This document shows positions 1 to 64,000 of a stretch of 64,000 nucleotides of DNA, piece by piece. Under the pieces are notes generated by a model that made no database searches, was not told where the DNA came from, and worked only from the letters and a program-made list of their open reading frames with translations. The stretch comes from Bacillales bacterium UBA1709 (lineage in GTDB: Bacteria; Bacillota_I; Bacilli_A; RFN20; UBA1709). The stretch is from positions 8,486 to 72,485 of the forward strand of contig DCJD01000010.1 of the NCBI GenBank assembly GCA_002317215.1. Direction: 5' to 3'. Positions within the stretch are counted from its first letter, which is position 1; each line of letters begins with the position of its first letter. The translations under genes and the position numbers were made by a program.

Positions 1-29
1 AGGTTGTACTATATTAGGTAAGTAATTAA

Positions 30-58
30 AATGGTTAGGATTAATTCCTAACCATTTT
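30..58. terminator. hairpin (aaatggttagg-attaatt-cctaaccattt) plus T-run downstream of the DUF2804 gene
   Basis: Perfect inverted repeat followed by T-rich tract, read directly from the sequence. Confidence 0.5.
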
Positions 59-60
59 TA

Positions 61-1083
61 TTAATATTTCATATATACTTTTTCAGCAAAACCTAATATA
101 TTATTAATCTTATATTCTGAATTATCTACTTTAATAGTTCCATTAAATCTACCAAATACTTGATGTTGCAAAGTTTTAATTACTAAGATATCGGTATTAG
201 TATAACGATCAATAATTGGAGTGAATTCTAAGTCAATTGATTTATCTTTACTGGTAAATTTCCATTTATCTAAGAATTTACATTCGCCATTTTCATCAAC
301 TGGTATTTCAAATTTAACATCTTCTAATTTATAGGCTTTATCTTTATAGAAGAACATATTCTCACTAGCAGCACTAGTGTTTCCAAAACCATATCCTAGA
401 TTAAATCCAATAGGGTTATTTTTATCGTCTACACCATTTAAACTACTCCAATACCAAGTATTTTTATATGTCCATACTCCTCTACCCCAATCAAGTACGC
501 CATTACAATCATCTAAAGATTCGATTCTATTGCCAAGCTTAACAACACCACTTGCTTTTAGACAATTAATCTTTTGATTATAGTAGAAATGTTTATCTTC
601 ATCCCAAGGGGTTGCAATTACCATTGTATCTTTAATTGGTTGTTCTAAGATAACATCTAATTCAAAGTCTTCTTCTTTATTAAATTTCTCATATTTAACA
701 ACTAGGTGTCTTTTCTTACCGTCATTATAGAATTTAAAATCAAATCCCTTACCAAAATGACTACAATCACCTATTTTACTGGTTTCTGGTAAAGACAATT
801 TTCCTTTACTTAAAGGACCCATTTTAGATTTGGTTACTTCCCATATTCCTTTATAATCTAGAAAACTTGCTGTACATAACCACATATATGAGTTATCAGC
901 AATAGTAACAGCTACTCCAAAATCATCATTACCAATATAATAATAGTCCCATTCTTTAATTCTATGCCATTTAGCCTTAATATCATTTCTATGATATTCT
1001 TTTACTAAATCAAAAGCATATCCAGCTTCATTTAGATTTCCTGCTTCGTTTAATAGTCTTCCTTTAGTTAACTTATGTTGCAT
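61..1083 (-). CDS. DUF2804 domain-containing protein (start moved to the Met of MQHKLTKGRL, which has a GGAGGAA RBS 7 nt upstream)
   Basis: ORF-track protein. Family assignment is by recalled similarity to DUF2804 proteins. There is no signal peptide. It sits downstream of apbE in the same orientation. Confidence 0.5.
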   Translation of the reverse strand: MQHKLTKGRLLNEAGNLNEAGYAFDLVKEYHRNDIKAKWHRIKEWDYYYIGNDDFGVAVTIADNSYMWLCTASFLDYKGIWEVTKSKMGPLSKGKLSLPETSKIGDCSHFGKGFDFKFYNDGKKRHLVVKYEKFNKEEDFELDVILEQPIKDTMVIATPWDEDKHFYYNQKINCLKASGVVKLGNRIESLDDCNGVLDWGRGVWTYKNTWYWSSLNGVDDKNNPIGFNLGYGFGNTSAASENMFFYKDKAYKLEDVKFEIPVDENGECKFLDKWKFTSKDKSIDLEFTPIIDRYTNTDILVIKTLQHQVFGRFNGTIKVDNSEYKINNILGFAEKVYMKY

Positions 1084-1084
1084 A

Positions 1085-2239
1085 TTATAGTTCCTCCTTA
1101 TTAATAATATTTGAATTAAAATCACCATTCATAGTGTCTTTAAAGCCTTTAGAATAAACACAATTATATTTATTTAAATCTAATTCATCATTAGAATAAT
1201 ATGGTTTTAATAATAGATAATCTATTTTCACGTTATAAGTATTTTCTATCTTATTTAATAAAGTTTTTGCTTCATTATCATCATTACAATTAAATATAGC
1301 AGTTGATAATGCATCTAGAAGAGTACTAGTAGCATTACTTGAGATTAAAGATACACTTCTATATGTTGGATTAGAATAACCAGTATTAGGATTTAAAATA
1401 TGTGAGATCCATGGATTTGATTTATCATATGAGAATATATTATCAGCGCTGGTAGATATTTTATAATCTTTATCAATTTCACTAATACAAATATATTCAT
1501 CTGAATTTGGTAAATTAAATCCTATATTATATTTACCATTATCTACATAAGGGTTATTTCCTACTAGACCAATAGTAGATTCACCAAGATTAATAATAGA
1601 GGAGGTATTTAAAGATTTGATATGATTATAAATCTTCTCTCCAATATATCCTTTTCCAATTCCACCAATTGATATTATTGGTTGTACTTCGTTATATTTA
1701 TTAATTGTTATTGATCTTGTGCTATCATCAAAAACAATTATATTATCTATATCATTATAACTTACTATTCCGTTTAATATTGTGCTAATTTCAGAAGAAG
1801 TAGGCATATTAGTATTTGTTGATAAATAAGATGAATATGCATCAATTAATCTTCCAATACATACATTAAACTTACCATCTGTTATCTTGCATAATTCAAC
1901 TGATGTTTTAATTAAATCATATAAATCATTATTACAGTTATTTATATATCCGCTATCATTTAAACTCTTTAAATTCTCTATTCCATCATAATCATGATAA
2001 CGATCAAAATAATGGGACATTGTTGTAATATCATTAATAATTGTATTCTTATTTTGCTGTAGAATATTATTATCATAGAAAGTAATTTTAGAAATAGTAT
2101 TCATTGGAAAAACATATTCATCTTGAATAAACTCTCCAGGTACAGTGAAATAATATTTTTTCTTATCATTATTAGCATTATTATTTTTGCAGGAGGCCAA
2201 TAATAAGATTGATACTAATCCAATTAATTTTCTTCTCAT
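1085..2239 (-). CDS. apbE: FAD:protein FMN transferase (ApbE family) lipoprotein, copy 1
   Basis: Lipobox LLLASC. The ApbE signature is ISIGGIGKGY (compare the GGIAKGY motif of flavin transferases). Confidence 0.75.
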   Translation of the reverse strand: MRRKLIGLVSILLLASCKNNNANNDKKKYYFTVPGEFIQDEYVFPMNTISKITFYDNNILQQNKNTIINDITTMSHYFDRYHDYDGIENLKSLNDSGYINNCNNDLYDLIKTSVELCKITDGKFNVCIGRLIDAYSSYLSTNTNMPTSSEISTILNGIVSYNDIDNIIVFDDSTRSITINKYNEVQPIISIGGIGKGYIGEKIYNHIKSLNTSSIINLGESTIGLVGNNPYVDNGKYNIGFNLPNSDEYICISEIDKDYKISTSADNIFSYDKSNPWISHILNPNTGYSNPTYRSVSLISSNATSTLLDALSTAIFNCNDDNEAKTLLNKIENTYNVKIDYLLLKPYYSNDELDLNKYNCVYSKGFKDTMNGDFNSNIINKEEL

Positions 2240-2253
2240 ATAATAATTATAAA

Positions 2254-2290
2254 ACGAGTAATAAAAAAAGTCAGTATATATACTGACTTT
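2254..2290. terminator. hairpin aaaagtcagtatatatactgacttttt downstream of the lipoprotein gene
   Basis: Inverted repeat plus T-tract. Confidence 0.5.
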
Positions 2291-2314
2291 TTAGCATACA
2301 AATAATATTAATTA

Positions 2315-3496
2315 TTATTGAGCTGCTTGAACTGCTGCATAAACATCAGCGTTTACACCAACGAAACCAGCTTTGCCAAATGCTTTAACATAGTTAGTTT
2401 GAGTAATTGTACAACCACTAATGTTTGTGAATGACATAGCACCGTATGAACCGTTAGTAACGTAATCTGATACAGTAACATCTTTACCTTCAACGAATTT
2501 TTCCATTGCTTCTGCTTGTTCATTCCATTCGCCACCGCCAACGATAACGCCTTTAGCAGCTGAAGTTGACTTCATACCATAAGCAGTACCTAATGCTTTC
2601 TTAGAAACATAAGCACCGTTGCTATAGTATTTAACATTTGTAACAACTGATGGAACTAATGTACTTGAATCAGTTGCATAAGTAACTACTAATGCATCGA
2701 ATTGAGCTGCAACAACTTTGTTACCTTTTAAGATAACTCCACACATATCGAATCCGACTTCTGTGCTTGGTAATCCATAGTTATAAGCAGGACCGTATTC
2801 ACAGCCTACACCAGTTGTAACTTCAGTATCTAAATCATATTTCTTAGATGCTTTGTGTTCACTAGCATATTTGATTGCTTTTACGTATTCGCCTAAGTTG
2901 ATTGTACAACCAGCTTTTAATCCAGCATCAGTTGCATAACCAGTTGCACCAACTGCTGCTTCAATTTCTGCAACAGTTTTGCCTTTACACCATGCTGAGA
3001 ATGCTTCGATTTGAGTATCTGCTTCTGCACCACCAGCGATAACGCCTTTAGCAGCTGAAGTATTCTTCATACCATAAGCATCACCTTGGTATAATTTTGA
3101 TGCTTGAGCATCTGCACTGTGAGTTTTTACACCATATACAGTTTCTTGTGTATCAATTTTATCTGCTGTACATTTGTGGTTATCAACGTGAGTTTGTGTC
3201 CAAGTAACTTGTGCACTTGTTCCTTCAACTTTACTTTGAACGCAGTCAAATCTAGCTGAAACAATTTTCTTAGTAACAGTGTTGAATGCGGCTACACAGT
3301 AAGTAACATCAACTTGTTCAGAAGCGAATGCAGGTGAATCTCCATTAGTCATGTTTGTAGCTGTTTTAGCTGAGAAACCTAAACCAATTTGCATCATTGG
3401 AGTAACTTTAGCATCTTCTTCTTTTTTACCACAACTTGCTAGTGATAAACCTAGAACTGCTGCACCAAATAATGCGACATATTTTCTAAATTTCAT
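2315..3496 (-). CDS. secreted lipoprotein with two tandem FMN-binding-like domains (PplA-like candidate flavinylation substrate)
   Basis: Signal peptide with lipobox LSLASC. There is an internal duplication: YGMKNTSAAKGVIAGG / YGMKSTSAAKGVIVGG are Gly-rich starts. Each repeat ends with LKAGCTINLGEYVKAI / NISGCTITQTNYVKAF, which resembles the D-x-x-SGAT-[IV]-TS flavinylation motif of FMN_bind domains. Confidence 0.55.
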   Translation of the reverse strand: MKFRKYVALFGAAVLGLSLASCGKKEEDAKVTPMMQIGLGFSAKTATNMTNGDSPAFASEQVDVTYCVAAFNTVTKKIVSARFDCVQSKVEGTSAQVTWTQTHVDNHKCTADKIDTQETVYGVKTHSADAQASKLYQGDAYGMKNTSAAKGVIAGGAEADTQIEAFSAWCKGKTVAEIEAAVGATGYATDAGLKAGCTINLGEYVKAIKYASEHKASKKYDLDTEVTTGVGCEYGPAYNYGLPSTEVGFDMCGVILKGNKVVAAQFDALVVTYATDSSTLVPSVVTNVKYYSNGAYVSKKALGTAYGMKSTSAAKGVIVGGGEWNEQAEAMEKFVEGKDVTVSDYVTNGSYGAMSFTNISGCTITQTNYVKAFGKAGFVGVNADVYAAVQAAQ

Positions 3497-3590
3497 TATT
3501 ATATTTCTCCTTTCAATTTAGATAATCTAATTTTACTATAAATATAGTAAAAAAGAAAAGAGTATTTTACAATTTTTATATGTTATGAAT

Positions 3591-4109
3591 TTATTTGATT
3601 AAAAATGCTTTATTCAATAGATTTAAGATAATAGTTGATAAGTATGCTATTAAAATACCAGATATAGTAGAAGAGATCATTAATATTGGTAAATAATTAA
3701 TCATTGATGGTAAAGAATACAATATAATAACACCAATTATTTGACCAATACTATGAAAGATAGCACTAGAGATTGATAATCCATATATACTTATTTTTTT
3801 AACGAAATAATAAATAATTAATACAAATATTGATGATAAGATATAACCTGAAAAAGATAATATTGATGCAGGACTTCCAAGACCAGTTCTTAATAATGCA
3901 ACTAGAAAAACTCTAAGAAATCCAATTAATAAATATTCTTTTGGAGAATAGAAATATAATACAGTTAATCCCATTAGATTAGCTAAACCAAGTTTTACCC
4001 CTGGAATTGGTATTGGTAAAGGAATCATTGATTCTAAAATATTCAAAACAATTCCTAATGCAAGGAACATTGATAATCTTGTTATTTTTTTAGTTTTTGA
4101 AACGTTCAT
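3591..4109 (-). CDS. Gx transporter family membrane protein (formerly annotated as heptaprenyl diphosphate synthase component I-like)
   Basis: Polytopic membrane protein with PLPIPIPGVKLGLANL motif. It is in its typical position next to the NusG-II protein and ApbE. Confidence 0.5.
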   Translation of the reverse strand: MNVSKTKKITRLSMFLALGIVLNILESMIPLPIPIPGVKLGLANLMGLTVLYFYSPKEYLLIGFLRVFLVALLRTGLGSPASILSFSGYILSSIFVLIIYYFVKKISIYGLSISSAIFHSIGQIIGVIILYSLPSMINYLPILMISSTISGILIAYLSTIILNLLNKAFLIK

Positions 4110-4113
4110 ATTC

Positions 4114-4542
4114 TTAACCTACTGATATTACATCATCTATTGATTCACTTTCGATACTAACAATTACTCCATTAGGAATGCAAACAATACTTTTACCTTT
4201 CTTTGAAATATATCCATATTTCTCGCAAGTATGATTAGGACAAGTAATATTGTGAACTCTAACTCCTTTATCAATTGATATTTCAACTGTAAAATCCCCG
4301 TATAAATCAGGGTAATCTTCCTTTTTAATAACATATACCATATCTTCTTTTAATTCATCGTAATTAATTTTAGCGATACTAGTATTTTGATATTGGATAT
4401 TAATAATTCTATCCCCATTGCTATTAGCTTTATAATTGACAATTATTATTGAAGAAACCGAAATAAGTATTGCTAATATAGCAATAAGAATATCAAATAT
4501 ATTAAACTTTAAAGAAAAATTATTTTTCATAAACACCTTCAA
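4114..4542 (-). CDS. NusG domain II-containing membrane-anchored protein
   Basis: N-terminal TM helix. Cys motif CPNHTC...C. Size and gene context (between ApbE and the Gx transporter) match this family. Confidence 0.45.
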   Translation of the reverse strand: MKVFMKNNFSLKFNIFDILIAILAILISVSSIIIVNYKANSNGDRIINIQYQNTSIAKINYDELKEDMVYVIKKEDYPDLYGDFTVEISIDKGVRVHNITCPNHTCEKYGYISKKGKSIVCIPNGVIVSIESESIDDVISVG

Positions 4543-5788
4543 TACCGTTTGCTAATTCTAAGGTATTATTAACGTTATTAGTATAATGAACTTTTAAAGA
4601 ATAATCTTTAAGATTTCCATTATTATATTTTTGAACTAAATAAAATGTATCAAATTGATAGTTTAAGTCCTTTCTTAATTTCATTCCTTCCTCAATACTC
4701 ATATTCATAAGTGCAGTTGATAAAATATCAAGATAAGCACTTGATAATGAATATGAAAGAATTGAGACAGATCTATAATAAGATTCTGGATATCCAGTAA
4801 ATGGATTAATAATGTGATGTCTATTTAAAACTAAAACTCCATCAATAACACAATAATGTTTATTAACTGTGTAGTTACCACTTGTTGAATAGTTAAACTG
4901 ATTTGAAACTTTAATGGAAAAAGCGCTCCCATCAAAACTATTTGGATCTCTTGTTTCGATACTCATTCCACCAGATTTTTTAGTATAAATTGGCTCAGAT
5001 AAACTTTCTAATGAACTTCCACCGCTAAATAATATCCCATCTTTATATCCATTATCAATTAGTTTTTGTTTAACTTTATCTGTTGCATATCCTTTTGCAA
5101 TACCACCTAAACTGATATATGGTCTATATGATGATGAATTTAAAATATTGTTAAACTTAACTGAATAGTTTTCTTCATTAAAAGTTAATTGATTATTGTA
5201 ATTTTCAAGGGTATTTGGAATAGCTGAAACAAGATTTTCCAGGCGTGTTTTAGCATCATTATTAACGTATGGGTCATAATCATAGACATCCATATAATTA
5301 TTATATGAACTGAAACACCCTTCCCAAAAATCTGTTAAACCACCTGTAAAAATATTAAACATACCATTGGTTAATGAATATGAACTATAGCAAAATTTCA
5401 GACAATCATATAAATCTTTATCAATTTGAATTTCTTCATTAGTTCCATAACTTTCATTGATTACTTTTAAATTATTAATCAAATTTCCATTTGAATCAGC
5501 ATAATAATAATGACGATCAAATAATTTGTGGAACCTAATTATTTCATCTGTATAAATATTAATAATATTGTTTTTAATTTCGTCGGCATTTTTATTTTTC
5601 TTATCAAAAAAATATCTCACAACCATTGAAGTATTAAAAGGATCAACTTGGTGTCCTATTGTACAATTTGTATCGTCATAACCAATGATTTCATCTTGAA
5701 TTGTAAATGATTGCCAAGACCCTTTTCTATCACATGATGTTAAACATAAAATCGAAATTATACTTAACAATAAAACTTTCTTTTTCAT
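4520..5788 (-). CDS. apbE: FAD:protein FMN transferase (ApbE family) lipoprotein, copy 2
   Basis: Lipobox LCLTSC. ApbE motif ISLGGIAKGYATD. Confidence 0.75.
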   Translation of the reverse strand: MKKKVLLLSIISILCLTSCDRKGSWQSFTIQDEIIGYDDTNCTIGHQVDPFNTSMVVRYFFDKKNKNADEIKNNIINIYTDEIIRFHKLFDRHYYYADSNGNLINNLKVINESYGTNEEIQIDKDLYDCLKFCYSSYSLTNGMFNIFTGGLTDFWEGCFSSYNNYMDVYDYDPYVNNDAKTRLENLVSAIPNTLENYNNQLTFNEENYSVKFNNILNSSSYRPYISLGGIAKGYATDKVKQKLIDNGYKDGILFSGGSSLESLSEPIYTKKSGGMSIETRDPNSFDGSAFSIKVSNQFNYSTSGNYTVNKHYCVIDGVLVLNRHHIINPFTGYPESYYRSVSILSYSLSSAYLDILSTALMNMSIEEGMKLRKDLNYQFDTFYLVQKYNNGNLKDYSLKVHYTNNVNNTLELANGIEGVYEK

Positions 5789-5828
5789 ACATAAAAAATT
5801 ATATCATAAACAACTCTAAATAAAAGAA

Positions 5829-5849
5829 AAGGAGTTATATTAACTCCTT
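5829..5849. terminator. hairpin aaggagttatattaactcctt downstream of the rnfB-like gene (terminator or attenuator between the rnf operon and apbE)
   Basis: Inverted repeat followed by T-rich tract on the minus strand. Confidence 0.45.
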
Positions 5850-5857
5850 AACTTTAA

Positions 5858-6184
5858 CTATTTAATATCGTTTAATACACTTCCATCAGGACCTGGTGTA
5901 GATTTTAGATATTCAATTATTTCAGCTAATTTTTCTTTCTTAAGTGGTTTACATAAAGAAACTTGTTTATTTGAACCACTAATAATAGAATCTGCCATAC
6001 CTGAACATCCAGGATATCCGCATCCGCCACAGTTTGCTCCTGGTAACATTGAAAGTAATACTTCTAATCTTGGATCAGCTTTAACTGATAAATATTTATC
6101 TGCAACTGCTAATAATAATCCAAGGAATGCTCCAATGCCAAGTGTAACTACTAACGCTTTAATAATTACAATAATTGTTTCCAT
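5858..6184 (-). CDS. rnfB: RnfB-like subunit, truncated: membrane anchor plus N-terminal 4Fe-4S (FeS) domain only, with no polyferredoxin domains
   Basis: The sequence LPGANCGGCGYPGCSGMADSIISG...C matches the RnfB N-terminal Fe-S domain pattern. At 108 aa it is far shorter than typical RnfB. Confidence 0.6.
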   Translation of the reverse strand: METIIVIIKALVVTLGIGAFLGLLLAVADKYLSVKADPRLEVLLSMLPGANCGGCGYPGCSGMADSIISGSNKQVSLCKPLKKEKLAEIIEYLKSTPGPDGSVLNDIK

Positions 6185-6185
6185 T

Positions 6186-6353
6186 TTAGTTCTCCTTTTT
6201 ATGATTAGCGCAGGACGTTATTTGACATCCCTCGCAATTTTCTGATAAATTAACGCATCCTTCTGGTTTAGGTGTTCTTTGGTTTAATACATAACTGAAT
6301 ATGAACAAACCACTACATATTCCTAAAGCCACAATGGATAATATAATTTTCAT
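6186..6353 (-). CDS. 55-aa membrane micro-protein with C-x6-C-x2-C-x4-C motif (MKIILSIVALGICSGLFIFSYVLNQRTPKPEGCVNLSENCEGCQITSCANHKKEN); not in the ORF track
   Basis: Hand-translated. Its ATG overlaps the rnfA stop (TAATG). Its 3' end carries the AAGGAG RBS and an ATG overlap for the rnfB-like gene, so it is translationally coupled on both sides. Confidence 0.5.
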   Translation of the reverse strand: MKIILSIVALGICSGLFIFSYVLNQRTPKPEGCVNLSENCEGCQITSCANHKKEN

Positions 6354-6964
6354 TACAAGCTTAATCCCATAAAGGCTGCAAATGCTAGAGCCATTAAGGA
6401 TGTTGTAATAAGAGCAATGCTGTTTCCTTTGAATGCTTCTGGAGTTTCTTTATTGCTATCAATTCTTACTCTGATGAATGAGAATAGAGTAATAACTAAC
6501 ATATAGCCAAGAGAAGTGAAGATAGCATAAACTAACATATTGATAAATGTATATTCAAATGTTATAACTCCATTTAATTCTGTGTATGCAGCAACTTTTT
6601 GTGCAACGAATAATACAACACAGTTTGTTGTAATTAAAGGTAAATAAATACCTAAAGCTTTATAAAGAGACACAAGATATTTCTTCATAAAGAATTCAAC
6701 GAATTGAACGAATGCTGCGATAACTAAGATAAATATAACTAATTGTAGGAAATCTAATCCAAGTGGAACTAAGATATATTTTTCTAAAGCGAAACATATA
6801 ATAGCACTCATAGTAACTACGAAAGTAAGTGCTAATCCCATACCAATAGCATTGCTAGGTTTTTTAGAAATACCTAAGAATGGACAAATTCCTAAGAAAT
6901 TAGAAAGAATAATATTACTTGAGAATAAACAAGCAATAATGATTGCAAATATACTCATATTCAA
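6353..6964 (-). CDS. rnfA: Rnf complex subunit A
   Basis: Motifs GICPFLG and IYLPLITTNC. Six-TM protein of RnfA/NqrE type. Confidence 0.8.
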   Translation of the reverse strand: MNMSIFAIIIACLFSSNIILSNFLGICPFLGISKKPSNAIGMGLALTFVVTMSAIICFALEKYILVPLGLDFLQLVIFILVIAAFVQFVEFFMKKYLVSLYKALGIYLPLITTNCVVLFVAQKVAAYTELNGVITFEYTFINMLVYAIFTSLGYMLVITLFSFIRVRIDSNKETPEAFKGNSIALITTSLMALAFAAFMGLSL

Positions 6965-6970
6965 TTCCTC

Positions 6971-7837
6971 CTATTTACTTTCTGCAGCTTTTGCTGCTTT
7001 TTTATTTGCGATTGCTTTTCTAGCGCCATTAAAGCCAGCAACGCAGAAACCAAGTACTAAGAAAGCACCTGATGGTTGAGCTAATAAACCAATTTCATAT
7101 GGTGAAGAGAAAGATTGATTTGCTGCGAGTTTTAATGCATCAACAACTTCTTTAGTACCATATGTTTCATCAGTAATAACTTTTAATTCTTTTGTAATCT
7201 TGCTTAGATTATAACCATTATTTGAATATTCAGAGATTAATTCTTTTAATGAATTAACATCACCAATTTTAAATTCGGTGATTAAAGCATCATAAACAAC
7301 TTTATCTTCTTTTGCTAAAGGAATAATTCTTGTAATAGAAGTAACGTTTCCTTCAAGATCTTTCATTGTGATAACACCAGTACCTAAGATTTCTCTTAAT
7401 GCAGCAACAATTGTTAATGCAAAGAAGAAACCAAGGGAGATACCAATGGCATCCATGATAGAATTTACTACACTATTTTTAGAAGCGTAGCTTTCAGCTC
7501 TTCCTAAAATAATACAGTTAACAACGATTAATTGTAGATAACTTCCTAGAGTTGTATAAATTCCAGGAGCATAAGCGTTTACGAATAATGAAACTGCTGT
7601 AACAATAGTAGCAATAATAACAATGTATACAGGAATTCTTATCTCACTAGGAGTAAATTTAGCAATTAATGAAATAGAAATATTTGACATTAATAATACT
7701 AAGAATACACAAGCACTCATACCAATAGCACTGTAAATTGAACTACTAGTTGCTAATACTGGACACATTCCAAGGAATAAGACAAATGTTGGGTTTTCAT
7801 TTATAATCCCGTTTAAAATAATTTTTAATTTTTTCAT
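6971..7837 (-). CDS. rnfE: Rnf complex subunit E with an inserted soluble domain of about 80 aa before the last TM helix
   Basis: GMCPVLA motif. RnfE/NqrD-like TM pattern. The insertion is MKDLEGNV...ANQSFSSPYE. Confidence 0.7.
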   Translation of the reverse strand: MKKLKIILNGIINENPTFVLFLGMCPVLATSSSIYSAIGMSACVFLVLLMSNISISLIAKFTPSEIRIPVYIVIIATIVTAVSLFVNAYAPGIYTTLGSYLQLIVVNCIILGRAESYASKNSVVNSIMDAIGISLGFFFALTIVAALREILGTGVITMKDLEGNVTSITRIIPLAKEDKVVYDALITEFKIGDVNSLKELISEYSNNGYNLSKITKELKVITDETYGTKEVVDALKLAANQSFSSPYEIGLLAQPSGAFLVLGFCVAGFNGARKAIANKKAAKAAESK

Positions 7838-7853
7838 ATCTTATACTCCTTTC

Positions 7854-8387
7854 CTACCATGTCATAGCCATATAGTCAGCACGACATAATTCAATAGCTT
7901 TTGCTAAAGGTTCTCCAGTAGCTGATTTTCCAGCCATAGCAGAAGTGTAAGTTGAATACTCTAGAAGTTTTGTTTGCGCGCTTAAACCACTAACAAGATC
8001 TCCCATAGATTCAATTAAATCTTTACCATATCCAGAGTCTTCGCCGTTTGCGATATCTGAATATCCAACGTATTTGTTATCTGCGAAAGCAACAACAAAT
8101 TTAATAGTATTATTTCTTCCGGAAATAGACATGTTGTAACAAGCGCCATTAACAGTTTTGTTAACAACTTTCTTTGTACATCCTTCAAAATTAGGAGTAT
8201 CAACTACTTCAAAATCTGAAGCTGATGCATTATATGCTGAGAATAATTCAACATATGCTTGATTTGATTTAGCTAATTCGTTGCTTGCAATTTTCTTTTC
8301 AGTTGATTTATAAACAACTGCTAATAATAATCCGCAAGCTCCTACTACTGTACCTAAGAATAGGGGTAATTTTAAAAACTTATTCAT
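7854..8387 (-). CDS. rnfG: Rnf complex subunit G (FMN-binding subunit, divergent)
   Basis: N-terminal TM. Its position between rnfD and rnfE. A C-terminal GKSAT motif sits where SGAT is normally found. Confidence 0.6.
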   Translation of the reverse strand: MNKFLKLPLFLGTVVGACGLLLAVVYKSTEKKIASNELAKSNQAYVELFSAYNASASDFEVVDTPNFEGCTKKVVNKTVNGACYNMSISGRNNTIKFVVAFADNKYVGYSDIANGEDSGYGKDLIESMGDLVSGLSAQTKLLEYSTYTSAMAGKSATGEPLAKAIELCRADYMAMTW

Positions 8388-8399
8388 ATTTAATTCCTC

Positions 8400-10160
8400 C
8401 TATTTACTTTCTAATGCATATAATTGATATGCTTTATTTACAAGATCTTTAATGATTTGTGGCGAGTATGTAGATTTTGAAGCAGTAGTAGCTTTACCGC
8501 AAACTAGTGCATCAACAGCAGCTTGACCATTGCCAACTACTTGTTCGCTAACAAACTTACCATAATATGAAGTATCAGTTCCAGCCATCTTTTCATCAAT
8601 GAAACCAACACCTTGAACCTTATCTTGTTTATCAATAACAACTAATCCCACTACATTTAATGGAATTGGGTATCCTTCAGCTGAGATGCTTGCTTTGCTA
8701 CCCATTGCTTTTTCATAATCAATAACGTAAGCATATGCAACTACTTCATCACCATTTTTAACAAGATATTTACTATCTAATGTAGATTCATTACTGAATG
8801 TATAACCTACTTCGACGTCATCACTATATTTGCAATATCTTTCATTTTCATTTAAAGCTACTGCTGATTGTAATTGTGCATCTTGTGCATAATTTAATCC
8901 GTCTTTATTAACGACACCAATGTGAGTTACTTGACCGCTTGCCATAAATCCTAAGCAGATTGCAGCAATAACAACACCTAATCCTAAACCAGCAACTTTA
9001 ACTGGATAGTGTCTATTTGTCTTGCCTTTAATTGCAGCATCAATAGCAGGGCTAATCAAGTTTGCTAAAGCAATTGAGAACATTGCACCTTCTGGATAAC
9101 CGCCTTTAATTCTAATTAAAACAGTCATAAATCCAGCAAATATTGCACAGATGCTCTTTCCTAAGCTTGAAGTTGGTCCAGTAACTGGATCAGTTAGCAT
9201 AAATACCGCACCAAAGGCAACGCCGCCTAAACCGATGCTAGCGACTAAATATGCTAATACGCTATTGCCAGTTAATGTAGCAATAACAACAGCTGATAAT
9301 GCAACAGTTCCTAAGTAGAATGCTGGTGTTCTCCAGTTAATAACTCCAAGAACTGATAATACAATACCTAAGCCTAAAATTAATACAGTGAATGTTTCGC
9401 CTAAAGCACCAACATATTCACCGAATAATATATTCTCTAAAGTGAAACCTTCAATTAATGAATTTTCAATAACAGCAGCACCTACAGGTCTTGTAGTGTA
9501 AATCCAAAGTTGCGAATTGTTATATACACTAGTAATTGTAGAACCTGTAGCAGCATCAACACCAACAGCAGTTGCTGCTTCGCCTGCTAATTCTGCTGCA
9601 GAAACAGTTTGGATGATTTCAGGAGTTGCTAATGCACTTCCGAAACATAATCCAACGAAAATTCTTGCCATAATTGCAGGATTAAAGATGTTTTTACCAA
9701 AACCACCAAATACATTTTTGCAAACTAATGTTGCAAATACTGAACCAACAATAATTACATAGTAGCTAGTAAATACTGGTAGAGTTAAGGCAAAAATAAT
9801 CCCGGTAATATAAGAATAGTTATGAACTATTGTATGAATGATATCTTTACCTAAAGATATATTCTTGTGTGTTTTATGAACACATAATGTATGGATAACA
9901 TCACATACAATTGAAGTAACAACAGCAACAATAACATTTAGTATTGCTTTTAATCCATAATCAACATATGGGAGTTGTTCTTCAATATCTAATTCTAAAT
10001 TTTCTAATTCAATATATTCATTAATCTTATCGGATAAATTAAAGTAATAAATAATTCCACTTACCCATACAACAACAAGTGCTGCAAGTAAGATTAACAT
10101 TATTTTTAATGTTGAATTTTTGCTTCTTTGATAAGGAGCAGGATTTGTTCTAAATGCCAT
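8400..10160 (-). CDS. rnfD: Rnf complex subunit D with a long C-terminal extension of about 200 aa
   Basis: NqrB/RnfD-like membrane core with VDAATGSTITS motif. The C-terminal extension contains VDALVCGKATTAS, which is FMN_bind-like. Confidence 0.7.
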   Translation of the reverse strand: MAFRTNPAPYQRSKNSTLKIMLILLAALVVVWVSGIIYYFNLSDKINEYIELENLELDIEEQLPYVDYGLKAILNVIVAVVTSIVCDVIHTLCVHKTHKNISLGKDIIHTIVHNYSYITGIIFALTLPVFTSYYVIIVGSVFATLVCKNVFGGFGKNIFNPAIMARIFVGLCFGSALATPEIIQTVSAAELAGEAATAVGVDAATGSTITSVYNNSQLWIYTTRPVGAAVIENSLIEGFTLENILFGEYVGALGETFTVLILGLGIVLSVLGVINWRTPAFYLGTVALSAVVIATLTGNSVLAYLVASIGLGGVAFGAVFMLTDPVTGPTSSLGKSICAIFAGFMTVLIRIKGGYPEGAMFSIALANLISPAIDAAIKGKTNRHYPVKVAGLGLGVVIAAICLGFMASGQVTHIGVVNKDGLNYAQDAQLQSAVALNENERYCKYSDDVEVGYTFSNESTLDSKYLVKNGDEVVAYAYVIDYEKAMGSKASISAEGYPIPLNVVGLVVIDKQDKVQGVGFIDEKMAGTDTSYYGKFVSEQVVGNGQAAVDALVCGKATTASKSTYSPQIIKDLVNKAYQLYALESK

Positions 10161-10174
10161 AAATTCTTTCCTCC

Positions 10175-11488
10175 TTATTTCTTAGGCATGCTAAGTTTAA
10201 CAATAGCCTTGCCTTTTTTAATTGTCTCAGTAACATCAATTTTACTTGGACAAATATAACTACACATTCCACATTCAATACAACTTAAGATGTCGTATTT
10301 TTTCATACCTTCTACATCTCTTTTTTCAGCTGCTTCTTTTAAAGCAACTGGTTGTAAATATGCTGGACAATGTGCAGTACATTTACCACATCTTAAACAT
10401 GCATCTGCTGTAGCTTGGCAATATTTTAAGACTGTGATTGATCCCATTTGCATTAACATTGGGAATGTATCAAATGATACTGCCTTTGAACACATTGGTC
10501 CACCAGGAATAAAGTTAATATCACCTTCTACTACTCCACCACAAACTTTAATTAATTCGTTTGATAGAGTACCAACAGGGATTAAAACGTTATGTGGGTT
10601 AACTATACCATTACCACTAACTGTAACTAATCTAGTTGCAACAGTCTTACCAGTTGATAAAGTTCTACCAAGTTCAATAACAGTAGTTGCATTATTAACA
10701 GCAACTTTAACTTCACTTGGTAATGTTTTATATTCCTTATGGAATATATTTCTAATTAAGACTCTTTCCCAACCCATTGGGTAAGCATCTTTTGTCTCAA
10801 CTAATCTAATATTAGGATGATCGGCTAATTTTGCTAATACAGCTTCTTTAACTTCATCTTTGTGAACCTTGATAGCAATGATAGCTTCTTTAGCACCGCT
10901 TGCTTTCATTAAGTATTCACAACCTAATAATAATTCGTCAACTCTTTGTTGCATTACGATAAAGTCAGTAGTTAAGTATGGTTCACACTCAATACCGTTA
11001 ACAAGTAATGTTTCAATTTCACTAGATCCATTATATTTAATGTAAGTTGGGAATCCAGCTCCGCCCATACCTACTAGACCAGCCTCTTTAATAGCATCTC
11101 TGATTTTTTCAGCACTATCTTTTAAAGTTACTGTCTTTAATGGTTTTTCCTCATCGTATTTACCATCATTTTCGATAACTACATGAGGGATTGCACGTCC
11201 AACTTGTGGAGAGAAAACATTTTCATTAGCAACAACTTTTCCACTTACTGAAGAGTAAATTGGAACATAGAAATCGCTTCTTAAACCAATTTTAGTTCCA
11301 ACCTTGACCTTGTCCCCTTCTTTTACATCAAATGTAATAGGTTTACCATTTGGGGCCATTGTTGGAAAATAAACTTTTTTAGGAGCATTATTTCCACTTA
11401 CTAATGAGATTATTTCTTCGTGCTTGGTTAATTCTTTGTGGCCATCAATATGTTTTTGGCCTTTTGAACTAAATAAACTCATTTTCAT
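10175..11488 (-). CDS. rnfC: Rnf complex subunit C (NADH-binding, two [4Fe-4S] clusters)
   Basis: GMGGAGFPT nucleotide-binding motif. Cluster motifs CLRCGKCTAHCP and CIECGMCSYICP. Confidence 0.85.
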   Translation of the reverse strand: MKMSLFSSKGQKHIDGHKELTKHEEIISLVSGNNAPKKVYFPTMAPNGKPITFDVKEGDKVKVGTKIGLRSDFYVPIYSSVSGKVVANENVFSPQVGRAIPHVVIENDGKYDEEKPLKTVTLKDSAEKIRDAIKEAGLVGMGGAGFPTYIKYNGSSEIETLLVNGIECEPYLTTDFIVMQQRVDELLLGCEYLMKASGAKEAIIAIKVHKDEVKEAVLAKLADHPNIRLVETKDAYPMGWERVLIRNIFHKEYKTLPSEVKVAVNNATTVIELGRTLSTGKTVATRLVTVSGNGIVNPHNVLIPVGTLSNELIKVCGGVVEGDINFIPGGPMCSKAVSFDTFPMLMQMGSITVLKYCQATADACLRCGKCTAHCPAYLQPVALKEAAEKRDVEGMKKYDILSCIECGMCSYICPSKIDVTETIKKGKAIVKLSMPKK

Positions 11489-11495
11489 TCACCTC

Positions 11496-11514
11496 TTGTG
11501 ATATTATATCACAA
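11496..11514. promoter_or_regulatory. 19-bp perfect palindrome TTGTGATATTATATCACAA immediately upstream of the rnfC RBS; candidate Rex- or CRP/FNR-type operator
   Basis: Read directly from the sequence. It resembles the Rex box TTGTGAA-N4-TTCACAA and the CRP half-sites TGTGA/TCACA. Confidence 0.4.
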
Positions 11515-11623
11515 CACTTTTTCTCTTATCTACTAAAATTAAACATTTATAATTTTATAAATAAAAATTATAGGAGATAAGAAAGAAAAGTGAATGAAAA
11601 TGAGTATTAAAAAAAGACTATTT

Positions 11624-12301
11624 TTAAACAATCTTTAATGTTCTTAAATAGTCTTTTTTACCTTGTTCTATTCTATTTGATTCTATAGCTTTTTGAATTG
11701 ATTTATTCTGAATCCATTTATCTAATTTTTTTGATTCTATTAGTCTAATTGTTTGATCATATTGCTTAATTAAGGCTAAAGAATAATACCATGCGATTGC
11801 AATATTGATGTAATATTCATTTGATTTAATTGTACTTAAAATATCTAAAAATTTTGGATCAAAATCTTCATCTAAAAATAGATTCATAAGACATATAATT
11901 CCAAACCTAACCGTATATGTTTTATCTGATTTTAACCACTCTAAAATATACTCTAAAATATCATCTTTATGCTTCTAAAAAACTAGTGGCATAATAGTAT
12001 CACTTGTGGCCCAATTATCAATATATGGAAGAAAGGAAATAATGCGTGATTTTGCTTCTTCATAATTCTTAATTCTTTGAATTAAGAATCCATGTATTAG
12101 ATTTTCTTCATAATATTCATGAGGTAATTCATCGAAAAAATCATCTATTTTATCCTTAGAAAATTCCTTAACTATTTCTCTTAATTTTGGTACTCTTACA
12201 CCAATGATATTTTCTAATTTATAAGTAGGTGTTAACTTACTAATAAATAACTTATATTTAGCATCAGAATACTCATATAATTTGTCTAAAATTTCTTTCA
12301 T
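11624..12301 (-). pseudogene. DNA alkylation repair protein (AlkD/HEAT-repeat family) interrupted by an in-frame TAG at 11975..11977
   Basis: ORFs 11975..12301 and 11624..11887 are in the same frame. Reading through the TAG gives one continuous AlkD-like protein of about 225 aa (...IMPLVF*KHKDDILEYILEWLKSDKTYTVRFGIICLMNLFLDEDF...). Confidence 0.6.
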
Positions 12302-12338
12302 ATTTTTTCAATCTAAATTATATACATAAAAGCCCCAA

Positions 12339-12378
12339 TATTGAAATATTAATTCAACACTTGGGGCTAATTTATGTT
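12339..12378. terminator. stem-loop agccccaa...ttggggct plus T-tract downstream of the tRNA array
   Basis: Inverted repeat followed by TTTT on the minus strand. Confidence 0.4.
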
Positions 12379-12379
12379 G

Positions 12380-12468
12380 TGGTGCCCGGAACGGGAATTG
12401 AACCCGTAAGGAAGTCGCCTTCCGCAGGATTTTAAGTCCTGTGCGTCTACCTATTCCGCCACCCGGGC
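12380..12468 (-). tRNA. tRNA-Leu (anticodon TAA), type II, CCA encoded
   Basis: Manual fold: acceptor gcccggg/cccgggc, anticodon loop cuUAAaa, long variable arm. Confidence 0.8.
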
Positions 12469-12476
12469 ATTAGTAA

Positions 12477-12552
12477 TGGTGACCCGCTGGAGATTCGAAC
12501 TCCAGACCCCTTGATTAAAAGTCAAGTGCTCTACCGACTGAGCTAGCGGATC
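12477..12552 (-). tRNA. tRNA-Lys (anticodon TTT)
   Basis: Manual fold: anticodon stem cttga/tcaag, loop ctTTTaa. Confidence 0.8.
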
Positions 12553-12556
12553 ATAT

Positions 12557-12632
12557 TGGCTGGGGTAGCTGGATTCGGACCAGCGGAATGCCAGAGTCAA
12601 AGTCTAGTGCCTTACCACTTGGCTATACCCCA
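12557..12632 (-). tRNA. tRNA-Gln (anticodon TTG)
   Basis: Manual fold: 76 nt, anticodon loop ctTTGac. Confidence 0.8.
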
Positions 12633-12638
12633 AGAAAA

Positions 12639-12723
12639 TGGTGGAGGAGGACAGATTTGAACTGCCGAACCCGGTGGGAAATGATTTACAGTCATCTGCG
12701 TTTGGCCTCTTCGCTACTCCTCC
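12639..12723 (-). tRNA. tRNA-Tyr (anticodon GTA), long variable arm
   Basis: Similar to Bacillus tRNA-Tyr. Anticodon loop ctGTAaa. The exact 5' end is uncertain by 1 nt. Confidence 0.7.
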
Positions 12724-12739
12724 ACGAAGCATTAATTTA

Positions 12740-12815
12740 ATGGTGGATGCTGAGGGGCTCGAACCCACGACATCCACCTTGTAAGGGTGGCGCTCTCCCA
12801 GCTGAGCTAAGCATC
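12740..12815 (-). tRNA. tRNA-Val (anticodon TAC)
   Basis: Manual fold: 76 nt, anticodon loop ctTACaa. Confidence 0.8.
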
Positions 12816-13089
12816 CATTAATATTAATGCTTTTTAATTTTAATTGATAAATTATTATTAGTCAATAAATAAATCAAAAAGGACACTAAACAATCAATTT
12901 ATTTGTTTTGGCATTTAAGCTAATCTTAAATCACTTAGATATGATATACCTTTTTGAATTATATGTTAATAGAAAAAGCAAAATATAATCAAATCTTATA
13001 TATTTTCAATACACTGATAGTGGTTGTCGTAGCAAAGGCTAATTTTTACATATATATAAATAAATTTATAAGAAAATTCATAAAATAGT

Positions 13090-13260
13090 TGATTTTTATC
13101 ATTTTCTCACATAATGTATATACGTGTGTGCGAAGAAGCCAGAGGTTGCTAGGTGCGTACTTCTCTAAACGCAAAGAGAAGTTGTCATGAGCGCATTACT
13201 AGGTAATTTTGGTGGAGCACGTCTATGCAATGAATTTAGACATAAAGGAGGAAATTATTC
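13090..13260 (+). promoter_or_regulatory. S10 operon promoter (TTGATT...cataat) and a GC-rich structured 5' leader upstream of rpsJ
   Basis: A -35/-10-like pair at 13090..13120. A GC-rich segment follows at 13121..13230 (acgtgtgtgcgaagaagccagaggttgctaggtgcgtacttctctaaacgcaaagagaag...) in an otherwise AT-rich intergenic region. This is typical of an autoregulatory ribosomal-protein leader. Confidence 0.4.
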
Positions 13261-13572
13261 ATGGCAGAAAAGCAAAGAATTAGGATTAAACTTAAAGCTT
13301 TCGATCATAAGATACTAGATGATAGTGCTCAAAAGATTGTTGAAGCAGCAAAGAAATCCGGGGCTAAAGTTGTAGGCCCAGTACCACTTCCAACCGAGAA
13401 GCAAGTATATACACTATTAAGAGCTGTTCATAAATACAAGGACGCTCGTGAGCAATTTGAAATTAGAACTCACAAAAGATTAATCGATATCGTAGACTTA
13501 CAACCAACTACAGTTAATCAATTAACTAATTTGGTTTTACCAAGTGGTGTTGATATCGAAATCAAATTATAA
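13261..13572 (+). CDS. rpsJ: 30S ribosomal protein S10
   Basis: Conserved sequence. First gene of the S10 operon. Confidence 0.95.
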
Positions 13573-13588
13573 TCGGGGGTAGAGAAAT

Positions 13589-14425
13589 ATGAAATCTATT
13601 CTTGGAAGAAAAGTAGGTATGACTCAAGTATTTACTACTAGTGGTGAAGTAGTACCAGTTACAGTCATTGAAGTCTTACCAAATGTAGTCTTACAAAAGA
13701 AGACAATCGAATCTGATGGATACAATGCACTTCAAGTCGGTTATGAAGATAAAAGAGTATCATTAGCAACTAAACCAGAAAATGGTATTGTTGAAAAAGC
13801 AAAAACTGCACCAAAGAAATTCGTTAGAGAATTAAAAGGCGATGAATTAGAAAAATACAACGTTGGTGATGAAATCAAAGTTGATATTTTCCAAAGCGGC
13901 GAAGCTGTAGACGTTACTGGTAAAACAAAAGGTAAAGGATTCAGCGGTGTCATTAAGAGATATGGATTCCAAAGAGGTCCTATGGGACATGGTTCTGGAT
14001 ATCATAGAGGAGTAGGTTCACTTGCTACTAGTGGTAGATGGAATAACAGAATCCACCCAGGAAAGAAAATGCCTGGTCATCATGGATTTACTACAAAGAC
14101 AGTTTTAAATCTAGTTGTTGTAAGTGTTGATGTTGAAAACAACGTTATGTTAGTTAAAGGACCAGTTCCAGGAGCTAATAGATCACTTGTAGTAATTAGA
14201 ACTGCTGTTAAAGCTCAAAAGAAAGCTGCTCAACCATTTGAGTTAGTTAAATATGAAGCTCCAGTAGTTGAAACTGTAGTTGAAGAAGTTCCAACTGAAG
14301 AAGAAGTAACAGTTGAAGTTACTAATACTCAAGAATTAACTGCTGAAGAAACAATTCAAGAAGCAGTAGAAGCTAATAAAGAAGCAGAAGCAAACACTCC
14401 TGCTAACGAAGAAGCTGCTGAATAG
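13589..14425 (+). CDS. rplC: 50S ribosomal protein L3 with an acidic C-terminal extension of about 70 aa
   Basis: Conserved L3 core. The extra tail is E/V/T-rich. Confidence 0.95.
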   Translation: MKSILGRKVGMTQVFTTSGEVVPVTVIEVLPNVVLQKKTIESDGYNALQVGYEDKRVSLATKPENGIVEKAKTAPKKFVRELKGDELEKYNVGDEIKVDIFQSGEAVDVTGKTKGKGFSGVIKRYGFQRGPMGHGSGYHRGVGSLATSGRWNNRIHPGKKMPGHHGFTTKTVLNLVVVSVDVENNVMLVKGPVPGANRSLVVIRTAVKAQKKAAQPFELVKYEAPVVETVVEEVPTEEEVTVEVTNTQELTAEETIQEAVEANKEAEANTPANEEAAE

Positions 14426-14446
14426 AACGAAAGGAGAGTTTATATT

Positions 14447-15079
14447 ATGCCAAAAGTTACAGTTTATAACCAACAAGGCGAAAATGTTGGGTCATTGACA
14501 TTAAAGGCTGAAATCTTCGGTATCGAACCAAACACACAAGTTGTTTATGATGCTGTTAGAGTTTCTCAAAATAACGCCCGTCAAGATACTTCAAAAACTA
14601 AGAAACGTTCTGAAGTCAGTGGTGGAGGCAAAAAGCCTTATCGTCAAAAAGGAACCGGTAATGCAAGACAAGGTTCTACAAGATCTCCACAATGGAGACA
14701 TGGTGGTATCGTATTTGGTCCTACAGGTGATCAAAACCATACAGTAAAACAAAATAAGAAAGAAAGAGAATTAGCTCTTAAATCAGTCTTATCTGCTAAA
14801 GTCAGCGATAAGAAATTCCATGTAGTTGATGAATTCAAGTTTGAAAAAGCATCAACTAAAGAAATGGTTAAAGTATTAGAAGTATTAAAAGCTAATAACA
14901 AACCATTAATCGTTAGAAGCGAAAAATCAATGAATGAACAAGCATTCTTAAGTGCATGTAATGTTGATGGCTTATATGGTGTTATATATTTTGATGAAGT
15001 TAATGTATATGACATATTAAATGCTAATGATGTTATCTTCACTAAAGATGCTATCAAAGAATTAGAGGAGGGATTTTAG
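14447..15079 (+). CDS. rplD: 50S ribosomal protein L4
   Basis: Conserved sequence and operon order. Confidence 0.95.
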   Translation: MPKVTVYNQQGENVGSLTLKAEIFGIEPNTQVVYDAVRVSQNNARQDTSKTKKRSEVSGGGKKPYRQKGTGNARQGSTRSPQWRHGGIVFGPTGDQNHTVKQNKKERELALKSVLSAKVSDKKFHVVDEFKFEKASTKEMVKVLEVLKANNKPLIVRSEKSMNEQAFLSACNVDGLYGVIYFDEVNVYDILNANDVIFTKDAIKELEEGF

Positions 15080-15082
15080 TAT

Positions 15083-15421
15083 ATGGCTACCAAGAAAACA
15101 CAAGAAGTTAGAAAGTTCCCAGTTCCAACTCCTCATGATTATGAAGTCTTAAAGACTCCAGTAGTAACAGAAAAATCAATGAAATTAATGCAAGAACAAA
15201 ATACTATCGTTCTTAAAGTTAATCAAAGCGTTACTGCACCAGAAATTAAACATGCATTCGAAGCAATCTTCAATAAGAAAGTTGCTAGAATCAATACAAT
15301 CAACGTAAGATCAAAAGATAAGAAGTTAGGTAGATTTGAAGGTAGTGTTTCTGCTTATAAGAAAGCTATTATCAAACTAGCTGATGGCGAATCTTTAGAT
15401 TTATTTGAAGAAAGTAAGTAA
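15083..15421 (+). CDS. rplW: 50S ribosomal protein L23
   Basis: Operon position. L23-like sequence with a short N-terminal extension. Confidence 0.9.
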   Translation: MATKKTQEVRKFPVPTPHDYEVLKTPVVTEKSMKLMQEQNTIVLKVNQSVTAPEIKHAFEAIFNKKVARINTINVRSKDKKLGRFEGSVSAYKKAIIKLADGESLDLFEESK

Positions 15422-15435
15422 GGAGGTAAATAATT

Positions 15436-16269
15436 ATGGCTATTAAGAAATATAAACCAACAACAGCTGGTCGTCGTAATATGTCTACATTAGATAACTC
15501 TGCTCTTACTAAAAAGAAACCAGAAAGAAGTCTAGTTGTTCATATTAAGAAAACTGGTGGTAGAAACAATCTTGGTTACATCACTTGCAGACATATCGGT
15601 GGTGGAGCTAAGAAACAATACCGTTTAATTGATTTCAAGAGAAATAAAGATGGTATTATCGGACATGTTCAAGCAATTGAATACGATCCAAACAGAACAA
15701 GTAATATTGCTTTAATCGCTTATGAAGATGGCGAAAAGAGATATATTATTGCTCCTAAAGGTTTAGAAGTTGGCAACAAAGTTGTCTCTGGAGTAGATGC
15801 TGATATTAAAGTAGGTAATGCATTACCTTTAGCAAATATCCCAGAAGGTACATTCATTCACAACATTGAATTAAAACCTGGTTGTGGTGGTCAACTTGTT
15901 AGAAGTGCTGGAACAAGTGCTCAAATCTTAGGTAAAGAAGATAAATATATTATTGTTAGACTTGCTAGTGGTGAAGTTAGAAAAATCTTAGCTACTTGTA
16001 AAGCAACAGTTGGTGAAGTTGGTAATGAAGACCACTCATTAGTACACCTTGGTACTGCTGGTAAGAAGAGACATTTAGGTATCAGACCAACAGTTAGAGG
16101 TAGCGCAATGAACCCTTGCGATCACCCTCATGGTGGTGGTGAAGGTAAATGTCCTGTCGGACGTGATGCTCCTAGAACTCCTTGGGGTAAGAGAGCACTT
16201 GGCGTCAAGACAAGAAATATGAAGAAAGCTTCTTCTAAGTTAATTATTAGAAGAGTCAATGATAAATAG
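15436..16269 (+). CDS. rplB: 50S ribosomal protein L2
   Basis: Conserved sequence. Confidence 0.95.
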
Positions 16270-16283
16270 GAGGTATAGGTCAT

Positions 16284-16577
16284 ATGGCAAGAAGCGTTAA
16301 AAAGGGACCATTTGTCGATGCTCACTTAATGAAAAAAGTACAAGCATTAAATGAATCTCATAAAAAAGAAGTTATTAAAACCTGGTCAAGAAGATCTACT
16401 ATCTTCCCAGAATTCGTTGAACATACATTCGCTGTACATAACGGAAGAGAACATGTTCCAGTTTATGTAACAGAAGATATGATCGGACACAAGCTTGGAG
16501 AATTTGCTCCAACTAGAAAATATACTGGTCATACTGGTCATACTGCAGAAGATAAAGCTGCAGCAGCTAGTAAATAG
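16284..16577 (+). CDS. rpsS: 30S ribosomal protein S19
   Basis: Conserved sequence. Confidence 0.95.
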
Positions 16578-16589
16578 GAGGTAACTTAA

Positions 16590-16934
16590 ATGGAAAACAA
16601 TACTGCTTATGCAATAGCAAAAACTGTTAGAGTTACTCCTCGTAAAGCTCGTTTAGTTATCGATTTAGTTAGAGGCAAAACTGTTAACGAAGCAAAAGCA
16701 ATCTTAGCAAACACTGATAAAGCTGTTGCTCCAATTGTTTTAAAGGTAGTTAATAGTGCTGCTGCTAATGCTATAAATAACTTTAATATGAATGCTGATC
16801 GTTTATACATTTGTGAAGCATATGCTAATGAAGGTATTAGAATGAAAAGATTCATGCCAAGAGCAAAAGGTAGTGCTAGCGGTTTAGTTAAAAGAACTTG
16901 CCACATCTTTGTTAGAGTGGCTGAAAGAGGATAG
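16590..16934 (+). CDS. rplV: 50S ribosomal protein L22
   Basis: Conserved sequence. Confidence 0.95.
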
Positions 16935-16945
16935 GAGGTAATACT

Positions 16946-17614
16946 ATGGGTCAAAAAGTTAGTCCAGTCGGAATGAGAGTTGGCATTAATAGAGAATGGG
17001 ATTCATCTTGGTATGCCTCTGATAAGAATTATGCAAAATTCTTAAATGAAGATATCGCTGTTAGAAAATATCTTGAAAAAGAATTAAAAGACGCAATTTT
17101 ATCTAGAACATTAATTAAAAGATCAAAAGCAAACGAAGTTGAAGTTGAAGTATTAGTTGTCAGAACTGGTGTTGTTATCGGTCAAGATGGTACTAGAGTA
17201 AATCAAATTTCTAAAGAGTTAAGCAAATTAACTCATGGTAGCAAAGTTAATTTCAAAGTTGTTGAAATTAAAAACCCAGATTTAGACGCAATTGTTGTTG
17301 CTAAATCTATCGCTGCTCAATTAGAAGCTCGTGCTTCTTTCAGAGCTGCACAAAAGAAAACTATTAAGAAAGTCATGAGTGCTGGAGCAAAAGGTATTAA
17401 AACTAGTGTTTCAGGAAGACTTGGTGGTGCTGATATTGCAAGAGCTGAAGGTTATGCTGAAGGAGTTACTCCATTACATACCTTAAGAAGTGATATTGAC
17501 TTCGCTACAGCTGAAGCTATGACTACATATGGAAAACTTGGAGTTAAAGTTTGGATCTGTAGAGGAGAAATCCTTCCAGAAAGAAAAGCTCCAGTTGAAG
17601 CGAAAGGAGAGTAA
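16946..17614 (+). CDS. rpsC: 30S ribosomal protein S3
   Basis: Conserved sequence. Confidence 0.95.
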
Positions 17615-17620
17615 TTTACT

Positions 17621-18034
17621 ATGTTAATGCCAAAAAGAACAAAGTATAGAAGACCTCATCGCTTAAGTTATGAAGGTAAATCAAAAGGTGGTAATAAAGT
17701 AGACTTCGGTACTTGGGGTTTACAAGCATTAGAAGGTGCTTATATTACTGCAAACCAAATTGAAGCTGCTCGTATTTGTTTAAGTAGATACACAAAAAGA
17801 AACGGTCAAGTTTGGATTAGAATATTCCCACAACTATCAAAAACAAAGAAACCTCTAGAAGTCCGTATGGGTTCTGGTAAAGGTGCTCCAGATTGTTGGG
17901 TAGCAGTTGTTAAAACTGGTAGAGTAATGTTTGAAATCGCTGGTGTTAGTGATGAAGATTGCAGAGAAGCATTAAGATTAGCTGCTCAAAAATTACCTAT
18001 TAAATGTAAGATTATCGGTAGAGAGGAGGCTTAA
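17621..18034 (+). CDS. rplP: 50S ribosomal protein L16
   Basis: Conserved sequence. Confidence 0.95.
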
Positions 18035-18036
18035 GT

Positions 18037-18228
18037 ATGAAGGTTAGCGAAATTAGAGAACTAAAAACTGAAGAATTAGTTGCTAAAGTTAAAGCTTTAA
18101 AAGAAGAATTATTTGTGCTTAAGTTTCAACAAGCTACTGGTAAAGTAGAAGGTGCTACTAAAGCAAAACAAATCAGAAAAGATATCGCAAGATGTCTAAC
18201 AGTTATTGAAGAAAGAAAGGATAAGTAA
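18037..18228 (+). CDS. rpmC: 50S ribosomal protein L29
   Basis: Conserved sequence. Confidence 0.9.
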
Positions 18229-18497
18229 TGGTTATGGAAAGAAAAGCTCGTAGAACTCTAGTAGGTATTGTTACAAGTGATAAGATGACTAAAACCATCA
18301 CTGTCCAAGTCAATACTGAAAAGAAACATTCCTTATATGGAAAGAAAACTGTAGTTTCTAAAAAATATAAGGCACATGATGAAGAACAAATTGCCCATGT
18401 AGGTGATAAGGTTGAAATCATGGAATGCCGTCCATTAAGCGCTGACAAACACTTTAGATTAGTTAAGATCATCGCTAAAGCTGGACTTGTTGCATAG
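18228..18497 (+). CDS. rpsQ: 30S ribosomal protein S17
   Basis: Conserved sequence. TAATG overlap with rpmC. Confidence 0.9.
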
Positions 18498-18509
18498 GAG
18501 GTAATATAT

Positions 18510-18884
18510 ATGGTACAAAGAGAATCCAATCTTGTAGTAGCAGATAACTCTGGTGCAAGAAGTGTAAGAATATTCAATATTAAAGGTGGAAGTTTTGTTA
18601 AGAGTGCTTCTATTGGTGATATTGTAAAATGTGCTGTCAAGGATGCTATTCCTGGTGGTACTGTTAAGAAAAGTGATGTAGTACTAGCTGTTATTGTTAG
18701 AACTAAGAAAGAAATCACTAGAAAAGATGGACAAAGAATTAGATTTGATGACAACGCTGTTGTTTTAATCAAAGATGACTTAACTCCAATTGGTACTCGT
18801 GTCTTTGGCCCTGTAGCAAGAGAGTTAAGAGAAAAAGGTGAAGGATTCATGAAGATTGTTTCCTTAGCACCTGAAGTTTTATAG
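18510..18884 (+). CDS. rplN: 50S ribosomal protein L14
   Basis: Conserved sequence. Confidence 0.95.
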
Positions 18885-18895
18885 GAGGTATTATC

Positions 18896-19441
18896 ATGAA
18901 ATTAAGAAAAGGTGATACTGTTATCGTAATTAGTGGTGGTAACTCAAAAAGAAACAACGACAAAGGCAAAACAGGTGAAGTCTTAAGCGTTGACACTAAA
19001 ACTAATCAAGTTGTTGTACAAGGTATTAATGTTGTTGTAAAACACAAGAAACCAACTCAACAAGATACTGAAGGTAGCATTGTAACTAAAGAAGCTCCAA
19101 TTGATGCAAGTAACGTAGCTTACTACGATACTAAGACTAAAGAAAGAGTTAAGATTGGTTTCAAAACTATCAACGGTAAAAAAGTTAGAGTTAATAAGAA
19201 AACTGGTTTAGAACTTGGTAAGAAAGCTCCTAAGGCTGAAAAAGCTGCTCCAAAAGCAGAAGAAACTAAAGTTGAAGAAGTAAAACCAGTTGAAAAAGCA
19301 GCAGCTCCAAAAACTACTGCAGCAAAGACTACTGCAGCAAAATCAACTGCAACAAAGTCAACAGCTGCTAAGTCAACTGCAGCAAAATCAACAGCTGCTA
19401 AAAAGACTACAGCAGCAAAAGCAAAGGAGGAAGCAAAATAG
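18896..19441 (+). CDS. rplX: 50S ribosomal protein L24 with an Ala/Lys/Thr-rich C-terminal tail of about 75 aa
   Basis: L24 KOW core, then the repetitive tail AAKSTAAKSTAAK... Confidence 0.9.
   Translation: MKLRKGDTVIVISGGNSKRNNDKGKTGEVLSVDTKTNQVVVQGINVVVKHKKPTQQDTEGSIVTKEAPIDASNVAYYDTKTKERVKIGFKTINGKKVRVNKKTGLELGKKAPKAEKAAPKAEETKVEEVKPVEKAAAPKTTAAKTTAAKSTATKSTAAKSTAAKSTAAKKTTAAKAKEEAK
19306..19420 (+). repeat. imperfect 15-nt tandem repeats (actgcagcaaa[a/g][a/t]c) encoding AAK(S/T)T units inside rplX
   Basis: Direct reading of the DNA and of the encoded peptide. Confidence 0.6.
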
Positions 19442-19444
19442 TTT

Positions 19445-19984
19445 ATGAATAGATTACTTGAAAAATATAAAACAGAAGTTGCTCCTGCTTTAAATAAACA
19501 ATTTAAATACAAATCAGTAATGCAAACACCAAAACTAGTTAAAGTTGTTATTAACATGGGTGTTGGTGATGCAACAGGTAATGCAAAATTCTTAGAAGAT
19601 GCTGTCAAAGAATTAACTCAAATTTCTGGACAAAAGCCATTAATTACTAAAGCTAAGAAATCTATTGCTACTTTCAAATTAAGACAAGGAATGGAAATCG
19701 GTGCTAAGGTTACATTAAGAGGCGAAAGAATGTATGAATTCTTAGATAAGCTATTCAATATTACTTTACCACGTGTAAGAGACTTTAGAGGAGTTTCTAA
19801 AACAGCATTTGATGGTAGAGGTGGATACACTTTAGGTATCAAAGAACAAATTATCTTCCCTGAAATTAATTACGAACAAGTAAATAGAGTCAGAGGTATG
19901 GATATTTGTATCGTTTCAACAGCTAATAACGATGAGCAAGCAAAAGCCTTATTAGAAGGTTTAGGCATGCCATTCGCTAAGTAG
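19445..19984 (+). CDS. rplE: 50S ribosomal protein L5
   Basis: Conserved sequence. Confidence 0.95.
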
Positions 19985-19995
19985 GAGGTTAAATT

Positions 19996-20181
19996 ATGGC
20001 AAAAACAAGTCTTAAAATTAAATGTAGCAGACCTAAAAAATATGCTGTAAGAGAATATACCAGATGCGAAAGATGTGGTAGACCTCATGCTGTATTATCA
20101 AAATTCCACTTATGCAGAATCTGCTTAAGAGAACTTGCTTATAAAGGTCAAGTTCCTGGAATGAAGAAATCAAGTTGGTAA
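19996..20181 (+). CDS. rpsZ: 30S ribosomal protein S14 type Z (zinc-binding)
   Basis: 61 aa with a CxxC...CxxC motif. Confidence 0.9.
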
Positions 20182-20199
20182 GGAAAGGAGATTTAAACT

Positions 20200-20592
20200 A
20201 TGGTTATGACTGATCCAATTGCGGATATGTTAACAAGAATTCGTAACGCAAACGCAATCAAAAATGCCACTGCAACAATTCCATCTTCAAAATTAAAATT
20301 AGAGATTGCTCGTATTTTAAAAGAAGAAGGATATATCAGTGATTTCGTCGTAGAAGGCGAAGAGAAGAAAAATATCGTTGTAACATTAAAGTATGTTAAT
20401 AACGAAAGAGCTATAACTGGTTTAAAGAGAATTTCTAAACCAGGATTAAGAGTTTATGTTGAAGCAAGCAATATGCCAAAGGTCTTAAACGGTCTTGGTA
20501 TCGCTATTGTCTCAACTAATAAAGGACTAGTAACTGACAGACAAGCAAGAGCTTTAAAAGTTGGTGGAGAAGTTCTAGCATTCGTTTGGTAG
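20200..20592 (+). CDS. rpsH: 30S ribosomal protein S8
   Basis: Conserved sequence. Confidence 0.95.
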
Positions 20593-20603
20593 GAGGGTAA
20601 ATT

Positions 20604-21149
20604 ATGTCAAGAATTGGTAGATTACCTGTAAACTTACCAGATGGTGTAAGTGCCGTTATTGATAATAACGTTCTAACTGTTAAATCAAATAAAGGCTCAT
20701 TAACTTTAGATATTCCAAGTGTTATTAAGGTTAATGTAAATGAAAAAGTAATTAATGTTGAAAGACTTAATGAAGAAAAACATACAAGACAACTTCATGG
20801 TACAACTAGAGCAAACATCCACAACATGGTTGTTGGTGTAAGTGATGGTTTCAAAAAAGAATTAATCATGAAGGGTACTGGTTACAAAGCAGAACTTGCT
20901 GGTAAAAAGTTAATTATGTATGTTGGTTATTCTCACCCAATCAATATGGATATTCCAGAAGGAATTAAAGTTGAAGTTGGCGGAAATAACAATACTAGTG
21001 TTACTGTATCAGGAATTAATAAACAAGTTGTTGGACAATTTAGTGCATTAATTAGAGGTACAAGACTTCCAGAACCATATAAGGGTAAAGGAGTTATGTA
21101 TACTACTGAACACGTAAGACGTAAAGAAGGCAAAAAGGCCGGTAAATAG
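20604..21149 (+). CDS. rplF: 50S ribosomal protein L6
   Basis: Conserved sequence. Confidence 0.95.
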
Positions 21150-21163
21150 GAAAGGAGATTAAT

Positions 21164-21520
21164 ATGATTAAGTTAATAGATAAAAATGCTATAAGAGTAC
21201 ATCGTCATAAACGTATTAGAAATTATATTTCTGGTACAACATCTCGTCCACGTTTATGTGTCTTTAGATCAAATAAACATATTAGTTGTCAAGTAATTGA
21301 TGATACTAAGGGTGTTACATTAGCAAGTGCAAGTAGTGTTGCATTAAAATTAGTAAATGGCGGTAACGTCGAAGCTGCAAAGCAAGTTGGTACTGCAATT
21401 GCAGAAGCTTGCAAAGCAAAGAAAATCAAAGAAGTTGTCTTTGATAGAAGTGGTTACTTATACCATGGTAGAGTTCAAGCTTTAGCAGATGCTGCTAGAG
21501 AAGCTGGATTAAAGTTCTAG
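21164..21520 (+). CDS. rplR: 50S ribosomal protein L18
   Basis: Conserved sequence. Confidence 0.95.
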
Positions 21521-21530
21521 GAGGTTAGTT

Positions 21531-22151
21531 ATGGCAAACGAAGAAATCAAAGAAGTAGTTGAAACTGCTGAAAAAGTTGAAAAGAAACCTTTCCATAAAG
21601 ACGCTCCAAAGGGCGAATTCAAAGGTAAAAAGCCTCCTTTCAAAAAGGATGGTAGAAGACCAGACAAAAAAGATGACAGATTTAGTGATAAGGTAATATA
21701 TATTAATAGCGTTTCTAAAACTGTAAAAGGTGGACGTAGAAGAAAATTCGCAGCCTTAGTTGCAGTTGGTGATAAGAGAGGTAACATCGGTTTTGCTCAA
21801 GGTAAGGCTGTTGAAGTACCAGATGCTATTAAGAAAGCAACCGAAGCAGCAAGAAAGAATATTATCCATGTATCAATTAGCCGTGGTGATACTATTCAAC
21901 ATGAAGTTATTGGTGAATTTGGTGCATGTAGAGTATTCTTAAAACCAGCCCCAGTTGGTACTGGAGTTATTGCTGGAGGTCCAGTTAGAGATATCTTAGA
22001 ATTAGCTGGTATTAAAAACATCTATTCTAAAATCTATGGATCAAGAACTGCTATCAACGTTGTAAGAGCAACAGTTGATGGTTTATTAAAAGTAAAATCA
22101 GTTGGTAAAGTTTGTGCTATTAGAGGCAAACAACCAAAGGATATTCTATAG
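21531..22151 (+). CDS. rpsE: 30S ribosomal protein S5 with a K/E-rich N-terminal extension of about 45 aa
   Basis: S5 core from about residue 50. The N-terminus is MANEEIKEVVETAEKVEKKPFHKDAPKGEFKGKKPPFKKDGRRPDKKD. Confidence 0.9.
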   Translation: MANEEIKEVVETAEKVEKKPFHKDAPKGEFKGKKPPFKKDGRRPDKKDDRFSDKVIYINSVSKTVKGGRRRKFAALVAVGDKRGNIGFAQGKAVEVPDAIKKATEAARKNIIHVSISRGDTIQHEVIGEFGACRVFLKPAPVGTGVIAGGPVRDILELAGIKNIYSKIYGSRTAINVVRATVDGLLKVKSVGKVCAIRGKQPKDIL

Positions 22152-22168
22152 TAAGGAGGTATTAGATT

Positions 22169-22612
22169 ATGGATTTACATACTCTTACTTATAACGAAGG
22201 TGCTAAGAAAACCTATACTAGAAGATGTAGAGGTTTAGGTAGCGGCCTTGGTAAAAATGGTGGCTCTGGTAATAAGGGTCAAAAATCTAGAAGTGGCGGT
22301 GGCACTAGACCTGGATTTGAAGGTGGTCAAAACCCAATCTATAGAAGAGTTTCTAAGAGAGGATTCACAAACACTGAAAAGACTGTTTATGCAACTGTTA
22401 GCCTAGAAAAATTAGAAAAAGTATTTGAAGATGGTGCAAGCGTTTGCCCTGTCTGTTTAAAAGAAAAGGGGTTAATTAAAAATAAATTCGATGGCGTTAA
22501 AATCTTAGCTGGTGGAAAATTAACTAAGAAATTATCTGTTAAAGCTCATGCATTTAGTGCAGCAGCTAAAGAAGCTATCGAAGCTTGTGGTGGAACTTGC
22601 GAGGTGATCTAA
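22169..22612 (+). CDS. rplO: 50S ribosomal protein L15
   Basis: Conserved sequence. It directly follows rpsE, with no rpmD (L30) between them. Confidence 0.95.
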   Translation: MDLHTLTYNEGAKKTYTRRCRGLGSGLGKNGGSGNKGQKSRSGGGTRPGFEGGQNPIYRRVSKRGFTNTEKTVYATVSLEKLEKVFEDGASVCPVCLKEKGLIKNKFDGVKILAGGKLTKKLSVKAHAFSAAAKEAIEACGGTCEVI

Positions 22613-22613
22613 T

Positions 22614-23930
22614 ATGTTCAAAAAGATCCAATCAATAGTTCAAAACCGTGAGGTTTTTAACCGATTCATCTTTACTTTAGTTGTCTTGTTTGTATTTAAG
22701 ATTGGATCTTCCATTACTGTCCCACGTGTTGATATTCAAGATATCAATTATGGAACTGGTGGTGGAATATTCGAACTTATGAATATGTTTGGTGGAGGCG
22801 CTTTAAGTAAATTTAGTATATTTGCTTTAGGTGTTTCTCCATACATCACTGCTGAAATTGTTATTCAATTATTAGCAAAGGGAGTTCTTCCAAAATTAGA
22901 AGAACTTTCTAAACAAGGACAAGAAGGTAAAAAGAAACTTGATAAAGCAACTCGTGCTTTAACTCTTCTTTTATCAGTAGTACAAGCTTATGGTATTATT
23001 GTTACCATGGAGCAAAACTACCAATTAAAGAGTGTTAGTGGAGCTGCTTTTGGAACAATGGATTATATTTACTTAGTAACAATTATTACTAGTGGTACAT
23101 TCTTATTAATGTGGATGGGTGATCAAATCACATCTAAAGGTATTGGAAACGGTCTTTCTATGATTATCTTTGCAGGTATTATTATGGAAATGCCATACCA
23201 AATTGAAACAGCATATAAATCATTTGTTGCTGCAGGCGCAAGTGGTGTAAACGTATTCAATGGTATTATTAACTTTACTATTTATTTGATTATGTATATT
23301 GCATTAATTATATTTGTAACATTTATGGAAAAATCTATCCGTAAAGTTCCAATGCAATATGCTAGCAGTAATGCTAATGCTAGAACAAGAGATATCTCCT
23401 TCTTACCTATTAAGGTAAATAGTGCTGGAGTTATTCCTGTTATCTTTGCATCAAGTATCTTAACTGCCCCATCAATTATTATGTCATTTGCTGGTGTTCC
23501 AACTGATAATGCTGCTTATAAAGTATTCTCAATTGGTACTAAAGCTAATGATGGAATTCCTTGGGGAACTATTATTTATATTGCTCTAATATTTATCTTT
23601 GCTTATTTCTATACTTTACTACAAATGGATCCAGATGAAATGAGTGAAAACTTCCAAAAATCTGGAGCATATATTCCTGGTGTAAGACCTGGTAAAGAAA
23701 CAAGCAAATACATTAAAAAGATTCTTGTTAGAGTCACATTAATTGGAGCTTTCTTCTTAGTATTCCTAGTTGGAGTTCCAATGTTCTTAACTTCAGTATT
23801 ATCCTTAAATAGCTCAATTGCATTTGGTGGTACTGGATTAATCATCGTTTCTGGTGTTGCTATTGAAATTGCAACTCAAACTGATGGTTTACTTGCTGGA
23901 AAAGAATATAACGGCTTTGTTGGTGAATAA
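22614..23930 (+). CDS. secY: preprotein translocase subunit SecY
   Basis: Ten-TM SecY sequence and operon position. Confidence 0.95.
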   Translation: MFKKIQSIVQNREVFNRFIFTLVVLFVFKIGSSITVPRVDIQDINYGTGGGIFELMNMFGGGALSKFSIFALGVSPYITAEIVIQLLAKGVLPKLEELSKQGQEGKKKLDKATRALTLLLSVVQAYGIIVTMEQNYQLKSVSGAAFGTMDYIYLVTIITSGTFLLMWMGDQITSKGIGNGLSMIIFAGIIMEMPYQIETAYKSFVAAGASGVNVFNGIINFTIYLIMYIALIIFVTFMEKSIRKVPMQYASSNANARTRDISFLPIKVNSAGVIPVIFASSILTAPSIIMSFAGVPTDNAAYKVFSIGTKANDGIPWGTIIYIALIFIFAYFYTLLQMDPDEMSENFQKSGAYIPGVRPGKETSKYIKKILVRVTLIGAFFLVFLVGVPMFLTSVLSLNSSIAFGGTGLIIVSGVAIEIATQTDGLLAGKEYNGFVGE

Positions 23931-24571
23931 TGAATATTGTATTCTTAGGTGCTCCTGGTAGTGGAAAGGGAACACAATCAAAGAAAATCGAAGATTTCTT
24001 TAAGATTGTACATATTTCAACAGGTGATATCTTTAGACAAGCAATTAAAGATTCTACCTCTGCCGGTGTATTAGCAAAATCCTTTATTGATAAAGGATGT
24101 CTTGTTCCAGATGAAGTAACAATTAAAATTGTTGAAGAAAGAATTGAAAAGGATGACTGTAAAAAGGGATTTATCTTTGATGGATTCCCTCGTACAGTTC
24201 CTCAAGCAATTAGTTATGATTCACTTCATAACAATGATTCTTTCAAAATAGATAAAGTAATCTATTTAAAAGTAGATGAAGAAAAATTATTAGATCGTAT
24301 TGTCAATCGTAGAGTATGTCCTAAATGTGGTGCTAGTTATCATATGGTCATAAAACCTAGTAAAGTGGAAGGTATTTGTGATTTATGTGGACATGAACTT
24401 GAAACAAGAAAAGATGACAATCCAGAATCAATGAAAGTTAGACTTGAAGAATATAAAAAACTAACAAGTCCTTTAATTGATTATTATTCTAAGATTAATA
24501 AACTTGTAACAATTGACGCAATGAATGATATTGAAAAAGTTTATGAATCTATTCTAGAGGCTTTAAAGTAA
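23930..24571 (+). CDS. adk: adenylate kinase (zinc-lid type)
   Basis: [11 protein letters not shown]-loop. Lid motifs CPKCG...CDLCG. Confidence 0.95.
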
Positions 24572-25320
24572 TGATTAGTTTAAAGACTAAAGATGAATTA
24601 GAAAAATTAAGAGTAGCAGGTCATATTGTTGCTCTAACTCATCAGGAACTAAAGAAACATTTAGTTCCTGGTGTATCCACTTATGAATTAGACCAAATTG
24701 CTGATAAGTTTATTAGAAGCCAAAATGCTACACCTTCTTTTAAAGGTTTATATGGTTTTCCAGGAACAATTTGTATATCAATAAATAACGAATTAATTCA
24801 TGGTATACCATCTAAAGATCGTATCCTAAAAGATGGCGATATTATTACTTTAGATATTGGAGCATGCTATAAAGGCTATCATGGTGATAGCGCTTGGACA
24901 TACCCAGTTGGTAAAATTAGTGATGATGTTGCTTTATTATTAAAGGTTACAGAACAATCTTTATATGAAGGATTAAAGAAAGCAAAAGCTGGTAATAGAC
25001 TTGGTGATGTTGGACATGCAATTCAAAGCTATGCAGAATCATTTGGATATTCCGTTGTAAGAGAATATACGGGGCATGGAGTTGGAAAAGCAGTTCATGA
25101 AGATCCTTTTGTTCCAAATTATGGATTAGAAGGACATGGTGTAAAATTACTAAGCAATATGGTTATAGCAATTGAACCAATGATTAATCAAGGAAGTAAA
25201 GAAGTATATACTTTAGATAATAATTGGACAGTTGTTACAAAGGACGGAAAAATGTGTGCTCACTATGAACATACAATCGCAATCACCGATGGTGAATGTG
25301 AGATATTTACAAAGCTATAA
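24571..25320 (+). CDS. map: methionine aminopeptidase type I
   Basis: Conserved metal-binding residues and operon position. Confidence 0.9.
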
Positions 25321-25332
25321 GGAGAAAAATTA

Positions 25333-25569
25333 ATGGCAAAACAAGATGTTATAACAATCGATGGAACTGTCTTGGATTCTCTTCCAAATACTATGTTTAA
25401 GGTCCGTCTTGATAATGGTGTAGAGCTTATTGCCCACATTTCTGGTAAAATCCGTATGAATTACATTCGCATTTTACCAGGCGATAGAGTCTCTGTAGAA
25501 ATTTCACCATATGATTTAACATGTGGGCGTATTACTTACCGTTTAAAAGATAACGGTATTCAAAAATAA
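25333..25569 (+). CDS. infA: translation initiation factor IF-1
   Basis: S1-like IF-1 sequence. Confidence 0.9.
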
Positions 25570-25589
25570 CTTTAAGGAGGAAATAATTT

Positions 25590-25703
25590 ATGAAAGTTAG
25601 ACCTTCAGTTAAACCAATTTGCGATAAGTGTAGAGTTATTCGTAGAAAAGGCCGTGTTATGGTTATCTGCGAAAACCCAAAACATAAGCAAAGACAAGGT
25701 TAG
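25590..25703 (+). CDS. rpmJ: 50S ribosomal protein L36 ([37 protein letters not shown]); not in the ORF track
   Basis: Hand-translated 37-aa ORF with a GGAGG RBS. Canonical L36 sequence. Confidence 0.9.
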
Positions 25704-25718
25704 TAAGGAGGAAAAGGT

Positions 25719-26093
25719 ATGGCACGTATTTCAGGTGTTGATATTCCAAATGACAAGCAAGTTAAATATTCTTTAACTTATATCTACGGTATTGGTGAAC
25801 CAACTGCTAGTAAAGTTTTAGCTGCTTGTAAAATTGATGAACAAAAGAGAGTTAAAGATCTAAGTGAAGAAGAATTAACTAAGATCAGAAATGAAATCGC
25901 TAAATATAAAACAGAAGGCGATGCAAGAAGAGAAGTTGCTTTAAATATTAAGAGACTTCAAGAAATTGGCAGTTACAGAGGTAAAAGACATAAACAATCT
26001 TTACCATGTCGTGGTCAAAGAACTAAGACTAATGCAAGAACTTGCAAAGGTCCTAGAAAGACAATTGCTAATAAGAAAGTTGCTACTAAGTAG
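25719..26093 (+). CDS. rpsM: 30S ribosomal protein S13
   Basis: Conserved sequence. Confidence 0.95.
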
Positions 26094-26107
26094 AAAGGAG
26101 AATAAAT

Positions 26108-26494
26108 ATGGCTACAACAGTTACTCGTAAAAAGAAAGCTAAAAAAGTTGTCGTTAAGGGAGTTGCACATATTCATTCAACTTTCAATAACACAATCGTA
26201 ACTATCACAGATGAACAAGGTCATGCAGTTTGCTGGGCAAGTGCTGGTGGTCTTGGATTCAAAGGTAGTAAAAAATCAACTCCATTTGCTGCACAACAAG
26301 CAAGTGAAGCTGCTGCAAAAGCTGCTTTAGATTTCGGAATGAAGGTTGTTGACGTTAACGTCAAAGGACCAGGTCCTGGTAGAGAAGCAGCTGTTAGAAG
26401 TTTGCAAACTGCTGGATTAACAATTCAATCTATTGTTGATGTTACTCCAATTCCACATAATGGATGCCGTCCTCCAAAGAAACCAAGAGGATAA
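26108..26494 (+). CDS. rpsK: 30S ribosomal protein S11
   Basis: Conserved sequence. Confidence 0.95.
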
Positions 26495-26546
26495 TTCATT
26501 ATTAATGTTTAAAAACAAATTTTCAAAATAGTAGGAGGCAAACTGA

Positions 26547-27503
26547 ATGAAAAAATTTGAACAACCAAAATATAAAATTGTTGAATTAAAAGATGAAGAA
26601 AACTATGGTAAGTTCGTTATTGAACCTTTAGAAAGAGGTTTTGGAACCACTATTGGAAATGCTTTAAGAAGAGTATTATTATCATCTTTACCTGGCGCTT
26701 CCGTTTATTCTGTCGCTATTACTGGAGCTCGTCATGAGTTCTCAGCACTCGATGGAGTCGAAGAAGATATTACATCAATCATACTAAATCTTAAAGATTT
26801 AGTATTAACAATTGATGATGCAGAGAATGTTACTAAAGATTTACATATTGATGTTATTGGTCCTTGTGAAATCACAGGTGCTGACATTGAATGCCCTCTT
26901 GGTGTTGATGTTGTAAACAAAGATTTACATATTGCAACACTTGCTAAAGGTGGCAAATTCAATGCAACATTACATGCTAAAAATTCTAGAGGTTATGTAA
27001 CTAGTGAAAACAACTCAGTATTAGAAGATACTGGTGAAGCTAGTGTTATTTATACTGATAGTAAATATTCTCCTGTTACAAAAGTTGCATATACAATTGA
27101 CTCAACTCGTGTTGGCCAAGATGCATCTTATGATAAATTAACTGTTGAGATTTGGACTAATGGTGGTTTAAAACCTCAAGAAGCTATTGCTTTAGCAGCC
27201 CATATCTTAGTTGCTCACTTACAACCAATTGAAGCATTAGAAACTCAAGTAGTTGAAGTTGAAGTAATGAAAGAAACTGTTGAAGAAAATGTCAATGAAT
27301 GGTTAAATAGACCAATTGAGGATTTAGCACTATCAGCTAGAGCTTATAACGGTTTAAAGAGAGCTAACTTTGCTTTAATCTCTGATATCTGTGCTGTTAC
27401 AGAAGAAGATTTAAATAAAGTTAGAAATCTTGGAAAGAAATCCACTTTAGAAATTAAGAATGCTTTATTAGATAAGAAACTTAATTTCAAAAACTACGAA
27501 TAA
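26547..27503 (+). CDS. rpoA: DNA-directed RNA polymerase subunit alpha
   Basis: Conserved sequence and operon position. Confidence 0.95.
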   Translation: MKKFEQPKYKIVELKDEENYGKFVIEPLERGFGTTIGNALRRVLLSSLPGASVYSVAITGARHEFSALDGVEEDITSIILNLKDLVLTIDDAENVTKDLHIDVIGPCEITGADIECPLGVDVVNKDLHIATLAKGGKFNATLHAKNSRGYVTSENNSVLEDTGEASVIYTDSKYSPVTKVAYTIDSTRVGQDASYDKLTVEIWTNGGLKPQEAIALAAHILVAHLQPIEALETQVVEVEVMKETVEENVNEWLNRPIEDLALSARAYNGLKRANFALISDICAVTEEDLNKVRNLGKKSTLEIKNALLDKKLNFKNYE

Positions 27504-27515
27504 GGAGGAACTATA

Positions 27516-27911
27516 ATGTCACGTAAAAATATGCATGGTAAAGTTGGCGTAAAATTTAAAGCACCATTTACTGCAAGTAAAGAAAAGAATATGATGCGTA
27601 ACTTAACTAGCGAACTTATCAAATTTGGTGAAATCAAAGTTACTGAACATGTTGCACATGAATTAAAGAAAACTGCTGATCATATGATTACTTTAGCTAA
27701 AAAGAACACTTTAGCAGCTCGTAGACAAGCAGCTAGATATGTTCGTGATATCACAGTTGATAGCGAAGGCAAAGTTACAGCACTTCAAAAATTATTTAAT
27801 GAATTAGGACCACGTTTTGCTAATAGAAATGGTGGTTACACTAGATCATTAAAGTTAGTTAACAGACAAGGAGATAATTCTCCAATGTGTCTAGTTAAAT
27901 TTGTAGACTAA
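27516..27911 (+). CDS. rplQ: 50S ribosomal protein L17
   Basis: Conserved sequence. Confidence 0.95.
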   Translation: MSRKNMHGKVGVKFKAPFTASKEKNMMRNLTSELIKFGEIKVTEHVAHELKKTADHMITLAKKNTLAARRQAARYVRDITVDSEGKVTALQKLFNELGPRFANRNGGYTRSLKLVNRQGDNSPMCLVKFVD

Positions 27912-27920
27912 TTATTTTAA

Positions 27921-27958
27921 TAGGCAGGCAGTAATTCTGCCTGCCTTTATCTTTTTAT
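27921..27958 (+). terminator. rho-independent terminator (aggcaggcag-taattc-tgcctgcct plus T-run) after rplQ
   Basis: GC-rich inverted repeat plus TTTATCTTTTTAT. Confidence 0.7.
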
Positions 27959-27965
27959 AAAAATC

Positions 27966-28784
27966 ATGAATAAACCAATTATCAAGATTTCTAATTTAGA
28001 TTTTGGCTATACCAAAGATAAACCAATATTAAGTGATTTAAATCTAGAAATACAAAAAGGCAGTTATAATGTTATACTTGGCAAAAATGGATCAGGAAAG
28101 TCCACACTAGCTAAGCTTCTTTTAGGTCTAATTGAAAAAGATAAGGGAGACATTATTGTCGATGGTTTAGAGTTAAATGAGAAAAATGTATATGAGATTA
28201 GAAATAAAATTGGCATAGTTTTCCAAAATCCTGATAATCAATTTATTGGTGCAACAGTTGCAGATGATATAGCTTTTGGTTTAGAAAACCATCTTGTTGA
28301 AAGTGAAAAGATGCAAGCAATTATTGATGATTTTTCTAAAAAGGTAAATATGTATAAATATCTTGATCATGAACCAAGCCATTTAAGTGGTGGTCAAAAA
28401 CAAAGAGTTGCAATTGCAGGCGTTTTAGCAATGAATCCAAAGATTATTATTTTTGATGAAGCAACTAGTATGCTTGATCCTCGCGGGAAAAAAGAAATTA
28501 ATGAACTAATTTTAGAAACTAGAAAGTTAGTAAAAGATATTACAATATTATCTATTACTCATGATGTTGAAGAAGCTATGAATGCCGATAACATCATAAT
28601 TATTAATGATGGAAAAGTAGTAGATATTGACAGTCCTATTAATATTTTTAAAGATTCAAAAAGAATGCAAGAACTTGATTTAGATGTTCCTTTTGAATTT
28701 AAATTAATAAACGGATTAAAAGATGCTGGGTTAAAAATTAAGTCTAATAATTTAGAACAATTGGGTGATGAATTATGTCGATAA
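27966..28784 (+). CDS. ecfA1: energy-coupling factor transporter ATPase
   Basis: ABC ATPase motifs. Canonical position after rplQ. Confidence 0.85.
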   Translation: MNKPIIKISNLDFGYTKDKPILSDLNLEIQKGSYNVILGKNGSGKSTLAKLLLGLIEKDKGDIIVDGLELNEKNVYEIRNKIGIVFQNPDNQFIGATVADDIAFGLENHLVESEKMQAIIDDFSKKVNMYKYLDHEPSHLSGGQKQRVAIAGVLAMNPKIIIFDEATSMLDPRGKKEINELILETRKLVKDITILSITHDVEEAMNADNIIIINDGKVVDIDSPINIFKDSKRMQELDLDVPFEFKLINGLKDAGLKIKSNNLEQLGDELCR

Positions 28785-29626
28785 AGTTTAACCACGTATT
28801 TTTTAAGTACTATCCAAATTCAAGTATGGAACATATCGCTTTAAACGATATTAATTTTGATATTAATGATCATTCTTATACTGCAATAATAGGACATACA
28901 GGAAGTGGAAAATCCACTCTAGTACAGCAAATTAATGCTTTGTTATTGCCAACTAGTGGTAATGTTTTAGTCAATGAATATAGTATTGATAATAAGTCTA
29001 AAATTGTTGGAATTAAGCAACTAAGAAAAGAAGTTGGAATGGTATTTCAATTTCCAGAATATCAATTATTTGAAGAAACATGCTTTAAAGATATTGCTTT
29101 TGGCCCAAAGAATTTTGGTTTTAAAGAAGAAGAATTAAAAGATAAAGCGATTGAATTATTAAAACTAGTAGGCTTAGATGAATCTTATCTAGAAAGATCT
29201 CCATTTGAACTATCTGGTGGTCAAAAAAGAAGAGTAGCAATAGCGGGAATTCTTTCTCTTGATCCTTCTATTTTAATACTAGATGAACCAACTGCTGGTT
29301 TAGATCCTAAAGGAGCAAAAGAGATGATGGATTTATTCGCTCGTTTATATAAAATGGGTAAAACTATTATTTTAGTAACTCATGATATGAATTATGTTTT
29401 AGAATATGCTACTAATGCCGTTGTATTAAAAGAAGGAAGAATTGTTGATATTGATACACCAATTCATTTGTTTAGTGATGCTAAAAAATGTATTGAAAAC
29501 GATATTGATGTTCCATTATGCATTAAATATGCTTCTTTATTAAATTCAAAAGGATTAAAACTCGATATTAATACTATTAAAAATACAAACGATTTAATAG
29601 AACAAATCGTTAAGGAGAAAAAGTAA
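28775..29626 (+). CDS. ecfA2: energy-coupling factor transporter ATPase
   Basis: ABC ATPase motifs and gene order. Confidence 0.85.
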   Translation: MSIKFNHVFFKYYPNSSMEHIALNDINFDINDHSYTAIIGHTGSGKSTLVQQINALLLPTSGNVLVNEYSIDNKSKIVGIKQLRKEVGMVFQFPEYQLFEETCFKDIAFGPKNFGFKEEELKDKAIELLKLVGLDESYLERSPFELSGGQKRRVAIAGILSLDPSILILDEPTAGLDPKGAKEMMDLFARLYKMGKTIILVTHDMNYVLEYATNAVVLKEGRIVDIDTPIHLFSDAKKCIENDIDVPLCIKYASLLNSKGLKLDINTIKNTNDLIEQIVKEKK

Positions 29627-30453
29627 TGAATAGCATTACATTAGGAAGATATGTTCCTGGCAACACATTACTTCATAAATTAGATCCAAGAACAAAGCTT
29701 TTTGGCTTATTTATTATTCTTATTTCAATATTCTTTGATATTGGTTGGTTTCAATATGCTTTTTTAACACTTTCTATAATCGGTCTATTAATAATTTCTA
29801 AAACCTCATTATTTTCAATATTTTCCTCATTAAAACATATGTGGATGATGATGCTAATTCTATTAATAATAAATTGTTTTGTATATAAAGAAGGAATAGC
29901 TATCTTTACTATCAAATCATTTACTTTATATTCTAGTGCTTTGATTAATACATTAGAGATATTTTTAAGATTATTTATGATGATTGCATTATCAACAATG
30001 TTAACCGCAACAACAAAGCCTTTAGAATTAACTTATGCTATCGAATGGTATTTCTCACCACTAAAGGTTATTAATTTCCCTGCTCATGAAATTGCAATGA
30101 CTATTTCAATTGCTTTACGTTTTATTCCAACTTTATTAGATGAAACTTATAAAATAATGAAAGCCCAAGCAAGTAGAGGTGTAGATTTGCAAAATGGAAC
30201 TTTGAAAGATAAAATTAATGGCGTTGTTTCTTTGATTATCCCTTTATTTGTCTCTAGTTTCCAAAGATCTGAAGAATTAGCTAATGCTATGGAAGCAAGA
30301 GGATATAATCCTAGTGGAAAAAGAACAAGATATAGACAACTAAAATTCCATTTAGTAGATTTATTCTCATTATTTGGATGTATGCTAATCGTATTTATTA
30401 CAATATTTACAGTTTATAATGGCAGTTTATTTAACGGATTTTTAAGACCATGA
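29626..30453 (+). CDS. ecfT: energy-coupling factor transporter transmembrane subunit EcfT
   Basis: CbiQ/EcfT-like membrane protein. Ends in a TGA stop overlapping the truA ATG. Confidence 0.85.
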   Translation: MNSITLGRYVPGNTLLHKLDPRTKLFGLFIILISIFFDIGWFQYAFLTLSIIGLLIISKTSLFSIFSSLKHMWMMMLILLIINCFVYKEGIAIFTIKSFTLYSSALINTLEIFLRLFMMIALSTMLTATTKPLELTYAIEWYFSPLKVINFPAHEIAMTISIALRFIPTLLDETYKIMKAQASRGVDLQNGTLKDKINGVVSLIIPLFVSSFQRSEELANAMEARGYNPSGKRTRYRQLKFHLVDLFSLFGCMLIVFITIFTVYNGSLFNGFLRP

Positions 30454-31184
30454 GCAATATTAAATGTATAGTTTCATATAATGGAACTAATTTTAGTGGA
30501 TGGCAAGTCCAAAATGATAAAAGAAGTGTAGAAGGTGAGATTGAACTTGCTTTATTTAAGATATGTAAAGAAGAAATATCTATTATTGGTTCAGGAAGAA
30601 CAGATAAAGGTGTTCATTCATATGGTCAAACCTTTAACTTTAAATCAAATATAGAAATGAAAGAAGAACAATGGTTAAAAGCTTTAAATACCAATTTACC
30701 ATATGATATTAGGATTACTAATGTTGAGTTTGTTGACGATAACTTTCATAGTCGTTTTAGTTGTAAAGGTAAAACATATCAATATATATTGAATCAAGGA
30801 GATTTTGATCCAATTTATAAAGATATCGTTTATCAATATGGAAAGAAACTCGATATTGATAAAATGATTCATGCTGCTAATATGTTTATAGGCAAACATG
30901 ATTTCCAATATTTTTGTTCTAATTCTATTGATGAAGTTAAAGACTTTGTTAAAGAAATATATTCATTTAATATAAAAGAAGAAAATAACCTAATCTATTT
31001 TTCTGTCGCTGGTAGTGGATTTTTAAGATATCAAGTTAGAATGATGGTTGGAACATTAATTGAAATTGGTGCAAATAGAAAAGATGAAACTATAATTAGC
31101 GAAAGATTAGACAAAAAAGGAGCGACTACTACTTCATTTAACGCTCCTAGCAATGGTTTATATCTATTAAAAGTTGAATACTAG
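30450..31184 (+). CDS. truA: tRNA pseudouridine(38-40) synthase TruA
   Basis: TruA motifs (GSGRTDKGVHS). Confidence 0.9.
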   Translation: MSNIKCIVSYNGTNFSGWQVQNDKRSVEGEIELALFKICKEEISIIGSGRTDKGVHSYGQTFNFKSNIEMKEEQWLKALNTNLPYDIRITNVEFVDDNFHSRFSCKGKTYQYILNQGDFDPIYKDIVYQYGKKLDIDKMIHAANMFIGKHDFQYFCSNSIDEVKDFVKEIYSFNIKEENNLIYFSVAGSGFLRYQVRMMVGTLIEIGANRKDETIISERLDKKGATTTSFNAPSNGLYLLKVEY

Positions 31185-32908
31185 AATTTAAAGAAGTTTA
31201 CAAATTTTGATACAAGATTAGTGATAGTTGCAGCAATTTTAGTTGCAATATTTGCTAATAAAACAGCAATTTTTTGGAAGAGTGATAATGATTCTTCCTT
31301 TTTATTATCAACAATATTTTCTATTCCATCCCCAATGACATTCATTGTGATGCCTAGATAAGATTCCTTACCATCTTTATAAGTTACTTTTAAGGAAACG
31401 TTATGCTCTCCAACTTCACTTTCGTGACCAGAATAGTTATCAACAATAAATGAAACATTTTGCATGTTATTTCCATCAATTGCGTCTGTTGAAATCAAGA
31501 AAGCAACTATTTCATCTCTAGTCATTGAATTATATTGATTAATATTTATAAAACTACTATCAACATAAAAGACTGGGAAGATATCATCGGTAATTTTTAT
31601 TGTTACTGTAAAATCGTTTGATGTATTACCGCTTGAATCCGTTACAGTAAACACTATTTTATATTCACCTGCTTTATCACTATTTTTAGAGTAATTATCG
31701 CTTTTTACAGTTATGTTTTTGCTTAAATCTCCATCACAATTATCATTAGCAGTTAATGAATTCATAATGTTGGATAATTTTAATGTGCTAGAGCAAGATT
31801 TTACATAACTATTATTTCCATAAATCAAAGGTTTAGTATCGTCAATAACACTAACAGCGACATTTTTAAAAGTAGTGTTACCTGAACTATCAACACATTT
31901 ATAGACTACATCATAAGTTCCGATTTTTCCGCTATTTAAAGTATATGAATCGCTATATAATTCAAAACCATCCTCTATATCCTCATCAGAATCATAATTA
32001 TCTGAGACTGTAAATAAACTCATAATAGTAGTGGTATCGATATGTGTATTGGTAGTTGCTTGAATAGTTTCAGGACCACTAATTGTAGGAGCAACAATAT
32101 CTTCAACACGTATTGTAATAGTTAATTCACTTGTGTTTTCCGCTTCATCACTTACTTCAAAAGTAACTGTATAATCGCCAAGAATAAGTGGATCTACTGA
32201 TGAATAATTATCTTCTTTAATGGAAATCTTATCACTAATATCCCCATCAACATTATCAATTGCGGTTAATTTACTTTGAATTTCTTCAACAGTAATTGGA
32301 TCATCATAATCAGTTAATAATAAGGTATTTAGTCCTGCAATTGTAGGAGATTCTTCATCTCCGCTACAAAATAAAGTAATCTTTGTTGCTTTAACTTTAT
32401 ATGCATTTGGAACAACAATCCCTTCAATATCATCATAATCTTCTAATAATCCGCTAACTGTATTATCAGATAATAAAGTTTCTTTGGTAAATAAACTAGT
32501 ATTATAAGATAAGATTAGAAAGTTATAAGATAATCCATCGTTTCCATGAAGACCATAAGTTTCTGAAGAAAGAGTAAATGTTTGGTTAGTAGAATAGCCT
32601 TCAATCATCTTAGTAATACTTGTTTGGTCAGTTATTGTGAAAGTTGATGAATATGTATGATTTCCAAAAGATCCATCATAACTTCCATAATAATTAACTG
32701 TTGTTTTAGCATAAGCCTTATCTGTTTCTTGATCATAATATCCAAGATAAACAGTTAAAGGTAAGTCATAATTCTTTCCATAAAAAGTTACTTTATTTGG
32801 GACACTATCAGCAAATACTTGTCTATTTTTATTTCCTGATAAAAAAGAGAAAGCAAAAGCTCCAAGTCCTAAGATAGATAATACAAAAAGCAAAATCTTC
32901 TTTTTCAT
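31181..32908 (-). CDS. secreted surface protein with four bacterial Ig-like repeat domains and a C-terminal hydrophobic anchor
   Basis: Signal peptide. Four repeats of the pattern (D/N)xxDGD(I/L)Sxx(I/V)...G(E/T)Y.V.(F/Y).V.D..GN... Confidence 0.6.
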   Translation of the reverse strand: MKKKILLFVLSILGLGAFAFSFLSGNKNRQVFADSVPNKVTFYGKNYDLPLTVYLGYYDQETDKAYAKTTVNYYGSYDGSFGNHTYSSTFTITDQTSITKMIEGYSTNQTFTLSSETYGLHGNDGLSYNFLILSYNTSLFTKETLLSDNTVSGLLEDYDDIEGIVVPNAYKVKATKITLFCSGDEESPTIAGLNTLLLTDYDDPITVEEIQSKLTAIDNVDGDISDKISIKEDNYSSVDPLILGDYTVTFEVSDEAENTSELTITIRVEDIVAPTISGPETIQATTNTHIDTTTIMSLFTVSDNYDSDEDIEDGFELYSDSYTLNSGKIGTYDVVYKCVDSSGNTTFKNVAVSVIDDTKPLIYGNNSYVKSCSSTLKLSNIMNSLTANDNCDGDLSKNITVKSDNYSKNSDKAGEYKIVFTVTDSSGNTSNDFTVTIKITDDIFPVFYVDSSFININQYNSMTRDEIVAFLISTDAIDGNNMQNVSFIVDNYSGHESEVGEHNVSLKVTYKDGKESYLGITMNVIGDGIENIVDNKKEESLSLFQKIAVLLANIATKIAATITNLVSKFVNFFKF

Positions 32909-33009
32909 TTTATTTCCTCCTACTTAAATAAATAGAAAAAAACTTAAAATTCCTAAATAATATTAAAAATATTAAAAAATGTACCATTTTAGGTACATAA
33001 GTAACAGTT

Positions 33010-33098
33010 TGGCGGAGGAAAAGGGATTCGAACCCTCGCTAGCTTGCACTACTGCTGGTTTTCGAAACCAGTCCCTTCAACCACTTGGGTATTCCTCC
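33010..33098 (-). tRNA. tRNA-Ser (anticodon CGA), type II
   Basis: Manual fold: anticodon loop ttCGAaa, long variable arm, CCA encoded. Confidence 0.75.
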
Positions 33099-33184
33099 GT
33101 TAATAATTATAATTTTTCTATGAAAATTATTCAATCTGTCACTTAATTATTTATAAACTAATATATTTAGTTTATAATTTACAT

Positions 33185-34888
33185 ATGACTTTAGAACAAA
33201 TTCTATTTTTTATAGTATTATCAATCACAATTTTTGCAATTGTGACTTTTATCATATTTACCATCATTACAACTACTACTGATGAGAAGTTTTTAAACTC
33301 ACCTATTTTTAAATTAAAAAATAACTATATTATTTCAATAAACTTTAAAGATAAACAAGTTGGAATATTTGATAAAGATAATTCTAGAACGTTTAAATTA
33401 ACTTATCTAGATTTTATGAATTTAGTTGTTGAAAAAGACAAAAAGATCGTTGAAGAATGGTTTAATAATAATGCGAATAATTTAGAGAATGATGAATCAT
33501 TACTTGCAAGTATTAAATATATTGAAAATGATAGATTGCTTGTTTTAAAACTTAATAAAATAGCCTATAAAGATGAAACACTATATGTTCTTGGTAATCA
33601 ATTTGATGAAAAAACTAGAAAGAATATTGAAGATAGTAAAGAAACAAGTTTAGTTCCAGTTAATGAATTAAAAGAATATGTAAGTGAAAGAATTAAAGAT
33701 AGTAAATTTAAGGGATATCAATTATTTGCACTTAATTTTAAGAATTATAAGAAAATATTAAATCGATATGGAAATGAGATTGCTAATCAATATGTTCTTC
33801 AATTAGCCACAACTATTAAAGAAGAATTAGGAAAAGATTGTTTGCTCTATTCTAATATTGAAGATCAATTCATTTTATATACCGAAACTAATAGAACTAG
33901 AATTAAACAAATGAATTATGCAAAAAAGTTGCATGATATATTGGAAGGATTCTTATATGTTGATATTTATCGATTTGAGATTGAACCAATTATTGGTGTA
34001 TCTTCTTATAAAACATATTCTACTAGTCTAGATGGAGTATTAAACGAAGCTATTATGAGTTCAAGATATGAGAAGGTTAAGATATTTAAGATTTATGATA
34101 GATTAGTATATGAAGGTATCAAGATTAGAAATATTCGTTTTAATGAATATAAAAGAATTAGAGACAATTTTGATAAGTATGTTTCTTTCTACCCGATTCA
34201 TAGTTTAATTACATCAGAAACAATTGGTAACTTACCAAGTGTTAATATTAAAGATAGCAAATACTTTGATTCATTAAAGAAAATGCATGAAGAAGCTATT
34301 GAAAGAGATGATGTTAGAACTTTCCAAAATAAATTATTAGTTACCCAAATTAATAAATACTTAAGTTTAAAAAATCATAGTGAGCCATTATACATATATC
34401 TATCAAAAGATATGCTTAGAAGTTTAATTAAAAATTATCGAATTGAGCCGTCATATAAAGATTTAAAGGTAGTTGGAATTATGATGGATTATAACGAATT
34501 ATTAAATGATTCTGGTGATCTTGAAAACTTAATTAAAGAAGGTAAAAACATAGGTATAGTATTTGGACTAAGCGCTACTGAAACATTAACTGTTAATAGT
34601 ACTAAATTACTTCGTTATATGAATTGGTTAGTCTTACCGAATGCAATTAGTAAAAATATTAGTAACGATGAAAATAAAAAGAATATCCTAAGACAAATAT
34701 TATTCTTTGTTAACAGATATAACTTAAGAATATTTGCCCACAGTATTGATAGCTATAAAGATGCTGCAATACTTAAGGATTTTGGAGTAAACTTTATGGA
34801 AGGAAGTTTACTTGATGATCGTGATAATTTGGATTATAGTTCAATTAGAAAAGTAGCCAAATTAATGGATAAAGAAGAAGGAGAATAG
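33185..34888 (+). CDS. membrane-anchored protein with degenerate GGDEF-like and EAL-like domains (probably catalytically inactive)
   Basis: N-terminal TM. The segment [27 protein letters not shown] resembles GGDEF D-x-D-x-FK-x-N-D-x-x-GH, with the key residues replaced. The C-terminal segment [12 protein letters not shown]...IFAHSIDS...GVNFMEGS parallels the EAL motifs DDFGTGYSS / AEGVET / GCD..QG. Confidence 0.45.
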
Positions 34889-34893
34889 AAAAT

Positions 34894-36330
34894 ATGATTG
34901 AAAAGAAAAATGATGCCATTACAAGTCGTGATAATGACTTTGCTCAATGGTATACTGATGTTGTTAAAAAAGCTGAATTAATTGATTATAGCGATGTTAA
35001 AGGTTTTATGGTTTATAGACCTTATGGATATGCTATATGGGAAAATATTCAAAGTTGGTTAGATAAAAGATTTAAAGAAGAAGGACATGAAAATGTATAT
35101 ATGCCAATGCTAATCCCATCTTCTTTATTTCAAAAAGAAAAAGATCACGTTGAAGGATTTGCACCAGAATGTGCAATTGTTACAATGGGTGGAAGTGAAA
35201 AATTAGAAGATCCATTAATTATTCGTCCAACTAGTGAAACGTTATTTTGCCAACATTTCTCTAAAATAGTTAAATCTTATCGTGATTTACCAAAACTATA
35301 TAATCAATGGTGTAGTGTTGTTAGATGGGAGAAAACTACTCGTCCTTTCTTAAGAGGAAAAGAATTCTTATGGCAAGAAGGACATACTTTACACGAAACA
35401 GAACAAGAAGCTCGCCAAGAAGCTTTACATATGCTTGATTTATATGTCAAACTTGGCAAAGAATTATTAGCAGTTCCATTTATCTGTGGTCAAAAAACAG
35501 AAAAAGAAAAATTTGCCGGAGCAGTTAATACATATTCTATTGAAGCATTAATGCATGATGGCAAAGCATTACAAGCTGGAACTACTCATTATTTTGGTCA
35601 AGGATTTGCAGAAGCTTTTGATATTAAATATCAAGATAGAGAAGGAAACTTACAATTCCCTCATCAAACAAGTTGGGGAGTATCAACTAGATTAATTGGA
35701 TCAATTATTATGGTACACGGAGATGATGATGGATTAGTAATGCCTCCATATGTCGCTCCAACTCAAGTAGTTATAATTCCTATTCAAATGAATAAGGAAG
35801 GAGTTACTAAAGCCTGTAAAGATGTATATAGCAAATTAAAAGAAGCTAATATTAGAGTAAAACTTGATGATAGCGACAAAACACCTGGTTGGAAATTTAG
35901 TGAATATGAGATGAAAGGAATTCCAATTAGAATTGAACTAGGACCTCGTGATTTAGAACAAAATCAATGTGTTGTATGTTTTAGACACACTAGAGAAAAG
36001 ATTGTTGTTAAACTAGATGAATTAGTTAATAAGATGCCAGAATTCTTTGAAAAGATGCATAATGAAATGTATGAAAATGCAGTTAAATCACAAAAAGCAA
36101 TGACTGTTGATTGTGATAACTATGAAGAATTCAAAGCAATTATGGCTAAACCAGTAAGTGGTTATGTAAGAATGATGTGGTGTGGATGCAAAGAATGTGA
36201 AGAAAAGATTAAAGCTGATACCGCAGCTACTAGTAGAAATATTCCATTCCACCAAGAAAATCTTTCTGAAACATGTCCAGTTTGTGGCAAAAAAGCTACT
36301 AAACTTGTTGTTTGGGCTAAAGCATATTAA
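34894..36330 (+). CDS. proS: proline--tRNA ligase (archaeal/eukaryotic-type class II, with C-terminal zinc domain)
   Basis: Class II aaRS motifs. C-terminal [18 protein letters not shown]. Confidence 0.9.
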
Positions 36331-36386
36331 AAATTATTTAGGAATTTGCATATTTTTTGAGTATATATAAGTAGAGGGCAAAAAAT

Positions 36387-36737
36387 ATGCAAATGAAAAC
36401 TTTAGAAGAAAAAGAAGTTAGTAAGATATTAAAAGATTATCGTATTGCCAAAAAGATTATTGAACTATATGAGGATGGAGAAAGTGCAATTGTTGAAAAA
36501 TTAACAACTACTAATCTTTCTAAACTATATGGTGATATTGCATTAATTGATATAATTATTGATTCATTAGATGATGAGATCAAAGAGTTTATCATAAAAC
36601 AATATCTAACAAAGAAGAATGATAAATGGTGGTTAGAATTTTATTCTAAATCCACCTATTATCGTCATAAGAAAAATGCTGTATTATCTTTTTTAGAGCA
36701 ATATAATGCGCAAATATCTAATATCTATTTGCATTAA
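36387..36737 (+). CDS. hypothetical small protein, possibly an ArpU-like / sigma-70 region-4-like regulator
   Basis: The C-terminal segment STYYRHKKNAVLSFLEQY resembles a sigma region 4 HTH. Weak. Confidence 0.25.
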   Translation: MQMKTLEEKEVSKILKDYRIAKKIIELYEDGESAIVEKLTTTNLSKLYGDIALIDIIIDSLDDEIKEFIIKQYLTKKNDKWWLEFYSKSTYYRHKKNAVLSFLEQYNAQISNIYLH

Positions 36738-36781
36738 CTTGCTTATTTAGATAAAATTAATAAGGAAAAGAAGGTATTATT

Positions 36782-37003
36782 ATGAAACATTTTGAAGAAT
36801 TTAAAAAACTTATTTCTAAGATTGTTAAAGATAAAGAAATTAAACCAGAAACTGAATTAAAAAGTTTAGGTATTGATTCACTTGATTTAGTTGAAATTAT
36901 TATGGATGCTGAAGAACAATATGGCATCGAATTCACTAATGATGAGTTATCTAGTTTTGCTACAGTAGCCGATGTAGTAAAAGCTATTGATTCTAAGTTA
37001 TAA
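36782..37003 (+). CDS. acpP: acyl carrier protein
   Basis: 73 aa. GIDSLDLVEIIM phosphopantetheine-attachment motif (DSL). Confidence 0.8.
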   Translation: MKHFEEFKKLISKIVKDKEIKPETELKSLGIDSLDLVEIIMDAEEQYGIEFTNDELSSFATVADVVKAIDSKL

Positions 37004-37005
37004 TT

Positions 37006-37034
37006 TTATTTAGCCGGTTTATCCGGCTTTATTT
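37006..37034 (+). terminator. hairpin agccggttt-atccggct plus T-run after acpP
   Basis: Inverted repeat plus TTTATTTTTG. Confidence 0.6.
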
Positions 37035-38918
37035 TTGATTATGGGACTAATTGATGTTAACAATGTTACTAAGAAATTTAATGATGAGGTATTATTCTCA
37101 TCTATTTCTTTTACTTTAAATAAAGAATCTAAATTAGCATTAATTGGGAAAAATGGAGCAGGTAAAACAACTCTTGTAAAAATGATTCTTGGAATAGAAG
37201 ATTATCAAGAAGGTTCTATTAATATTTTAAAGCATGTTCATATTGGATATTTATCGCAAATGATTATTCATGATTTAAATAATACTTTATATGAAGAGAT
37301 GCTATTATCATTTAGTGAAGTTATTGAACTTTCAAATAGAATTAAAGACCTTTCCATTAAATTAGAAGAGGATCCTTCTAATCAAAAATTAATTGAAGAA
37401 TATGGTCTTTTACAAACTAAATTTGAAGCATTAGATGGATATGATTATCAATATAAAATTGATATGATTCTATCTAAATTTGGTTTTAATAAAGAAGATT
37501 ATAATCGTAAGATTAGTAGTTTTAGTGGTGGAGAGAAAAATAAAGTCGCTTTCTCAAGATTATTACTTGATCATCCAGAAGTATTAATTCTAGATGAACC
37601 TACCAATCATTTAGATATGGATACTATTAAATGGCTAGAAGAATATTTAAGATGCTATGAAGGAGCATTAATTGTAATTAGCCATGATAGATATTTTATT
37701 GATAATGTCTGTAATTGTGTTTTTGAGATAAGTCAAAATAAAGGAGAATATTATCAAGGAAATTATACTTATTATCTAGAAGAGAAAGTTATTAGATATG
37801 AGCAAAGATTAAAACAATATAACTTGCAAGAAAAAGAGATTAAACATTTAAAAGATTTAATTTTAAGATTTAAACCAAAACCTACTAAAACAAGTTTTGC
37901 AAAAGATAGGGAGAAAAAACTAGCTAAGATATTAAAAGATAAGATTAATAAACCAACTATTGAAAATAATAAACTACATATAACTTTTAAAGATGAATCT
38001 GATATCTCATATAAACAATTATTGCTCAAAGATTTAGTAGTTGGATATGATAAAGGATTAAATGAACCATTTAGTATTGAAATTAAAAACGGTAATAAAA
38101 TAGCCATAATTGGTGATAATGGGATAGGTAAAACAACTTTACTTAAAACTATATATGAAAAATTAAAACCAATATCAGGAACAATTACTAAATATCGTGA
38201 ATTAAATTTTGGTTATATTGATCAAAATGTTATTGAGATTAGTTCTAGTTTATCACTATTTGATTATATTAGAAGTTTATATCCATATATGGATAACTAT
38301 CAAATAAGAAGCCATTTAGGAAGCTTTCTTTTTAGTGATGAAGATGTATTTAAAAGTGTGGATAGTTTAAGTGGTGGGGAAAAAGTTCGTCTTGTTTTTG
38401 CTACTCTTCTTCTCTCAAATTATAATGTCTTATTATTAGATGAACCAACCAACCATTTAGATATTGAGACAAGAAAGATACTAGAATCTGCTTTAAATGA
38501 GTTTAAAGGAACTATTATCTTTGTTAGCCATGATAGATATTTTATTAGTGAAGTTGCAGATACTATTATCCATATCACAAAATCAAATACCAATGTATTT
38601 AAAGGAAGTTTTGAAGAATACCAATTATTATTAGATAGTATCGAAGATATTAAAAATAATAAGATTAAAATAGAAGAAGAAAAGAATGATAAAGAAAAGA
38701 GTGTTAAAGTTAAAACTCATAAAGTTAATAAAGATAAATTAGAAGAAAAGATTAAGAAATTAGAAGAAGAAATTGAACTAAATAAATCATTTTTCGAGGA
38801 AGAAGAATATTATACTGATCAAAATAAAATCAAGGAACTAGAAGACTATATTGATGACTTATACGCTTCCTTACATGAACTAGAAAAACAATATCTTGAA
38901 ATACTTGAAAACGAATAA
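37035..38918 (+). CDS. ABC-F family ATPase (two ABC domains, C-terminal coiled-coil arm)
   Basis: Duplicated Walker A/B and LSGGE signature motifs. No TM domain. Confidence 0.85.
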   Translation: MIMGLIDVNNVTKKFNDEVLFSSISFTLNKESKLALIGKNGAGKTTLVKMILGIEDYQEGSINILKHVHIGYLSQMIIHDLNNTLYEEMLLSFSEVIELSNRIKDLSIKLEEDPSNQKLIEEYGLLQTKFEALDGYDYQYKIDMILSKFGFNKEDYNRKISSFSGGEKNKVAFSRLLLDHPEVLILDEPTNHLDMDTIKWLEEYLRCYEGALIVISHDRYFIDNVCNCVFEISQNKGEYYQGNYTYYLEEKVIRYEQRLKQYNLQEKEIKHLKDLILRFKPKPTKTSFAKDREKKLAKILKDKINKPTIENNKLHITFKDESDISYKQLLLKDLVVGYDKGLNEPFSIEIKNGNKIAIIGDNGIGKTTLLKTIYEKLKPISGTITKYRELNFGYIDQNVIEISSSLSLFDYIRSLYPYMDNYQIRSHLGSFLFSDEDVFKSVDSLSGGEKVRLVFATLLLSNYNVLLLDEPTNHLDIETRKILESALNEFKGTIIFVSHDRYFISEVADTIIHITKSNTNVFKGSFEEYQLLLDSIEDIKNNKIKIEEEKNDKEKSVKVKTHKVNKDKLEEKIKKLEEEIELNKSFFEEEEYYTDQNKIKELEDYIDDLYASLHELEKQYLEILENE

Positions 38919-38957
38919 TTGAATATGTACTTATATTTTGCTAAAATATAAGTCGCT

Positions 38958-39031
38958 AGGAGTGTAGTACAATGGTAGTACAGTGGTCTCCAAAACCATT
39001 GACGTGGGTTCAATTCCTACCACTCCTGCCA
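38958..39031 (+). tRNA. tRNA-Trp (anticodon CCA)
   Basis: Manual fold: 74 nt, anticodon loop ctCCAaa, followed by a terminator hairpin (agactcg...cgagtct plus T-run) at 39040..39075. Confidence 0.75.
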
Positions 39032-39146
39032 AATAGATATAAAAGACTCGCACATATTGTCCGAGTCTTTTTAATATATAAATACGTTAAAACAATATTC
39101 ATAACAATAAATAATTATTTATTGTATAATTAAGTAGGTGATATAA

Positions 39147-39926
39147 ATGAAAAAGATATTTAGAACATTATTATTAATATTAGGTTTAATAACATTATGT
39201 GGATGTGGAAGTAGTAAAGAAAGTGATTATGCAACAAATGGATCATATCAAAGCGATACGGGTGTTGTTATTGATTCTCCATTAAAACTATCTTATAAAG
39301 CATCTTATTTTTTCTATACTAATGATATTAAGAAAGATAGCAATGAAGTTACTAATAAGATAAGAGAATTAAATGGATATTATACTAGTGTAGAAACTTC
39401 TAGTTATAATACTCAATATGTTTATAAAGTTCCAACATCTAATTTAGATACTTTCTTAAACTATATGGATAGTAAAGAGGGATGTAGTAATAAAAGAGTT
39501 AGTGTTAGCGATGTAACAAGTCAATATGCATATACTCAAGCTAAAATTGACGCTTTAACAGATACCAAAGAAGCATATGAAGCTTTACTTGAAACAAGTG
39601 GAATAACTGTAACTGAAATTGCAGAAATTCAAGAAAAACTAACTGATGTTATTTCAGAACTAAATTCTATTAATCAAACTAAAGCTTATTATGATTCAAT
39701 AATTGATTATTCTGAAGTTACAATTAATTTCTATTTAGAAAGTGAATATGAAGAAAAAAGCTTTATTGCTGAGTACTTAGAAAATATAGGAGAATTCTTT
39801 GTAGGACTAGGAATTGCGATATTATATATTATCCCAATTGGTGGAAGTATTGGTGCTATCGCATTTGGTGTTACTAAGCTTGTTAAATACATTGATAAGA
39901 AATATAAACAAAAGAATTCAAAATAA
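39147..39926 (+). CDS. lipoprotein with a C-terminal TM helix (DUF4349-like)
   Basis: Lipobox ITLCGC. Central coiled coil. C-terminal hydrophobic segment. Confidence 0.4.
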   Translation: MKKIFRTLLLILGLITLCGCGSSKESDYATNGSYQSDTGVVIDSPLKLSYKASYFFYTNDIKKDSNEVTNKIRELNGYYTSVETSSYNTQYVYKVPTSNLDTFLNYMDSKEGCSNKRVSVSDVTSQYAYTQAKIDALTDTKEAYEALLETSGITVTEIAEIQEKLTDVISELNSINQTKAYYDSIIDYSEVTINFYLESEYEEKSFIAEYLENIGEFFVGLGIAILYIIPIGGSIGAIAFGVTKLVKYIDKKYKQKNSK

Positions 39927-40005
39927 ACGAAAAATAGATTAGAACAATGTTCTAATCTTTTTTATTTTGTAGTATTATTAAAGTTAAATATAGGGGGTAT
40001 TAAAA

Positions 40006-40872
40006 ATGAAAAATTTATTAGAATTAAATGAAGTTACTAAATTCTATCCTTCCTTTAAATTAGATCACGTATCTTTTGATGTGCCAAATGGAACTATTGT
40101 AGGATTTATTGGTAGAAATGGTGCTGGTAAGACTACTACATTAAAAGGGATTATGAATTTAATTCATTTCGATTACGGAACAGTAACTTGTTTTGAAAAA
40201 GACATGAAAGAACATGAACTTGATATTAAACAAGATATTGGTTTCTCATTATCAGAATTAAATTATTATCCAAATAGAACAATTGCTCAAATTGCTGATG
40301 TTACTAGCAAATTCTATAAAGAGTTTGATATGAGTAAATTTAATAGATTATGTGAGATGTTTAATTTAGATAAGAATAAGAAATTAGAAGAATTAAGCAG
40401 CGGTATGAAAGTTAAATATTCATTAGCTATTGCATTATCTCATAATGCTAAATTATTAATCTTAGATGAACCAACTAGTGGATTAGATCCAGTTAGTAGA
40501 AATGAGATATTAGATATTTTTGAATCTATTGTTAAAAAAGAAGATCGTGCTATTTTGTTCTCAACTCATATTACAAGTGATTTAGATAAAGTAGCAACTC
40601 ATATTGTATATATCCAAAAAGGAAAGATTGTATACAAAGGAACTAAGAAAGATTTCATTAATGAATATACTTTAATAAAAGGTAATAAAGATGAGATTAA
40701 TACTAATAAATCATATTTACTTGGTTATAAGATACATGGTAATGAATATGATGGTTTAGTATTAACAAGTAATATTAGTAAAGTTAAATATACTAGTAAG
40801 AAAGAACCAGACTTAGAAGAAATAATGGTTAATTTAGAAAGGGGAGTTGAAGATGAAGAATTTGATCTATAA
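40006..40872 (+). CDS. ABC transporter ATP-binding protein
   Basis: GRNGAGKTT Walker A. LSSGM signature. Confidence 0.85.
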   Translation: MKNLLELNEVTKFYPSFKLDHVSFDVPNGTIVGFIGRNGAGKTTTLKGIMNLIHFDYGTVTCFEKDMKEHELDIKQDIGFSLSELNYYPNRTIAQIADVTSKFYKEFDMSKFNRLCEMFNLDKNKKLEELSSGMKVKYSLAIALSHNAKLLILDEPTSGLDPVSRNEILDIFESIVKKEDRAILFSTHITSDLDKVATHIVYIQKGKIVYKGTKKDFINEYTLIKGNKDEINTNKSYLLGYKIHGNEYDGLVLTSNISKVKYTSKKEPDLEEIMVNLERGVEDEEFDL

Positions 40873-41539
40873 AGAACTTAAACTTGCTGTTCATCCAATT
40901 TGCTACTTACTAATAATGTGTTTCCCTTTAATGGTTTTAATTCCAAGCTATCCATTAGTAGCATCTTTTATCTATTGTGCTTCATGCTATCCAATATTAT
41001 TTTTAGGCGCTAATAAAGGACAACAAAGCAATGATTTATTATATACCGCTTTACTTCCTGTCCGTAAAAAAGATATTGTTAAAGCGCGTATTTATACCTG
41101 CGCTATATTGCTAGCTATTGCCACATTAATAACTATTATATTATTGCCTTTCTGCTCAATGACTCATGAAGCATTAAAAGCTACTGTAGAAGAACAAGGT
41201 AGTAGTGCTGACGTTGGATTAGAAGCTGGGGAATTTGGATCTATCATGGGCTTTGTATTATTCTCATTTGTGGTCTATGATGCAATATTCTTCTTATGCT
41301 ATTATAAAAACGGTAAAAGAATTGCTTTACCTACATTTGTTGGAATATTAGCTTTCACTATATTATCAATTACTCCAACAACTGTTCTTCCTTCCTCTAT
41401 ACCTGGTTATGAAGAATTATTCCATAATCCACTTGTTCAAGTGTGCATGGTTATTGGTGGACTAATGATATATGTCTTTGGACATTATCTAATATATAAG
41501 AAAGCATCTGATTTCTTAGAGAAAGTTGATTTAAATTAA
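40847..41539 (+). CDS. ABC-2 type transporter permease (partner of the preceding ATPase)
   Basis: Six-TM hydrophobic protein. It overlaps the ATPase gene. Confidence 0.6.
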   Translation: MKMKNLIYKELKLAVHPICYLLIMCFPLMVLIPSYPLVASFIYCASCYPILFLGANKGQQSNDLLYTALLPVRKKDIVKARIYTCAILLAIATLITIILLPFCSMTHEALKATVEEQGSSADVGLEAGEFGSIMGFVLFSFVVYDAIFFLCYYKNGKRIALPTFVGILAFTILSITPTTVLPSSIPGYEELFHNPLVQVCMVIGGLMIYVFGHYLIYKKASDFLEKVDLN

Positions 41540-41540
41540 T

Positions 41541-41568
41541 AGAGTAGACCTAGTCTACTCTTTTATTT
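41541..41568 (+). terminator. hairpin agagtagac-ctagtctactct plus T-run
   Basis: Inverted repeat plus TTTTATTT. Confidence 0.6.
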
Positions 41569-41608
41569 AACTCTTATGATTAAAGTGTATAAATGATATA
41601 ATTAATAT

Positions 41609-41869
41609 ATGAATGAGTTTAATATAAACGAAGCTATCGAACTTTTAAAACAAGGATATATTGTTTATAGTTTTGATAAACTAGGCAAACTAATAGTTAA
41701 TATACAAGATGATTTAATTCTTATTAAGGATAGTAATTTAACATGTAAAATGGATATTAATTCATTTATTAATTTGTATAAATCGAATAAATTCTATATT
41801 AATGATACCGATGATAATAACATAGATTTATTAAAAGATAACGAATACTATAATTTCAAACACAAATAA
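41609..41869 (+). CDS. hypothetical protein
   Basis: ORF only. No recognisable motif. Confidence 0.3.
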   Translation: MNEFNINEAIELLKQGYIVYSFDKLGKLIVNIQDDLILIKDSNLTCKMDINSFINLYKSNKFYINDTDDNNIDLLKDNEYYNFKHK

Positions 41870-41908
41870 GTTAGAAATTAAACTAAAATTAAAGTATAAT
41901 ATATATGT

Positions 41909-42409
41909 ATGAGTAAGATTAAAAAAGGTGACTATTTATATCATAAAAGAGAAGGAATTATGCTTGTTGAAGACATTACCAGCGAAACATTTGGTGATGA
42001 AGTAAAGAAATTCCTTGTTTTAAGATTACCTTATAGTTTTGAATCTATCACAATGATGGTTCCTCTTGATCAACAAGATTTATTTAGAGAACCTAGAACT
42101 CCTAAAGAAATGGATAAAGTAATTCCATCCTTTAAGTCTTATGAGAACTTATGGATAATAGATAATAAAACCAGAAAAGAATCTTTTAATACAATTATTG
42201 ATAGTGATGATACATATAAAATTCATTGTATTGCTAAAACAATACAAGAAAAAAGAAATGAATTATCTTTACTTAAAAAACCTCTTCCATTACAAGATGT
42301 TAAGATTTTAGATTTATGTTTAAAACTAATCAAAGAAGAGATTGCCTTTGCATATAAATTAGATATTAATTCAGTAGAAGATTTTATTAATACTAAACTT
42401 GGATTTTAG
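41909..42409 (+). CDS. hypothetical protein, possibly CarD/CdnL-TRCF-domain-like
   Basis: N-terminal segment IKKGDYLYHKREGIMLVEDI resembles the CarD_CdnL_TRCF start (KVGDxVVYPxHGxGxIxxIE). The size of about 165 aa fits. Confidence 0.3.
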   Translation: MSKIKKGDYLYHKREGIMLVEDITSETFGDEVKKFLVLRLPYSFESITMMVPLDQQDLFREPRTPKEMDKVIPSFKSYENLWIIDNKTRKESFNTIIDSDDTYKIHCIAKTIQEKRNELSLLKKPLPLQDVKILDLCLKLIKEEIAFAYKLDINSVEDFINTKLGF

Positions 42410-42463
42410 TTTCTAAAATTCTTTACTTTTCCCTATATAGTTAGTAAAATATATAGGCGATAT

Positions 42464-42540
42464 GGCGATAGTGGCGAAATGGTTAACGCACCTGACTGTG
42501 GATCAGGCACTCGTGAGTTCGATCCTCACCTGTCGCCCCA
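42464..42540 (+). tRNA. tRNA-His (anticodon GTG) with encoded G-1
   Basis: Manual fold: anticodon loop ctGTGga. An extra 5' G opposite discriminator C. A terminator hairpin (aaagcttgat...atcaagcttt) follows. Confidence 0.75.
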
Positions 42541-42668
42541 TTATAAAAAGAAAGCTTGATAATAATCAAGCTTTTATTTTATAAATCACATAATATCTAA
42601 TATAGTGCTTTTAATTTAAGTTATTTAAATTAAAATAAATATGTCTAGATAACAGAGGTCGATTTATT

Positions 42669-43832
42669 ATGAAAAATGAAAGTTTAGCAATTAAAAAACA
42701 TCGTGAATGGAAAGGAAAATATGATATTCACGTTAAAGCAAGTGTAGAGACTAAAGAAGATTTAGCTCTTGCTTATACCCCAGGAGTAGCTGATGCTTGT
42801 ATGGCTATTCATAACAACATTGAAGAATCCTTTAATTTAACAGGGAGAGGCAATCAAGTTGCAGTCGTTACAGATGGTACAGCAGTACTTGGTTTAGGAG
42901 ATATTGGACCAGAAGCTGGAATGCCAGTTATGGAAGGAAAAGCGGCATTATTTAAAACTTATGGTAATATTGATGCCTTCCCTTTATGCTTAAAAACTAA
43001 AGATACCGAAGAGATAATTAGAACAGTTAAATTATTAGAAGGTAACTTTGCTGGAATTAACTTAGAAGATATAAGTGCACCAAGATGTTTTGAAGTTGAA
43101 TCAAGGCTTAGAAAAGAATTAAATATCCCAGTTTTCCATGATGATCAACATGGTACTGCTATTGTATTGGGAGGTGCTTTATTAAATGCTTTAAAGATTG
43201 TTAATAAAGATATACATAATATAAAAGTTGTTGTTAATGGAGCTGGTGCTGCTGGAACAGCAATTGGTAAATATGTTATGAGTCTTGGAGTTAATGATGT
43301 AATTATGTGTGATAGAGATGGAATTATTGATCGTAATCATAATTATCCAAATCCTCACCATAATGAACTAGCTAAAATTACTAATAAAGAAAATAAAAGC
43401 GGTCTATTAAAGGATGCTTTAGTAGGAGCGGATGTATTTATTGGAGTAAGTGTTGGTAATATTGTTAATAAAGAAATGATTAAATCAATGAATCATAATT
43501 CAATAGTATTTCCACTTGCTAATCCTATTCCAGAAATTAGTTATGCTGATGCAAAAGAAGCTGGAGCTAGAATCGTTGGAACTGGATCTAGTAAAAATCC
43601 AAATCAAGTAAATAATGCTTTAGTATTTCCGGGCTTATTTAGAGGAGCTTTAGATGCAAAAGCAACTGATATAACTGATGAAATGAAAAGAGCTGTATCA
43701 TATGCTATTGCAGAATCAGTTCCTAGTGATAAGTTAAACGAAGAATATATCTTACCAGATGTTATTAATAAAGAAGTTCATAAAAATATTGCTAAGAAAG
43801 TTAAGGAAACTTGGCTTAATAATATTAAATAG
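42669..43832 (+). CDS. NAD(P)-dependent malic enzyme (short form)
   Basis: Malic enzyme motifs ([28 protein letters not shown]). Confidence 0.85.
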
Positions 43833-43839
43833 ATAAAGA

Positions 43840-43866
43840 AAAATTATAAAAATAGAGACCAAGTCT
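43840..43866. terminator. bidirectional hairpin aatagagac-caa-gtctctatt between the malic enzyme gene and ispH
   Basis: Inverted repeat flanked by A/T runs on both sides. Confidence 0.6.
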
Positions 43867-44721
43867 CTATTTTTGTTTCTTAATATATTCAACAATTTCA
43901 TTTATATCATTAATATCGCTGCTGCATCCACTGCTAATACTAATATAATCCAAATCGTTAATTTCAAAGTTTATATCATTAATACTATTAATCATATAAA
44001 CCTTTTTATTTGGATATAACCTTTTAGCTTGGTTATATAATTCAATGGTATTTGAACTTGTTTTAGATCCAATTATAAGAATAATTGTGGTTGATTTATT
44101 TATCTTTTTTAAATTTTCTAATCTTTGTTTAATTAATCCACAACTAGTATCTAATATATTTAGTTTTTTAATATTTTTCGATAAATCATTATGAGCTTTA
44201 ATTATATCTATTTCTTTTAAACTAGTTTGATTAATAACAATATATTCTTTATTTAAATCTAATTTAGAATAGTCTATTTTATTAGTAATATCATATAAAT
44301 ATACATTTGAATATGAAAGAGCAGTTAAGGTTTCTTCATGATTTTCTTTTCCAATAAATATAAGTGGGATAGAAGAATGGTAATAAGATATTAAAGTGTT
44401 ATTTCTTTCTATATTAAAACATGTTGCATCATAATAATTAATTAGTTTATTTCTTAATATTTCTTCAGCTATTTTACTATGTCCATGAGCACTAAATATA
44501 ACTACGCTATTACTATCTAACCTTTCTAATTCTTTAATATCATATTTTAAAGATTTAATATTATTATCATTTAAATATTTAACTAGATTTTCATTGTGTG
44601 CTAAAGAACCAAAAATATATATATTTTTGTCTTTTTCTATTTCTTTTACTTGGTTAACTAAATCAATAGCTTTTTTAACACCATTACAATAACCAATTGG
44701 CTTAAGTAGTTCTATTTCCAT
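43867..44721 (-). CDS. ispH: 4-hydroxy-3-methylbut-2-enyl diphosphate reductase
   Basis: IspH/LytB motifs (GYCNGVKKAI, SLAHNENLV, SSNT). Confidence 0.8.
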   Translation of the reverse strand: MEIELLKPIGYCNGVKKAIDLVNQVKEIEKDKNIYIFGSLAHNENLVKYLNDNNIKSLKYDIKELERLDSNSVVIFSAHGHSKIAEEILRNKLINYYDATCFNIERNNTLISYYHSSIPLIFIGKENHEETLTALSYSNVYLYDITNKIDYSKLDLNKEYIVINQTSLKEIDIIKAHNDLSKNIKKLNILDTSCGLIKQRLENLKKINKSTTIILIIGSKTSSNTIELYNQAKRLYPNKKVYMINSINDINFEINDLDYISISSGCSSDINDINEIVEYIKKQK

Positions 44722-44774
44722 AGTATTTCTATTTTAACATTTATTATGCTATAATTTAACCTGAGGTTTTAATT

Positions 44775-45659
44775 ATGGAAAGAAAAATAGGTATTGCTGC
44801 TGATTGTAGTAGTGGAGTTGCTTATGCTCCTTTTAAGAATAGTGTTGAAATAATGAAAACTACTATTCATTTTGGAGAAGAAGAATTATTAGATGGAGTA
44901 GATATTACTGCTGATCAATTTTATGAAAAACTAAAAAACAGTGATGTCGTTCCTTCAACAAGTGCACCTACATATCAAGTAATAGGGGAAGTTATTGAAA
45001 GTTTTAAGGCTAAAGGATATAAAGATTGTATTTTATTTACTATATCAACTGGTTTATCAACATATGGTACTAATCTAGAACAATTAAAAGATGAATTATA
45101 TGAAGGAATTAATGTTCATGTAGTTGATTCTAAAACAGCTTGCATTATGGAAGGATATCAAGCATATTATGCTGAAAAACTAGACGAATTAGGATATAGT
45201 GTTAAAGATATCTTAGAAGAAGTTAAAAAGATTCAAATGGCAACAAATGCTTACTTTGTAGTAGATGATTTAAAATATCTTGTTAAAAACGGTCGTTTAA
45301 GTAGCGCAGCTGGATTAATTGGAAGTTTAGTTCAAATTAAACCATTATTAAATCTTGGAAATGAAGATAAGATTATCACTTTTGATAAAGTAAGAACTAA
45401 GAAAGCTGCTATTATTAAAGCAATCGATTTAATTAAACAAGAAGCAATTAACGCTAAAAAGGTTATATATGTTGTCTTACACACTGGTTTAAAAGAAGAA
45501 GCTGAAGAATATGCTAAACAATTAGAATGTGAAGTAAGTAATGCTCTAAGAGTAGAAGTAACCACCATAACTCCAACTGTAGGAGCTCATATTGGTAATG
45601 GTATTATTGGTTTTGCTCGTATTATCTTAGATGATTTAAAAGAAGGTTCTTCTCTTTAA
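44775..45659 (+). CDS. DegV family fatty-acid-binding protein
   Basis: DegV-like N-terminus IGIAADCSSGV. The size fits. An extended -10 (tgcTATAAT) lies upstream. Confidence 0.8.
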   Translation: MERKIGIAADCSSGVAYAPFKNSVEIMKTTIHFGEEELLDGVDITADQFYEKLKNSDVVPSTSAPTYQVIGEVIESFKAKGYKDCILFTISTGLSTYGTNLEQLKDELYEGINVHVVDSKTACIMEGYQAYYAEKLDELGYSVKDILEEVKKIQMATNAYFVVDDLKYLVKNGRLSSAAGLIGSLVQIKPLLNLGNEDKIITFDKVRTKKAAIIKAIDLIKQEAINAKKVIYVVLHTGLKEEAEEYAKQLECEVSNALRVEVTTITPTVGAHIGNGIIGFARIILDDLKEGSSL

Positions 45660-45682
45660 TTGTTAAATATATAAGTATTAAA

Positions 45683-45710
45683 AAAGTCTCTATTATAGAG
45701 ACTTTTTATT
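45683..45710. terminator. bidirectional hairpin agtctct-attat-agagact plus T-run
   Basis: Inverted repeat plus TTTTTATTT. Confidence 0.6.
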
Positions 45711-45716
45711 TGTTTA

Positions 45717-45792
45717 TGGTGGCCCAGGCCGGGAGCGCGCCGGCGACACTCAGATTTTCAGTCTGATGCTCTACTGACTGAGCTACCGGGCC
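45717..45792 (-). tRNA. tRNA-Phe (anticodon GAA) with a non-canonical GC-rich T-loop
   Basis: Manual fold: acceptor, D-arm and anticodon arm are canonical (ctGAAaa). The T-arm reads gccgg-cgcgctc-ccggc instead of the TTCGAnT pattern. Confidence 0.65.
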
Positions 45793-45813
45793 AAGAACAA
45801 TAAACAATAAGAA

Positions 45814-45889
45814 TGGCGGTCCCGACGAGGCTCGAACTCGCGATCTCCTCCGTGACAGGGAGGCATGTTAGCCACTACACCACAAGACC
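45814..45889 (-). tRNA. tRNA-Asp (anticodon GTC)
   Basis: Manual fold: 76 nt, loop ctGTCac. Confidence 0.8.
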
Positions 45890-45894
45890 GTTTT

Positions 45895-45970
45895 TGGTTG
45901 CGGAGGTAGGACTCGGACCTACGACCTCCAGGTTATGGGCCTGACGAGCTGCCAACTGCTCTACTCCGCG
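45895..45970 (-). tRNA. initiator tRNA-fMet (anticodon CAT)
   Basis: C1:A72 mismatch. Near-identical arms to Bacillus tRNA-fMet. Confidence 0.8.
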
Positions 45971-46003
45971 ATATAGAAATAAAAATGCGCCTTAATAAAA
46001 TAA

Positions 46004-46094
46004 TGGCGGAGGCGGAGGGATTCGAACTCTCGCTAGCGTCGCCACTACTGCCGGTTTTCAAGACCAGTCCCTTCAGCCACTTGGGTACGCCTCC
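46004..46094 (-). tRNA. tRNA-Ser (anticodon TGA), type II
   Basis: Manual fold: 91 nt, loop ctTGAaa, long variable arm. Confidence 0.8.
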
Positions 46095-46109
46095 GTAATT
46101 ATATAGGGT

Positions 46110-46185
46110 TGGTGGACCCTGAAGGACTCGAACCTTCAACCGACCGGTTATGAGCCGGGAGCTCTGACCATTGCGCTAAGGGTCC
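46110..46185 (-). tRNA. tRNA-Ile2 (anticodon CAT, lysidine-type) – an elongator Met cannot be excluded
   Basis: CAT anticodon. Strongly resembles Bacillus tRNA-Ile(LAU) (GGACCCTTAGC...CTCATAACC...). Confidence 0.6.
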
Positions 46186-46192
46186 AAGTAAA

Positions 46193-46269
46193 TGGTGGCG
46201 GCAATGAGATTCGAACTCATGACCGTTCGGGTATGAACCGAGTGCTCTAGCCAACTGAGCTACACCGCC
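46193..46269 (-). tRNA. elongator tRNA-Met (anticodon CAT)
   Basis: Resembles Bacillus elongator tRNA-Met (GGCGGTGTAGCTCAG...TTCATACCC). Confidence 0.75.
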
Positions 46270-46291
46270 AATTAATACTTAATAATTTTTA

Positions 46292-46367
46292 TGGTGGAGC
46301 TGACGAGGATCGAACTCGCTACCTCCTGAATGCAAATCAGGCGCTCTCCCAGGTGAGCTACAGCCCC
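46292..46367 (-). tRNA. tRNA-Ala (anticodon TGC)
   Basis: G3:U70 identity pair. Loop ttTGCat. Confidence 0.8.
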
Positions 46368-46375
46368 ATAAAAAG

Positions 46376-46452
46376 TGGTCGGGATGACAGGATTTGAACC
46401 TGCGACACCCTGGTCCCAAACCAGGTGCACTACCAAGCTGTGCAACATCCCG
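46376..46452 (-). tRNA. tRNA-Pro (anticodon TGG)
   Basis: Manual fold: 77 nt, loop ttTGGga. Confidence 0.8.
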
Positions 46453-46462
46453 ATATTAAACT

Positions 46463-46539
46463 TGGCGCGCCCAGCAGGAGTCGAACCCGCAACCTTTGGA
46501 TTCGTAGTCCAACACTCTATCCAGTTGAGCTATAGGCGC
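46463..46539 (-). tRNA. tRNA-Arg (anticodon ACG)
   Basis: Manual fold: 77 nt, loop ctACGaa. Confidence 0.8.
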
Positions 46540-46595
46540 TTGCTCAACTATTTTACCAAACTATTGAATATTATTCAATAATTTTAAATGGTAAT

Positions 46596-46669
46596 TGGAG
46601 GTTCCTGCCGGGGTCGAACCGGCGCTCACTGAGTTGCAGTCAATTGCCTTACCACTTGGCTAAGGAACC
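46596..46669 (-). tRNA. tRNA-Cys (anticodon GCA)
   Basis: Manual fold: anticodon stem attga/tcagt, loop ctGCAac, discriminator U. Confidence 0.7.
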
Positions 46670-46809
46670 AGCCTTTATATAATACCAAATTTAAATAAAT
46701 TATTCAATTATTACTTGGCCATATTATTTTAATACATAAGTAGCAAGAATGCTATTGTTTAATTGATTTTTTAATTCTTTATAATAAAATTATAAAGAGG
46801 TATTTTACT

Positions 46810-48306
46810 ATGGAAGAGAAATTAACAGATCAAGAACTCGCTAGAAGAGTTAAAATGGATAAGATTAAGGAACTAGGAATAGATCCTTTTGGCCATGCTT
46901 ATGAACAAAAAGATTGGTCAATGGATATTAGAAATAAAGTTGCTAATAAGACTCATGAAGAAGTTGAAGCAATGGATATGAATGTCAGTGTTGCTGGAAG
47001 AATCATGTTTATTAGAAAAATGGGAAAAGCTAGTTTCTTTAGTATTCAAGATAAACAAGGAAAGATTCAAATCTATATCTCAGTAAATGATATTGGAGAA
47101 GATTCTTATAATTTATTTAAGAGCGCTGATGTTGGAGATATTGTTGGAGTTAAAGGAAAAGTTATGTTAACTCAAACATTAGAACCAACTATTAAATGTT
47201 TAGAATATACTCATTTATCAAAAGCATTAAGACCTTTACCAGAGAAATTCCATGGATTAACTGATAAAGAAGAAAGATATAGAAGAAGATATGTTGACTT
47301 AATCATGAATGAAGAAGCTAAAAGAGTTGCTATTCTAAGACCTAGAATTATTAGAGAAATGCAAAGATATTTTGATTCTTTAGGTTTTATGGAAGTAGAA
47401 ACTCCAGTTCTTCAATCAATTCAAGGCGGAGCAACTGCTAAACCATTTATTACCCATCATAATGCATTAGATAAAGATTTCTATTTAAGAATAGCTACTG
47501 AATTGCCATTAAAAAGATTAATAGTTGGTGGAATGGAAAGAGTATATGAATTTGGTAGATTATTTAGAAATGAAGGAATGGATTTAACTCATAATCCAGA
47601 ATTTACTACTGTTGAATTATATGAAGCTTATGGTGATTTAAATTCGATGATGAGAATCACTGAAGGAGTTATTAAAGATTTAGCTGAAAAAGTCATTGGA
47701 AAAGATAAATTTAAGAATATCTTTGATGTAGAAGGCGAAGAAATTGATCTAACTAAGCCATTTAATAAGATTTCAATGACAGATGCAATTAAAAAGGAAA
47801 CCGGAATTGATTTTAAAGCTAATAATTATTCTTTAGAAGAAGCAACTAAATTGGCAAAAGAACATGATATAACTGTTGAAAAACATTTTACTGTTGGTCA
47901 TATCATTAATGCTTTCTTTGAAAAATATTGTGAAGAAAAATTAATTCAACCAACTTTCTTAACTTCTCATCCAATTGAGATTAGTCCATTAACTAAAAAA
48001 GATGAAAACGATCCTAGATTTGTCCAAAGATTCGAATTATTTATTGGAGGACACGAATTTGCTAATGCTTATACCGAATTAAATGATCCTATCGATCAAA
48101 AGCAAAGATTCTTAGATCAATTAAAAGAAAGAGAATCTGGAAATGATGAAGCTAACCAATTAGATAGTGATTTTGTTGAAGCATTAGAATATGGAATGCC
48201 TCCAACTGGTGGAGTTGGAATTGGAATTGATAGACTTGTTATGTTATTAACTGAACAAGTATCTATAAGAGAAGTAATTCTTTTCCCACATATGAAAGAT
48301 AGATAA
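46810..48306 (+). CDS. lysS: lysine--tRNA ligase (class II)
   Basis: Class II LysRS motifs and size. Confidence 0.9.
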   Translation: MEEKLTDQELARRVKMDKIKELGIDPFGHAYEQKDWSMDIRNKVANKTHEEVEAMDMNVSVAGRIMFIRKMGKASFFSIQDKQGKIQIYISVNDIGEDSYNLFKSADVGDIVGVKGKVMLTQTLEPTIKCLEYTHLSKALRPLPEKFHGLTDKEERYRRRYVDLIMNEEAKRVAILRPRIIREMQRYFDSLGFMEVETPVLQSIQGGATAKPFITHHNALDKDFYLRIATELPLKRLIVGGMERVYEFGRLFRNEGMDLTHNPEFTTVELYEAYGDLNSMMRITEGVIKDLAEKVIGKDKFKNIFDVEGEEIDLTKPFNKISMTDAIKKETGIDFKANNYSLEEATKLAKEHDITVEKHFTVGHIINAFFEKYCEEKLIQPTFLTSHPIEISPLTKKDENDPRFVQRFELFIGGHEFANAYTELNDPIDQKQRFLDQLKERESGNDEANQLDSDFVEALEYGMPPTGGVGIGIDRLVMLLTEQVSIREVILFPHMKDR

Positions 48307-48308
48307 TT

Positions 48309-48776
48309 GTGGTTAATATTTATATTTATTCTAATCTAATTAGTAATGAAGATATCATTAATGATATCTTAAAACAGTTTGATAATAATGTTTCTTTAGA
48401 ACATGATAAAAACGGCAAACCATATCTACTCAATTCTAATATGTTTATTAGTTTTAGCGATAGTGATGATTATAAAGTTGTTGGAATAAGTGATATTGAT
48501 ATTGGAATCGATATTGAACACATTAAAGAACATAACTATCAAAGAGTTGTTAATAAAATGTTTAGTAAAGAAAAAACATTAATTAATAATTTAGATGATT
48601 TTATTAATTATTGGACTAAAAAAGAAGCGATATCCAAATTAGAAGGTCTTGGTTTAAAACTAAACTTTAATAAAATAGATTTATCCAAGTATCAAATAAT
48701 TACTAATAAAATTAATGATTATTATCTATCAATTGCGTCAAATACTAAGACAACTTATCAAATAATATATAAATAA
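48309..48776 (+). CDS. 4'-phosphopantetheinyl transferase (Sfp/AcpS superfamily)
   Basis: Ordered PPTase motifs: HDKNGKPYL (GKP), FISFSDSD (F-x-S-H/F-S), GIDIEHI (G-x-D-x-E), WTKKEAISK (W-x-x-KEA-x-x-K). Confidence 0.6.
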   Translation: MVNIYIYSNLISNEDIINDILKQFDNNVSLEHDKNGKPYLLNSNMFISFSDSDDYKVVGISDIDIGIDIEHIKEHNYQRVVNKMFSKEKTLINNLDDFINYWTKKEAISKLEGLGLKLNFNKIDLSKYQIITNKINDYYLSIASNTKTTYQIIYK

Positions 48777-48800
48777 AAGGGTATTTAATACCCTTTTATT
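48776..48800 (+). terminator. hairpin aagggtattt-aat-acccttt plus T-run
   Basis: Inverted repeat plus TTATTGTGTTTT. Confidence 0.5.
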
Positions 48801-48807
48801 GTGTTTT

Positions 48808-49539
48808 ATGAGTTATATAGTTAAAATAATAGGGATGGAAAGATTACAAAAGATTATTGCACAATCAGGTCTTTGTTCTAGAAGAAAAGCCGAAGAATTA
48901 ATTCTAGATAATAAAGTTATGGTGAATGGGAAAATTATTAATATACTTGGCAGTCAAGCAAGTTTTGATGATGAAATAATAGTTGATGGTAAAAAACTTA
49001 ATCTTGAAAAGAAAGTTTATTATATCTTAAACAAACCATCAAATTATATAACCACTACTAGCGATACCCATAATAGAAAAACCGTTATGGAACTAGTTAG
49101 CGGTATTAAAGAAAGAATCTACCCTGTTGGTAGATTAGATATTGATACAACAGGTTTACTTATTTTAACTAACGATGGAGAGCTTGATAATCATTTAATC
49201 CATCCCCGTTATGAAATTGTTAAAGAATATATTGCTTTATGTAAACCATCCATTAAAAAAGAAGATTTGAAGAAATTAGAAGAAGGAATAATCTTAGAAG
49301 ATGGATTTGTTAAAGCAAACGAAGTTAAGATATTAAGGACTGATTCTTCTAATACTCTAATCTCACTTAAAATAAGTGTTGGTAAGAAACATATTGTTAA
49401 AAGAATGGTAGAGTATTTAGACAGTAAAGTTATTCAACTTCAAAGGGTAGCAATAGACTTTCTAACTCTTGGAGATTTAGAAGTTGGTAAATATCGTAAA
49501 CTAACGGATGAAGAAGTAGAAAAATTAAAGAAATTATAA
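48808..49539 (+). CDS. pseudouridine synthase, RsuA/RluB family (S4 domain plus catalytic domain); the start may instead be the ATG at 48835
   Basis: S4-like N-terminus LQKIIAQSGLCSRRKAEELI. Catalytic motif PVGRLDIDTTGLLILTNDG. Confidence 0.8.
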   Translation: MSYIVKIIGMERLQKIIAQSGLCSRRKAEELILDNKVMVNGKIINILGSQASFDDEIIVDGKKLNLEKKVYYILNKPSNYITTTSDTHNRKTVMELVSGIKERIYPVGRLDIDTTGLLILTNDGELDNHLIHPRYEIVKEYIALCKPSIKKEDLKKLEEGIILEDGFVKANEVKILRTDSSNTLISLKISVGKKHIVKRMVEYLDSKVIQLQRVAIDFLTLGDLEVGKYRKLTDEEVEKLKKL

Positions 49540-49550
49540 GGAGAATAAAT

Positions 49551-50117
49551 ATGAAATTAATAGTAGGAATTGGCAATCCTGGATTAGAATATCAATTAAC
49601 TCGTCATAATGTAGGCTTTATGGTAATTGATCATTTAGCTATTAAACTTGGTTATAAACTAGATAATTTTAAGGATGGTTATTTTGGTGGTTATATTAAA
49701 ACTAAGATTAATAATGAAGATGTTATATTATTTAAACCATATACATATATGAATGATAGCGGAAGAGGTGTTATCGCTATTGTTAACTTCTTTAAAATTA
49801 ATCTTGATGATATTGTAGTAATTCATGATGATTTAGATTTAGAAACTGGATATCTAAGAATTAGAAAAAACGGAGGAAGTGGGGGACATAATGGAATAAA
49901 ATCCATTATATCTAATCTAAACAGCGAAGAATTTAAAAGAATTAGAATTGGTATTGCTAAAGATAAAAATATCGATGTAGTTAATTATGTTTTAGGCAAA
50001 TTTACTAAAGAAGAACAAACTTTAATTAAACCTACTTTAGATCTTGCAAGCAACGCTATTATTGATATGACAACTAATACATTTGATAATGTAATGAATA
50101 AATATAATAAAAGATAA
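49551..50117 (+). CDS. pth: peptidyl-tRNA hydrolase
   Basis: Pth N-terminus LIVGIGNPG and the HNG motif. Confidence 0.9.
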   Translation: MKLIVGIGNPGLEYQLTRHNVGFMVIDHLAIKLGYKLDNFKDGYFGGYIKTKINNEDVILFKPYTYMNDSGRGVIAIVNFFKINLDDIVVIHDDLDLETGYLRIRKNGGSGGHNGIKSIISNLNSEEFKRIRIGIAKDKNIDVVNYVLGKFTKEEQTLIKPTLDLASNAIIDMTTNTFDNVMNKYNKR

Positions 50118-53100
50118 TGGATAAACTATTAAAATTATTAGAAAAAGATGAAGCAGTTACTAAACTAAATCTTAATAATAGTACTGTTATATCGTTAGAT
50201 AATTCTATTGAAGCTTTATTGATCGCTTCATCTTTTTATAATAATCCTAAAAAACTTGTTATTGTGGTTAATAGTTTATATAACGCAACTAGATTATATG
50301 ATCGTTTAAATGATTTATTAGATTATGAGAATATATATCTATTCCCAAGTGATGAATCTTTCTTATTAGAATCGCTTGCTAGCAATAAAGAATATATTTA
50401 TCAAAGAATTAATGTATTAAATAAGATATCTAATCTTAACAATTATATTCTAATACTTCATACAGCAAGTTTAGTTAGATATTTACCATCTAAAGAATTA
50501 TTCAATAAGAATAGAATAAGTCTTAAGATAGGCGATATTATTAAACCTACTGATTTAGTTAAATTATTAATCGATAATGGATATGAATACTATTCTCATA
50601 TCTCTTCTCCTTTACAATATTCTATAAGAGGGGGAGTTATTGATATATATTCAATCAATAATGATAATCCAATTAGAATAGAATTTTTTGATGATGAAAT
50701 TGAATCAATTCGTTATTTTGATATTGATAGTCAATTAACCATCTCAAAAACAAATAGCGTTGATATTATTAGTGCGAGTGATTTAATAATTGATTCAAGT
50801 AATATTGATAAATTAATAGATAAATTAAATAGTAAGAAAAATGGAACTTTAATTGATAGTGAGATAGATTATGAGATTAGTTTATTAAATACATCTCTTC
50901 CTTACTATTTAATTTATAAATATTATAAGGATTTAAATCCAGATTATAGTTCAATATTAGATTATATAAAGGATTCAAAAATAATCTTAATCGATAAAGA
51001 TGGTATTATTGATAATTTTGATTTAATAAGTAGCGATAATAAAGATAAAGAATCTTTATATTTTAATATCTTGGATATTATTCGTAACTTTAAAGATATA
51101 AGTTATATAAATAGAATCAAAACTAAAGATAATCAAATTGAATTTAAAGTTATGGATGCCCCTAGTATCAATGGAAACTATAAAACTTTTGATGCGATTA
51201 TAAAAGAATATTTAAATAAGAAATATAAGATTATCTTATGCATTGATAATAAGTCTCAATTTGATTGTATAGAACAATATTGTAAGGAATCTAATTTTAC
51301 ATATTCAGATTATTCTTTAAATAAGAATACTGATATATATTATTCTTTTAAACCTTTAAAAGAAGGATTTGAATTAACAAACTATAAAATATTATATTTA
51401 AGCAGCCATGAGATATTTGGAGTAAAAAATAAATCTAGTCAATTTTATGTTAAATATAAATCTAGCAGTGAGTTAAGTAATATTGATAGTTTAGTAATTG
51501 GAGATTATGTTGTACATGAGGATTATGGTATTGGACAATTCGAAGGGATTGAAATATTAGAAACAAATGGCATCCACAAAGACTATTTAAAACTAAAATA
51601 TGGGAATAATAGTAATGTATTTATTCCAGTTGAATCCTTTAAAAGCGTAAGAAAATATGTTGGAAGAGATGGAGTTAGTCCAAAATTATCAAATATTGGA
51701 TCAAAAGAATGGATTCATACTAAAGAAAAGATAAAGAAAAGATTAGAAGAATTAACTAAAGATCTAATGAACTTATATCTTAATAGAACAAAAGAAATCG
51801 GTTTTGCCTTCCAAAAAGATGAAGAATACCAAAAAGAATTTGAAAATGCTTTTCCATATGATTTAACTATTGATCAACAAAATAGTTTAAATGAGATTAA
51901 AAATGATATGGAAAAGCCTCTACCAATGGATAGATTATTGTGCGGGGATGTTGGGTTTGGTAAAACCGAACTAGCTTTTAGAGCGGCTTTTAAAGCGATT
52001 GTTAATCACAAGCAAGTCGCCCTTCTTTGTCCAACTACAGTTTTAGCGATGCAACATTATAAAGTTGCTCTTGAGAGATTTAAAAACTTTCCTGTATCAA
52101 TTGAATTAGTATCTAGATTAGTTACTAGTTCTAAACTTAAAAAGATATATGAGAGAATAGAAAAAGGACAAGTCGATTTCATTATTGGAACACATAAATT
52201 ATTAAGCAAAGATATTAAATATAAAGATCTAGGATTATTGATTGTCGATGAAGAACAAAGATTTGGTGTAGAACATAAAGAAAAGATTAAAAGACTTAAA
52301 AATGGTGTAGACGTACTAACTTTATCAGCCACTCCAATTCCTCGAACTATGCAATCAAGTTTAGTTGGTATTAGATCTATGTCGCAAATAGAAACTCCAA
52401 TATCAAATCGATTAGCTGTTCAAACATATGTCTTAGAAAGAAATCTAAATCTAGCAAAAGAGATTATTCAAAGGGAATTATCTAGAAATGGTCAAATATT
52501 TTATATCCATAATAATATTGATACGATTTATGCTTTAGAATCTAAACTATATGAATTATTGCCTAATATTAAAATAGCTATAATACACGGACGAATGAAT
52601 AAAGATGAAATTGAAGATAGAATGATGGATTTTGTAAAAGGAGATGTAGATCTATTACTTTCTACTACCATTATTGAAAATGGTATCGATATTCCAAATG
52701 CTAATACTATTATTATTGATGAAGCAGATAGATTTGGTTTAAGTCAGCTTTATCAATTAAAAGGAAGAGTTGGTAGAAGTGAGAAACTTGGATATTGTTA
52801 TTTATTCTATAATCCTAATAAGCAAATGAATGAAAACGCTATTAAAAGATTAAAAGCTATAAAAGAATTTAGTGAATTAGGTAGTGGATATAAGATAGCA
52901 CTTCGTGATTTAACTATAAGAGGGGCAGGAGACTTGCTTGGTAAAGAACAAGCAGGATTTATTGATTGTATTGGTATTGATATGTATTTAAATATGCTTC
53001 AAGAAGCTATTGATAAGAATAATAATCCTAACATTATTGAAGAAAAAGATGTTACTAAAGATTTTAAACTAGATGCTTATATACCAGAGAAGTTTACTAA

Positions 53101-53506
53101 TGAATATTTAGATAAAATAGATATATATAAGAAAATATCTAATCTAAAGAAATTTGAAGAACTAGTTAAATACAAAGATAATCTAAATGATATGTATGGT
53201 AAATTGCCTAAAGAAGTAGAACTATTATTAGAAAAAAGAAGATTAGAACTATATATCAAAGAAGATGTTATTGATGATATTATTGAGAAAAGTGTTGAAT
53301 ATGAAGTTGTGCTAACCGAGAAAAGTAGTCAAATTAATAATATTGGTGTAGAAATATTTGATATTGTTAATAAAATATCTAAGGATATGTTACTTACTTA
53401 TAAAGAAAATAAGATTAGAATAATCATCTCTAAGAAAGATGATAAGTGGTTAGAACATGCTAATCTATTATTATTAAGATTAAAAGAATTATTTAGTAGA
53501 TATTAA
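50117..53506 (+). CDS. mfd: transcription-repair coupling factor
   Basis: Size. Superfamily-2 helicase motifs (GDVGFGKTE, DEEQRFG). Position after pth. Confidence 0.9.
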   Translation: MDKLLKLLEKDEAVTKLNLNNSTVISLDNSIEALLIASSFYNNPKKLVIVVNSLYNATRLYDRLNDLLDYENIYLFPSDESFLLESLASNKEYIYQRINVLNKISNLNNYILILHTASLVRYLPSKELFNKNRISLKIGDIIKPTDLVKLLIDNGYEYYSHISSPLQYSIRGGVIDIYSINNDNPIRIEFFDDEIESIRYFDIDSQLTISKTNSVDIISASDLIIDSSNIDKLIDKLNSKKNGTLIDSEIDYEISLLNTSLPYYLIYKYYKDLNPDYSSILDYIKDSKIILIDKDGIIDNFDLISSDNKDKESLYFNILDIIRNFKDISYINRIKTKDNQIEFKVMDAPSINGNYKTFDAIIKEYLNKKYKIILCIDNKSQFDCIEQYCKESNFTYSDYSLNKNTDIYYSFKPLKEGFELTNYKILYLSSHEIFGVKNKSSQFYVKYKSSSELSNIDSLVIGDYVVHEDYGIGQFEGIEILETNGIHKDYLKLKYGNNSNVFIPVESFKSVRKYVGRDGVSPKLSNIGSKEWIHTKEKIKKRLEELTKDLMNLYLNRTKEIGFAFQKDEEYQKEFENAFPYDLTIDQQNSLNEIKNDMEKPLPMDRLLCGDVGFGKTELAFRAAFKAIVNHKQVALLCPTTVLAMQHYKVALERFKNFPVSIELVSRLVTSSKLKKIYERIEKGQVDFIIGTHKLLSKDIKYKDLGLLIVDEEQRFGVEHKEKIKRLKNGVDVLTLSATPIPRTMQSSLVGIRSMSQIETPISNRLAVQTYVLERNLNLAKEIIQRELSRNGQIFYIHNNIDTIYALESKLYELLPNIKIAIIHGRMNKDEIEDRMMDFVKGDVDLLLSTTIIENGIDIPNANTIIIDEADRFGLSQLYQLKGRVGRSEKLGYCYLFYNPNKQMNENAIKRLKAIKEFSELGSGYKIALRDLTIRGAGDLLGKEQAGFIDCIGIDMYLNMLQEAIDKNNNPNIIEEKDVTKDFKLDAYIPEKFTNEYLDKIDIYKKISNLKKFEELVKYKDNLNDMYGKLPKEVELLLEKRRLELYIKEDVIDDIIEKSVEYEVVLTEKSSQINNIGVEIFDIVNKISKDMLLTYKENKIRIIISKKDDKWLEHANLLLLRLKELFSRY

Positions 53507-53532
53507 AAAAATCGCTCTAGGAGCGATTTTTA
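53507..53532. terminator. bidirectional hairpin aaatcgctc-tagg-agcgattt
   Basis: Inverted repeat flanked by A/T runs. Confidence 0.6.
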
Positions 53533-53859
53533 TTATATTTGATTTAAGATATCGTTAATATCATTTATTAGATTAGTTACTTCTTCTTTATATGTATTAT
53601 ATTGTTGATACAAAGGATTAGTATTTAATTCATTTTTGATAAGTTCTATTTGAGTTAATATCTTATCTTTAGAATCATTTAAAGAATCACGAATCTCTTT
53701 GCATAATTTCTTATTTAATTCTTCTAATTTATTATTTAGTTCGTTAATAGAACAATCGTTTGCAATTTGATTTGCCAAATAATTATATTTTTTAATTAAC
53801 TCATCTTGTTTTAAAGTATTATTGATATCATTAATTTTATCATCAATATTACTCATCAA
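53533..53859 (-). CDS. hypothetical coiled-coil protein
   Basis: ORF only. Heptad-like sequence rich in N/K/E/L. Overlaps the end of miaB. Confidence 0.35.
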   Translation of the reverse strand: MMSNIDDKINDINNTLKQDELIKKYNYLANQIANDCSINELNNKLEELNKKLCKEIRDSLNDSKDKILTQIELIKNELNTNPLYQQYNTYKEEVTNLINDINDILNQI

Positions 53860-55291
53860 CTTGTACTCCTTCTAATGTAAATGCTTTACCTTTTAATATC
53901 TTAACTTTTACTATTTTACCAATAGAATTAGGATTTCCTTTAAAGTTAACTAGTTTATTTTCTTCACTATATCCAGATAATATATCAGGATTTCTTTTGC
54001 TTGGTCCATCAACTAATACTTTTAATATCTTTCCTTCTTGTTCAACATTTCTTAATTTGGCATATTTCTTAGTTGCTTCTATTAATCTTTCTAATCTTTT
54101 TGATTTAGTTTGACTACTTATCTCATCTTTCATTAAATAAGCTGGTGTTCCTGGACGAGGAGAGAATATAAAGGTATATGCTCCATCATATTTACATTCA
54201 TCAACTATTTTCATTGTATTCTCAAATGCTTCATCAGATTCATTTGGGAATCCAACAATTATATCTGTTGTAATAGCAACATTTGGGATGGTAGAACGAA
54301 TTAGATTATATAGTTCTAAATATTCTTTAAAAGTATATCTTCTTCCCATTCGTTTCAATATTTCATCATCCCCAGATTGCAATGGTAAATGAACATAAGG
54401 CATGATGTTTGGATAGTCTCTAATAGCTTCAATCATCCCTTTAGTAAAGTTCCAAGGATGGGAAGTGGTAAATCGAATACGAGGAATATTAGTTTTTGCA
54501 ACTTCTTTTAATAAATCTTCAAAGTTATATCCAAGATTTAAATCATTTCCATAGGCATTTACGTTTTGACCAAGTAATGTAATTTCTTGATATCCTTCTC
54601 TAACAAGTTCATTAACTTCTTTGATAATATCTTCTTTTAGTCTGCTTCTTTCTTTTCCTCTAGTATATGGAACTACACAATATGTACAAAACTTATCACA
54701 TCCATACATAATATTTACCCAAGCTTTAGTTTTAGAATCTCTAACACTAGGCAAATCTTCATATACTTCCCCTTCTTTAGAATATACTTGAACAATCTTT
54801 TCTTTAGATAAATAAGCTTGATATAGTAAGTCTGGAAGATTTGAAATATTATGCGTTCCAAAGATTAGATCGACTTGGTTATTAGTCGATAGTATTTTAG
54901 AAATGGTTGTTTCTTGCTGGGCCATACAACCACATAAAGCAAATACTAAATCTGGATTATTTCTTTTTAAAACTCTTAAATGACCAATTTCTCCAAACAC
55001 TCTTTCATTAGCATTTTCTCTAATGGCACAAGTATTTAGAATAATAACATCACTTTCTTCTAAACTATTTGCTTTACTATATCCAATCTTTTCTAATATA
55101 CCAGATATTATTTCTCCATCTCTTTCGTTAGCTTGGCAACCAAATGTTCTAACAGTATATTTTTTATTTCTAGCGATATCTATTAATTCATTTGGTATTA
55201 TTAAAGAAGAATAGATGATATCTACTTTGTTTTTTGATCTAAAAGCGGCAACTTTAGAATCTGGTTTAATTAAATATTTATTTTCTTCCAT
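53849..55291 (-). CDS. miaB: tRNA-2-methylthio-N6-dimethylallyladenosine synthase (radical SAM methylthiotransferase)
   Basis: Three-Cys N-terminal cluster (FGCQANERD). Radical SAM CxxxCxxC. C-terminal TRAM domain. Confidence 0.8.
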   Translation of the reverse strand: MEENKYLIKPDSKVAAFRSKNKVDIIYSSLIIPNELIDIARNKKYTVRTFGCQANERDGEIISGILEKIGYSKANSLEESDVIILNTCAIRENANERVFGEIGHLRVLKRNNPDLVFALCGCMAQQETTISKILSTNNQVDLIFGTHNISNLPDLLYQAYLSKEKIVQVYSKEGEVYEDLPSVRDSKTKAWVNIMYGCDKFCTYCVVPYTRGKERSRLKEDIIKEVNELVREGYQEITLLGQNVNAYGNDLNLGYNFEDLLKEVAKTNIPRIRFTTSHPWNFTKGMIEAIRDYPNIMPYVHLPLQSGDDEILKRMGRRYTFKEYLELYNLIRSTIPNVAITTDIIVGFPNESDEAFENTMKIVDECKYDGAYTFIFSPRPGTPAYLMKDEISSQTKSKRLERLIEATKKYAKLRNVEQEGKILKVLVDGPSKRNPDILSGYSEENKLVNFKGNPNSIGKIVKVKILKGKAFTLEGVQVDE

Positions 55292-56070
55292 TATTCTTCC
55301 TCTACTATATTAATTCTTTCTATTTTATTAGTTTTTCCAGTTTTTTCATCAATATCAATAATAACTCCATTTACTTGCCCTATTCCATCAGCAACTTCAA
55401 ATCTAACTGGAGTTCCCATATATTTTTTCATAACTGTATCAACAGTACTTCCAATAACACTATGATATGGACCACACATTCCAACATCACTAATATATGC
55501 TGTCCCTTTAGTTAATATTTTCTCATCAGCTGTTTGAATATGAGTATGAGTTCCAAGAACACAACTAACTCTTCCATTAACATAATTAGCAAAGGCAAGT
55601 TTTTCACTGCATACTTCCCCATGATATTCAATTATTTCAATAGTATTTTCGTTTCTAATTAAAAACTTATCAATCATATCAAAAGGATTTTCTTGTCCAA
55701 AATCTTTCATAAATGTGGTTGCAAGTAATACAGTAACTCTTATATCAATATCGTTTACTTTAAATACTCTACTTCCTTCTCCACTACTATATTTATTGAT
55801 ATTTAATGGACGAACTAGTTTAGTAGTATTTAAGAAATAAGAATTATTCTCATCTCGACTAAAAAAGTGATTACCAACTGTAATACAATCGATCCCACTA
55901 TTAATTAATTCATTATAATGATCAAATGATAATCCTCTACCATGAGTAGCGTTTTCTCCATTTGCCATAACAAAATCAACCTTATATTTGTTTTTTAAAA
56001 TAGGAAGATATTTAATAACTACTTCTCTTCCAATCTTACCAAATATATCTCCAAACATTAGAATTTTCAT
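55291..56070 (-). CDS. ymdB: YmdB-family metallophosphoesterase (2',3'-cyclic nucleotide phosphodiesterase); start set at MKILMFGDIFG
   Basis: Strong resemblance to B. subtilis YmdB (MRILFIGDVVG...GENAAHG...GTHTHVQTAD). Conserved rny-ymdB gene order. Confidence 0.8.
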   Translation of the reverse strand: MKILMFGDIFGKIGREVVIKYLPILKNKYKVDFVMANGENATHGRGLSFDHYNELINSGIDCITVGNHFFSRDENNSYFLNTTKLVRPLNINKYSSGEGSRVFKVNDIDIRVTVLLATTFMKDFGQENPFDMIDKFLIRNENTIEIIEYHGEVCSEKLAFANYVNGRVSCVLGTHTHIQTADEKILTKGTAYISDVGMCGPYHSVIGSTVDTVMKKYMGTPVRFEVADGIGQVNGVIIDIDEKTGKTNKIERINIVEEE

Positions 56071-56087
56071 ATCATAGATTATAGCAT

Positions 56088-56123
56088 AATAAAATAGACT
56101 AGTCATTAAGACTAGTCTATTTC
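56088..56123 (-). promoter_or_regulatory. long hairpin aatagactagtc-atta-gactagtctatt between rny and ymdB (intra-operon terminator/processing hairpin)
   Basis: Near-perfect 12-bp inverted repeat read from the sequence. The ATG at 56106 that the ORF track uses lies inside it. Confidence 0.45.
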
Positions 56124-57698
56124 TTATTTAGCAATTTCGTTTGCTCTTACTTCTCTAATAACTGTTACTTTGATTTGACCAGGATATGTTAATTCATTTT
56201 CAATCTTTTCTCTAATATCTTTAGCAAGTTTATAAGATTTTAAATCATCAACTTCTTCTGGGGTAACCATTACTCTAATTTCTCTACCAGCACTGATAGC
56301 GAAAGCTTCTTTTACTCCTTTAAATCCTTTAGAAATAGATTCAAGTTTTTCAATTCTTTCAATGTAATTTTCCATTGATTCACTTCTAGCTCCTGGACGT
56401 GCTGCACTTAATGTATCCGCAGCAATAACTAAATTAGCGTATAGAGTTTGTGGTTCAACTTGACCATGATGAGCTTCAATAGCATTTAATACTACATCAT
56501 TTTCACCATATTTCTTAGCCATCTTAACTCCTAAATCAACGTGGCTTCCTTCTTGTTCAAAATCTAATGCTTTACCTAAGTCGTGAAGTAAACCACAACG
56601 TTTAGCAAGCATTTGATCAGCACCAAGTTCGGCAGCCATTAGTCCGCACAAGATTGCTACTTGTTTAGAATGTTGTAGACCGTTTTGTCCATAACTAGTT
56701 CTATATTTTAGTTTACCAATAGTATCAGTAATTTCTTTAGCCATATTATTGATACCAAGTTCAAATAAAGTATCTTCACCAGCTTTATGAATAATCTCAT
56801 TAATTTCTTCTTTTGATTTATTAACGATTTCTTCAATTCTTCCAGGTTGGATTCTGCCATCTTTAATTAAGATTTCTAAAGAATGTTTAGCAATTTCTCT
56901 TCTAATTGGATCAAAACAAGATACTGTAATTACTTCTGGTGTATCATCAACAATTAAATCAACCCCAGTTAACTGTTCAATAGCTCTAATATTTCTTCCA
57001 TCTCTACCAATGATTCTTCCTTTTAAATCATCACTTGGTAAAGTAACTGAACTAGTAGTTCTTTCATTAGCAACATCTTGAGAATATTTCTCAATAGCAA
57101 GTGCTAATATGTTTTGTGCTTTAGAATTTGCTTTATCATGAGCATTTTCTTCAGCTTCTTTTAGGAACTTAGCAACATCTAAAGCAGACTTTTCTTTTGC
57201 TATTTCCATAATCTTTTCTTTAGCTTGATTAACAGTTAACTTAGCAATATTTTCTATTTGTTCATCAATACTATTTTCTTTTTCTTCTAGACTCTTTTCT
57301 CTTTTATCTAGGTCATCCGATCTTTGATGCAATTGATTTTGTTTATTATCAAGCATTGCTTCTTTAGATTGTAAAGAAGCATCTCTTTTATCAATATTTG
57401 CTTCTCTTTGTAATAATCTATTTTCTTGATCAGATAATTCTTTCTTTTTAGTTCTAATTTCTTCTTCTGCTTCTGCCTTTAATTCTTTAACAACACTTTT
57501 ACCTTCATTTTGAGCATTAGTAATAATTTCTGTTGCTTTATTAGTGGCATTAAGCTTTAAATTCTCAGCAGTTTCATTAGCTTTTTTGATTTTTGAATTA
57601 CTTGAAAAAACATCAATCAAAAGAGTTGTGAATATACCAAGTATTAGACCTACTATACCTAGAATAAGAGAAACAAATCCTATCTCTGATAGAATCAT
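56124..57698 (-). CDS. rny: ribonuclease Y
   Basis: N-terminal TM, coiled coil, KH domain, and HD domain (HDLGK). Confidence 0.9.
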   Translation of the reverse strand: MILSEIGFVSLILGIVGLILGIFTTLLIDVFSSNSKIKKANETAENLKLNATNKATEIITNAQNEGKSVVKELKAEAEEEIRTKKKELSDQENRLLQREANIDKRDASLQSKEAMLDNKQNQLHQRSDDLDKREKSLEEKENSIDEQIENIAKLTVNQAKEKIMEIAKEKSALDVAKFLKEAEENAHDKANSKAQNILALAIEKYSQDVANERTTSSVTLPSDDLKGRIIGRDGRNIRAIEQLTGVDLIVDDTPEVITVSCFDPIRREIAKHSLEILIKDGRIQPGRIEEIVNKSKEEINEIIHKAGEDTLFELGINNMAKEITDTIGKLKYRTSYGQNGLQHSKQVAILCGLMAAELGADQMLAKRCGLLHDLGKALDFEQEGSHVDLGVKMAKKYGENDVVLNAIEAHHGQVEPQTLYANLVIAADTLSAARPGARSESMENYIERIEKLESISKGFKGVKEAFAISAGREIRVMVTPEEVDDLKSYKLAKDIREKIENELTYPGQIKVTVIREVRANEIAK

Positions 57699-57808
57699 TT
57701 TGTTTCCTCCTATTTAAAATCAAGTGTGTATTAATAATAAATACATATTTATTATAAATAAATTATTATTGTTTCTCAACCCAATATAAATAATAGTATA
57801 ATAAATAT

Positions 57809-58393
57809 ATGATTATTCTTGGGACTAGTAATTTAAATAAATTAAAGGAATATCAAAAAATAGTTCCTTCTTTTGATTTTAAATTAATGGATAAGATGGA
57901 TATTATTGAAAACGGATATAGTTTTATGGAAAATGCTACTATTAAAGCAAATGCTGTATATGAAAAATATCATGAAACAGTATTATGCGATGATAGTGGA
58001 CTTGAGATATTAGCATTAAAAGGATTCCCAGGTATATATAGTAGTAGATTTGAAAGTGGAAGAGGATTTAAGAAAACTTGTGAAGATTTACTAGATAAAT
58101 TAAAAGATTATCAAGATAGAAGAGCTAGATTTGTCTGTTGTGTAGTAATGATTGATAAATATGGTGATAAATATAGTGCTATTGGATATTTAAATGGAAC
58201 AATAGCATATGAATATTTAGGAGATAATGGATTTGGATATGATCCTATATTTATCCCAGATGGCTATAATAAAACACTAGGGCAATTAGATGAAGAAACT
58301 AAAAATAAGATTAGTCATCGCTATCTTGCAATGACTAATCTTATTAATAAATTACCTCAAAGAATATTAAGGAGATTAAACAATAATGATTAA
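57809..58393 (+). CDS. rdgB: non-canonical purine NTP pyrophosphatase (RdgB/HAM1 family)
   Basis: HAM1 motifs (GTSNLNK, FGYDPIF). Confidence 0.85.
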   Translation: MIILGTSNLNKLKEYQKIVPSFDFKLMDKMDIIENGYSFMENATIKANAVYEKYHETVLCDDSGLEILALKGFPGIYSSRFESGRGFKKTCEDLLDKLKDYQDRRARFVCCVVMIDKYGDKYSAIGYLNGTIAYEYLGDNGFGYDPIFIPDGYNKTLGQLDEETKNKISHRYLAMTNLINKLPQRILRRLNNND

Positions 58394-58895
58394 TATAATA
58401 TTATATCAGCCAGAAAAACCAAGTAACGTTGGAAATATCATGCGTACAGTTGCATGTACAGATTCTAAATTAATCATTATTGGTCCATTATCTTTTAAAT
58501 TAGATGATGATAGTTTAAAAAGAGCTGGAATGGATTATTTGATTGGCCTTAATTATGAATATATTGAAACATTAGATGAGTTCTTTAAAAAATATCATGA
58601 AAAAGAAATATTCTATATAACTAGATATGGTAAACAAGTGTATAGTAATGCTAACTTAACTAATAAAGATATATATGTTATGTTTGGAAGAGAATCAAGT
58701 GGTATTCCATATGATTTATTAGCTAATAATATTGATAGATGTTTAAGACTACCAATGAAAGTAGATTCAAGAAGTTTAAATTTAAGCAATTGTGTTGCAA
58801 TAATTACTTATGAAATATTAAGACAACAAAACTTTAATGATTTAGCTACATTAGATTATTTAAAGGGTGAAGATTTCTTAGAAAATCATAAATAA
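58386..58895 (+). CDS. trmL: tRNA (cytidine/uridine-2'-O)-methyltransferase TrmL (SpoU family)
   Basis: SPOUT motifs (PSNVGNIMRT, FGRESSGIP). Confidence 0.8.
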   Translation: MINIILYQPEKPSNVGNIMRTVACTDSKLIIIGPLSFKLDDDSLKRAGMDYLIGLNYEYIETLDEFFKKYHEKEIFYITRYGKQVYSNANLTNKDIYVMFGRESSGIPYDLLANNIDRCLRLPMKVDSRSLNLSNCVAIITYEILRQQNFNDLATLDYLKGEDFLENHK

Positions 58896-58932
58896 AAAAG
58901 ATTGGATAATTCCAATCTTTTTAAGTATTTAA

Positions 58933-59646
58933 TTAATCAGCGATATAATTTGATCCTAACTTAGTCCATTTTTGTTCTAAACAATAAGTTAAGTTCTTTT
59001 TATCATTTGAAGTAATTTCGCTAACTCCTCTTAAAGCACATTTAACTTCATATCCACTACTTGTTCCAACATAACATACAAGAGTTGGAGTAGGAACTAC
59101 TATTTGGTTAAATTCAGTATAAGAGTTAGTTTCGTTAGCATCGACTTCTTTATCTAATTTTTCTAAGTAAGCATTTACATCAATTGCTACTTGATCATAA
59201 CTGGTTTCATCCATCTTTCTATCTTTGAATTTTAAGATATCTCCAGTAATATCACTAGTTTCTTTTATTGAATAGTTTACAGCATATACAACAACTTTTT
59301 CTTTTCTAGTTTTGCCTTCGTTAACAGCTTTAATAATGCTATTCATTGCTTCATTAGCATCTTCAATCATATTATCTTCAGTTGCTTTTTCATAATAGTA
59401 AACATAAACTACTTCGCCTTCTTTACCTTTAATTTCAGCGATTGCTTCGTTAGCAGTTTTTACAGTTACTTTATCACATTTTCTACAATTTGAATTAGGA
59501 GAGAAGAAACCTTTAATTGCTCCCCATACATTGCTAACACCTTCTAATGAGAATACGATAGCAAAGACGATAACAACTAATGCAAGTGGTTCAATCCAAT
59601 AATTCTTTTTTAGAAATCTACCAACTGATTGAAAGAATTTTTTCAT
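58933..59646 (-). CDS. hypothetical membrane-anchored protein (N-terminal TM plus extracytoplasmic domain with Cys pairs)
   Basis: ORF and hydrophobic N-terminus only. Confidence 0.35.
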   Translation of the reverse strand: MKKFFQSVGRFLKKNYWIEPLALVVIVFAIVFSLEGVSNVWGAIKGFFSPNSNCRKCDKVTVKTANEAIAEIKGKEGEVVYVYYYEKATEDNMIEDANEAMNSIIKAVNEGKTRKEKVVVYAVNYSIKETSDITGDILKFKDRKMDETSYDQVAIDVNAYLEKLDKEVDANETNSYTEFNQIVVPTPTLVCYVGTSSGYEVKCALRGVSEITSNDKKNLTYCLEQKWTKLGSNYIAD

Positions 59647-59798
59647 AATTAATAACCTCCATATTTTCTCAATATGCTTAATTATTTTATCAAAGACCCC
59701 ATTTTATTTCAACTAAAATAATATTTATTATTTTCTATATAAAATATGACTGATTTATAGAATTAATACCCAATATCTTGTAGAATATATAAGGATTT

Positions 59799-60515
59799 AT
59801 GCAACATTATTTTTTAAAAGAAATTAAAGATGATAAAGCAATATTTATGGATGAAGACATCCATCATATTTTGCATGTCATGAGATTTAATAATTTAGAT
59901 AAAGTAATTGGTATTTATAATTCTAATAAATATTTATTATCTTTAGATATATCTAAAGATATAGTAGCAGGTAATATTATTAATAAATTAGAATCTAAGA
60001 ATACAAATTTACATGTTACTTTAATCCATGGTTTACCTAAAAATGATAAATTTGAATTAGCTATTCAAAAAAGTTGTGAGATAGGAGTTAGTAAGATAGT
60101 TCCTTTTATTAGTGATAGATCAATTATTAAGATAAGTATTGAAGATTTCTCTAAGAAACTAACTAGATATAACAAGATTATTAAAGAAGCTTGTGAACAA
60201 AGCGAAAGAAATGAATTAGTTGAAATTACTAATCCAATATATCTAAAAGATATAATCAAATATAAATCTAGTTTAAATATTATTTGTGATGAGACATATG
60301 GAAGAAATAATTCAAGTAATCTTTTAGATATATTACAAACTAATTCTTCTTTAGATATAACTTTTGTTGTTGGACCTGAAGGTGGGTTTAGTAAAGAGGA
60401 ATTAGAGTTCTTTAATAAGAATGATTTTATTAGTGTAGGACTTGGAAATAATATCTTAAGAAGTGAGACAGCAGTTATATACTTTTTAAGTTGTTTATCT
60501 ATGGTAAGAAAATAA
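59799..60515 (+). CDS. rsmE: 16S rRNA (uracil1498-N3)-methyltransferase
   Basis: RsmE C-terminal motif VGPEGGFSKEE...LRSETA. Confidence 0.8.
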   Translation: MQHYFLKEIKDDKAIFMDEDIHHILHVMRFNNLDKVIGIYNSNKYLLSLDISKDIVAGNIINKLESKNTNLHVTLIHGLPKNDKFELAIQKSCEIGVSKIVPFISDRSIIKISIEDFSKKLTRYNKIIKEACEQSERNELVEITNPIYLKDIIKYKSSLNIICDETYGRNNSSNLLDILQTNSSLDITFVVGPEGGFSKEELEFFNKNDFISVGLGNNILRSETAVIYFLSCLSMVRK

Positions 60516-60517
60516 TT

Positions 60518-61807
60518 ATGACATATAAGATAGTAACTCTTGGTTGTAAAGTTAATAGTTATGAATCCGAATCTTTTTGTCAACTTTTTGAATCTTTAGG
60601 ATATAAAAAAACTGATAGTAATGCAGATATTGTTATTATTAATACTTGTAGTGTAACTTCAACTAGTGATCAAAAGTCTCGTCAAATGATTAGAAGAGAA
60701 AATAAATTGTCTAAAGATGCAATATTAATTGTAGTTGGTTGTTATGCGCAAGTTAGTAGCAAAGAGATTAGTCAAATTGATGGTGTTGATATAATTATTG
60801 GATCTAAATATAAGGATAAGATTATTGAATTAATTGAAGAATATAAAGTAAATAAGAAACAGATTATTAGAATAGAAGATAGTAATTCTATAACTAAATA
60901 TGAGGAGATTAAGGTTTGTTCATATAGTGAGAATACTAGAGCATTTCTAAAGATCCAAGATGGGTGTAATAACTTTTGTTCTTATTGCCAAATTCCTTTT
61001 ACTAGAGGGAGAAGTAGAAGTAGAGAGAAAGATAATATTATTAAGGAAGCTAAGATATTAGTTAGTAAAGGATTTAAAGAAATAGTTTTAACTGGCGTTG
61101 ATACAGCAAATTATGGAAATGATTTAGATAATTATAATTTTGTTGATTTACTTAAAGATTTACTTAAAGAAGTCAAAGGATTAGAAAGGCTTAGAATATC
61201 TTCGATTGAAAATAGTCAAATTAGCGATGATTTTATAAATCTAATTAAAGATAATAAGGTTATTGTTCATCATCTTCATATTCCGCTTCAATCTGGGTCT
61301 GATACGATATTAAAGAAAATGAATCGTAAGTATAATTGTGAGGCGTTTTATGAGAAGATTAATAAACTAAGAAATGCTATTAGTGATATATCAATTACTT
61401 GTGATGTAATAGTAGGATTTCCTTATGAAACCGATGAATTATTTAATGAAACATATGATTTTATTGAAAAATGTCAATTCTCTATGCTTCATGTTTTCCC
61501 TTATTCAATAAGAAAAGGTACTGTTGCTGGAAATATGAGCAATCAAGTAAATAGCAATGTTAAAAAAGAAAGAGTTAAAAAGCTATTAGATTTATCTAAT
61601 AAGTTATCTTCTTCATTCTTAAATAATCTAGTTAATAAAGATGTTGAGGTATTATTTGAAACTATTGATGATAAGTTAGTTAGTGGACACTGTCAATACT
61701 ACTTTAAGACTATATGTATTGGTGATAAAACTGATATTAATCAAATAAGAAAAGTACATATATTAGGAGTAGATGGAATCAATCTAATTGGTGAAATTAT
61801 CAGATAA
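60518..61807 (+). CDS. mtaB: tRNA (t6A37) methylthiotransferase MtaB (start set at [10 protein letters not shown])
   Basis: MiaB-like N-terminal Cys triad. Radical SAM CSYCQIP. TRAM-like C-terminus. Confidence 0.75.
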
Positions 61808-61851
61808 AAGATGCTATAATTAAAGAAAGTATTAAAGGAGATATTAAAGAT

Positions 61852-62484
61852 ATGAAATACAATTATTTTATTGATCATACATTATTAAAAGCTGATGCTA
61901 CTAATGAACAATTTGATAAATTATGTAATGAAGCAAAAGAATATGGTTTTGCTAGTGTATGTGTTAATCCAAGCAGAGTTAAATATTGCTATGAATTATT
62001 AAAAGATAGTGATGTAAAAGTCTGTACTGTAGTAGGTTTTCCATTAGGAGCAACTTCAACATTTGCTAAAGTTCAAGAAACTAAAAGAGCCGTTAAAGAT
62101 GGAGCAAAAGAAATAGATATGGTTATTAATATTGGAATGTTAAAAGACCAAGATTATAAATATGTCTTAAATGATATTAAAGCCGTAAGAAAGGTTTCTC
62201 CATTCTTAAAAGTTATTATTGAAACTTGCTTATTAACTGATGATGAAAAAGTTAAAGCTTGTTTACTTGCTAAAGAAGCTAAAGCAGATTTCGTTAAGAC
62301 TAGCACTGGGTTTTCAACTGGTGGTGCTACTAAAGAAGACATTGCATTAATGAGAAAAACAGTTGGACCAAATATTGGTGTTAAAGCAAGTGGTGGAATC
62401 AAGACTTATGAAGAAATGCTAAGTATGATTGAAAATGGTGCTACTAGAATTGGAACTAGTAGAGGAGTTGATCTTTGCAAATAA
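61852..62484 (+). CDS. deoC: deoxyribose-phosphate aldolase
   Basis: DeoC motifs (VCVNP, KTSTGF). Confidence 0.85.
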
Positions 62485-62529
62485 AACTTGTAAAGATAAT
62501 TATTATAGAATATAATAAATACGTTACGA

Positions 62530-62562
62530 GAGTAGGGATTCCTACTCTTTAGTTTTTATTAA
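62530..62562 (+). terminator. hairpin agagtaggg-att-cctactct plus T-run
   Basis: Inverted repeat plus TTAGTTTTTATT. Confidence 0.6.
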
Positions 62563-62566
62563 AGGA

Positions 62567-63028
62567 GTGTTTATGGATAAACTATTAGAAAAAATTCAGT
62601 CTTTAATAAGTCCTATATGCGAGAAACATAAGGTATCTTTATACTCTATTGAGTATAAAGATAAGAAACTAACTATCTTAATTGATTCAAAAGAAGGAAT
62701 TGATTTAGATAAATGTGTTGAAGTAAGTGGAGATGTTTCTTCTAAATTAGATGAAGTTGATCTAATTAAAGAAGAATATACTTTAGAAGTAGCTAGTGCT
62801 GGAGTAGAAAGACCTCTTGTTTCATTAGATCAATTTAAAAGTTCTATCGATCAATACATTTTAGTTCATACTTCTAAACTTTATGAAGGATATGATGAAT
62901 TAGTTGGTTATTTAAGAAAAGTTAGTGATACTTTTATTAGTTTAGAAATAAAGATTAAAACAAGAAAACTAGTTATTGATATTTATCTAGAAGATATCAT
63001 TGATAGTTTTACTACAGTAAATATTTAG
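62567..63028 (+). CDS. rimP: ribosome maturation factor RimP
   Basis: RimP-like sequence, immediately upstream of nusA. Confidence 0.8.
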   Translation: MFMDKLLEKIQSLISPICEKHKVSLYSIEYKDKKLTILIDSKEGIDLDKCVEVSGDVSSKLDEVDLIKEEYTLEVASAGVERPLVSLDQFKSSIDQYILVHTSKLYEGYDELVGYLRKVSDTFISLEIKIKTRKLVIDIYLEDIIDSFTTVNI

Positions 63029-63053
63029 TTAGGGGGATTTAAACAAAATAATA

Positions 63054-64000
63054 TGGCAACTAAAAAAGAAAAGAATAAGGTTGAAGAATTAATTGCAGCC
63101 TTTGCAGACATGGAGAAAGAGAAAAATATTTCTCAAGAAGATATCATCGAAGCATTAAGCTATGCTATCGCAACAGCATATGCTAAGAATACTTTTGATG
63201 ATGAAGTAAAAGCTAGATGTGATATTGATGTTAATAAAGGTGATATTAAACTATATTGGATTAGAGATGTAGTTGAAAAGTTAGAATATGATATTGACTG
63301 GGATATTCATATTGAATTAGAAGAAGCAAGAAAGACTAAGAAAGATATTAATGTTGGAGATGAATTTGAAACATTAGTAAGTTTAGATAGTTTAAAAAGA
63401 GAAGTTGTTCAAAAGATTAAATCACTATTTAATCAAAGAATTAAAGAAACCAGTAAAAGACTTGTTTACGATAGATATAAAGAATTAGAAGGCAAGATTA
63501 CAACTGGTGTTGTTGATAAAGTTGAACCTGGTAAATATGTATTAGTTAAACTAGGTGGGAATGGACAATCTAGTGTTAGTGCTTTTATGCCATTAAAAGA
63601 AACTATTCCTGGTGAAACTTATCATATTAATGAACAAATTAAAGTTTATGTTAAAGAAGTAGCTATGGAAGCTAAAAAAGAATCTATCACTGTTTCTAGA
63701 AGTGATGCTAGATTCCTCTTTAAACTATTTGGTGGTGAAATTAGTGAGATTGAAAATGGCGATGTATACATTAGAAATATTGCTAGATTACCAGGTATTA
63801 GAAGTAAGATAGTTGTAAGCAGTAGAGTTGCTGGCCTTGATGCTGCTGGAACTTGTATTGGAAGAAATGGTACAAGAATTGCTAAGATTGTTGAACAATT
63901 AGCTAATGGTCAAGAAAAAATTGATGTTATCGAATATTATGATGATCCTTTAATGATGATTAAAGCATCATTAACTCCTGCTATTGTTGAAGGTATTGGA
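63054..64000 (+). CDS. nusA: transcription termination/antitermination factor NusA (3' end truncated by the window edge)
   Basis: Hand-translated from the ATG at 63054 (MATKKEKNKVEELIAAFADMEKEKNISQEDIIEALSYA...). NusA N-terminal domain, S1 and KH motifs. rimP-nusA order. Confidence 0.85.

Follow-up and report, generated by a model that had tools for sequence, protein, structure and literature searches.

A conserved Rnf variant with a short RnfB and a long RnfD, encoded beside flavin-export and flavinylation genes in gut-type Bacilli

Does an Rnf gene cluster whose RnfB is short, and which adjoins genes for flavin attachment outside the cytoplasm, still encode a ferredoxin:NAD+ oxidoreductase, or does it send electrons outward? 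The question is raised by a locus in the window, i.e., the whole 64,000-nucleotide stretch of contig DCJD01000010.1 (Bacillales bacterium UBA1709) that was analyzed. A sequence-only reading had described an Rnf operon fused to genes for flavinylation outside the cytosol, and the 13 ORFs that it named are all present in the window's ORF listing at the positions given, all on the minus strand, in the order rnfC, long rnfD, rnfG, rnfE, rnfA, a 55-aa ORF, a 108-aa rnfB, apbE1, NusG_II, Gx, lipoprotein, apbE2, and DUF2804. Family matches to Rnf subunits, two ApbE proteins, and EetA/EetB bear out the description. The features are as follows.

10175–11488, minus strand: rnfC, 437 aa, NADH/FMN module (TIGR01945, 314 bits; PF01512 and RnfC_N)
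8400–10160, minus strand: rnfD, long form, 586 aa (PF03116, 213 bits, residues 6–380 only)
8403–8903, minus strand: C-terminal extension of RnfD, FMN_bind-like, residues ~420–586 (hhalign)
7854–8387, minus strand: rnfG, divergent short form, 177 aa, with an N-terminal membrane anchor (hhalign to RnfG)
6971–7837, minus strand: rnfE, 288 aa (PF02508, 183 bits)
6353–6964, minus strand: rnfA, 203 aa (TIGR01943, 204 bits)
6186–6353, minus strand: 55-aa membrane micro-protein, one TM helix and then a Cys4 tail (PEGC-x6-C-x2-C-x4-C)
5858–6184, minus strand: rnfB, short form, 108 aa, with a TM helix, one PF04060 Fe-S domain (43 bits), and a conserved TPGPDG tail
5829–5849, minus strand: terminator-like hairpin in the rnfB/apbE1 gap, nine-pair stem and then a T run (−13.2 kcal/mol, z −3.1)
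4520–5788, minus strand: apbE1, Rnf-side FAD:protein FMN transferase, a lipoprotein (PF02424, 107 bits)
4114–4542, minus strand: NusG_II protein, membrane-anchored EetA homologue (PF07009, 69 bits)
3591–4109, minus strand: Gx/Hpre_diP_synt_I, EetB homologue, ECF-S-like FAD exporter subunit (PF07456, 111 bits; ECF_trnsprt, E 5e-6)
2315–3496, minus strand: lipoprotein, 393 aa, two divergent FMN_bind-fold domains (internal duplication; profiles and structure prediction)
2265–2292, minus strand: terminator-like hairpin 3′ of the lipoprotein gene, twelve-pair stem (−14.7 kcal/mol, z −6.6)
1085–2239, minus strand: apbE2, second lipoprotein FMN transferase, partner of the lipoprotein gene (PF02424, 116 bits)
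61–1128, minus strand: DUF2804 gene; with the ATG at 1083 as start, 340 aa, as in the public gene calls (PF10974, 396 bits)
27966–30453, plus strand: general ECF energising module outside the cluster, two ABC ATPases and CbiQ/EcfT (ABC_tran twice; PF02361 CbiQ, 148 bits)

The variant architecture is common to five related loci (L009, L071, L089, L090, and L091), which all keep the micro-ORF together with a short RnfB and a long RnfD, and the neighborhood is conserved to the extent that L090 repeats the window's gene order through apbE2. Judged from this comparison, the variant Rnf is a real, conserved form and not a product of decay, and its hosts are low-GC, gut-type Bacilli (Erysipelotrichaceae-like and ‘Bacilli bacterium’ assemblies). 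The composition had been put forward as not recognizable as a described system; this appears to hold for the Rnf variant and the lipoprotein family, but most components are known already, NusG_II/Gx and multi-flavinylated Rnf having been published.

RnfC carries two CxxCxxCxxxCP (4Fe-4S) motifs, and paired cysteine motifs are found in RnfA (GICPFL and TNCVVL) and RnfE (GMCPVL and VNCIIL). RnfG has no match in Pfam and matches TIGR01947 at an E-value of 1.4e-3 only, whereas profile–profile comparison with hhalign relates it to canonical RnfG (97.9% probability; E, 3e-13); its orthologues in five related loci are 174–197 aa long. An insertion of ~75 residues lies between the last two helices of RnfE (roughly nt 7088–7360). 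RnfD and RnfE had both been called extended; the RnfD extension is kept in the relatives, whereas the RnfE insertion is missing in L009 (RnfE of 210 aa) and L071 (226 aa).

The acceptor site of RnfD, D-A-A-T-G-S-T, aligns with the canonical D-x-V-S-[GS]-A-T-P-L among 45 RnfD sequences. Beyond the PF03116 region, a ninth hydrophobic segment (residues ~389–410) is preceded by a net charge of +3 and followed by one of −1; these flanking charges fit an in-to-out helix, from which we infer that the extension faces outward, in agreement with the placement that had been suggested for a topology check. The extension resembles RnfG-type FMN_bind domains in hhalign (91% probability; E, 1e-6), with its T aligned with the flavinylated T, but stays under the threshold of Pfam FMN_bind (E, 2e-3), and the L090 orthologue gives a faint FMN_bind match. 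The T of its S-T-Y-S segment is the candidate FMN acceptor; the acceptor site of the extension is poorly conserved across genomes. The long RnfD proteins of the five related loci have 524–738 residues.

RnfB matches PF04060 only, with no family match for a ferredoxin-type 4Fe-4S domain, and alignment with a 265-aa RnfB reveals the truncation point. The short form occurs in at least 120 protein clusters, the best 120 of which are all 101–116 aa long, and all four cysteines of the PF04060 domain are conserved. Hence the description of RnfB as truncated is apt as regards the lost ferredoxin-like domains and misleading if taken as gene decay, because, on this evidence, the shortness is a conserved form. 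In some related clusters (L005 and L076), RnfB was not detected. In all six short-RnfB loci, the protein is accompanied by the micro-protein, whose Cys4 motif is invariant, and by an RnfD that carries a fused FMN_bind-like domain, predicted to face outward; the micro-protein ORF was not found in ~45 loci with full-length RnfB. The micro-protein has a sub-threshold similarity to PF12669 (FeoB-associated Cys-rich membrane protein), its Cys4 tail is predicted to be cytoplasmic, and its co-occurrence and cysteines suggest that it may substitute for the lost ferredoxin-like domains of RnfB.

The reduced RnfB had been taken as a sign of a role other than the classical one. By itself, however, the reduction does not speak against the classical reaction: because the RnfC cofactor motifs, the paired cysteines of RnfA and RnfE, the PF04060 cluster of RnfB, and the acceptor Thr of RnfD are intact, the classical path is probably kept in the variant.

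Both transferase genes match the ApbE family, as had been expected. ApbE1 is 37–43% identical to the orthologues that occupy its place in L090, L071, and L009 and ~28% identical to ApbE2, which in turn is 36% identical to the protein encoded 3′ of the L090 lipoprotein gene; by these identities, the two ApbE proteins are separate lineages, each holding its own position in related genomes. The lipoboxes read from the sequences (L-T-S-C, L-A-S-C, and L-A-S-C) place ApbE1, ApbE2, and the two-domain lipoprotein on the outward face. The NusG_II/Gx pair, counted previously in the unrecognized composition, corresponds to published proteins: Rivera-Lugo et al. 2023 (PMC9973259) label PF07009 as EetA (Data Set S1) and PF07456 as EetB. 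In that paper, EetB is an ECF-S-like FAD exporter subunit supplying ApbE, and 572 Clostridia genomes have eetB as a neighbor of Rnf genes; deletion of eetA in Listeria gave no phenotype. The proposal that Rnf is used here rather than Ndh2/EetAB therefore misreads EetAB, which moves flavin, not electrons, and is present in the cluster. By analogy with the Listeria work, the ECF module at 27966–30453 is a possible partner of the EetB homologue.

The internal duplication of the lipoprotein is recovered by hhalign with 100% probability. Neither Pfam nor NCBIfam gives an FMN_bind match, and the kinship is visible with profiles and structure prediction only: the lipoprotein profile matches 2kzx (E, 2e-9) in a segment that itself exceeds the Pfam FMN_bind threshold, hhalign matches of the two domains to RnfG-type FMN_bind are weak (E, 0.035 and 0.002), and the top structural matches are 2KZX and 3O6U (CPE2226), with CPE2226, of the PplA/Cad type, nearest. 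The claim of two FMN domains is thus upheld at the level of fold but not by the family models. Candidate acceptors are T198 (A-G-C-T, nt 2903–2905) and T363 (S-G-C-T, nt 2408–2410). Among 100 sequences of the family, a hydroxyl/Thr is kept at this position in 96–99% in both domains, and Cys occupies the −1 position in 79–84%, alternating with Val and Ala. The A/S-G-C-T motif, with no Asp at −6 in the window protein, differs from D-x-x-[ST]-G-A-[ST], and an Ala-to-Val change at −1 halves flavinylation of a model ApbE substrate; the canonical S-G-A-T is found in some family members (P0004) and in 2kzx. In at least 50 of 73 loci (at least 68%), from distant lineages, the next gene downstream encodes ApbE. 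Of 80 loci of the family, 46 contain Rnf genes and 45 contain EetB; in many loci, the 10 kb around the lipoprotein–ApbE pair are free of Rnf genes, and in clostridial loci the same family is encoded beside a full-length RnfB.

The two intergenic hairpins in the cluster had been anticipated, one after rnfB and one terminating the lipoprotein gene separately, and both are terminator-like; a third such hairpin lies 3′ of the DUF2804 gene (−17.6 kcal/mol, z −6.0). That gene begins immediately past the stop codon of apbE2, its product has no predicted transmembrane segment, and it may be co-transcribed with apbE2. Its inclusion in the kit could not be sustained, as 88 related loci contain no homologue except in the same organism and L090 has an SBP_bac_5 gene at its position; DUF2804 is a neighbor that is not conserved with the system.

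Altogether, we lean, with modest confidence, towards a lineage-specific Rnf that is accompanied by a maturation machinery for outward flavin sites and by one further flavoprotein, and in which the classical path is kept and an outward side branch added. The EetB homologue would export FAD, probably powered by the shared ECF module. ApbE1 would attach FMN to RnfD and RnfG at their Thr/Ser sites, and probably to the RnfD extension as well; the substrate of ApbE2 would be the lipoprotein, at T198 and T363. Electron exchange would continue, with NAD(H) served by RnfC at one end and, at the other, a low-potential carrier of the cytoplasm bound to the single-cluster RnfB, where the Cys4 tail of the micro-protein would take over from the lost ferredoxin-like domains. 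The RnfD extension and the two lipoprotein domains could then form a side branch off RnfG/RnfD that carries electrons to or from surface acceptors. Such outward transfer is plausible and, as an idea, not new: Meheust et al. 2021 (PMC8238504) proposed that Rnf with several flavinylated domains feeds extracytosolic acceptors.

It seems unlikely, by comparison, that the cluster encodes an ordinary ferredoxin:NAD+ Rnf pump with maturation genes and a lipoprotein that merely handles flavin, either holding FAD/FMN for ApbE or acting as a surface buffer, and carries no electrons. The Rnf electron path is indeed intact, the lipoprotein gene is linked most tightly to ApbE and EetB, not to Rnf, and its non-canonical motif may hold flavin without becoming flavinylated. 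However, the near-universal acceptor hydroxyl in both domains argues for covalent attachment more than for loose binding, the nearest folds with solved structures are those of covalently flavinylated electron-transfer domains, and a dedicated ApbE paralogue adjoins the gene. Less probable again is a reading close to the original proposal, an Rnf-based counterpart of Listeria Ndh2/PplA in which ferredoxin coupling is lost and electrons run one way from NADH through RnfC, RnfD, and RnfG to outward flavins and external acceptors. A precedent exists in two-subunit Nqr/Rnf-like complexes, for which transfer in one direction, from NAD(P)H to the outside, has been proposed, and the disappearance of all ferredoxin-like domains from RnfB, the clusters without detected RnfB, and the more numerous outward flavin domains agree with this reading. 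An unused ferredoxin arm is nevertheless unlikely, because keeping all cluster-binding cysteines of RnfA, RnfE, and the short RnfB and gaining a Cys4 partner would be pointless; the cluster contains no gene for a terminal acceptor or reductase, a quinone, or a cytochrome, and the clostridial loci pair the lipoprotein family with full-length RnfB.

We find it very doubtful that the lipoprotein is no ApbE substrate at all, its FMN_bind-like fold serving ligand binding, pheromone-precursor-like signaling, or thiol chemistry at the Cys, and its adjacency to ApbE reflecting shared regulation only. The missing Pfam match, a −1 Cys not known from described ApbE motifs, and the pheromone peptides that Cad/PplA-type relatives also carry in their signal sequences would suit such a role. 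The alternation of Cys with Val and Ala implies, on the contrary, that the thiol is not required, and both the canonical motif in P0004 and 2kzx and the widespread adjacency of ApbE in distant lineages speak for a substrate.

The locus can be set against the closest known systems. Canonical Rnf (RnfCDGEAB, ferredoxin:NAD+ oxidoreductase; Acetobacterium woodii and Clostridium tetanomorphum) has the same order C-D-G-E-A-B, and its cofactor motifs in RnfC, acceptor Thr in RnfD, cysteine pairs in RnfA and RnfE, and Fe-S domain at the N terminus of RnfB are conserved in the window locus. The window differs in its 108-aa RnfB devoid of ferredoxin-like 4Fe-4S domains (canonical, ~265 aa), the added Cys4 micro-protein gene, the fusion of RnfD to a helix and an FMN_bind-like domain, and an RnfG too divergent for Pfam. 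The multi-flavinylated RnfG clusters of Meheust et al. 2021 (PMC8238504) likewise have surplus outward flavin domains on Rnf, and clostridial relatives of the window locus contain tandem RnfG proteins of this type; in the window, however, the extra domain is on RnfD, not RnfG, and a separate di-domain lipoprotein adds two more domains, missed by the Pfam FMN_bind model of that survey.

The Listeria/Enterococcus EET locus (PplA/Cad, FmnB, EetA, EetB, FmnA, Ndh2, and DmkA/B) also combines a two-FMN-fold lipoprotein with an ApbE-type transferase and EetA/EetB, and CPE2226, the nearest fold of the window lipoprotein, is the template used for Cad. In contrast, the window cluster is without Ndh2, DmkA/B, and a dedicated FmnA, Rnf being the adjoining membrane module, and its acceptor motif is A-G-C-T instead of [ST]-G-A-T. 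Cad–apbE pairs have been reported only from genomes without rnf, whereas the present lipoprotein family is often found inside rnf operons. The single PF04205 FMN_bind domains 2KZX (C. thermocellum A3DHT5) and 3O6U (C. perfringens CPE2226) have the same fold, and 2KZX shares a Y-x-M ... E-W-x-E-Q segment before the acceptor site, which in 2KZX is the canonical S-G-A-T; the lipoprotein family is tandem, has A/S-G-C/V-T, and lies under the Pfam threshold. As in the 572 Clostridia genomes with the EetB/ApbE kit (Rivera-Lugo et al. 2023, PMC9973259), the ApbE, PF07009, and PF07456 genes are directly 3′ of rnfB, but the window has two ApbE paralogues of separate lineages and no dedicated ECF-T gene in the cluster, a general ECF module lying 24 kb off.

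The cluster occupies positions 61–11488 of the minus strand, where 13 open reading frames (ORFs) follow in a row: rnfC-D-G-E-A, a 55-aa ORF, rnfB, a first apbE gene (Rnf-side), a NusG_II gene, a Gx gene, the lipoprotein gene, a second apbE gene (lipoprotein-side), and a DUF2804 gene. Families were assigned by profile searches with Pfam and NCBIfam/TIGR models; at the standard thresholds no family was found for three of the products, namely the 55-aa ORF, the 393-aa lipoprotein, and a 177-aa ORF at the place of rnfG. Three terminator-like hairpins suggest a division into three putative transcription units, rnfC–rnfB, apbE1–NusG_II–Gx–lipoprotein gene, and apbE2–DUF2804. The hairpin 3' of rnfB (stem of nine pairs, T-rich tail, −13.2 kcal/mol), previously regarded as attenuator-like, is indeed present, but gives no sign of a regulated attenuator and resembles a plain intrinsic terminator that may be leaky; an Rfam scan returned only tRNAs, with no riboswitch near the cluster. 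The sequence-only reading thus described the cluster accurately. The window is matched by a metagenome contig (JGI 3300001598, 74.6 kb), also found in SRR1221442.

Most of the Rnf electron path retains its expected features. RnfC (437 aa) scores 314 bits against TIGR01945 (cut-off, 246), and contains the NADH/FMN domain PF01512 and two CxxCxxCxxxCP motifs for 4Fe-4S clusters, the only ferredoxin-type 4Fe-4S motifs found in the 64-kb window. In RnfD (586 aa), the family domain PF03116 (213 bits) spans only residues 6–380, and the TIGR01946 score (162 bits) is under the 207-bit cut-off; its acceptor sequence D-A-A-T-G-S-T aligns with D-x-V-S-[GS]-A-T-P-L of 45 RnfD sequences. The 177-aa ORF has no Pfam match and stays far under the TIGR01947 cut-off (E-value, 1.4e-3), and was related to canonical RnfG by hhalign (97.9% probability), where a Ser/Thr falls close to the acceptor residue. 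RnfA and RnfE match PF02508 (169 and 183 bits, respectively) and keep the paired membrane cysteines (GICPFL/TNCVVL in RnfA and GMCPVL/VNCIIL in RnfE), which are the ligands of the 2Fe-2S center in established Nqr/Rnf structures. Judged from these features, the path apart from RnfB looks functional. In one loop of RnfE (288 aa), the one joining the last two helices, there is an insertion of ~75 aa (window 7088–7360, minus strand); it is missing from the closest variant-type loci in other genomes (L009 and L071), and differs in kind from the extension of RnfD described below.

The marked departure lies on the ferredoxin side. RnfB is only 108 aa long, consists of PF04060 without ferredoxin-like 4Fe-4S domains, and scores 54.5 bits against TIGR01944, under the 68.7-bit cut-off. 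Such a short gene might be a pseudogene; this explanation was rejected, because among the 556 relatives recovered the best 120 clusters are all 101–116 aa long with PF04060 only, so that at least 120 clusters share the short form and a local accident does not account for it. The named clusters among these best 120 are Bacilli and Erysipelotrichaceae assemblies. Five further short-RnfB loci (L009, L071, L089, L090, and L091) have a common architecture, with an RnfD of 524–738 aa, an RnfG of 174–197 aa missed by Pfam, a 65–85-aa ORF between rnfA and rnfB, and an RnfB of 102–116 aa; the gene order of L090 equals that of the window through the second apbE. Since SpoIVA is encoded in L091, the variant likely reaches a spore former as well.

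The micro-protein encoded between rnfA and rnfB comprises one hydrophobic helix, a basic cluster, and the sequence PEGC-x6-C-x2-C-x4-C, the four cysteines of which are invariant in all six short-RnfB loci. The preceding basic cluster argues for a cytoplasmic position of the Cys tail. No such ORF was found in ~45 loci with full-length RnfB, and this strict co-occurrence suggests that the micro-protein compensates for the lost ferredoxin-like domains. An NqrM-like maturation factor was also considered; the micro-protein has no NqrM match in Pfam, its only similarity there being a sub-threshold one to the FeoB-associated Cys-rich membrane protein, and no family is claimed. In view of this faint resemblance, the neighborhood in L089 (GCA_050952725.1, a 1.33-Mb Bacilli assembly) deserves mention, where the Rnf cluster is closely preceded by feoAB and a 67-aa ORF. 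Two clostridial loci, L005 (3213–6971) and L076, encode RnfC, D, G, E, and A with no RnfB of any length detected, followed directly by NusG_II and Gx genes and, in L005, also by lipoprotein and ApbE genes; they may represent a still more reduced form of Rnf. As for the short-RnfB form, we think that the complex would still connect NAD(H) with a low-potential carrier in the cytoplasm via a rebuilt docking site, because the RnfC motifs, the RnfA/RnfE cysteines, and the RnfD site are intact and the 177-aa ORF resembles canonical RnfG. Many anaerobes have Rnf as their main membrane redox pump, and if a form with a rebuilt ferredoxin side is widespread, Rnf genes in the genomes of gut Bacilli would have to be read differently. 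Surveys that require a full RnfB to call Rnf, such as that of Meheust et al. 2021 (PMC8238504), may misclassify it. No published account of a short or truncated RnfB, or of RnfB in Erysipelotrichaceae, was found in the literature covered, most subscription journals being outside this coverage.

Past its core, RnfD has a further hydrophobic segment (residues ~389–410; net charge, +3 before and −1 after) followed by a C-terminal domain of ~170 aa. In established Nqr/Rnf structures the RnfD core terminates in the cytoplasm; because of this and the one additional helix, the domain is predicted to lie outside the cell. A homologue search with the extension alone gave no matches and missed even the parent protein, and the extension was studied through six loci found otherwise. 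A profile built from the window, L009, L071, L090, and L091 matched RnfG-type FMN_bind domains (91% probability; E-value, 1e-6), with the Thr of a conserved [TS]-Y-S aligned with the flavinylated Thr. This acceptor site is less conserved than that of RnfG, which makes flavinylation of the extension uncertain. The RnfD of L089 (5653–7869; 738 aa) has an extension with two more repeats, missing from the other long RnfDs.

The next genes form a known flavinylation kit. Both ApbE domains are clear (PF02424, 107.5 and 116.3 bits; cut-off, 25.6), and the translations contain the lipoboxes LTSC and LASC. From their N-terminal lipoprotein signal sequences, both transferases and the 393-aa protein would work outside the membrane. 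The NusG_II/Gx pair (PF07009, 69 bits; PF07456, 111 bits), which the sequence-only reading had counted toward an undescribed composition, belongs to a known system. According to Rivera-Lugo et al. 2023 (PMC9973259), Listeria EetB (PF07456) binds the substrate within an ECF-type FAD exporter, which supplies the extracytosolic ApbE homologue FmnB, and PF07009 proteins are labeled EetA in the same data set, where eetB adjoins eetA in 3,328 genomes and apbE in 2,169, and is beside Rnf genes in 572 Clostridia genomes. By these family labels and neighborhoods, the pair in the window is EetA/EetB, with a predicted export function, and an apbE-eetA-eetB set behind rnfB has already been described as a module that matures the outward-facing flavin sites in RnfD and RnfG. 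The same window encodes a general ECF module:

27966–30453, general ECF module (EcfA/A'/T; two ATPases and EcfT)

This module could energize the EetB homologue, a pairing that we infer. No dedicated FmnA-like gene is present in the cluster. Two ApbE lineages occur in the lineage of the window, each holding its own position across genomes; identity between genomes is 37–43% for the Rnf-side and 36% for the lipoprotein-side enzyme, and the two copies of one genome are ~28% identical. This pattern fits a putative division of labor, with one transferase for the Rnf subunits and the other for the lipoprotein.

The 393-aa lipoprotein is an internal duplication, its halves matching each other at 100% probability in hhalign. 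It has no match to Pfam FMN_bind (PF04205) above the gathering score, and two homologues, P0020 and P0023, come close (E-value, ~1e-3; 20 bits against the 22-bit cut-off). For the lipoprotein, the proposed HMM check thus gave no Pfam match; a relation to FMN_bind emerged at the level of profile and fold. The family profile matched PDB entry 2kzx (Clostridium thermocellum A3DHT5; E-value, 2e-9), placing the family A-G-C-T over S-G-A-T in a 2kzx segment that itself exceeds the Pfam FMN_bind threshold; and the predicted model of domain 2 (pLDDT, 83) was assigned the FMN_bind fold, solved members of the family scoring just 2.7–3.8 among themselves. The claim of two FMN-binding-like repeats is therefore sound at the fold level, resting on the duplication, the 2kzx match, and the predicted model. 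So is the earlier comparison with PplA: CPE2226, the nearest solved fold and annotated in SEED as a pheromone-precursor lipoprotein, served as the modeling template for enterococcal Cad, the counterpart of Listeria PplA.

The family is large. A first search gave 24 relatives, none with a precomputed Pfam domain; a profile search of 1.84 billion representatives gave 2,176 at E ≤ 1e-3 and 867 at E ≤ 1e-30, or ~2,200 representatives at 50% identity. Some members (P0025, P0026, and similar; 640–991 aa) contain four to six domain copies and resemble the multi-flavinylated proteins known from Pfam-detectable FMN_bind domains. Species-representative genomes, in which the best match to the window protein is 34% identical, contain at least 419 stretches with a related gene. 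Most of the best 80 loci are clostridial, and several belong to other Bacillota, among them assemblies of Erysipelotrichaceae type. Of these 80, 73 leave space for a following gene, and in at least 50 of the 73 the very next gene is an apbE in the same orientation; Rnf genes and EetB occur within 10 kb in 46 and 45 of the best 80, respectively. The usual arrangements are rnfCDGEAB-lipoprotein-apbE-(FMN_bind)-eetA-eetB and rnfCDGEAB-eetA-eetB-lipoprotein-apbE; the gene is found between rnfB and apbE in many Firmicutes, and lipoprotein–apbE pairs without Rnf nearby were also seen.

The sites of the window protein are G-L-K-A-G-C-T and T-N-I-S-G-C-T, and the family consensus is (D)-x-x-A-G-C-T. 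Among 100 members, the acceptor is Thr in 96–99% and Ser otherwise, preceded by C (79–84%), V (13–15%), or A (1–5%) at position −1, G (71–75%) or S at −2, and A (80%) at −3. The accepted ApbE motif, D-x-x-[ST]-G-A-[ST], agrees with these sites only at the acceptor Thr and the −2 Gly/Ser. In a model substrate, loss of the Thr abolishes flavinylation, Ala-to-Val or Gly-to-Ala changes halve it, and Asp-to-Ala has a minor effect. The family motif is therefore non-canonical yet plausibly competent. Thiol chemistry at the Cys would be another role for this position; that Val replaces Cys in some members speaks against it. Should the proteins be flavinylated at A-G-C-T, then the accepted motif is drawn too narrowly and Firmicutes have more surface flavoproteins than reported; the Pfam model used for counting flavinylated proteins misses this family.

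At the other end of the cluster, the DUF2804 gene immediately follows the stop codon of apbE2, and the two genes may share a transcript. Its product has no predicted transmembrane segment, an N-terminus that is not signal-peptide-like (translation judged by eye), and no relative among solved structures. The gene had been included in the flavinylation toolkit; none of the related loci, L090, L071, and L009 included, has a counterpart, and it occurs only in copies of the same organism. For this lack of conservation it was rejected as a component, and we treat it as a neighbor. Further features of the window are as follows:

11624–12301, minus strand, DNA alkylation repair gene (PF08713), split
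12383–12816, minus strand, array of five tRNA genes, directly upstream of the Rnf cluster region
31181–32908, minus strand, 575-aa protein with a bacterial surface Ig-like domain, among housekeeping genes
33185–34888, plus strand, 567-aa protein with a borderline GGDEF match, among housekeeping genes
45720–46669, minus strand, array of eleven tRNA genes

In the split gene, a 108-aa ORF covers profile positions 23–108 of 213 and is followed by an 87-nt gap and an 87-aa ORF without a match; the gene is probably disrupted, and the split is identical in the JGI and Logan contigs. GC skew is negative over 1–12000 and positive over 12001–54000, with the cumulative minimum near 12 kb, at the border between the Rnf cluster and tRNA genes on the minus strand and the S10 ribosomal operon on the plus strand. 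The switch could mark a replication origin region or be a mere effect of gene orientation.

Taken together, these predictions allow a joint reading for gut-type Bacilli, which we offer tentatively and consider rather unlikely to hold in all four parts. There would be a distinct class of Rnf, in which a one-cluster RnfB and a Cys4 micro-subunit form the ferredoxin-docking arm; a flavin relay would start at the RnfD core site, continue over the RnfD extension and RnfG, and end at the di-FMN lipoprotein; the relay would let Rnf swap electrons directly with the cell surface, as Rnf-driven extracellular electron transfer; and the lipoprotein would stand for a large unrecognized class of ApbE substrates, with the A-G-C-T motif and an ApbE lineage of its own.

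The claim that the composition is an undescribed system holds in part. No published description of the Rnf variant or the lipoprotein family was found, with most subscription journals outside coverage, and because of this coverage the novelty below is provisional. Compared with Listeria-type extracellular electron transfer, no match to Ndh2, DmkA, or DmkB exists among the 13 genes of the cluster. In clostridial relatives the domain corresponding to the RnfD extension is instead part of RnfG, a tandem FMN_bind protein of 360–400 aa with up to three S-G-A-T-type sites. This is the RnfG type that Meheust et al. 2021 (PMC8238504) call 'multi-flavinylated', and in their study multi-flavinylated Rnf complexes are proposed to feed electrons to extracytosolic acceptors. 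The combination of Rnf with an ApbE/EetAB maturation kit is thus a known layer, and an outward branch from multi-flavin Rnf complexes is a hypothesis already in print, but the form of Rnf with short RnfB, micro-protein, and long RnfD, and the Rnf- and ApbE-linked family of di-domain lipoproteins with the A-G-C-T site, are apparently new to this picture.

Follow-up and report, generated by a model that had tools for sequence, protein, structure and literature searches.

A two-repeat lipoprotein encoded next to an rnf operon is a predicted ApbE substrate of the FMN-bind2 type

The 64,000-nt stretch of DNA analysed here (the window) contains a gene at 2315..3496 on the minus strand for a two-repeat lipoprotein (a 393-aa ORF, recognised by its internal repeat and by family alignments), and we consider it likely that this protein is lipid-anchored at the outer face of the cytoplasmic membrane, has two FMN-binding domains of a divergent kind, the FMN-bind2 subtype, and is flavinylated by ApbE. 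We observe the repeat architecture, a lipoprotein signal, homology to FMN_bind, conservation of the acceptor residues, and synteny with genes of flavinylation and of the Rnf complex. The original prediction, made from the sequence of the window, had described an extracytosolic two-domain FMN_bind-like lipoprotein that is a predicted ApbE substrate and analogous to PplA; this core reading is supported by a profile match to PDB entry 2kzx, a weak though specific fold match to 3o6u, the acceptor conservation and the apbE/eetB/rnf synteny. For the window itself, the result is mainly the correct functional annotation of a formerly unannotated gene.

The N-terminus of the product is MKFRKYVALFGAAVLGLSLASC, and its lipoprotein signal peptide (3431..3496, minus strand, as read from the translation) is MKFRKYVALFGAAVLGLSLAS-C22, with a lipobox L-A-S-C in which Cys22 is the lipidated residue. 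Cys22 is invariant across the 24 aligned proteins of the family (alignment A1), and a lipobox-like N-terminus is found in 216 of 255 family members. A GGAG ribosome-binding site can be read in the sequence 8-9 nt upstream of the ATG, and a terminator-like hairpin with a T-run lies directly 3' of the gene (2265..2292, minus strand; 12-bp stem, -21.2 kcal/mol, z=-6.4). The gene had been credited with a promoter and a terminator of its own; the hairpin agrees with the second of these, but a minus-strand scan for sigma-70-like promoters had no site above the scan threshold in the 94-bp upstream gap (3497-3590), so an own promoter is not established. The exact 393-aa protein is also called on independent contigs, including a JGI metagenome contig (sample 3300001598).

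The first and second halves of the protein share 44% identity over 88 aa (BLASTP, E=1e-17). Repeat 1 spans residues 33-214 (2855..3400, minus strand; HMM domain 35-213) and is made up of a beta-sheet segment, Y141-G-M143, E158-A-D-T-Q162 and the motif, with the secondary structure taken from an AlphaFold model; repeat 2 spans residues 215-393 (2318..2854, minus strand; HMM domain 224-377) and has the same layout, with Y306-G-M308 and E323-W-N-E-Q327. The repeats end in KAGCTI and ISGCTI, respectively. Motif 1, A195-G-C-T198 (2903..2914, minus strand; codons GCT GGT TGT ACA), is in register with the SGAT of 2kzx and RnfG, and motif 2, S360-G-C-T363 (2408..2419, minus strand; codons AGT GGT TGT ACA), ends in a threonine that is invariant in alignment A1; Thr198 and Thr363 are the predicted FMN acceptors.

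All sequence strings quoted in the original prediction are present, namely the Gly-rich AYGMKNTSAAKGVIAGG (residues 140-156) and AYGMKSTSAAKGVIVGG (residues 305-321), and the motif-bearing LKAGCTINLGEYVKAI (residues 192-207) and NISGCTITQTNYVKAF (residues 359-374). The proposed layout of two repeats of about 150 aa starting at AYGMK holds for the number of repeats, but not for their size, which is about 165-180 aa, or their start, which lies in an earlier beta-sheet segment (GLGFSAK... and TGVGCEY...). Nor does AYGMK...GG correspond to the GxYxG...G at the N-terminal end of FMN_bind, as the AYGMK segment sits between the beta-sheet and helix 1. Conservation within this Gly-rich segment is limited to Y-x-M, and AAKGVIxGG is an insertion common to few homologues. 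Across the family repeats Y-x-M and E-W-x-E-Q are about 98% conserved; repeat 1 of the window protein has E-A-D-T-Q where E-W stands in 97% of them. The repeats are also longer in the window protein (165-180 aa) than in homologues (134-160 aa), and the AlphaFold secondary structure contains long strands, with a loop connecting the first two and additional short strands preceding helix 1. With at most 37% identity to any relative found, an insertion of about 28 aa in repeat 1 and further lineage-specific insertions, the window protein is a divergent member of its family.

An FMN_bind HMM search, which had been suggested as a check, gives no match when it is run directly on the window protein: the Pfam FMN_bind and NCBIfam scans returned nothing relevant even at E<=1, and neither did phmmer with the single sequence against PDB sequences. 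On a literal reading, these negatives would count as the missing HMM similarity that the original prediction had named among its refuting outcomes. Because these direct searches were negative, a family profile had to be built first, and the homology emerges solely through it. The first homologue search yielded 23 proteins of 310-371 aa, all with the lipobox Cys and the identical two-repeat layout, which together with the window protein form alignment A1. A search of 1.84 billion representative proteins with a profile of one repeat (A2) matched at least 2,061 clusters (50% identity) at E<=1e-3, 784 of them at E<=1e-30. Among 255 family proteins, 238 have two repeats and 13 have four, the others having six (2 proteins), three (1) or five (1). 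The family fits one that has been described once, in 2024, as FMN-bind2, and it is nameless in databases: among the best 120 matches in a database of 5.8 billion proteins, all but one of the source-named entries are called "hypothetical protein", and a precomputed PF04205 domain is present in 1 of these 120 relatives. As neither Pfam nor NCBIfam detects the family and its members carry this label, flavinylated proteins are under-counted in surveys based on the FMN_bind model or on the SGAT motif.

The one solved structure that the family profiles match significantly is PDB 2kzx_A, an uncharacterised protein of 131 aa (E=2e-9 with A1 and 3e-10 with A2). The alignment places A-G-C-T-I on S-G-A-T-I, Y-x-M on Y-K-M, and E-W-x-E-Q on E-W-H-E-Q, and on Pfam FMN_bind (PF04205) the 69 aa of 2kzx covered by this alignment reach 25.9 bits, above the gathering threshold of 22 bits. 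Weak FMN_bind matches are found in 7 of the 24 aligned family proteins (best E=0.0011), the window protein having none. Alignment of A2 with clostridial RnfG proteins from the same loci by hhalign also puts AGCT on SGAT (E=4e-4, with a probability of only 35%). Judged from these sequence comparisons, the homology of the family to FMN_bind is well supported. The structural support for an FMN_bind fold, which comes from predicted models, is weak: the full-length AlphaFold model (pLDDT 77, pTM 0.79) has no meaningful Foldseek match in the PDB, and a model of repeat 2 alone (pLDDT 83) finds 3o6u_C (CPE2226) at rank 2, just below a spurious match, over the whole target with a probability of 0.90 and a target-normalised TM of 0.55, a weak hit at E=0.035. 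In PMC11334425, 3o6u is the FMN-bind1 reference structure of Huang et al.

All genes of the locus are on the minus strand, in the order rnfC-D-G-E-A-B, apbE2, NusG_II, PF07456, two-repeat lipoprotein, apbE1. The rnf operon (5858..11488) consists, by Pfam matches, of rnfC (10175-11488), rnfD (8400-10160), rnfG (7854-8387), rnfE (6971-7837), rnfA (6353-6964) and rnfB (5858-6184). Adjoining rnfB is the gene of ApbE paralogue 2 (4520..5788; Pfam ApbE E=1.1e-30), a lipoprotein with same-position orthologues in loci L001 and L063 (209 and 221 bits), followed by a pair of membrane protein genes, one for a NusG_II-domain protein (4114..4542; Pfam E=4.7e-19), which always accompanies the other, and one for an EetB-family PF07456 protein (3591..4109; Pfam E=4.8e-32, with a weaker ECF_trnsprt match), which resembles an ECF transporter S component in shape and is a predicted FAD exporter subunit. 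ApbE paralogue 1, again a lipoprotein (1085..2239; Pfam ApbE E=2.3e-33), is encoded directly downstream of the two-repeat gene, the position that apbE occupies in most relatives. The gene does lie between two real apbE genes, both at most 1.1 kb away, as had been claimed, with the NusG_II and PF07456 genes intervening on its upstream side. The Rnf complex that adjoins these genes has subunits that are themselves ApbE substrates.

This arrangement recurs in other species. A contig scan with one genome per species gave at least 419 loci, and 80 of them, from different species, were kept for context, with flanks fetched up to 10 kb a side (many loci without detected neighbours are on short contigs). 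All 80 are from Firmicutes, mostly gut and rumen Clostridia and Erysipelotrichaceae, including Eubacterium coprostanoligenes ATCC 51222, Ihubacter and Butyrivibrio. Most often the genes follow the order rnfD-G-E-A-B, [NusG_II + PF07456], lipoprotein gene, apbE, with the NusG_II/PF07456 pair alternatively placed after apbE. An apbE gene is found in the flanks of at least 61 of the 80 loci, usually directly downstream of the lipoprotein gene; rnf genes are found in about 46, and the NusG_II and PF07456 pair in about 45. When compared by bit score with ApbE1 and ApbE2, apbE genes elsewhere could not be sorted into the two paralogues, the clear ApbE2 orthologues being only those of L001 and L063. 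Most relatives have a single apbE and a cluster RnfG with canonical SGAT, so an ApbE dedicated to the lipoprotein is not needed. PF07456 is EetB, an FAD-binding ECF-S-like subunit that Listeria needs for FAD export in the ApbE/FmnB-dependent flavinylation of PplA, and PF07456/EetB has been found co-localised with rnf in 572 Clostridia genomes (PMC9973259). With an EetB-like exporter, one or two ApbE transferases and the two-repeat lipoprotein as predicted substrate, the locus encodes a complete flavinylation module beside a membrane redox complex.

To characterise the acceptor motif, 548 repeats from the 255 proteins were aligned to the A2 model. At the acceptor position (position 0), 517 repeats have T and 27 have S, i.e. 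a hydroxyl residue in 544 of 548 (99%). Position -1 is C in 384 repeats (70%), V in 129 (24%) and A in 20 (4%); position -2 is G in 344 and S in 165; position -3 is A in 392 (72%), S in 112 and T in 31; and position -6 is D in 327 (60%), the residue that the canonical D-x-x-[S/T]-G-A-[S/T] has there. The window protein, with G-L-K-A-G-C-T in repeat 1 and T-N-I-S-G-C-T in repeat 2, keeps Gly at -2, has Cys for Ala at -1 and lacks Asp at -6 in both repeats.

These departures bear on whether the protein carries a covalent flavin. It could have an FMN_bind-like fold without one, and act as a non-covalent binder of flavin or another ligand, as a flavin-delivery chaperone or scaffold for ApbE or Rnf, or as a structural Rnf accessory lipoprotein; we consider this improbable. 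Consistent with it, the A/S-G-C-T motif differs from [S/T]GA[S/T] at two positions, the window protein has no Asp at -6 and escapes the Pfam model, and searches of the literature found no experiments on the FMN-bind2 subtype and no report of flavinylation of any FMN-bind2 protein or G-C-T site. However, a hydroxyl kept in nearly all repeats is hard to account for without modification, and apbE is directly downstream in most loci. ApbE also tolerates comparable changes in model substrates: according to the part of PMC12052999 that summarises Bertsova 2019, Ala-to-Val at -1 of the canonical motif leaves about 50% of flavinylation, and Asp-to-Ala at -6 has minor effects only. We therefore favour flavinylation of both repeats by ApbE as the more probable reading.

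Under flavinylation, the Cys beside the acceptor could still be chemically functional, as a redox thiol, as a second covalent link to the flavin (cysteinyl-FMN, bicovalent), or as a thiol switch for tuning or gating of the flavin. This is suggested by the high frequency of Cys at -1, by the 164 of 238 two-repeat proteins that have Cys in both repeats, and by the canonical FMN_bind proteins of the same genomes, which keep Ala. We regard it as very unlikely, because Cys is replaced by Val or Ala in more than a quarter of the repeats next to an acceptor that is 99% conserved, 42 two-repeat proteins are V/V and 11 combine one Cys with one Val repeat, and whole lineages are V/V. The same mixed proteins and V/V lineages rule out an obligate Cys pair or inter-repeat disulfide. 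Position -1 is also naturally tolerant in RnfG: RnfG proteins of related clusters (360-400 aa, two domains) keep the canonical D-A-I-S-G-A-T-x-T, some lineages have S-G-V-T or A-G-V-T, or T-G-S-S, and the RnfG of the window has A-G-K-S, so that Ala, Val, Ser or Lys is found there. The exchange of Cys with Val (or Ala) while the acceptor hydroxyl stays points to a steric rather than a chemical role, with the acceptor as the constrained residue, and from these sequence patterns the Cys is probably a small hydrophobic packing residue typical of the subtype (Cys, Val or Ala), not a redox or catalytic thiol. The original prediction had called the replacement of Ala by Cys unusual; it is present in both repeats and departs from SGAT, but within the family it is the rule, and conservation of the Cys in orthologues, which was to be checked, amounts to a majority and not to invariance. 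In this family Cys and Val are naturally tolerated at position -1 of the ApbE motif, a point of relevance to the specificity of ApbE and to the engineering of flavin tags. That the internal repeat and motifs arose by chance, or that the ORF is not a real gene, has in its favour solely the absence of database annotation and is virtually without probability, being refuted by the internal repeat, the at least 2,061 clusters that match the repeat profile, the exact protein on independent contigs and the gene order kept across many species.

From these observations we infer the flavinylation of Thr198 and Thr363, the ApbE paralogue responsible, and where and to which partners electrons would flow. 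FAD would be exported by an ECF-type transporter with the adjacent EetB-like PF07456 protein as its substrate subunit, and one or both of the neighbouring lipoprotein ApbEs would then link FMN to Thr198 (A-G-C-T) and Thr363 (S-G-C-T) through a phosphoester bond. The extended beta-sheets of the two FMN-bind2 domains probably pack against each other, giving a single pseudo-symmetric unit; the pTM of the full-length AlphaFold model implies a defined arrangement of the two domains. Electrons would be exchanged between the resulting two-flavin carrier and the flavins on the extracytosolic side of the adjacent Rnf complex (RnfG, RnfD), and they may go on to an acceptor outside the cell, as with PplA in Listeria extracellular electron transfer. 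Taken alone, the Rnf-coupled electron-carrier step seems to us about evenly balanced. More speculatively, and with doubt prevailing, FMN-bind2 lipoproteins of gut and rumen Firmicutes could belong to Rnf as an accessory module that has gone unrecognised, letting electrons out or in through two flavins between the ferredoxin:NAD+ pump and outside acceptors; a co-evolved ApbE would then recognise their [A/S]-G-[C/V]-T dialect of the motif. In many anaerobes of the gut and rumen, Rnf is the central complex of energy conservation, and the conserved presence of a predicted two-flavin lipoprotein gene between rnfB and apbE suggests an extracytosolic branch of Rnf in these organisms. To our knowledge, such a branch is absent from solved Rnf structures and current models.

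One of the closest known systems is the FMN-bind2 subtype (Huang, Meheust, Barquera, Light, mSystems 2024, PMC11334425), which, in the passages of that paper considered here, was found by BLAST and described from AlphaFold models as domains of about 160 aa with insertions between beta1 and beta2 and between beta3 and alpha1, often with two or four domains per protein, their extended sheets joined pairwise in a pseudo-symmetric unit that carries two flavins. The examples given in those passages, without an InterPro id, are the two-domain Erysipelotrichaceae protein NTW96865.1 and a 6x protein from Hujiaoplasma. The same passages give the motif only as "[S/T]GA[S/T]-like" and do not mention Cys or Val at -1 or a placement in rnf clusters, and no other paper with the term FMN-bind2 was found in the searchable literature. 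The family of the window protein fits FMN-bind2 by this published description of the subtype. In line with it are domains of about 160-180 aa, an even copy number (two in the window protein; two, four or six in the family), one predicted ApbE site per domain, a beta-sheet extended by insertions relative to FMN-bind1, the lack of an InterPro or Pfam signature, and Firmicutes hosts including Erysipelotrichaceae; the window protein differs from what these passages describe in its divergence (at most 37% identity), its repeat-1 insertion and the missing Asp at -6.

Proteins of Pfam FMN_bind PF04205, or FMN-bind1 (RnfG, NqrC, CPE2226 3o6u, 2kzx), are likewise extracytosolic and associated with ApbE, with a beta-sheet followed by helices and an acceptor Thr in the loop just ahead of the last helix, and 2kzx also has Y-x-M and E-W-x-E-Q. 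In contrast to these proteins, the window protein is not scored by the Pfam model, the domains of its family are about 50 aa longer and paired, and the family motif is [A/S]-[G/S]-[C/V]-T instead of [S/T]-G-A-[S/T]. Compared with ApbE substrates in general (D-x-x-[S/T]-G-A-[S/T]), Thr198 and Thr363 are similarly located at the motif end of an extracytosolic protein, here with two apbE genes nearby, and Gly at -2 is retained, whereas Ala at -1 and Asp at -6 are not.

Multi-flavinylated clostridial RnfG proteins have extra extracytosolic flavin sites, for which a side path to external acceptors was proposed (Meheust et al., eLife 2021, PMC8238504). The window protein would similarly add an extracytosolic flavin site linked to Rnf, and RnfG proteins with two SGAT motifs (360-400 aa) are found within the same gene clusters as the two-repeat lipoprotein family; unlike them, the window protein is a separate lipoprotein without the N-terminal anchor of RnfG, and it differs in domain subtype and motif. 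By layout and gene context it can be likened to PplA of Listeria monocytogenes, also a lipoprotein with two FMN-binding domains (flavinylated in PplA, predicted to be so here) that is encoded beside an ApbE-type flavin transferase (FmnB for PplA) and an EetB-family FAD-export subunit. Of the Listeria-type locus (PplA, FmnB, EetA/B, Ndh2, DmkA/B), no Ndh2 or demethylmenaquinone genes were found between 61 and 11488, where the adjacent genes are rnfCDGEAB. The co-encoded membrane electron source is thus Rnf for the window protein, whereas for PplA it is Ndh2 with demethylmenaquinone.

The RnfG encoded in the window (7854-8387, minus strand; 177 aa) has no match to FMN_bind in a Pfam scan, and it carries A-G-K-S at the place of the canonical RnfG S-G-A-T, with Lys at the -1 position (the residue before the acceptor). 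The Ser of this A-G-K-S is the likely acceptor. The RnfG proteins of related loci (L001:15207-15743, L063:16713-17255, L079:13051-13593 and L030:16524-17084) show further variants (T-G-S-S, S-G-V-T or A-G-V-T), and given this range of motifs the ApbE motif is only loosely kept across these lineages.

The neighboring RnfD (8400-10160, minus strand) is extended at its C-terminus by about 190 aa (residues ~400-586), and the RnfD proteins of L001 and L063 share this extension. The FMN_bind-like match in this extension is weak and falls below the Pfam cut-off (E = 0.0022, 19 bits). A conserved SGAT-type motif is absent from the extension in the three loci compared (the window, L001 and L063), and a T/S-Y-S segment is the sole motif-like stretch common to them.

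RnfB (5858-6184, minus strand; 108 aa) contains an N-terminal PF04060 Fe-S domain and is without the ferredoxin-like 4Fe-4S domains that are present in the ~265-aa RnfB of Clostridia loci; the rnfB genes of L001 and L063 are as short (about 105 codons). With an RnfB this short, one may ask how ferredoxin docks.

Because a terminator-like hairpin (5829-5849, minus strand) separates rnfB from apbE2, the flavinylation genes may be transcribed apart from rnf. Directly after apbE1, and likewise on the minus strand, comes a gene for a DUF2804 protein (61-1128; Pfam E = 2e-118); the 5' end of this gene overlaps the 3' end of apbE1.

Longer members of the FMN-bind2 family contain four and six repeats: L062:340-2244, and P0033 (991 aa) and P0034 (983 aa) from the protein database search. 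The L062 protein (634 aa) has four A-G-C-T sites, and an apbE gene is found directly downstream of its gene.

Among the related loci L002-L080, the Clostridia clusters encode RnfG proteins of 360–400 aa that carry the D-A-I-S-G-A-T site twice or, in some cases, three times (e.g. L008:6375-7562 and L016:2464-3579), and these multi-site RnfGs are found together with the FMN-bind2 lipoprotein in the same clusters. This 360–400-aa clostridial RnfG is what Meheust et al. 2021 (PMC8238504) call 'multi-flavinylated RnfG'.

Follow-up and report, generated by a model that had tools for sequence, protein, structure and literature searches.

We analyzed a 64-kb stretch of DNA (hereafter, the window), which carries an rnf operon on its minus strand in the order rnfC-D-G-E-A, followed by an open reading frame (ORF) of 55 aa and then an rnfB of 108 aa. 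The coordinates, gene order, and sizes of the last two products given in a preliminary description of this locus were all borne out by the sequence. The identities of rnfC (10175..11488; 437 aa; TIGR01945, 314.5 bits, above the cutoff), rnfD (8400..10160; 586 aa), rnfE (6971..7837; 288 aa), and rnfA (6353..6964) were obtained from Pfam and NCBIfam, and the divergent 177-aa gene at the rnfG position (7854..8387) was assigned from its place in the operon and a weak match to TIGR01947 (E = 0.0014). The gene caller placed the start of rnfA at the ATG at 6958. RnfE contains an insertion of ~70-90 aa, and RnfD, which occurs in a 576-aa version in a close relative (locus L081), has a C-terminal extension of ~200 aa with a weak FMN_bind match and a flavinylation-type motif, D-A-A-T-G-S-T, at residue 205. 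RnfA keeps Cys27 (G-I-C27-P) and Cys115 (N-C115), and RnfE keeps Cys25 (G-M-C25-P) and Cys108 (N-C108), which are taken, by homology, to be the ligands of the intramembrane [2Fe-2S] cluster (PMC12174285). Eight nt past the rnfB stop lies a terminator-like hairpin (5829..5849, minus strand; a 9-bp stem then TTCTTTTATT), recognized by consensus match only.

The gene between rnfA and rnfB (6186..6353, minus strand; 168 nt including the stop), read directly as an ORF, encodes a bitopic membrane protein with four juxtamembrane Cys (MKIILSIVALGICSGLFIFSYVLNQRTPKPEGCVNLSENCEGCQITSCANHKKEN), hereafter the micro-protein. The junction with rnfA reads ...AGC TTG TAATG AAA... on the minus strand, and the two genes overlap, with the last letter of the rnfA stop codon (A) doubling as the first letter of the micro-ORF ATG. 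At the other end (...AAA AAG GAG AAC TAA A ATG GAA...), the stop TAA occupies 6186-6188 and the rnfB ATG 6182-6184, and an AAGGAG Shine-Dalgarno sequence (6192..6197, minus strand), seen directly in the sequence, lies inside the final micro-ORF codons, 7 nt ahead of the rnfB ATG. Both of these previously described signals are thus present, and the junction sequences support translational coupling of the micro-ORF on both sides. The ORF had also been called unannotated, which does not hold throughout: JGI called the gene in the source metagenome contig (L086), and its NCBI homologues are listed as "hypothetical protein".

The micro-protein consists of one hydrophobic helix and the motif Cys33-x6-Cys40-x2-Cys43-x4-Cys48, as initially described. 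The transmembrane (TM) helix (6285..6347, minus strand; residues ~3-23) has a mean hydropathy of 2.7 and was modeled by AF2 as a confident helix at residues 2-26 (pLDDT ~96), whereas the Cys tail had no confident fold (pLDDT 46-59). The motif (6210..6257, minus strand) is preceded by a conserved Y-x2-N-x-[KR]-T-P-x-P-x-G-C-E. Among 40 database sequences, P28, P30, G32, and all four Cys were invariant, and Y21, N24, T27, and E34 were conserved in >=90%. The spacing C-x6/9-C-x2-C-x4-C was found in 120 of the 120 best matches (x6 in 110 and x9 in 10). Across 120 homologues, the K/R count was 0.6 on the N side vs. 2.7 on the C side of the helix, and this charge bias predicts an N-out, C-in topology; the Cys tail is accordingly predicted to be cytoplasmic, like the cluster domain of RnfB. 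No curated family (Pfam, NCBIfam) matched the micro-protein family above threshold, and the window protein itself had no match. A solved-structure search with the micro-protein returned spurious TM matches only (E > 0.4), and full-text searches of the literature found no account of a short RnfB or of the micro-protein.

The neighboring rnfB (5858..6184, minus strand) encodes an N-terminal TM helix and a single PF04060 [4Fe-4S] domain, with no ferredoxin-acceptor domain. To our knowledge, every solved or biochemically studied Rnf has an RnfB with a multi-cluster ferredoxin-acceptor domain. In the window protein, PF04060 was matched at residues 47-80 (5945..6046, minus strand; C52-x2-C55-x4-C60-x17-C78) with E = 3.6e-11 and 43 bits (cutoff 23), no Fer4 domain was detected in the Pfam/NCBIfam scan, and the ferredoxin motif C-x2-C-x2-C-x3-C is absent. 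The TIGR01944 score was 54.5 bits, under the cutoff of 68.7, with model positions 4-91 of 190 covered. Residues 1-30 are hydrophobic and align to the membrane anchor of 7zc6_B and 9eri_B; the whole alignment spans residues 7-87 of 7zc6_B and 3-90 of 9eri_B, and matches to solved chains ranged from E = 3e-17 to 4e-12. The short RnfB therefore corresponds to residues ~3-90 of canonical RnfB (7zc6_B, 274 aa; 9eri_B, 333 aa; 8ahx_B, 174 aa) and retains all four PF04060 Cys, whereas the canonical C-terminal domain, a ferredoxin acceptor with 2-7 [4Fe-4S] clusters (PMC12174285), is entirely missing. The PF04060 match, the lack of Fer4, and the alignment to solved N-termini confirm the earlier view of this RnfB as an anchor plus the first Fe-S domain.

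Such short RnfBs form a large family of 90-116 aa, with only one [4Fe-4S] domain besides the membrane helix and with invariant PF04060 Cys. More than 100 clusters of 101-116 aa were present among the matches listed, the best 120 RnfB matches were all 101-116 aa long, and 15 aligned members shared the end motif EYLxxTPGPDG, i.e., they end at the linker. In addition, four contigs of independent origin, including ones from JGI and Logan, carry an identical RnfB. Nothing encoding a ferredoxin domain was found downstream of rnfB in any frame. A separate ferredoxin-domain gene adjoining the short rnfB was likewise absent from the window and from seven short-RnfB loci, which rules out an RnfB split between adjacent genes in these loci. 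The search for a replacement polyferredoxin proposed in the preliminary description yielded none elsewhere in the 64-kb window either, where C-x2-C-x2-C-x3-C motifs occur in RnfC only.

We investigated the distribution of the micro-gene among relatives. A single-sequence search of a word-indexed protein database returned only the window micro-protein itself, and a profile was needed for homologues, of which 758 clusters were found at 90% identity; at 50% identity there were 371 representatives. The reading frame and four Cys were invariant in 15 loci-derived sequences and in the 40 database sequences, and frame, length, helix, and Cys were kept at 30-60% identity in Erysipelotrichaceae, Solobacterium, Anaerorhabdus, Catenisphaera, Izemoplasma, and Onthovivens. 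Compared with L081, the micro-gene had a pN of 0.25 and a pS of 0.70, and its dN/dS (~0.15) fell between those of rnfA (0.10) and rnfB (0.39). The proposed check of the micro-ORF in relatives thus showed a conserved frame, conserved Cys spacing, and pN far below pS, so that the gene is under purifying selection across orders; the conservation of frame, Cys spacing, and position in hundreds of relatives is far beyond chance. Among 150 best representatives, no natural fusion of the micro-protein to RnfA or RnfB was found. The longer matches P0384 and P0374 resemble assembly chimeras and may derive from adapters; P0302 is a Cys-repeat protein with no relation to the family.

The micro-gene lies between rnfA and an rnfB of 90-116 aa in 14 scanned genome loci and in five independently fetched loci of relatives, with start and stop signals of the micro-gene and its neighbors overlapping or nearly so; the window's own contig, when re-fetched, had the same layout. 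Conversely, the micro-gene was found in none of the 62 long-RnfB rnf loci, where the gap between rnfA and rnfB is ~15 nt, and no ORF with a TM helix and four Cys occurred elsewhere in 66 other rnf loci. The pairing is seen both with extended RnfD and RnfE (window, L081) and where these two subunits have their usual length (L082, L084, L085). The micro-gene is therefore real, conserved, endowed with a clear topology signal, and exclusive to rnf operons with a short RnfB. The reverse does not hold: L004 and L020, nested among carriers on a rough neighbor-joining RnfA tree without bootstraps, have a short RnfB and no micro-gene, as do L036 and L054 (Brevinematales), whose short RnfBs are of independent origin. 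Since such short RnfBs exist, a one-cluster RnfB is apparently able to work alone. All carriers fall in one RnfA clan, so the correlation amounts in essence to one evolutionary event; the co-occurrence has little statistical weight and was not used as statistics.

Three candidate relatives were compared with the micro-protein family by profile, and the best profile-profile score among them (RnfB N-terminus, NqrM, and PF12669) was that of the RnfB N-terminal module (TM + PF04060). Against short RnfB, hhalign gave probabilities of 58-84% and E-values of 7e-6 to 1e-4, with the TM helix and N-C-x-G-C-x4-C in register (controls: shuffled or reversed, <=13; NqrM vs. RnfB, only 15). Both proteins have an N-terminal anchor then N-C-x-G-C-x4-C, and their genes adjoin, which is compatible with partial tandem duplication. 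However, the fourth Cys lies 16-18 residues downstream in RnfB and 6-9 residues upstream in the micro-protein, whose linker from helix to motif is ~20 residues shorter and which does not match PF04060. The similarity of the tail alone was marginal: without the TM helix, a 13-15-column Cys motif scored 17 vs. a shuffle maximum of 14. Given this weak profile similarity, the micro-gene may have arisen by partial rnfB duplication.

The comparison with genuine NqrM sequences (PF04400, formerly DUF539) gave hhalign probabilities of 28-58% and E-values of 1e-4 to 6e-4, aligning the TM helix, Y-x3-[KR]-[KR]-[TS], and the four Cys; these probabilities exceed the 15 of the NqrM vs. RnfB control. NqrM likewise has a single TM helix and a cytoplasmic tail with four Cys, and a basic K/R-T/S juxtamembrane motif is common to both, with weak profile similarity. 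No micro-protein in sets of 15, 9, and 40 members matched PF04400 at E up to 10 or 1, whereas an NqrM sequence scored 84 bits. A member of the NqrM family would be expected beside nqr genes and in NQR-containing bacteria only. In two annotated examples, nqrM closes the nqr cluster at its 3' end, preceded by apbE (L090) or nqrF (L091), whereas the micro-gene stands between rnfA and rnfB in Bacilli; in the loci whose gene tables were read, its neighbors were rnf genes and no nqrF was nearby. NqrM is a maturation factor of Na+-NQR and has been proposed to install the [2Fe-2S] cluster of NqrD/E (PMC12174285).

PF12669, a family of small bitopic peptides with a Cys-rich cytoplasmic tail that is common in Firmicutes, resembles the micro-protein in architecture. 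Sub-threshold matches to it were obtained for 17 of 40 members (best E = 2.8e-4; printed scores 8-17 bits vs. a gathering cutoff of 27), and the window micro-protein had no match. One UniRef entry of the micro-protein family borrows the PF12669 name. The PF12669 motif Cx3-5Cx2-3Cx6-8C (PMC8749426) differs from C-x6/9-C-x2-C-x4-C, and PF12669 genes either follow feoB or form fusions with it (PMC8749426), whereas no feoB adjoined the micro-gene in any locus with a gene table read. RnfH of Azotobacter vinelandii RNF1, a lineage-specific accessory subunit associated with RnfB (PMC12174285), provides a precedent for an extra Rnf subunit; set beside the micro-protein by description, it is soluble, cofactor-free, and accompanies an RnfB that keeps ferredoxin-type clusters (PMC12174285), whereas the micro-protein is membrane-bound and accompanies a one-cluster RnfB.

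The micro-protein is thus a conserved yet uncharacterised seventh gene product of Rnf operons in Erysipelotrichaceae-type gut and sediment bacteria. The extra metal-binding subunit suggested in the preliminary description is, on sequence grounds, the leading though unproven reading; we put the probability that the micro-protein is a small accessory subunit that binds an Fe-S cluster and sits where electrons enter, on the RnfB/RnfA-E side, at roughly 0.4. It would then be a lineage-specific seventh Rnf component beside an RnfB cut to an anchor and one [4Fe-4S] domain. Inserted with its N-terminus outside, it would present four Cys ~10 residues from the cytoplasmic membrane surface, set there by the rigid T-P-x-P-x-G linker. 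We infer that these Cys hold an Fe-S cluster because the C-x2-C-x4-C spacing is the same as in the core of the RnfB cluster site and near that of the endonuclease III/MutY loop. In those enzymes, the [4Fe-4S] loop is C-x6-C-x2-C-x5-C. Translational coupling would favor synthesis in stoichiometry with RnfA and RnfB, and the micro-protein would presumably remain bound next to these two subunits, where it would serve as a stationary docking or relay point from a soluble donor such as ferredoxin to both the intramembrane [2Fe-2S] of RnfA/E and the mobile domain of the one-cluster RnfB. It would thereby partly substitute for the polyferredoxin domain that is missing. That the micro-protein binds a metal or cluster, that it stays in the complex permanently, and that it acts as a relay are all suppositions of this reading. 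The retained cluster Cys of RnfA/E and the predicted position of the Cys tail on the RnfB cluster side speak for a subunit; the Cys tail without a confident AF2 fold, the short RnfBs without a micro-gene, and the precedent of NqrM speak against it.

Two trivial origins can be set aside. A decaying remnant of rnfB rearrangement, as had been considered, or a chance ORF, with the 168-nt frame as a non-functional spacer, might be suspected from the small size, the absence of a family annotation for the window protein, and the weak RnfB-like motif, but it is refuted by the conservation data (frame, length, helix, and four Cys kept across genera, pN << pS, 371 representatives at 50% identity) and is scarcely credible. 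Even less so is a frameshift or mis-join that shortened an rnfB of normal length and gave rise to the small ORF, in favor of which nothing was found. An assembly error whose correction would restore a longer RnfB is excluded by the independent contigs, the conserved family length and end motif, and the downstream sequence, which holds a terminator-like hairpin and nothing ferredoxin-like.

The main competitor to the subunit, serious though somewhat less likely and not considered in the preliminary description, is an NqrM-like maturation factor, i.e., a carrier of Fe or Fe-S that is anchored in the membrane, acts transiently to put the intramembrane [2Fe-2S] of RnfA/RnfE in place, and does not belong to the mature complex. 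We know of no other experimentally studied protein of such architecture in the NQR/RNF world than NqrM, which is a maturation factor and not a subunit. The two share one N-terminal TM helix, four cytoplasmic Cys, a length of ~55-75 aa, and a place inside the operon of a homologous complex (PMC12174285). The hhalign similarity covers the TM helix, juxtamembrane motif, and all four Cys; the first Cys is residue 33 in both, 11-12 residues past the boundary Tyr, and acidic residues flank Cys in both (GCE in the micro-protein; CDC..PCD in NqrM). A tail without a confident fold fits a flexible carrier, the micro-gene directly follows rnfE-rnfA, which encode the client subunits, and loss in L004 and L020 is easier for a helper than for a core subunit. 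However, the PF04400 search argues against it, the spacing C-x6/9-C-x2-C-x4-C differs from C-x11-C-x-C-x3-C in NqrM, no such gene appears in the 62 long-RnfB loci or in a review of Rnf/NQR (PMC12174285), and the strict pairing with short RnfB would have to be an accident of common descent. Four-Cys knuckles of micro-protein size commonly bind Zn, and the Cys might bind Zn or another metal, or form disulfides, folding a cap that stabilizes the RnfA/RnfB membrane interface or tunes activity with neither electron transfer nor cluster delivery. This structural or regulatory role appears distinctly improbable. The strongly conserved juxtamembrane Y/N/T-P-x-P-G suggests a specific protein contact and not merely a ligand set, the 17 of 40 members with sub-threshold matches show a faint likeness to Cys-rich membrane peptides (PF12669) of undefined role, and RnfH is a precedent for cofactor-free accessory Rnf subunits (PMC12174285), but the C-x2-C-x4-C core matches the known [4Fe-4S] site in the neighboring gene product, the setting is an Fe-S/flavin electron-transfer operon in anaerobes, and Zn knuckles are usually modeled confidently by AF2, whereas this tail is not.

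Among anaerobes, Rnf is an ion pump of central importance for energy conservation. The short-RnfB Rnf with the micro-protein is a variant of this known system, and a large clade, including abundant gut Erysipelotrichaceae, combines a one-cluster RnfB with a conserved four-Cys membrane micro-protein in the operon. Core bioenergetic operons can thus include conserved genes for micro-proteins that fall under common ORF length cutoffs, and the seventh gene suggests that Rnf is assembled or fed here in a manner not yet described. Both the subunit and the NqrM-like reading are directly testable because homologues occur in named, presumably cultivable taxa such as Catenisphaera adipataccumulans. If the micro-protein is NqrM-like, it bears on the insertion of the unusual intramembrane [2Fe-2S] into pumps of the Rnf/NQR type, and it would be the first known factor dedicated to the assembly of an Rnf complex. 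If it is a subunit, textbook models of electron entry into Rnf miss this clade. In a fuller form, which we offer more tentatively than the subunit itself, Erysipelotrichales, Izemoplasmatales, and RF39-type Bacilli may run an Rnf of distinct structure, with a one-cluster RnfB and an Fe-S micro-subunit of ~60 residues derived from partial rnfB duplication in place of the polyferredoxin input domain. Such a minimal two-piece module would represent a new electron-entry architecture, and its micro-subunit would be smaller than any Fe-S subunit so far known from a respiratory-type ion pump.

The window (G+C content, 29.6%) carries a complete rnf operon on its minus strand: rnfC (10175–11488), rnfD (8400–10160), a gene at the rnfG position (7854–8387), rnfE (6971–7837), rnfA (6353–6964), a micro-ORF of 55 codons (6186–6353), and rnfB (5858–6184). 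On re-reading the sequence, we found all the micro-ORF and rnfB features of the preliminary description in place. The minus strand reads GCTTGTAATGAAAATT at the rnfA/micro-ORF junction, so that one base belongs both to the rnfA stop and to the start of the micro-ORF, and AAAAAGGAGAACTAAAATGGAA at the micro-ORF/rnfB junction, which places AAGGAG 7 nt 5' of the rnfB ATG and leaves a single base between the micro-ORF stop and this ATG. A terminator-like hairpin (AAGGAGTTA-ATA-TAACTCCTT, then a T-rich tract; 5829–5849, minus strand) lies between rnfB and apbE; rnfCDGEA-micro-rnfB may thus form a transcription unit apart from, or attenuated ahead of, the flavinylation genes.

Other parts of the operon are also unusual. 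RnfD has 586 aa (usually ~330–380 aa), and its C-terminal extension of ~200 aa is weakly similar to FMN_bind (PF04205, E = 0.0022, residues 503–579), with G-K-A-T-T-A-S in place of the canonical [ST]GA[ST] flavinylation motif; this fusion recurs in the close relative L081 (576 aa) and is absent from Catenisphaera (L082) and from two other relatives, L084 and L085. A hydrophilic insertion of ~70–90 aa (about residues 160–250) splits the Rnf-Nqr domain of RnfE (288 aa; 212–253 aa in relatives). The rnfG-position gene is highly divergent (TIGR01947 only, E = 0.0014; no Pfam FMN_bind match) and has A-G-K-S-A-T-G at the expected flavinylation-motif site. A conserved cluster 3' of rnfB (window 1085–5788, minus strand; L081, 8707–13527; L085, 7524–9394) encodes an ApbE lipoprotein, a NusG_II-domain protein, an Hpre_diP_synt_I/ECF-S-like membrane protein, a 393-aa lipoprotein, and a second ApbE, suggesting a link between this Rnf and extracytosolic flavinylated proteins. 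The 393-aa predicted lipoprotein (2315–3496, minus strand), which is internally duplicated (AYGMK[NS]TSAAKGVI.GG occurs twice) and had no match in Pfam or NCBIfam, may be a novel flavinylation substrate; L081 has a 352-aa gene without Pfam matches at this position. Just past the second apbE lies a gene for a DUF2804 protein (E = 1.8e-118; 61–1128, minus strand). In L085 (9887–12307), this domain is fused to an MFS transporter, again near the rnf-apbE cluster, and DUF2804 may be a recurrent neighbour of the cluster.

The 108-aa RnfB contained PF04060 as its sole domain (E = 3.6e-11) and fell under the TIGR01944 cutoff because its match spans no more than the first half of the model. A database search returned 556 relatives, the best 120 of which were all 101–116 aa long, and 15 diverse members had in common the four cluster Cys and a C-terminal EYLxxTPGPDG right before the stop. 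Their profile aligned with residues ~3–90 of the solved chains 7zc6_B (274 aa), 9eri_B (333 aa), and 8ahx_B (174 aa), in agreement with the earlier view that only the N-terminal TM and Cys-rich Fe-S domain are present. This region is a TM helix plus a small one-cluster domain on a flexible tether, and the C-terminal part absent here is the ferredoxin acceptor with 2–7 clusters (2025 review, PMC12174285). An assembly error hiding a longer RnfB, and a separate polyferredoxin replacing the missing domains, had both been envisaged. The identical RnfB occurred on four contigs from independent sources, including JGI and Logan, and no ferredoxin-type coding sequence was found 3' of short rnfB genes or, apart from RnfC, elsewhere in the window. 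Together with the conserved length and end motif of a natural family, this excludes both an assembly error and a split gene with a separate ferredoxin-domain partner.

Searched as a single sequence, the micro-protein returned only itself. A scan with the short-RnfB profile, using one genome per species, yielded at least 80 rnf loci, and 14 of the 80 sampled had an ORF of 54–91 aa between rnfA and rnfB (13 by tblastn with the window micro-protein at 33–59 bits, one by ORF inspection). These carriers were MAGs labelled Bacilli bacterium, Erysipelotrichaceae, Solobacterium, Anaerorhabdus, Candidatus Izemoplasma, and Candidatus Onthovivens. The aligned proteins had the helix, P30, and all four Cys in common at a mean identity of 35%. 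A profile search gave 758 clusters at 90% identity; the best 120 of these (55–92 aa) had the spacing C-x6-C-x2-C-x4-C (110) or C-x9-C-x2-C-x4-C (10). When 1.84 billion representatives were searched exhaustively with HMMER, 371 belonged to the family; among the 150 listed, nearly all were 49–101 aa, none was fused to RnfA or RnfB, and nothing connected the family with a larger one. In P0384 and P0374, an unrelated N-terminal sequence is joined to the micro-protein tail at ...MCIRDRN... and ...VYKRQ..., which resemble translated sequencing adapter, so we treated both as assembly chimeras rather than domain fusions. Compared with L081, the closest relative with DNA available (60% identity), pN was 0.25 and pS 0.70; dN/dS was ~0.15, between rnfA (0.10) and rnfB (0.39), a ratio that is approximate because dS is saturated. 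The micro gene is therefore real and under purifying selection, and the earlier suggested check on conservation of its frame and Cys spacing does not refute it; its reading as an rnfB remnant or an artefact is effectively excluded.

The micro-protein comprises one hydrophobic helix and Cys33-x6-Cys40-x2-Cys43-x4-Cys48, the first Cys lying ~10 residues from the membrane. AF2 (40-sequence alignment) predicted a confident helix at residues 2–26 (pLDDT ~96) and a tail without a defined fold (pLDDT 46–59). Conserved residues are the boundary Tyr21, Asn24, and then [KR]-T-P-x-P-x-G-C-E, and the segment past the last Cys varies and contains many K, E, D, and N residues. Among 120 homologues, the N side carries 0.6 K/R on average, compared with 2.7 for the first 15 residues of the C side, a bias that predicts an N-out, C-in topology. 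These signals predict a Cys4 site near the membrane that faces the cytoplasm, where the cluster domain of RnfB also lies.

Lookups of the RnfB of the window and of four homologues taken from different branches returned six loci, and all of them had rnfCDGEA, the micro gene, and then a 90–108-aa rnfB, with touching or overlapping start and stop signals. Catenisphaera and L084 have ordinary RnfD (375–379 aa) and RnfE (212–217 aa), and the association does not depend on the other peculiarities of the window. In the 80-locus sample, a small ORF with a TM and four Cys occurred only between rnfA and rnfB, in 14 of the 18 short-RnfB loci versus none of the 62 long-RnfB loci, whose rnfA and rnfB are ~15 nt apart; the micro gene is confined to rnf operons in which RnfB has one cluster. 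The four short-RnfB loci without it (RnfB, 101–104 aa) were a Brevinematales (Spirochaetota) pair, L036 and L054, and a Bacilli/Firmicutes pair, L004 and L020. In a rough, unbootstrapped NJ tree of RnfA, L004 and L020 were nested among the carriers, all on one side of a single branch, and the Brevinematales pair fell inside the long-RnfB part, indicating that RnfB was truncated at least twice and that one-cluster RnfBs arose more than once. The micro gene itself seems to have been gained a single time and lost once, so its co-occurrence with short RnfB is largely one event rather than independent statistical support.

No curated family model was matched above threshold by the micro-protein family. 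Against the RnfB N-terminus, hhalign gave probabilities of 58–84% (E = 7e-6 to 1e-4), with the helix and N-C-x-G-C-x4-C in register; real scores were 26–34 and reversed or column-shuffled controls at most 13, and removal of the helices left a 13–15-column motif scoring 17 (shuffle maximum, 14). NqrM, the Na+-NQR maturation factor, was represented first by a sequence validated against PF04400 (84 bits) and then by five genuine genes from annotated records. Three of the records fetched, L088 (Aeromonas, 4.9 Mb), L089 (Proteus, 4.1 Mb), and L092 (Neisseria, 2.2 Mb), came from a plasmid collection and are evidently mislabelled chromosomes; their nqrM genes are absent from the distributed annotation. 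The hhalign probability for NqrM was 28–58% (E = 1e-4 to 6e-4), with the helix, a juxtamembrane basic-Thr/Ser motif, and four Cys all aligned, but the Cys spacing differs (C-x11-C-x-C-x3-C versus C-x6/9-C-x2-C-x4-C), and no scanned family member matched PF04400 directly. An NqrM-versus-RnfB control scored only 15, placing both likenesses above a generic background of helix plus cysteines. PF12669 was matched below threshold by 17 of 40 members; unlike the micro-protein, that family has another motif and adjoins feoB (PMC8749426). All three likenesses are weak, so homology is unproven and the family is best kept as its own.

We tentatively favour, at a probability of roughly 0.4, a micro-protein that would stay permanently in Rnf as a small Fe-S subunit on the electron-entry side. 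Its core Cys spacing is identical to that of the adjacent RnfB cluster site and resembles that of the compact [4Fe-4S] loop in endonuclease III and MutY (C-x6-C-x2-C-x5-C). Translational coupling ties the gene to both rnfA and rnfB, it is found only in operons that lack the polyferredoxin domain, and RnfH is a precedent for accessory Rnf subunits. The main rival, somewhat more doubtful, is an NqrM-like carrier that would install the [2Fe-2S] centre of RnfA/E. Among NQR and RNF systems, no other role has experimental support for a protein of this architecture, and this one is consistent with the tail being disordered, with acidic residues flanking the Cys, and with the gene's apparent loss from L004 and L020, but it does not account for the absence of such a gene from the long-RnfB rnf loci examined. 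A non-redox structural or Zn-binding cap seems improbable. Neither the one-cluster RnfB nor the micro-protein was described in the full-text literature searched, relevant reviews included, and databases label the micro-protein homologues 'hypothetical protein'. An Rnf with a minimal RnfB and an extra Cys4 micro-protein is a variant of a known system, not a new kind.

Follow-up and report, generated by a model that had tools for sequence, protein, structure and literature searches.

Rnf is a central energy-conserving redox pump of anaerobes, and its known electron path includes exactly two flavins outside the membrane, one on RnfG and one on RnfD. In the stretch of 64,000 nucleotides from Bacillales bacterium UBA1709 analyzed here (the window; contig DCJD01000010.1), the rnfD reading frame continues well beyond the membrane core of the subunit, raising the question of whether the added sequence is a genuine part of the protein, whether it could bring a third flavin to the outer face of the complex and, if so, what such a flavin would do. 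All features described below are encoded on the minus strand, and coordinates are window positions.

The long rnfD gene and its relatives

The rnfD reading frame (8400..10160, stop codon included) is uninterrupted from an ATG start to a TAG stop and encodes 586 amino acids, the length given in a first-pass annotation made from the sequence alone, comprising the RnfD core, an extra transmembrane helix and an RnfG-like domain. The sequence strings quoted in that annotation were all found in the protein, with VDAATGSTITS at aa 201–211 and VDALVCGKATTASKSTYSP at aa 549–567. A missed stop or a frameshift, which the annotation had itself raised against the extension, is excluded, as is a chimeric assembly, because a 74.6-kb JGI contig and an independently assembled Logan contig encode an identical protein and because most of the nearest relatives are similarly long. 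Nothing was found in support of a sequencing or assembly error joining rnfD to the next gene, rnfG, from whose start the rnfD stop is separated by 12 bases, and more than 100 relatives share the long-RnfD architecture; with the same frame in both assemblies, this explanation is already refuted and retains practically no probability.

Among the 120 nearest relatives, 110 are 520–959 aa in length and the other 10 are 386–455 aa, and most of the closest 66 span 99–100% of the query in a full-length protein search. The fusion is clade-wide, being present in every full-length member of an RnfD clade from uncultured gut Bacilli. These proteins are currently annotated merely as 'subunit D', and our literature search found no description of an RnfD-RnfG or RnfD-FMN_bind fusion, nor of the truncated RnfB described below. 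The window RnfD is encoded in an rnfCDGEAB operon with the gene order C-D-G-E-A-(small ORF)-B, next to rnfC (10175..11488), which encodes the NADH/FMN and 2x[4Fe-4S] subunit (Pfam RnfC_N, Complex1_51K and Fer4).

The membrane core retains the RnfD flavinylation motif

The RnfD/NqrB membrane core occupies aa 1–380 (9021..10160) and matched PF03116 in a Pfam search with 213 bits over aa 6–380, covering profile positions 3–293 of 296. The match to TIGR01946 (rnfD) scored 162.3 bits, under the NCBIfam trusted cutoff of 207.05; by these profile scores, the window RnfD is a member of a divergent subfamily for which RnfD is still the best-matching family. The string VDAATGSTITS, previously noted as resembling a flavin-attachment site, contains the canonical RnfD flavinylation motif, D202-A-A-T-G-S-T208 (9537..9557), with T208 as the attachment residue, as read from the sequence and from a column conserved in the closest 66 relatives. 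A regular-expression search had suggested loss of this motif in many distant relatives, an idea that was dropped because alignment shows the Thr to be kept in the variant motifs AGAT, SSAT and GGVT.

The extension is a complete RnfG-like unit

The first-pass annotation had proposed that an RnfG/NqrC-type FMN_bind domain is fused in cis to RnfD and had suggested running an FMN_bind profile over the extension. The domain at aa 412–586 (8403..8927) was identified as RnfG-like by profile matches, an AF2 model, Foldseek and HMMER. FMN_bind (PF04205) matched aa 503–579 (8424..8654) over essentially the full profile (positions 6–77 of 77) with 19.0 bits and E=0.0022. This is below the Pfam cutoff of 22 bits, but the same region scored 35.9 and 35.5 bits in orthologs, so the family passes the cutoff even though the window copy, the most diverged extension of its family, does not. 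A profile of the extension family (A1) searched against the PDB matched the RnfG chain 9eri_G (E=2.5e-4, 24.3 bits) with profile positions 6–200 aligned to chain positions 12–204, the anchor helix included, followed by RnfG 7zc6_G (E=5.6e-4) and the FMN domain 8p2b_A (E=2e-3). The homology to RnfG is visible at the profile level only, since a BLASTP comparison between the extension and the RnfG of its own operon was not significant (E=0.71), whereas hhalign of the extension family against the clade's own RnfG family gave E=1.9e-4.

The AF2 model of the extension (pLDDT 81.4, pTM 0.74) consists of an anchor helix, a beta domain and a long terminal helix. Foldseek of this model against the PDB returned the RnfG chains 9eri_G and 7zc6_G with a probability of 1.00 and TM scores of 0.45–0.50 and no other match below E=0.1, the next one being at E=0.18. 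An exhaustive HMMER profile search with the extension found 829 relatives, with full-length matches in RnfD fusions only and the remainder in multi-FMN_bind proteins. When the extension alone was searched against a word index of 5.8 billion proteins it did not match even itself, reflecting a limit of the index and not an absence of relatives, as the full-length query worked. A Pfam search of the C-terminus of the window RnfD gave no match to the NAD-binding domain PF00175. These results bear out the proposed FMN_bind fusion, homology being detected by Pfam, by profile-to-PDB comparison and by hhalign, and they go beyond it in showing that the extension is a complete RnfG-like unit, anchor helix and domain together, rather than a soluble FMN_bind domain only, with aa 412–586 forming an alpha/beta domain that ends in a long helix.

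The RnfG-like domain is predicted to lie outside the membrane

The extension had been described as a soluble domain following the core. A soluble domain is indeed present, but a strongly hydrophobic helix that the earlier description had missed intervenes at aa 389–411 (8928..8996; Kyte-Doolittle 2.41; AF2 helix at extension residues 3–25), forming an 11th transmembrane helix. The family profile aligned this helix with the N-terminal anchor helix of RnfG in 9eri_G, to which it corresponds, and a hydrophobic segment was found 7–13 residues past the core in all 120 relatives. The helix is preceded by a short basic linker, GKTNRHYPVK (aa 379–388; 8997..9026), assigned to the cytoplasm by the positive-inside rule; 114 of 118 relatives have more Lys and Arg residues ahead of the helix than behind it, and none shows the reverse. 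The C-terminus of canonical RnfD is cytoplasmic (PMC9588780). Because one extra transmembrane helix follows this cytoplasmic C-terminus, aa 412–586 are predicted, with good support, to face outward, sharing that side of the membrane with RnfG-FMN, RnfD-FMN (T208) and the lipoprotein ApbE transferases, in keeping with the extracytosolic location that had been suggested as a possibility. The extension of one relative includes a bacterial surface Ig-like domain, in line with an outward location.

A predicted flavin site in the extension

A second potential covalent flavin site on the same subunit had also been proposed, and the alignment supports it at a different residue from the one first named. 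Alignment with orthologs and with solved RnfG places a predicted flavinylation motif at S561-K-S-T564-Y-S-P (8460..8480; T564 codon 8469–8471), T564 aligning with the Thr of SG(A/S)T in orthologs and of AITG(A/S)T in solved RnfG. The T564 column holds Thr in 71 and Ser in 12 of 83 relatives, and in the AF2 model T564 is located just before or at the N-terminus of the terminal helix, the same place relative to that helix as Thr164 of Clostridium tetanomorphum RnfG (PMC9588780). From this alignment, T564 is the likely flavin-attachment residue. The Thr of GKATT, which had been the original candidate, does not align with the flavinylated Thr, as GKATT is part of a window-specific loop insertion, VCGKATTA (aa 553–560; 8481..8504), whose columns are gapped or only part-filled in most of 28 aligned relatives and whose model confidence is low (pLDDT about 55). 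It was rejected as a conserved site, and an additional, organism-specific site at this Thr is possible. Conservation of a Thr/Ser at the N-terminus of a helix could, however, have purely structural reasons.

The window motif T-A-S-K-S-T564 departs from the ApbE motif D-x-x-[S/T]-G-A-[S/T], keeping the final Thr and the Ser at −3 while Gly is replaced by Lys and Ala by Ser and the Asp at −6 is absent. In a model substrate, Gly-to-Ala and Ala-to-Val changes roughly halve flavinylation, and tolerance of the ApbE motif to variation has been described (both PMC12052999). It is conceivable that the fused domain in this organism is a flavin-free remnant that does no more than cap RnfD on its outer side, for structural support or protection. 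This reading would fit the Pfam score below the cutoff that orthologs exceed, the bulky Lys at the Gly position just after an 8-residue insertion, and the family loop residues 'NT' (aligned with the ETPGLG loop of RnfG), which read 'MA' in the window copy. Against it, the Thr, the Y-S-x-x-I-I-K start of the helix and the fold are all kept, and the cluster retains two ApbE genes. Position −2 is moreover occupied by a residue other than Gly in about half of the 83 relatives (variants TSAT, SSAT, GNCT and SKST), so other members of the clade also do without this Gly, and the ApbE of the clade probably tolerates such variants. We consider a flavin-free remnant unlikely.

The fused module was added to an operon that keeps its own RnfG

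A separate rnfG of 177 aa and a single domain (7854..8387) follows the long rnfD; it was overlooked in the first reading of this sequence. Because a separate rnfG is kept in 10 of the 10 long-rnfD operons examined, the RnfG-like module on RnfD is an addition and not a replacement. The most economical origin would be a duplication of the adjacent rnfG with fusion of one copy to rnfD. By identity to the window protein, the extension evolves faster than RnfG (16–27% for the extension vs 31–45% for RnfG), and extension lengths among relatives range from about 190 to 620 aa. The predicted flavinylation residue of the separate RnfG is S155 (codon 7923–7925) in AGKSATG, in a column occupied by Thr or Ser in all 10 operons. 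A lipobox-like match had suggested that RnfG is a lipoprotein; this was rejected because the Cys lies midway along a hydrophobic helix, an arrangement shared with the solved RnfG chains, which are anchored by a helix.

The two RnfG-like units could in principle have exchanged roles, such that the fused module is the working RnfG and the separate 177-aa protein has another task. The separate RnfG of the window had no Pfam match, FMN_bind included, and only a weak match to TIGR01947, and its AGKS motif has Ser in place of Thr, as such an exchange might predict. However, the solved RnfG is matched far better by the separate RnfG (family profile A2 vs 7zc6_G, E=1e-12, 51.6 bits) than by the fused module (E=2.5e-4, 24.3 bits), and the separate RnfG holds the canonical C-D-G-E-A-B position in 10 of 10 operons and keeps both the invariant Thr/Ser and the ETxGYG loop, making an exchange of roles very improbable.

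A minimal RnfB and a flavinylation gene cluster accompany the fusion

Downstream of rnfG are rnfE (6971..7837; 288 aa, of which about 90 form an insertion; Pfam/NCBIfam) and rnfA (6353..6964; Pfam), followed by a 55-aa ORF (6186..6353) with a transmembrane helix and a Cys-rich tail, PEGC-x7-C-x2-C-x4-C-x-H. This ORF is conserved at the same place, flanked by rnfA and rnfB, in all related operons and gave no family match in our searches; compared by eye with the small ORF after feoB in locus L012, it is unlike it. The last subunit gene is a minimal rnfB (5858..6184) of 108 aa, consisting of a transmembrane helix and one [4Fe-4S] 'FeS' domain (PF04060 only). It is without the ferredoxin-docking polyferredoxin domain; according to a review, the RnfB C-terminal domain normally carries 2–7 clusters. 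The RnfB proteins of relatives are likewise short, at 104–109 aa.

The same cluster encodes candidate flavinylation machinery comprising two ApbE flavin transferases and an EetB-family FAD exporter. Both transferases are lipoproteins, the first (4520..5788; PF02424, 107 bits) having the lipobox LTSC by N-terminus reading and the second (1085..2239) matching PF02424 with 116 bits. Between them are a NusG_II membrane protein (4114..4542; PF07009) that is probably EetA-like and an EetB-like ECF S-component of the FAD exporter family PF07456 (3591..4109; 111 bits), consistent with the reported synteny of eetA and eetB and the reported function of the PF07456 family (PMC9973259). ApbE and EetA/EetB-like genes likewise belong to the long-rnfD operons of relatives.

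A further lipoprotein of 393 aa (2315..3496) contains two repeated domains (internal repeat E=1e-14) with the flavinylation-like motifs AGCT (2900–2911) and SGCT (2405–2416), and its family consensus is D-x-D-L-K-A-G-C-T-I. The family profile matched PDB 2kzx_A (E=3.4e-8) with the motif aligned on DAISGAT, while Foldseek found nothing significant in the PDB for the two-domain model; this one profile match and the resemblance of the motifs suggest a putative flavin-binding protein of an unannotated family, probably of the FMN-bind2 type and distinct from the Pfam FMN_bind family of PplA. Genes of this family adjoin 8 of 10 long-rnfD operons, compared to 0 of 2 control loci, and are missing from the fetched flanks of the other 2, counts that do not represent independent events because the ten operons come from one clade.

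Proposed function of the RnfD-fused module

Taken with the gene context, the RnfD-fused module probably carries a third covalent flavin and may be able to pass electrons out of the pump. In the proposed mechanism, the EetB-like transporter would export the FAD from which ApbE would attach FMN to T564, giving an Rnf complex with three covalent flavins on its outer face. The remaining steps are the least certain. The third flavin would stand outside the obligatory RnfAE -> RnfG -> RnfD path. Held next to RnfD by its tether, it would act as an additional relay, trading electrons with RnfG-FMN or RnfD-FMN and donating them to, or accepting them from, a partner on the outside, for which the putative diflavin lipoprotein of the same cluster would be the best candidate. 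A peripheral or branch role is suggested because the extension evolves fast and varies in length and because the lipoprotein family adjoins most of the operons, and a precedent is provided by multi-flavinylated RnfG, through which Rnf has been suggested to have a second path for electrons to the outside (PMC8238504).

The fused flavin could instead be part of the main path, either between RnfG-FMN and RnfD-FMN or as a second RnfAE-RnfD shuttle, in which case the large swing that RnfG makes in canonical complexes would become shorter or be replaced, and there would be no outside partner. Canonical RnfG moves between 29 Å and 8 Å positions to link RnfAE and RnfD (PMC9588780), a gap that a tethered flavin could bridge; the universal retention of the module in the clade, its invariant Thr/Ser and the two operons with no nearby lipoprotein would also fit an in-line relay. 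Yet conservation is much lower in the extension than in RnfG and the RnfD core, and the extension's three-fold variation in length and acquired surface Ig-like or extra domains would be unusual in a tightly coupled ion-pumping path, while canonical Rnf functions without a fused domain. An in-line role is possible, though we would not expect it. The best explanation overall, in which our confidence is about evenly balanced, is that the RnfG-like unit on RnfD is an outside, flavinylated extra relay with an outside partner.

Together, the third, RnfD-tethered flavin domain, the RnfB without a ferredoxin-accepting domain and the usual presence of the lipoprotein suggest a different use of Rnf in some gut Bacilli, possibly the quinone-free movement of electrons to or from the cell surface. 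If so, the set of membrane machines known to feed flavin-based extracellular electron transfer would grow, the annotation of these proteins would have to change, and a natural test case would be at hand for the drift of the ApbE recognition motif (SKST, TSAT, GNCT, AGCT). On a broader and rather doubtful reading, these uncultured, genome-reduced gut Bacilli would have a rewired Rnf subtype, with the long RnfD as one of its hallmarks, that lost the RnfB docking domain and gained the Cys-rich subunit, the third outside flavin and the diflavin lipoprotein. Such a complex would no longer run mainly as a closed ferredoxin:NAD+ loop but would connect cytoplasmic NADH, by way of RnfC and RnfD, to acceptors or donors outside the cell without quinones. 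If true, extracellular electron transfer in gut bacteria would have a new route. Should the domain prove to be just a cap or a relay within the main path, the fusion would amount to a modest structural variant.

Comparison with known systems

The window protein shares with canonical RnfD, such as the 33-kDa protein of C. tetanomorphum, the PF03116 core, a flavinylated Thr in [S/T]G[A/S]T and a gene position after rnfC. In canonical RnfD, however, about 10 cytoplasmic residues bound to RnfC form the end of the chain (PMC9588780), whereas the window RnfD has a further helix and then a 175-aa domain outside the membrane. With RnfG/NqrC (7ZC6 chain G and 9ERI chain G), the extension has in common the anchor helix, the beta-rich domain, the long C-terminal helix and the outside location, as well as a Thr/Ser at the helix N-terminus in [S/T]-x-x-[T/S], for which ApbE-dependent flavinylation is expected in both. 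It differs in its low sequence similarity (E about 1e-4), in the motif SKST of the window copy, and in being covalently attached at the RnfD C-terminus rather than forming a separate polypeptide, present besides a normal RnfG. Because of this covalent link, the extension is anchored next to RnfD and not in the RnfA/RnfE/RnfB helix bundle.

Multi-flavinylated RnfG systems (Meheust et al. 2021, eLife, PMC8238504) likewise exceed the canonical complex in their number of outside FMN_bind domains, but there the extra domains are repeated inside RnfG, while here the addition is on RnfD and RnfG is single-domain (177 aa). The RnfD fusion is not mentioned in that 2021 survey or in its 2024 follow-up. 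NQR/RNF-like two-subunit systems (PMC8238504, PMC11334425) also combine an RnfD-family core with a C-terminal fusion and an association with flavinylation genes. Their fusion is a cytosolic, NqrF-type NAD-binding domain (PF00175), their core flavinylation Thr is absent and they have no RnfC, A, E or B, unlike the window RnfD, which has an outside FMN_bind fusion, keeps the core Thr and is encoded with a full rnfCDGEAB set. The Listeria EET locus (PplA, FmnB/ApbE, EetA and EetB) shares with this cluster a lipoprotein with two flavinylation sites (putative here), an ApbE-type transferase and an EetB-family PF07456 exporter with an EetA-like neighbor. In Listeria, Ndh2 and demethylmenaquinone carry out electron transfer in the membrane, whereas here Rnf is the only membrane redox machine in the cluster.

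Results

The long RnfD is encoded by an uninterrupted 586-aa open reading frame at 8400-10160 on the minus strand; the gene comes second in an rnfC-D-G-E-A-B operon and lies in DNA of low G+C content (~30%). Its RnfD/NqrB family match spans aa 6-380 (213 bits), and the VDAATGSTITS string, noted in the first-pass annotation as resembling a flavin-attachment motif, is the canonical RnfD flavinylation motif (D202...T208); both sequence strings quoted in that annotation were located in the protein. Its score of 162 against the NCBI trusted cutoff of 207 for rnfD marks the core, by sequence, as a divergent subfamily. Two independent public assemblies encode the identical 586-aa protein, and 110 of its 120 best database relatives are 520-959 aa long (386-455 aa in the other 10), with query coverage of 99-100% for most of the closest 66, and therefore a missed stop or frameshift does not account for the length. 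Relatives are named in the database only as 'RnfABCDGE type electron transport complex subunit D [Bacilli bacterium]', and those in reference genomes are MAGs of uncultured Firmicutes, Erysipelotrichaceae, and Bacillales.

The core is followed directly by a ten-residue basic linker (GKTNRHYPVK), a strongly hydrophobic extra helix (aa 389-411, Kyte-Doolittle 2.41), and the remaining domain (aa 412-586); a hydrophobic segment lies 7-13 residues past the core in all 120 nearest relatives. RnfD of the solved C. tetanomorphum Rnf complex ends in 10 cytoplasmic residues that rest on RnfC (PMC9588780), so that one added helix would carry the extension to the cell exterior, the location that had been raised as a possibility from the sequence. 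The positive-inside rule agrees with this predicted placement, as more K+R residues precede the extra helix than follow it in 114 of 118 relatives, with the reverse in none (means of 3.2 and 1.2), and a bacterial surface Ig-like domain is found within the extension of one relative. Some clade members (P0118, P0090, P0116) carry far longer extensions, giving an RnfD of 748-959 aa in total, and one of the three has a surface Ig-like domain ahead of a terminal FMN_bind domain. These sequences suggest that the outside module is open to elaboration.

The Pfam FMN_bind model aligned to the extension over nearly its whole length (positions 6-77 of 77) but scored 19 bits, under the 22-bit cutoff, while the corresponding region in two orthologs scored 35.9 and 35.5 bits. 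An alignment profile built from 29 RnfD extensions, A1, matched A. woodii RnfG (9eri_G) at E=2.5e-4, with profile positions 6-200 on chain positions 12-204 and the anchor helix included, C. tetanomorphum RnfG (7zc6_G) at E=5.6e-4, and the single FMN domain of 8p2b_A at E=2e-3. Profile-profile comparison with the clade's own RnfG gave E=1.9e-4; plain BLASTP of the extension against RnfG detected nothing. A confident AlphaFold2 model from the A1 alignment (pLDDT 81.4, pTM 0.74) comprised a transmembrane helix and a beta-rich domain, closing with a long helix at the C-terminus, and a Foldseek search of the PDB returned a probability of 1.00 for the two RnfG chains only, the next match being at E=0.18. 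Exhaustive HMMER searching of 1.84 billion representatives with the extension profile (E<=1e-3) produced 829 matches, in which the full profile was matched only by RnfD C-termini or fragments of such proteins; in large proteins, positions 110-200 were matched 3 to 11 times per protein, and four of these that were scanned contain 2 to 6 Pfam FMN_bind domains each. Together, these sequence and model comparisons indicate that the extension is a complete, though diverged, RnfG-like unit, consistent with the initial proposal of an RnfG/NqrC-type domain fused in cis. Most simply, it would have arisen by duplication of the neighbouring rnfG and joining of one copy to rnfD.

A threonine aligning with the flavinylated threonine of RnfG is present in this unit, but not in GKATT, the segment that the first-pass annotation had pointed to. 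That motif lies within an 8-residue loop insertion (aa 553-560, pLDDT ~55) missing from most relatives, which rules it out as a conserved flavin site. In multiple alignments, HMMER, and hhalign alike, T564 (in A-S-K-S-T-Y-S-P) stands opposite the threonine of the orthologs' SG(A/S)T and that of AITG(A/S)TITS in solved RnfG; it shares a profile position with ortholog T565, as computed from Pfam match end points, and is two residues ahead of the terminal helix in the AlphaFold2 model. Most full-length relatives end with a helix start of the form G/x-x-T-(Y/F/V)-(S/T). Across relatives, the T564 column holds only Thr (71) or Ser (12) in its 83 occupied cases. The surrounding motif is unusual, with Lys replacing Gly at -2 and Asp missing from -6. 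This is less troubling because a residue other than Gly is found at -2 in about half of the clade (TSAT, SSAT, GNCT) and because, according to a review of ApbE, the Asp is dispensable and Gly-to-Ala or Ala-to-Val changes only halve flavinylation (PMC12052999). Flavinylation of T564 is thus plausible, and we lean towards it, so that the suggested second flavin site on RnfD is retained as a prediction.

Across ten distinct long-rnfD operons, rnfC, long rnfD, a separate rnfG, rnfE, rnfA, a small ORF, and a short RnfB recur, as do ApbE, a NusG_II protein, and a PF07456 protein. The separate RnfG (177-197 aa; family match to solved RnfG, E=1e-12) keeps its invariant Thr/Ser, S155 in AGKSATG in the window. 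The window copy (7854-8387, minus strand) has drifted far, with Pfam FMN_bind undetected in it and above threshold in its orthologs. RnfE (6971-7837, minus strand) is 288 aa with a ~90-aa insertion (roughly aa 160-250) between conserved halves, largely particular to this organism given the 214-261 aa of its relatives. The short RnfB (5858-6184, minus strand; 108 aa here, 104-109 aa across related operons) has only a transmembrane helix and a single-cluster PF04060 domain; the polyferredoxin C-terminal domain, described in a 2025 review as the ferredoxin acceptor and as normally holding two to seven [4Fe-4S] clusters (PMC12174285), is absent from all ten operons. Between rnfA and rnfB, a 55-aa ORF (6186-6353, minus strand) without a Pfam or NCBIfam match encodes an N-terminal transmembrane helix, a basic stretch, and a PEGC-x7-C-x2-C-x4-C-x-H tail. 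Counterparts of 50-68 aa (PEGC-x5-7-C-x2-C-x4-C-x-H) sit at that position in each of the related operons, and the product may be an additional mini-subunit that binds a metal or a cluster.

The gene pair for a NusG_II membrane protein and a PF07456 protein (3591-4542, minus strand) inside the rnf-apbE cluster corresponds to the eetA-eetB pairing already known to accompany Rnf, PF07456 being EetB, a FAD-exporting ECF S-component and common companion of apbE and rnf (PMC9973259). Two ApbE flavin-transferase lipoproteins are encoded in the same cluster (4520-5788 and 1085-2239, minus strand), the first with ~100 N-terminal residues beyond the Pfam match; the unusual SKST, AGKS, and AGCT motifs nearby raise the possibility that the two enzymes prefer different target motifs. 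A 393-aa lipoprotein (2315-3496, minus strand) belongs to a family (330-390 aa) without a Pfam or NCBIfam match that adjoins 8 of 10 long-rnfD operons and neither of 2 control loci with ordinary RnfD. It is internally duplicated (E=1e-14), each half with a near-invariant D-x-D-L-K-A-G-C-T-I (D-x-x-A/S-G-C-T-I type) resembling a flavinylation motif, and its profile matches PDB 2kzx_A at E=3.4e-8 with the motif on the canonical D-A-I-S-G-A-T-I; Foldseek of its model gave no significant match. It is probably a two-domain 'FMN-bind2' protein, fitting the paired proteins known from an Erysipelotrichaceae bacterium (PMC11334425).

Just upstream of rnfC, two short adjacent ORFs (11624-12301, minus strand), the first of 108 aa with a PF08713 DNA_alkylation match and the second of 87 aa, appear to be pieces of a single DNA-alkylation-repair gene interrupted by a stop or frameshift, and the same split is called on the JGI contig. 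A cluster of five tRNA genes (12383-12816, minus strand) also lies a short way upstream of the rnf genes, and eleven more tRNA genes are grouped near 46 kb (45720-46669, minus strand). The ribosomal-protein S10 operon begins at 13261 on the other strand, at a change in the sign of the GC skew.

Discussion

RnfD, the RnfG/FMN_bind domain, ApbE, and EetB are each of a known kind, and precomputed domain tables already show PF03116 combined with PF04205. For Rnf, added flavin domains on the outside have so far been discussed on RnfG (PMC8238504), and the only fusions described for RnfD join it to a cytosolic NqrF-type domain (PMC8238504, PMC11334425). Neither an RnfD-RnfG-like fusion nor an RnfB without its docking domain was found described in the two flavinylation surveys and their supplements, the paper on the Rnf structure, the 2025 review of RNF and NQR, or targeted full-text searches.

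The fused module might act in line, its flavin easing the 29-to-8 Å swing of RnfG, might be a cap without FMN in this diverged copy, or might have swapped roles with the separate RnfG. Because RnfG is always kept, and because the module diverges faster (16-27% identity to the window protein, compared with 31-45% for RnfG), varies three-fold in length, and has acquired surface domains, a peripheral rather than obligatory role is favoured from these comparisons. It is doubtful that the whole package (minimal RnfB, Cys-rich subunit, third flavin, diflavin lipoprotein) is an Rnf rewired for electron transfer outside the cell, although the system would be of greater interest if so. A cluster ApbE would attach FMN to T564 using FAD exported by the EetB-like protein. 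In the peripheral role, the module would be an electron relay whose flavin, tethered beside RnfD, trades electrons on one side with the FMN of RnfG or RnfD and on the other with a partner outside the cell, for which the putative diflavin lipoprotein is the likeliest candidate. Such an outward relay through the RnfD extension would parallel the second outward electron path proposed for multi-flavinylated RnfG (PMC8238504).
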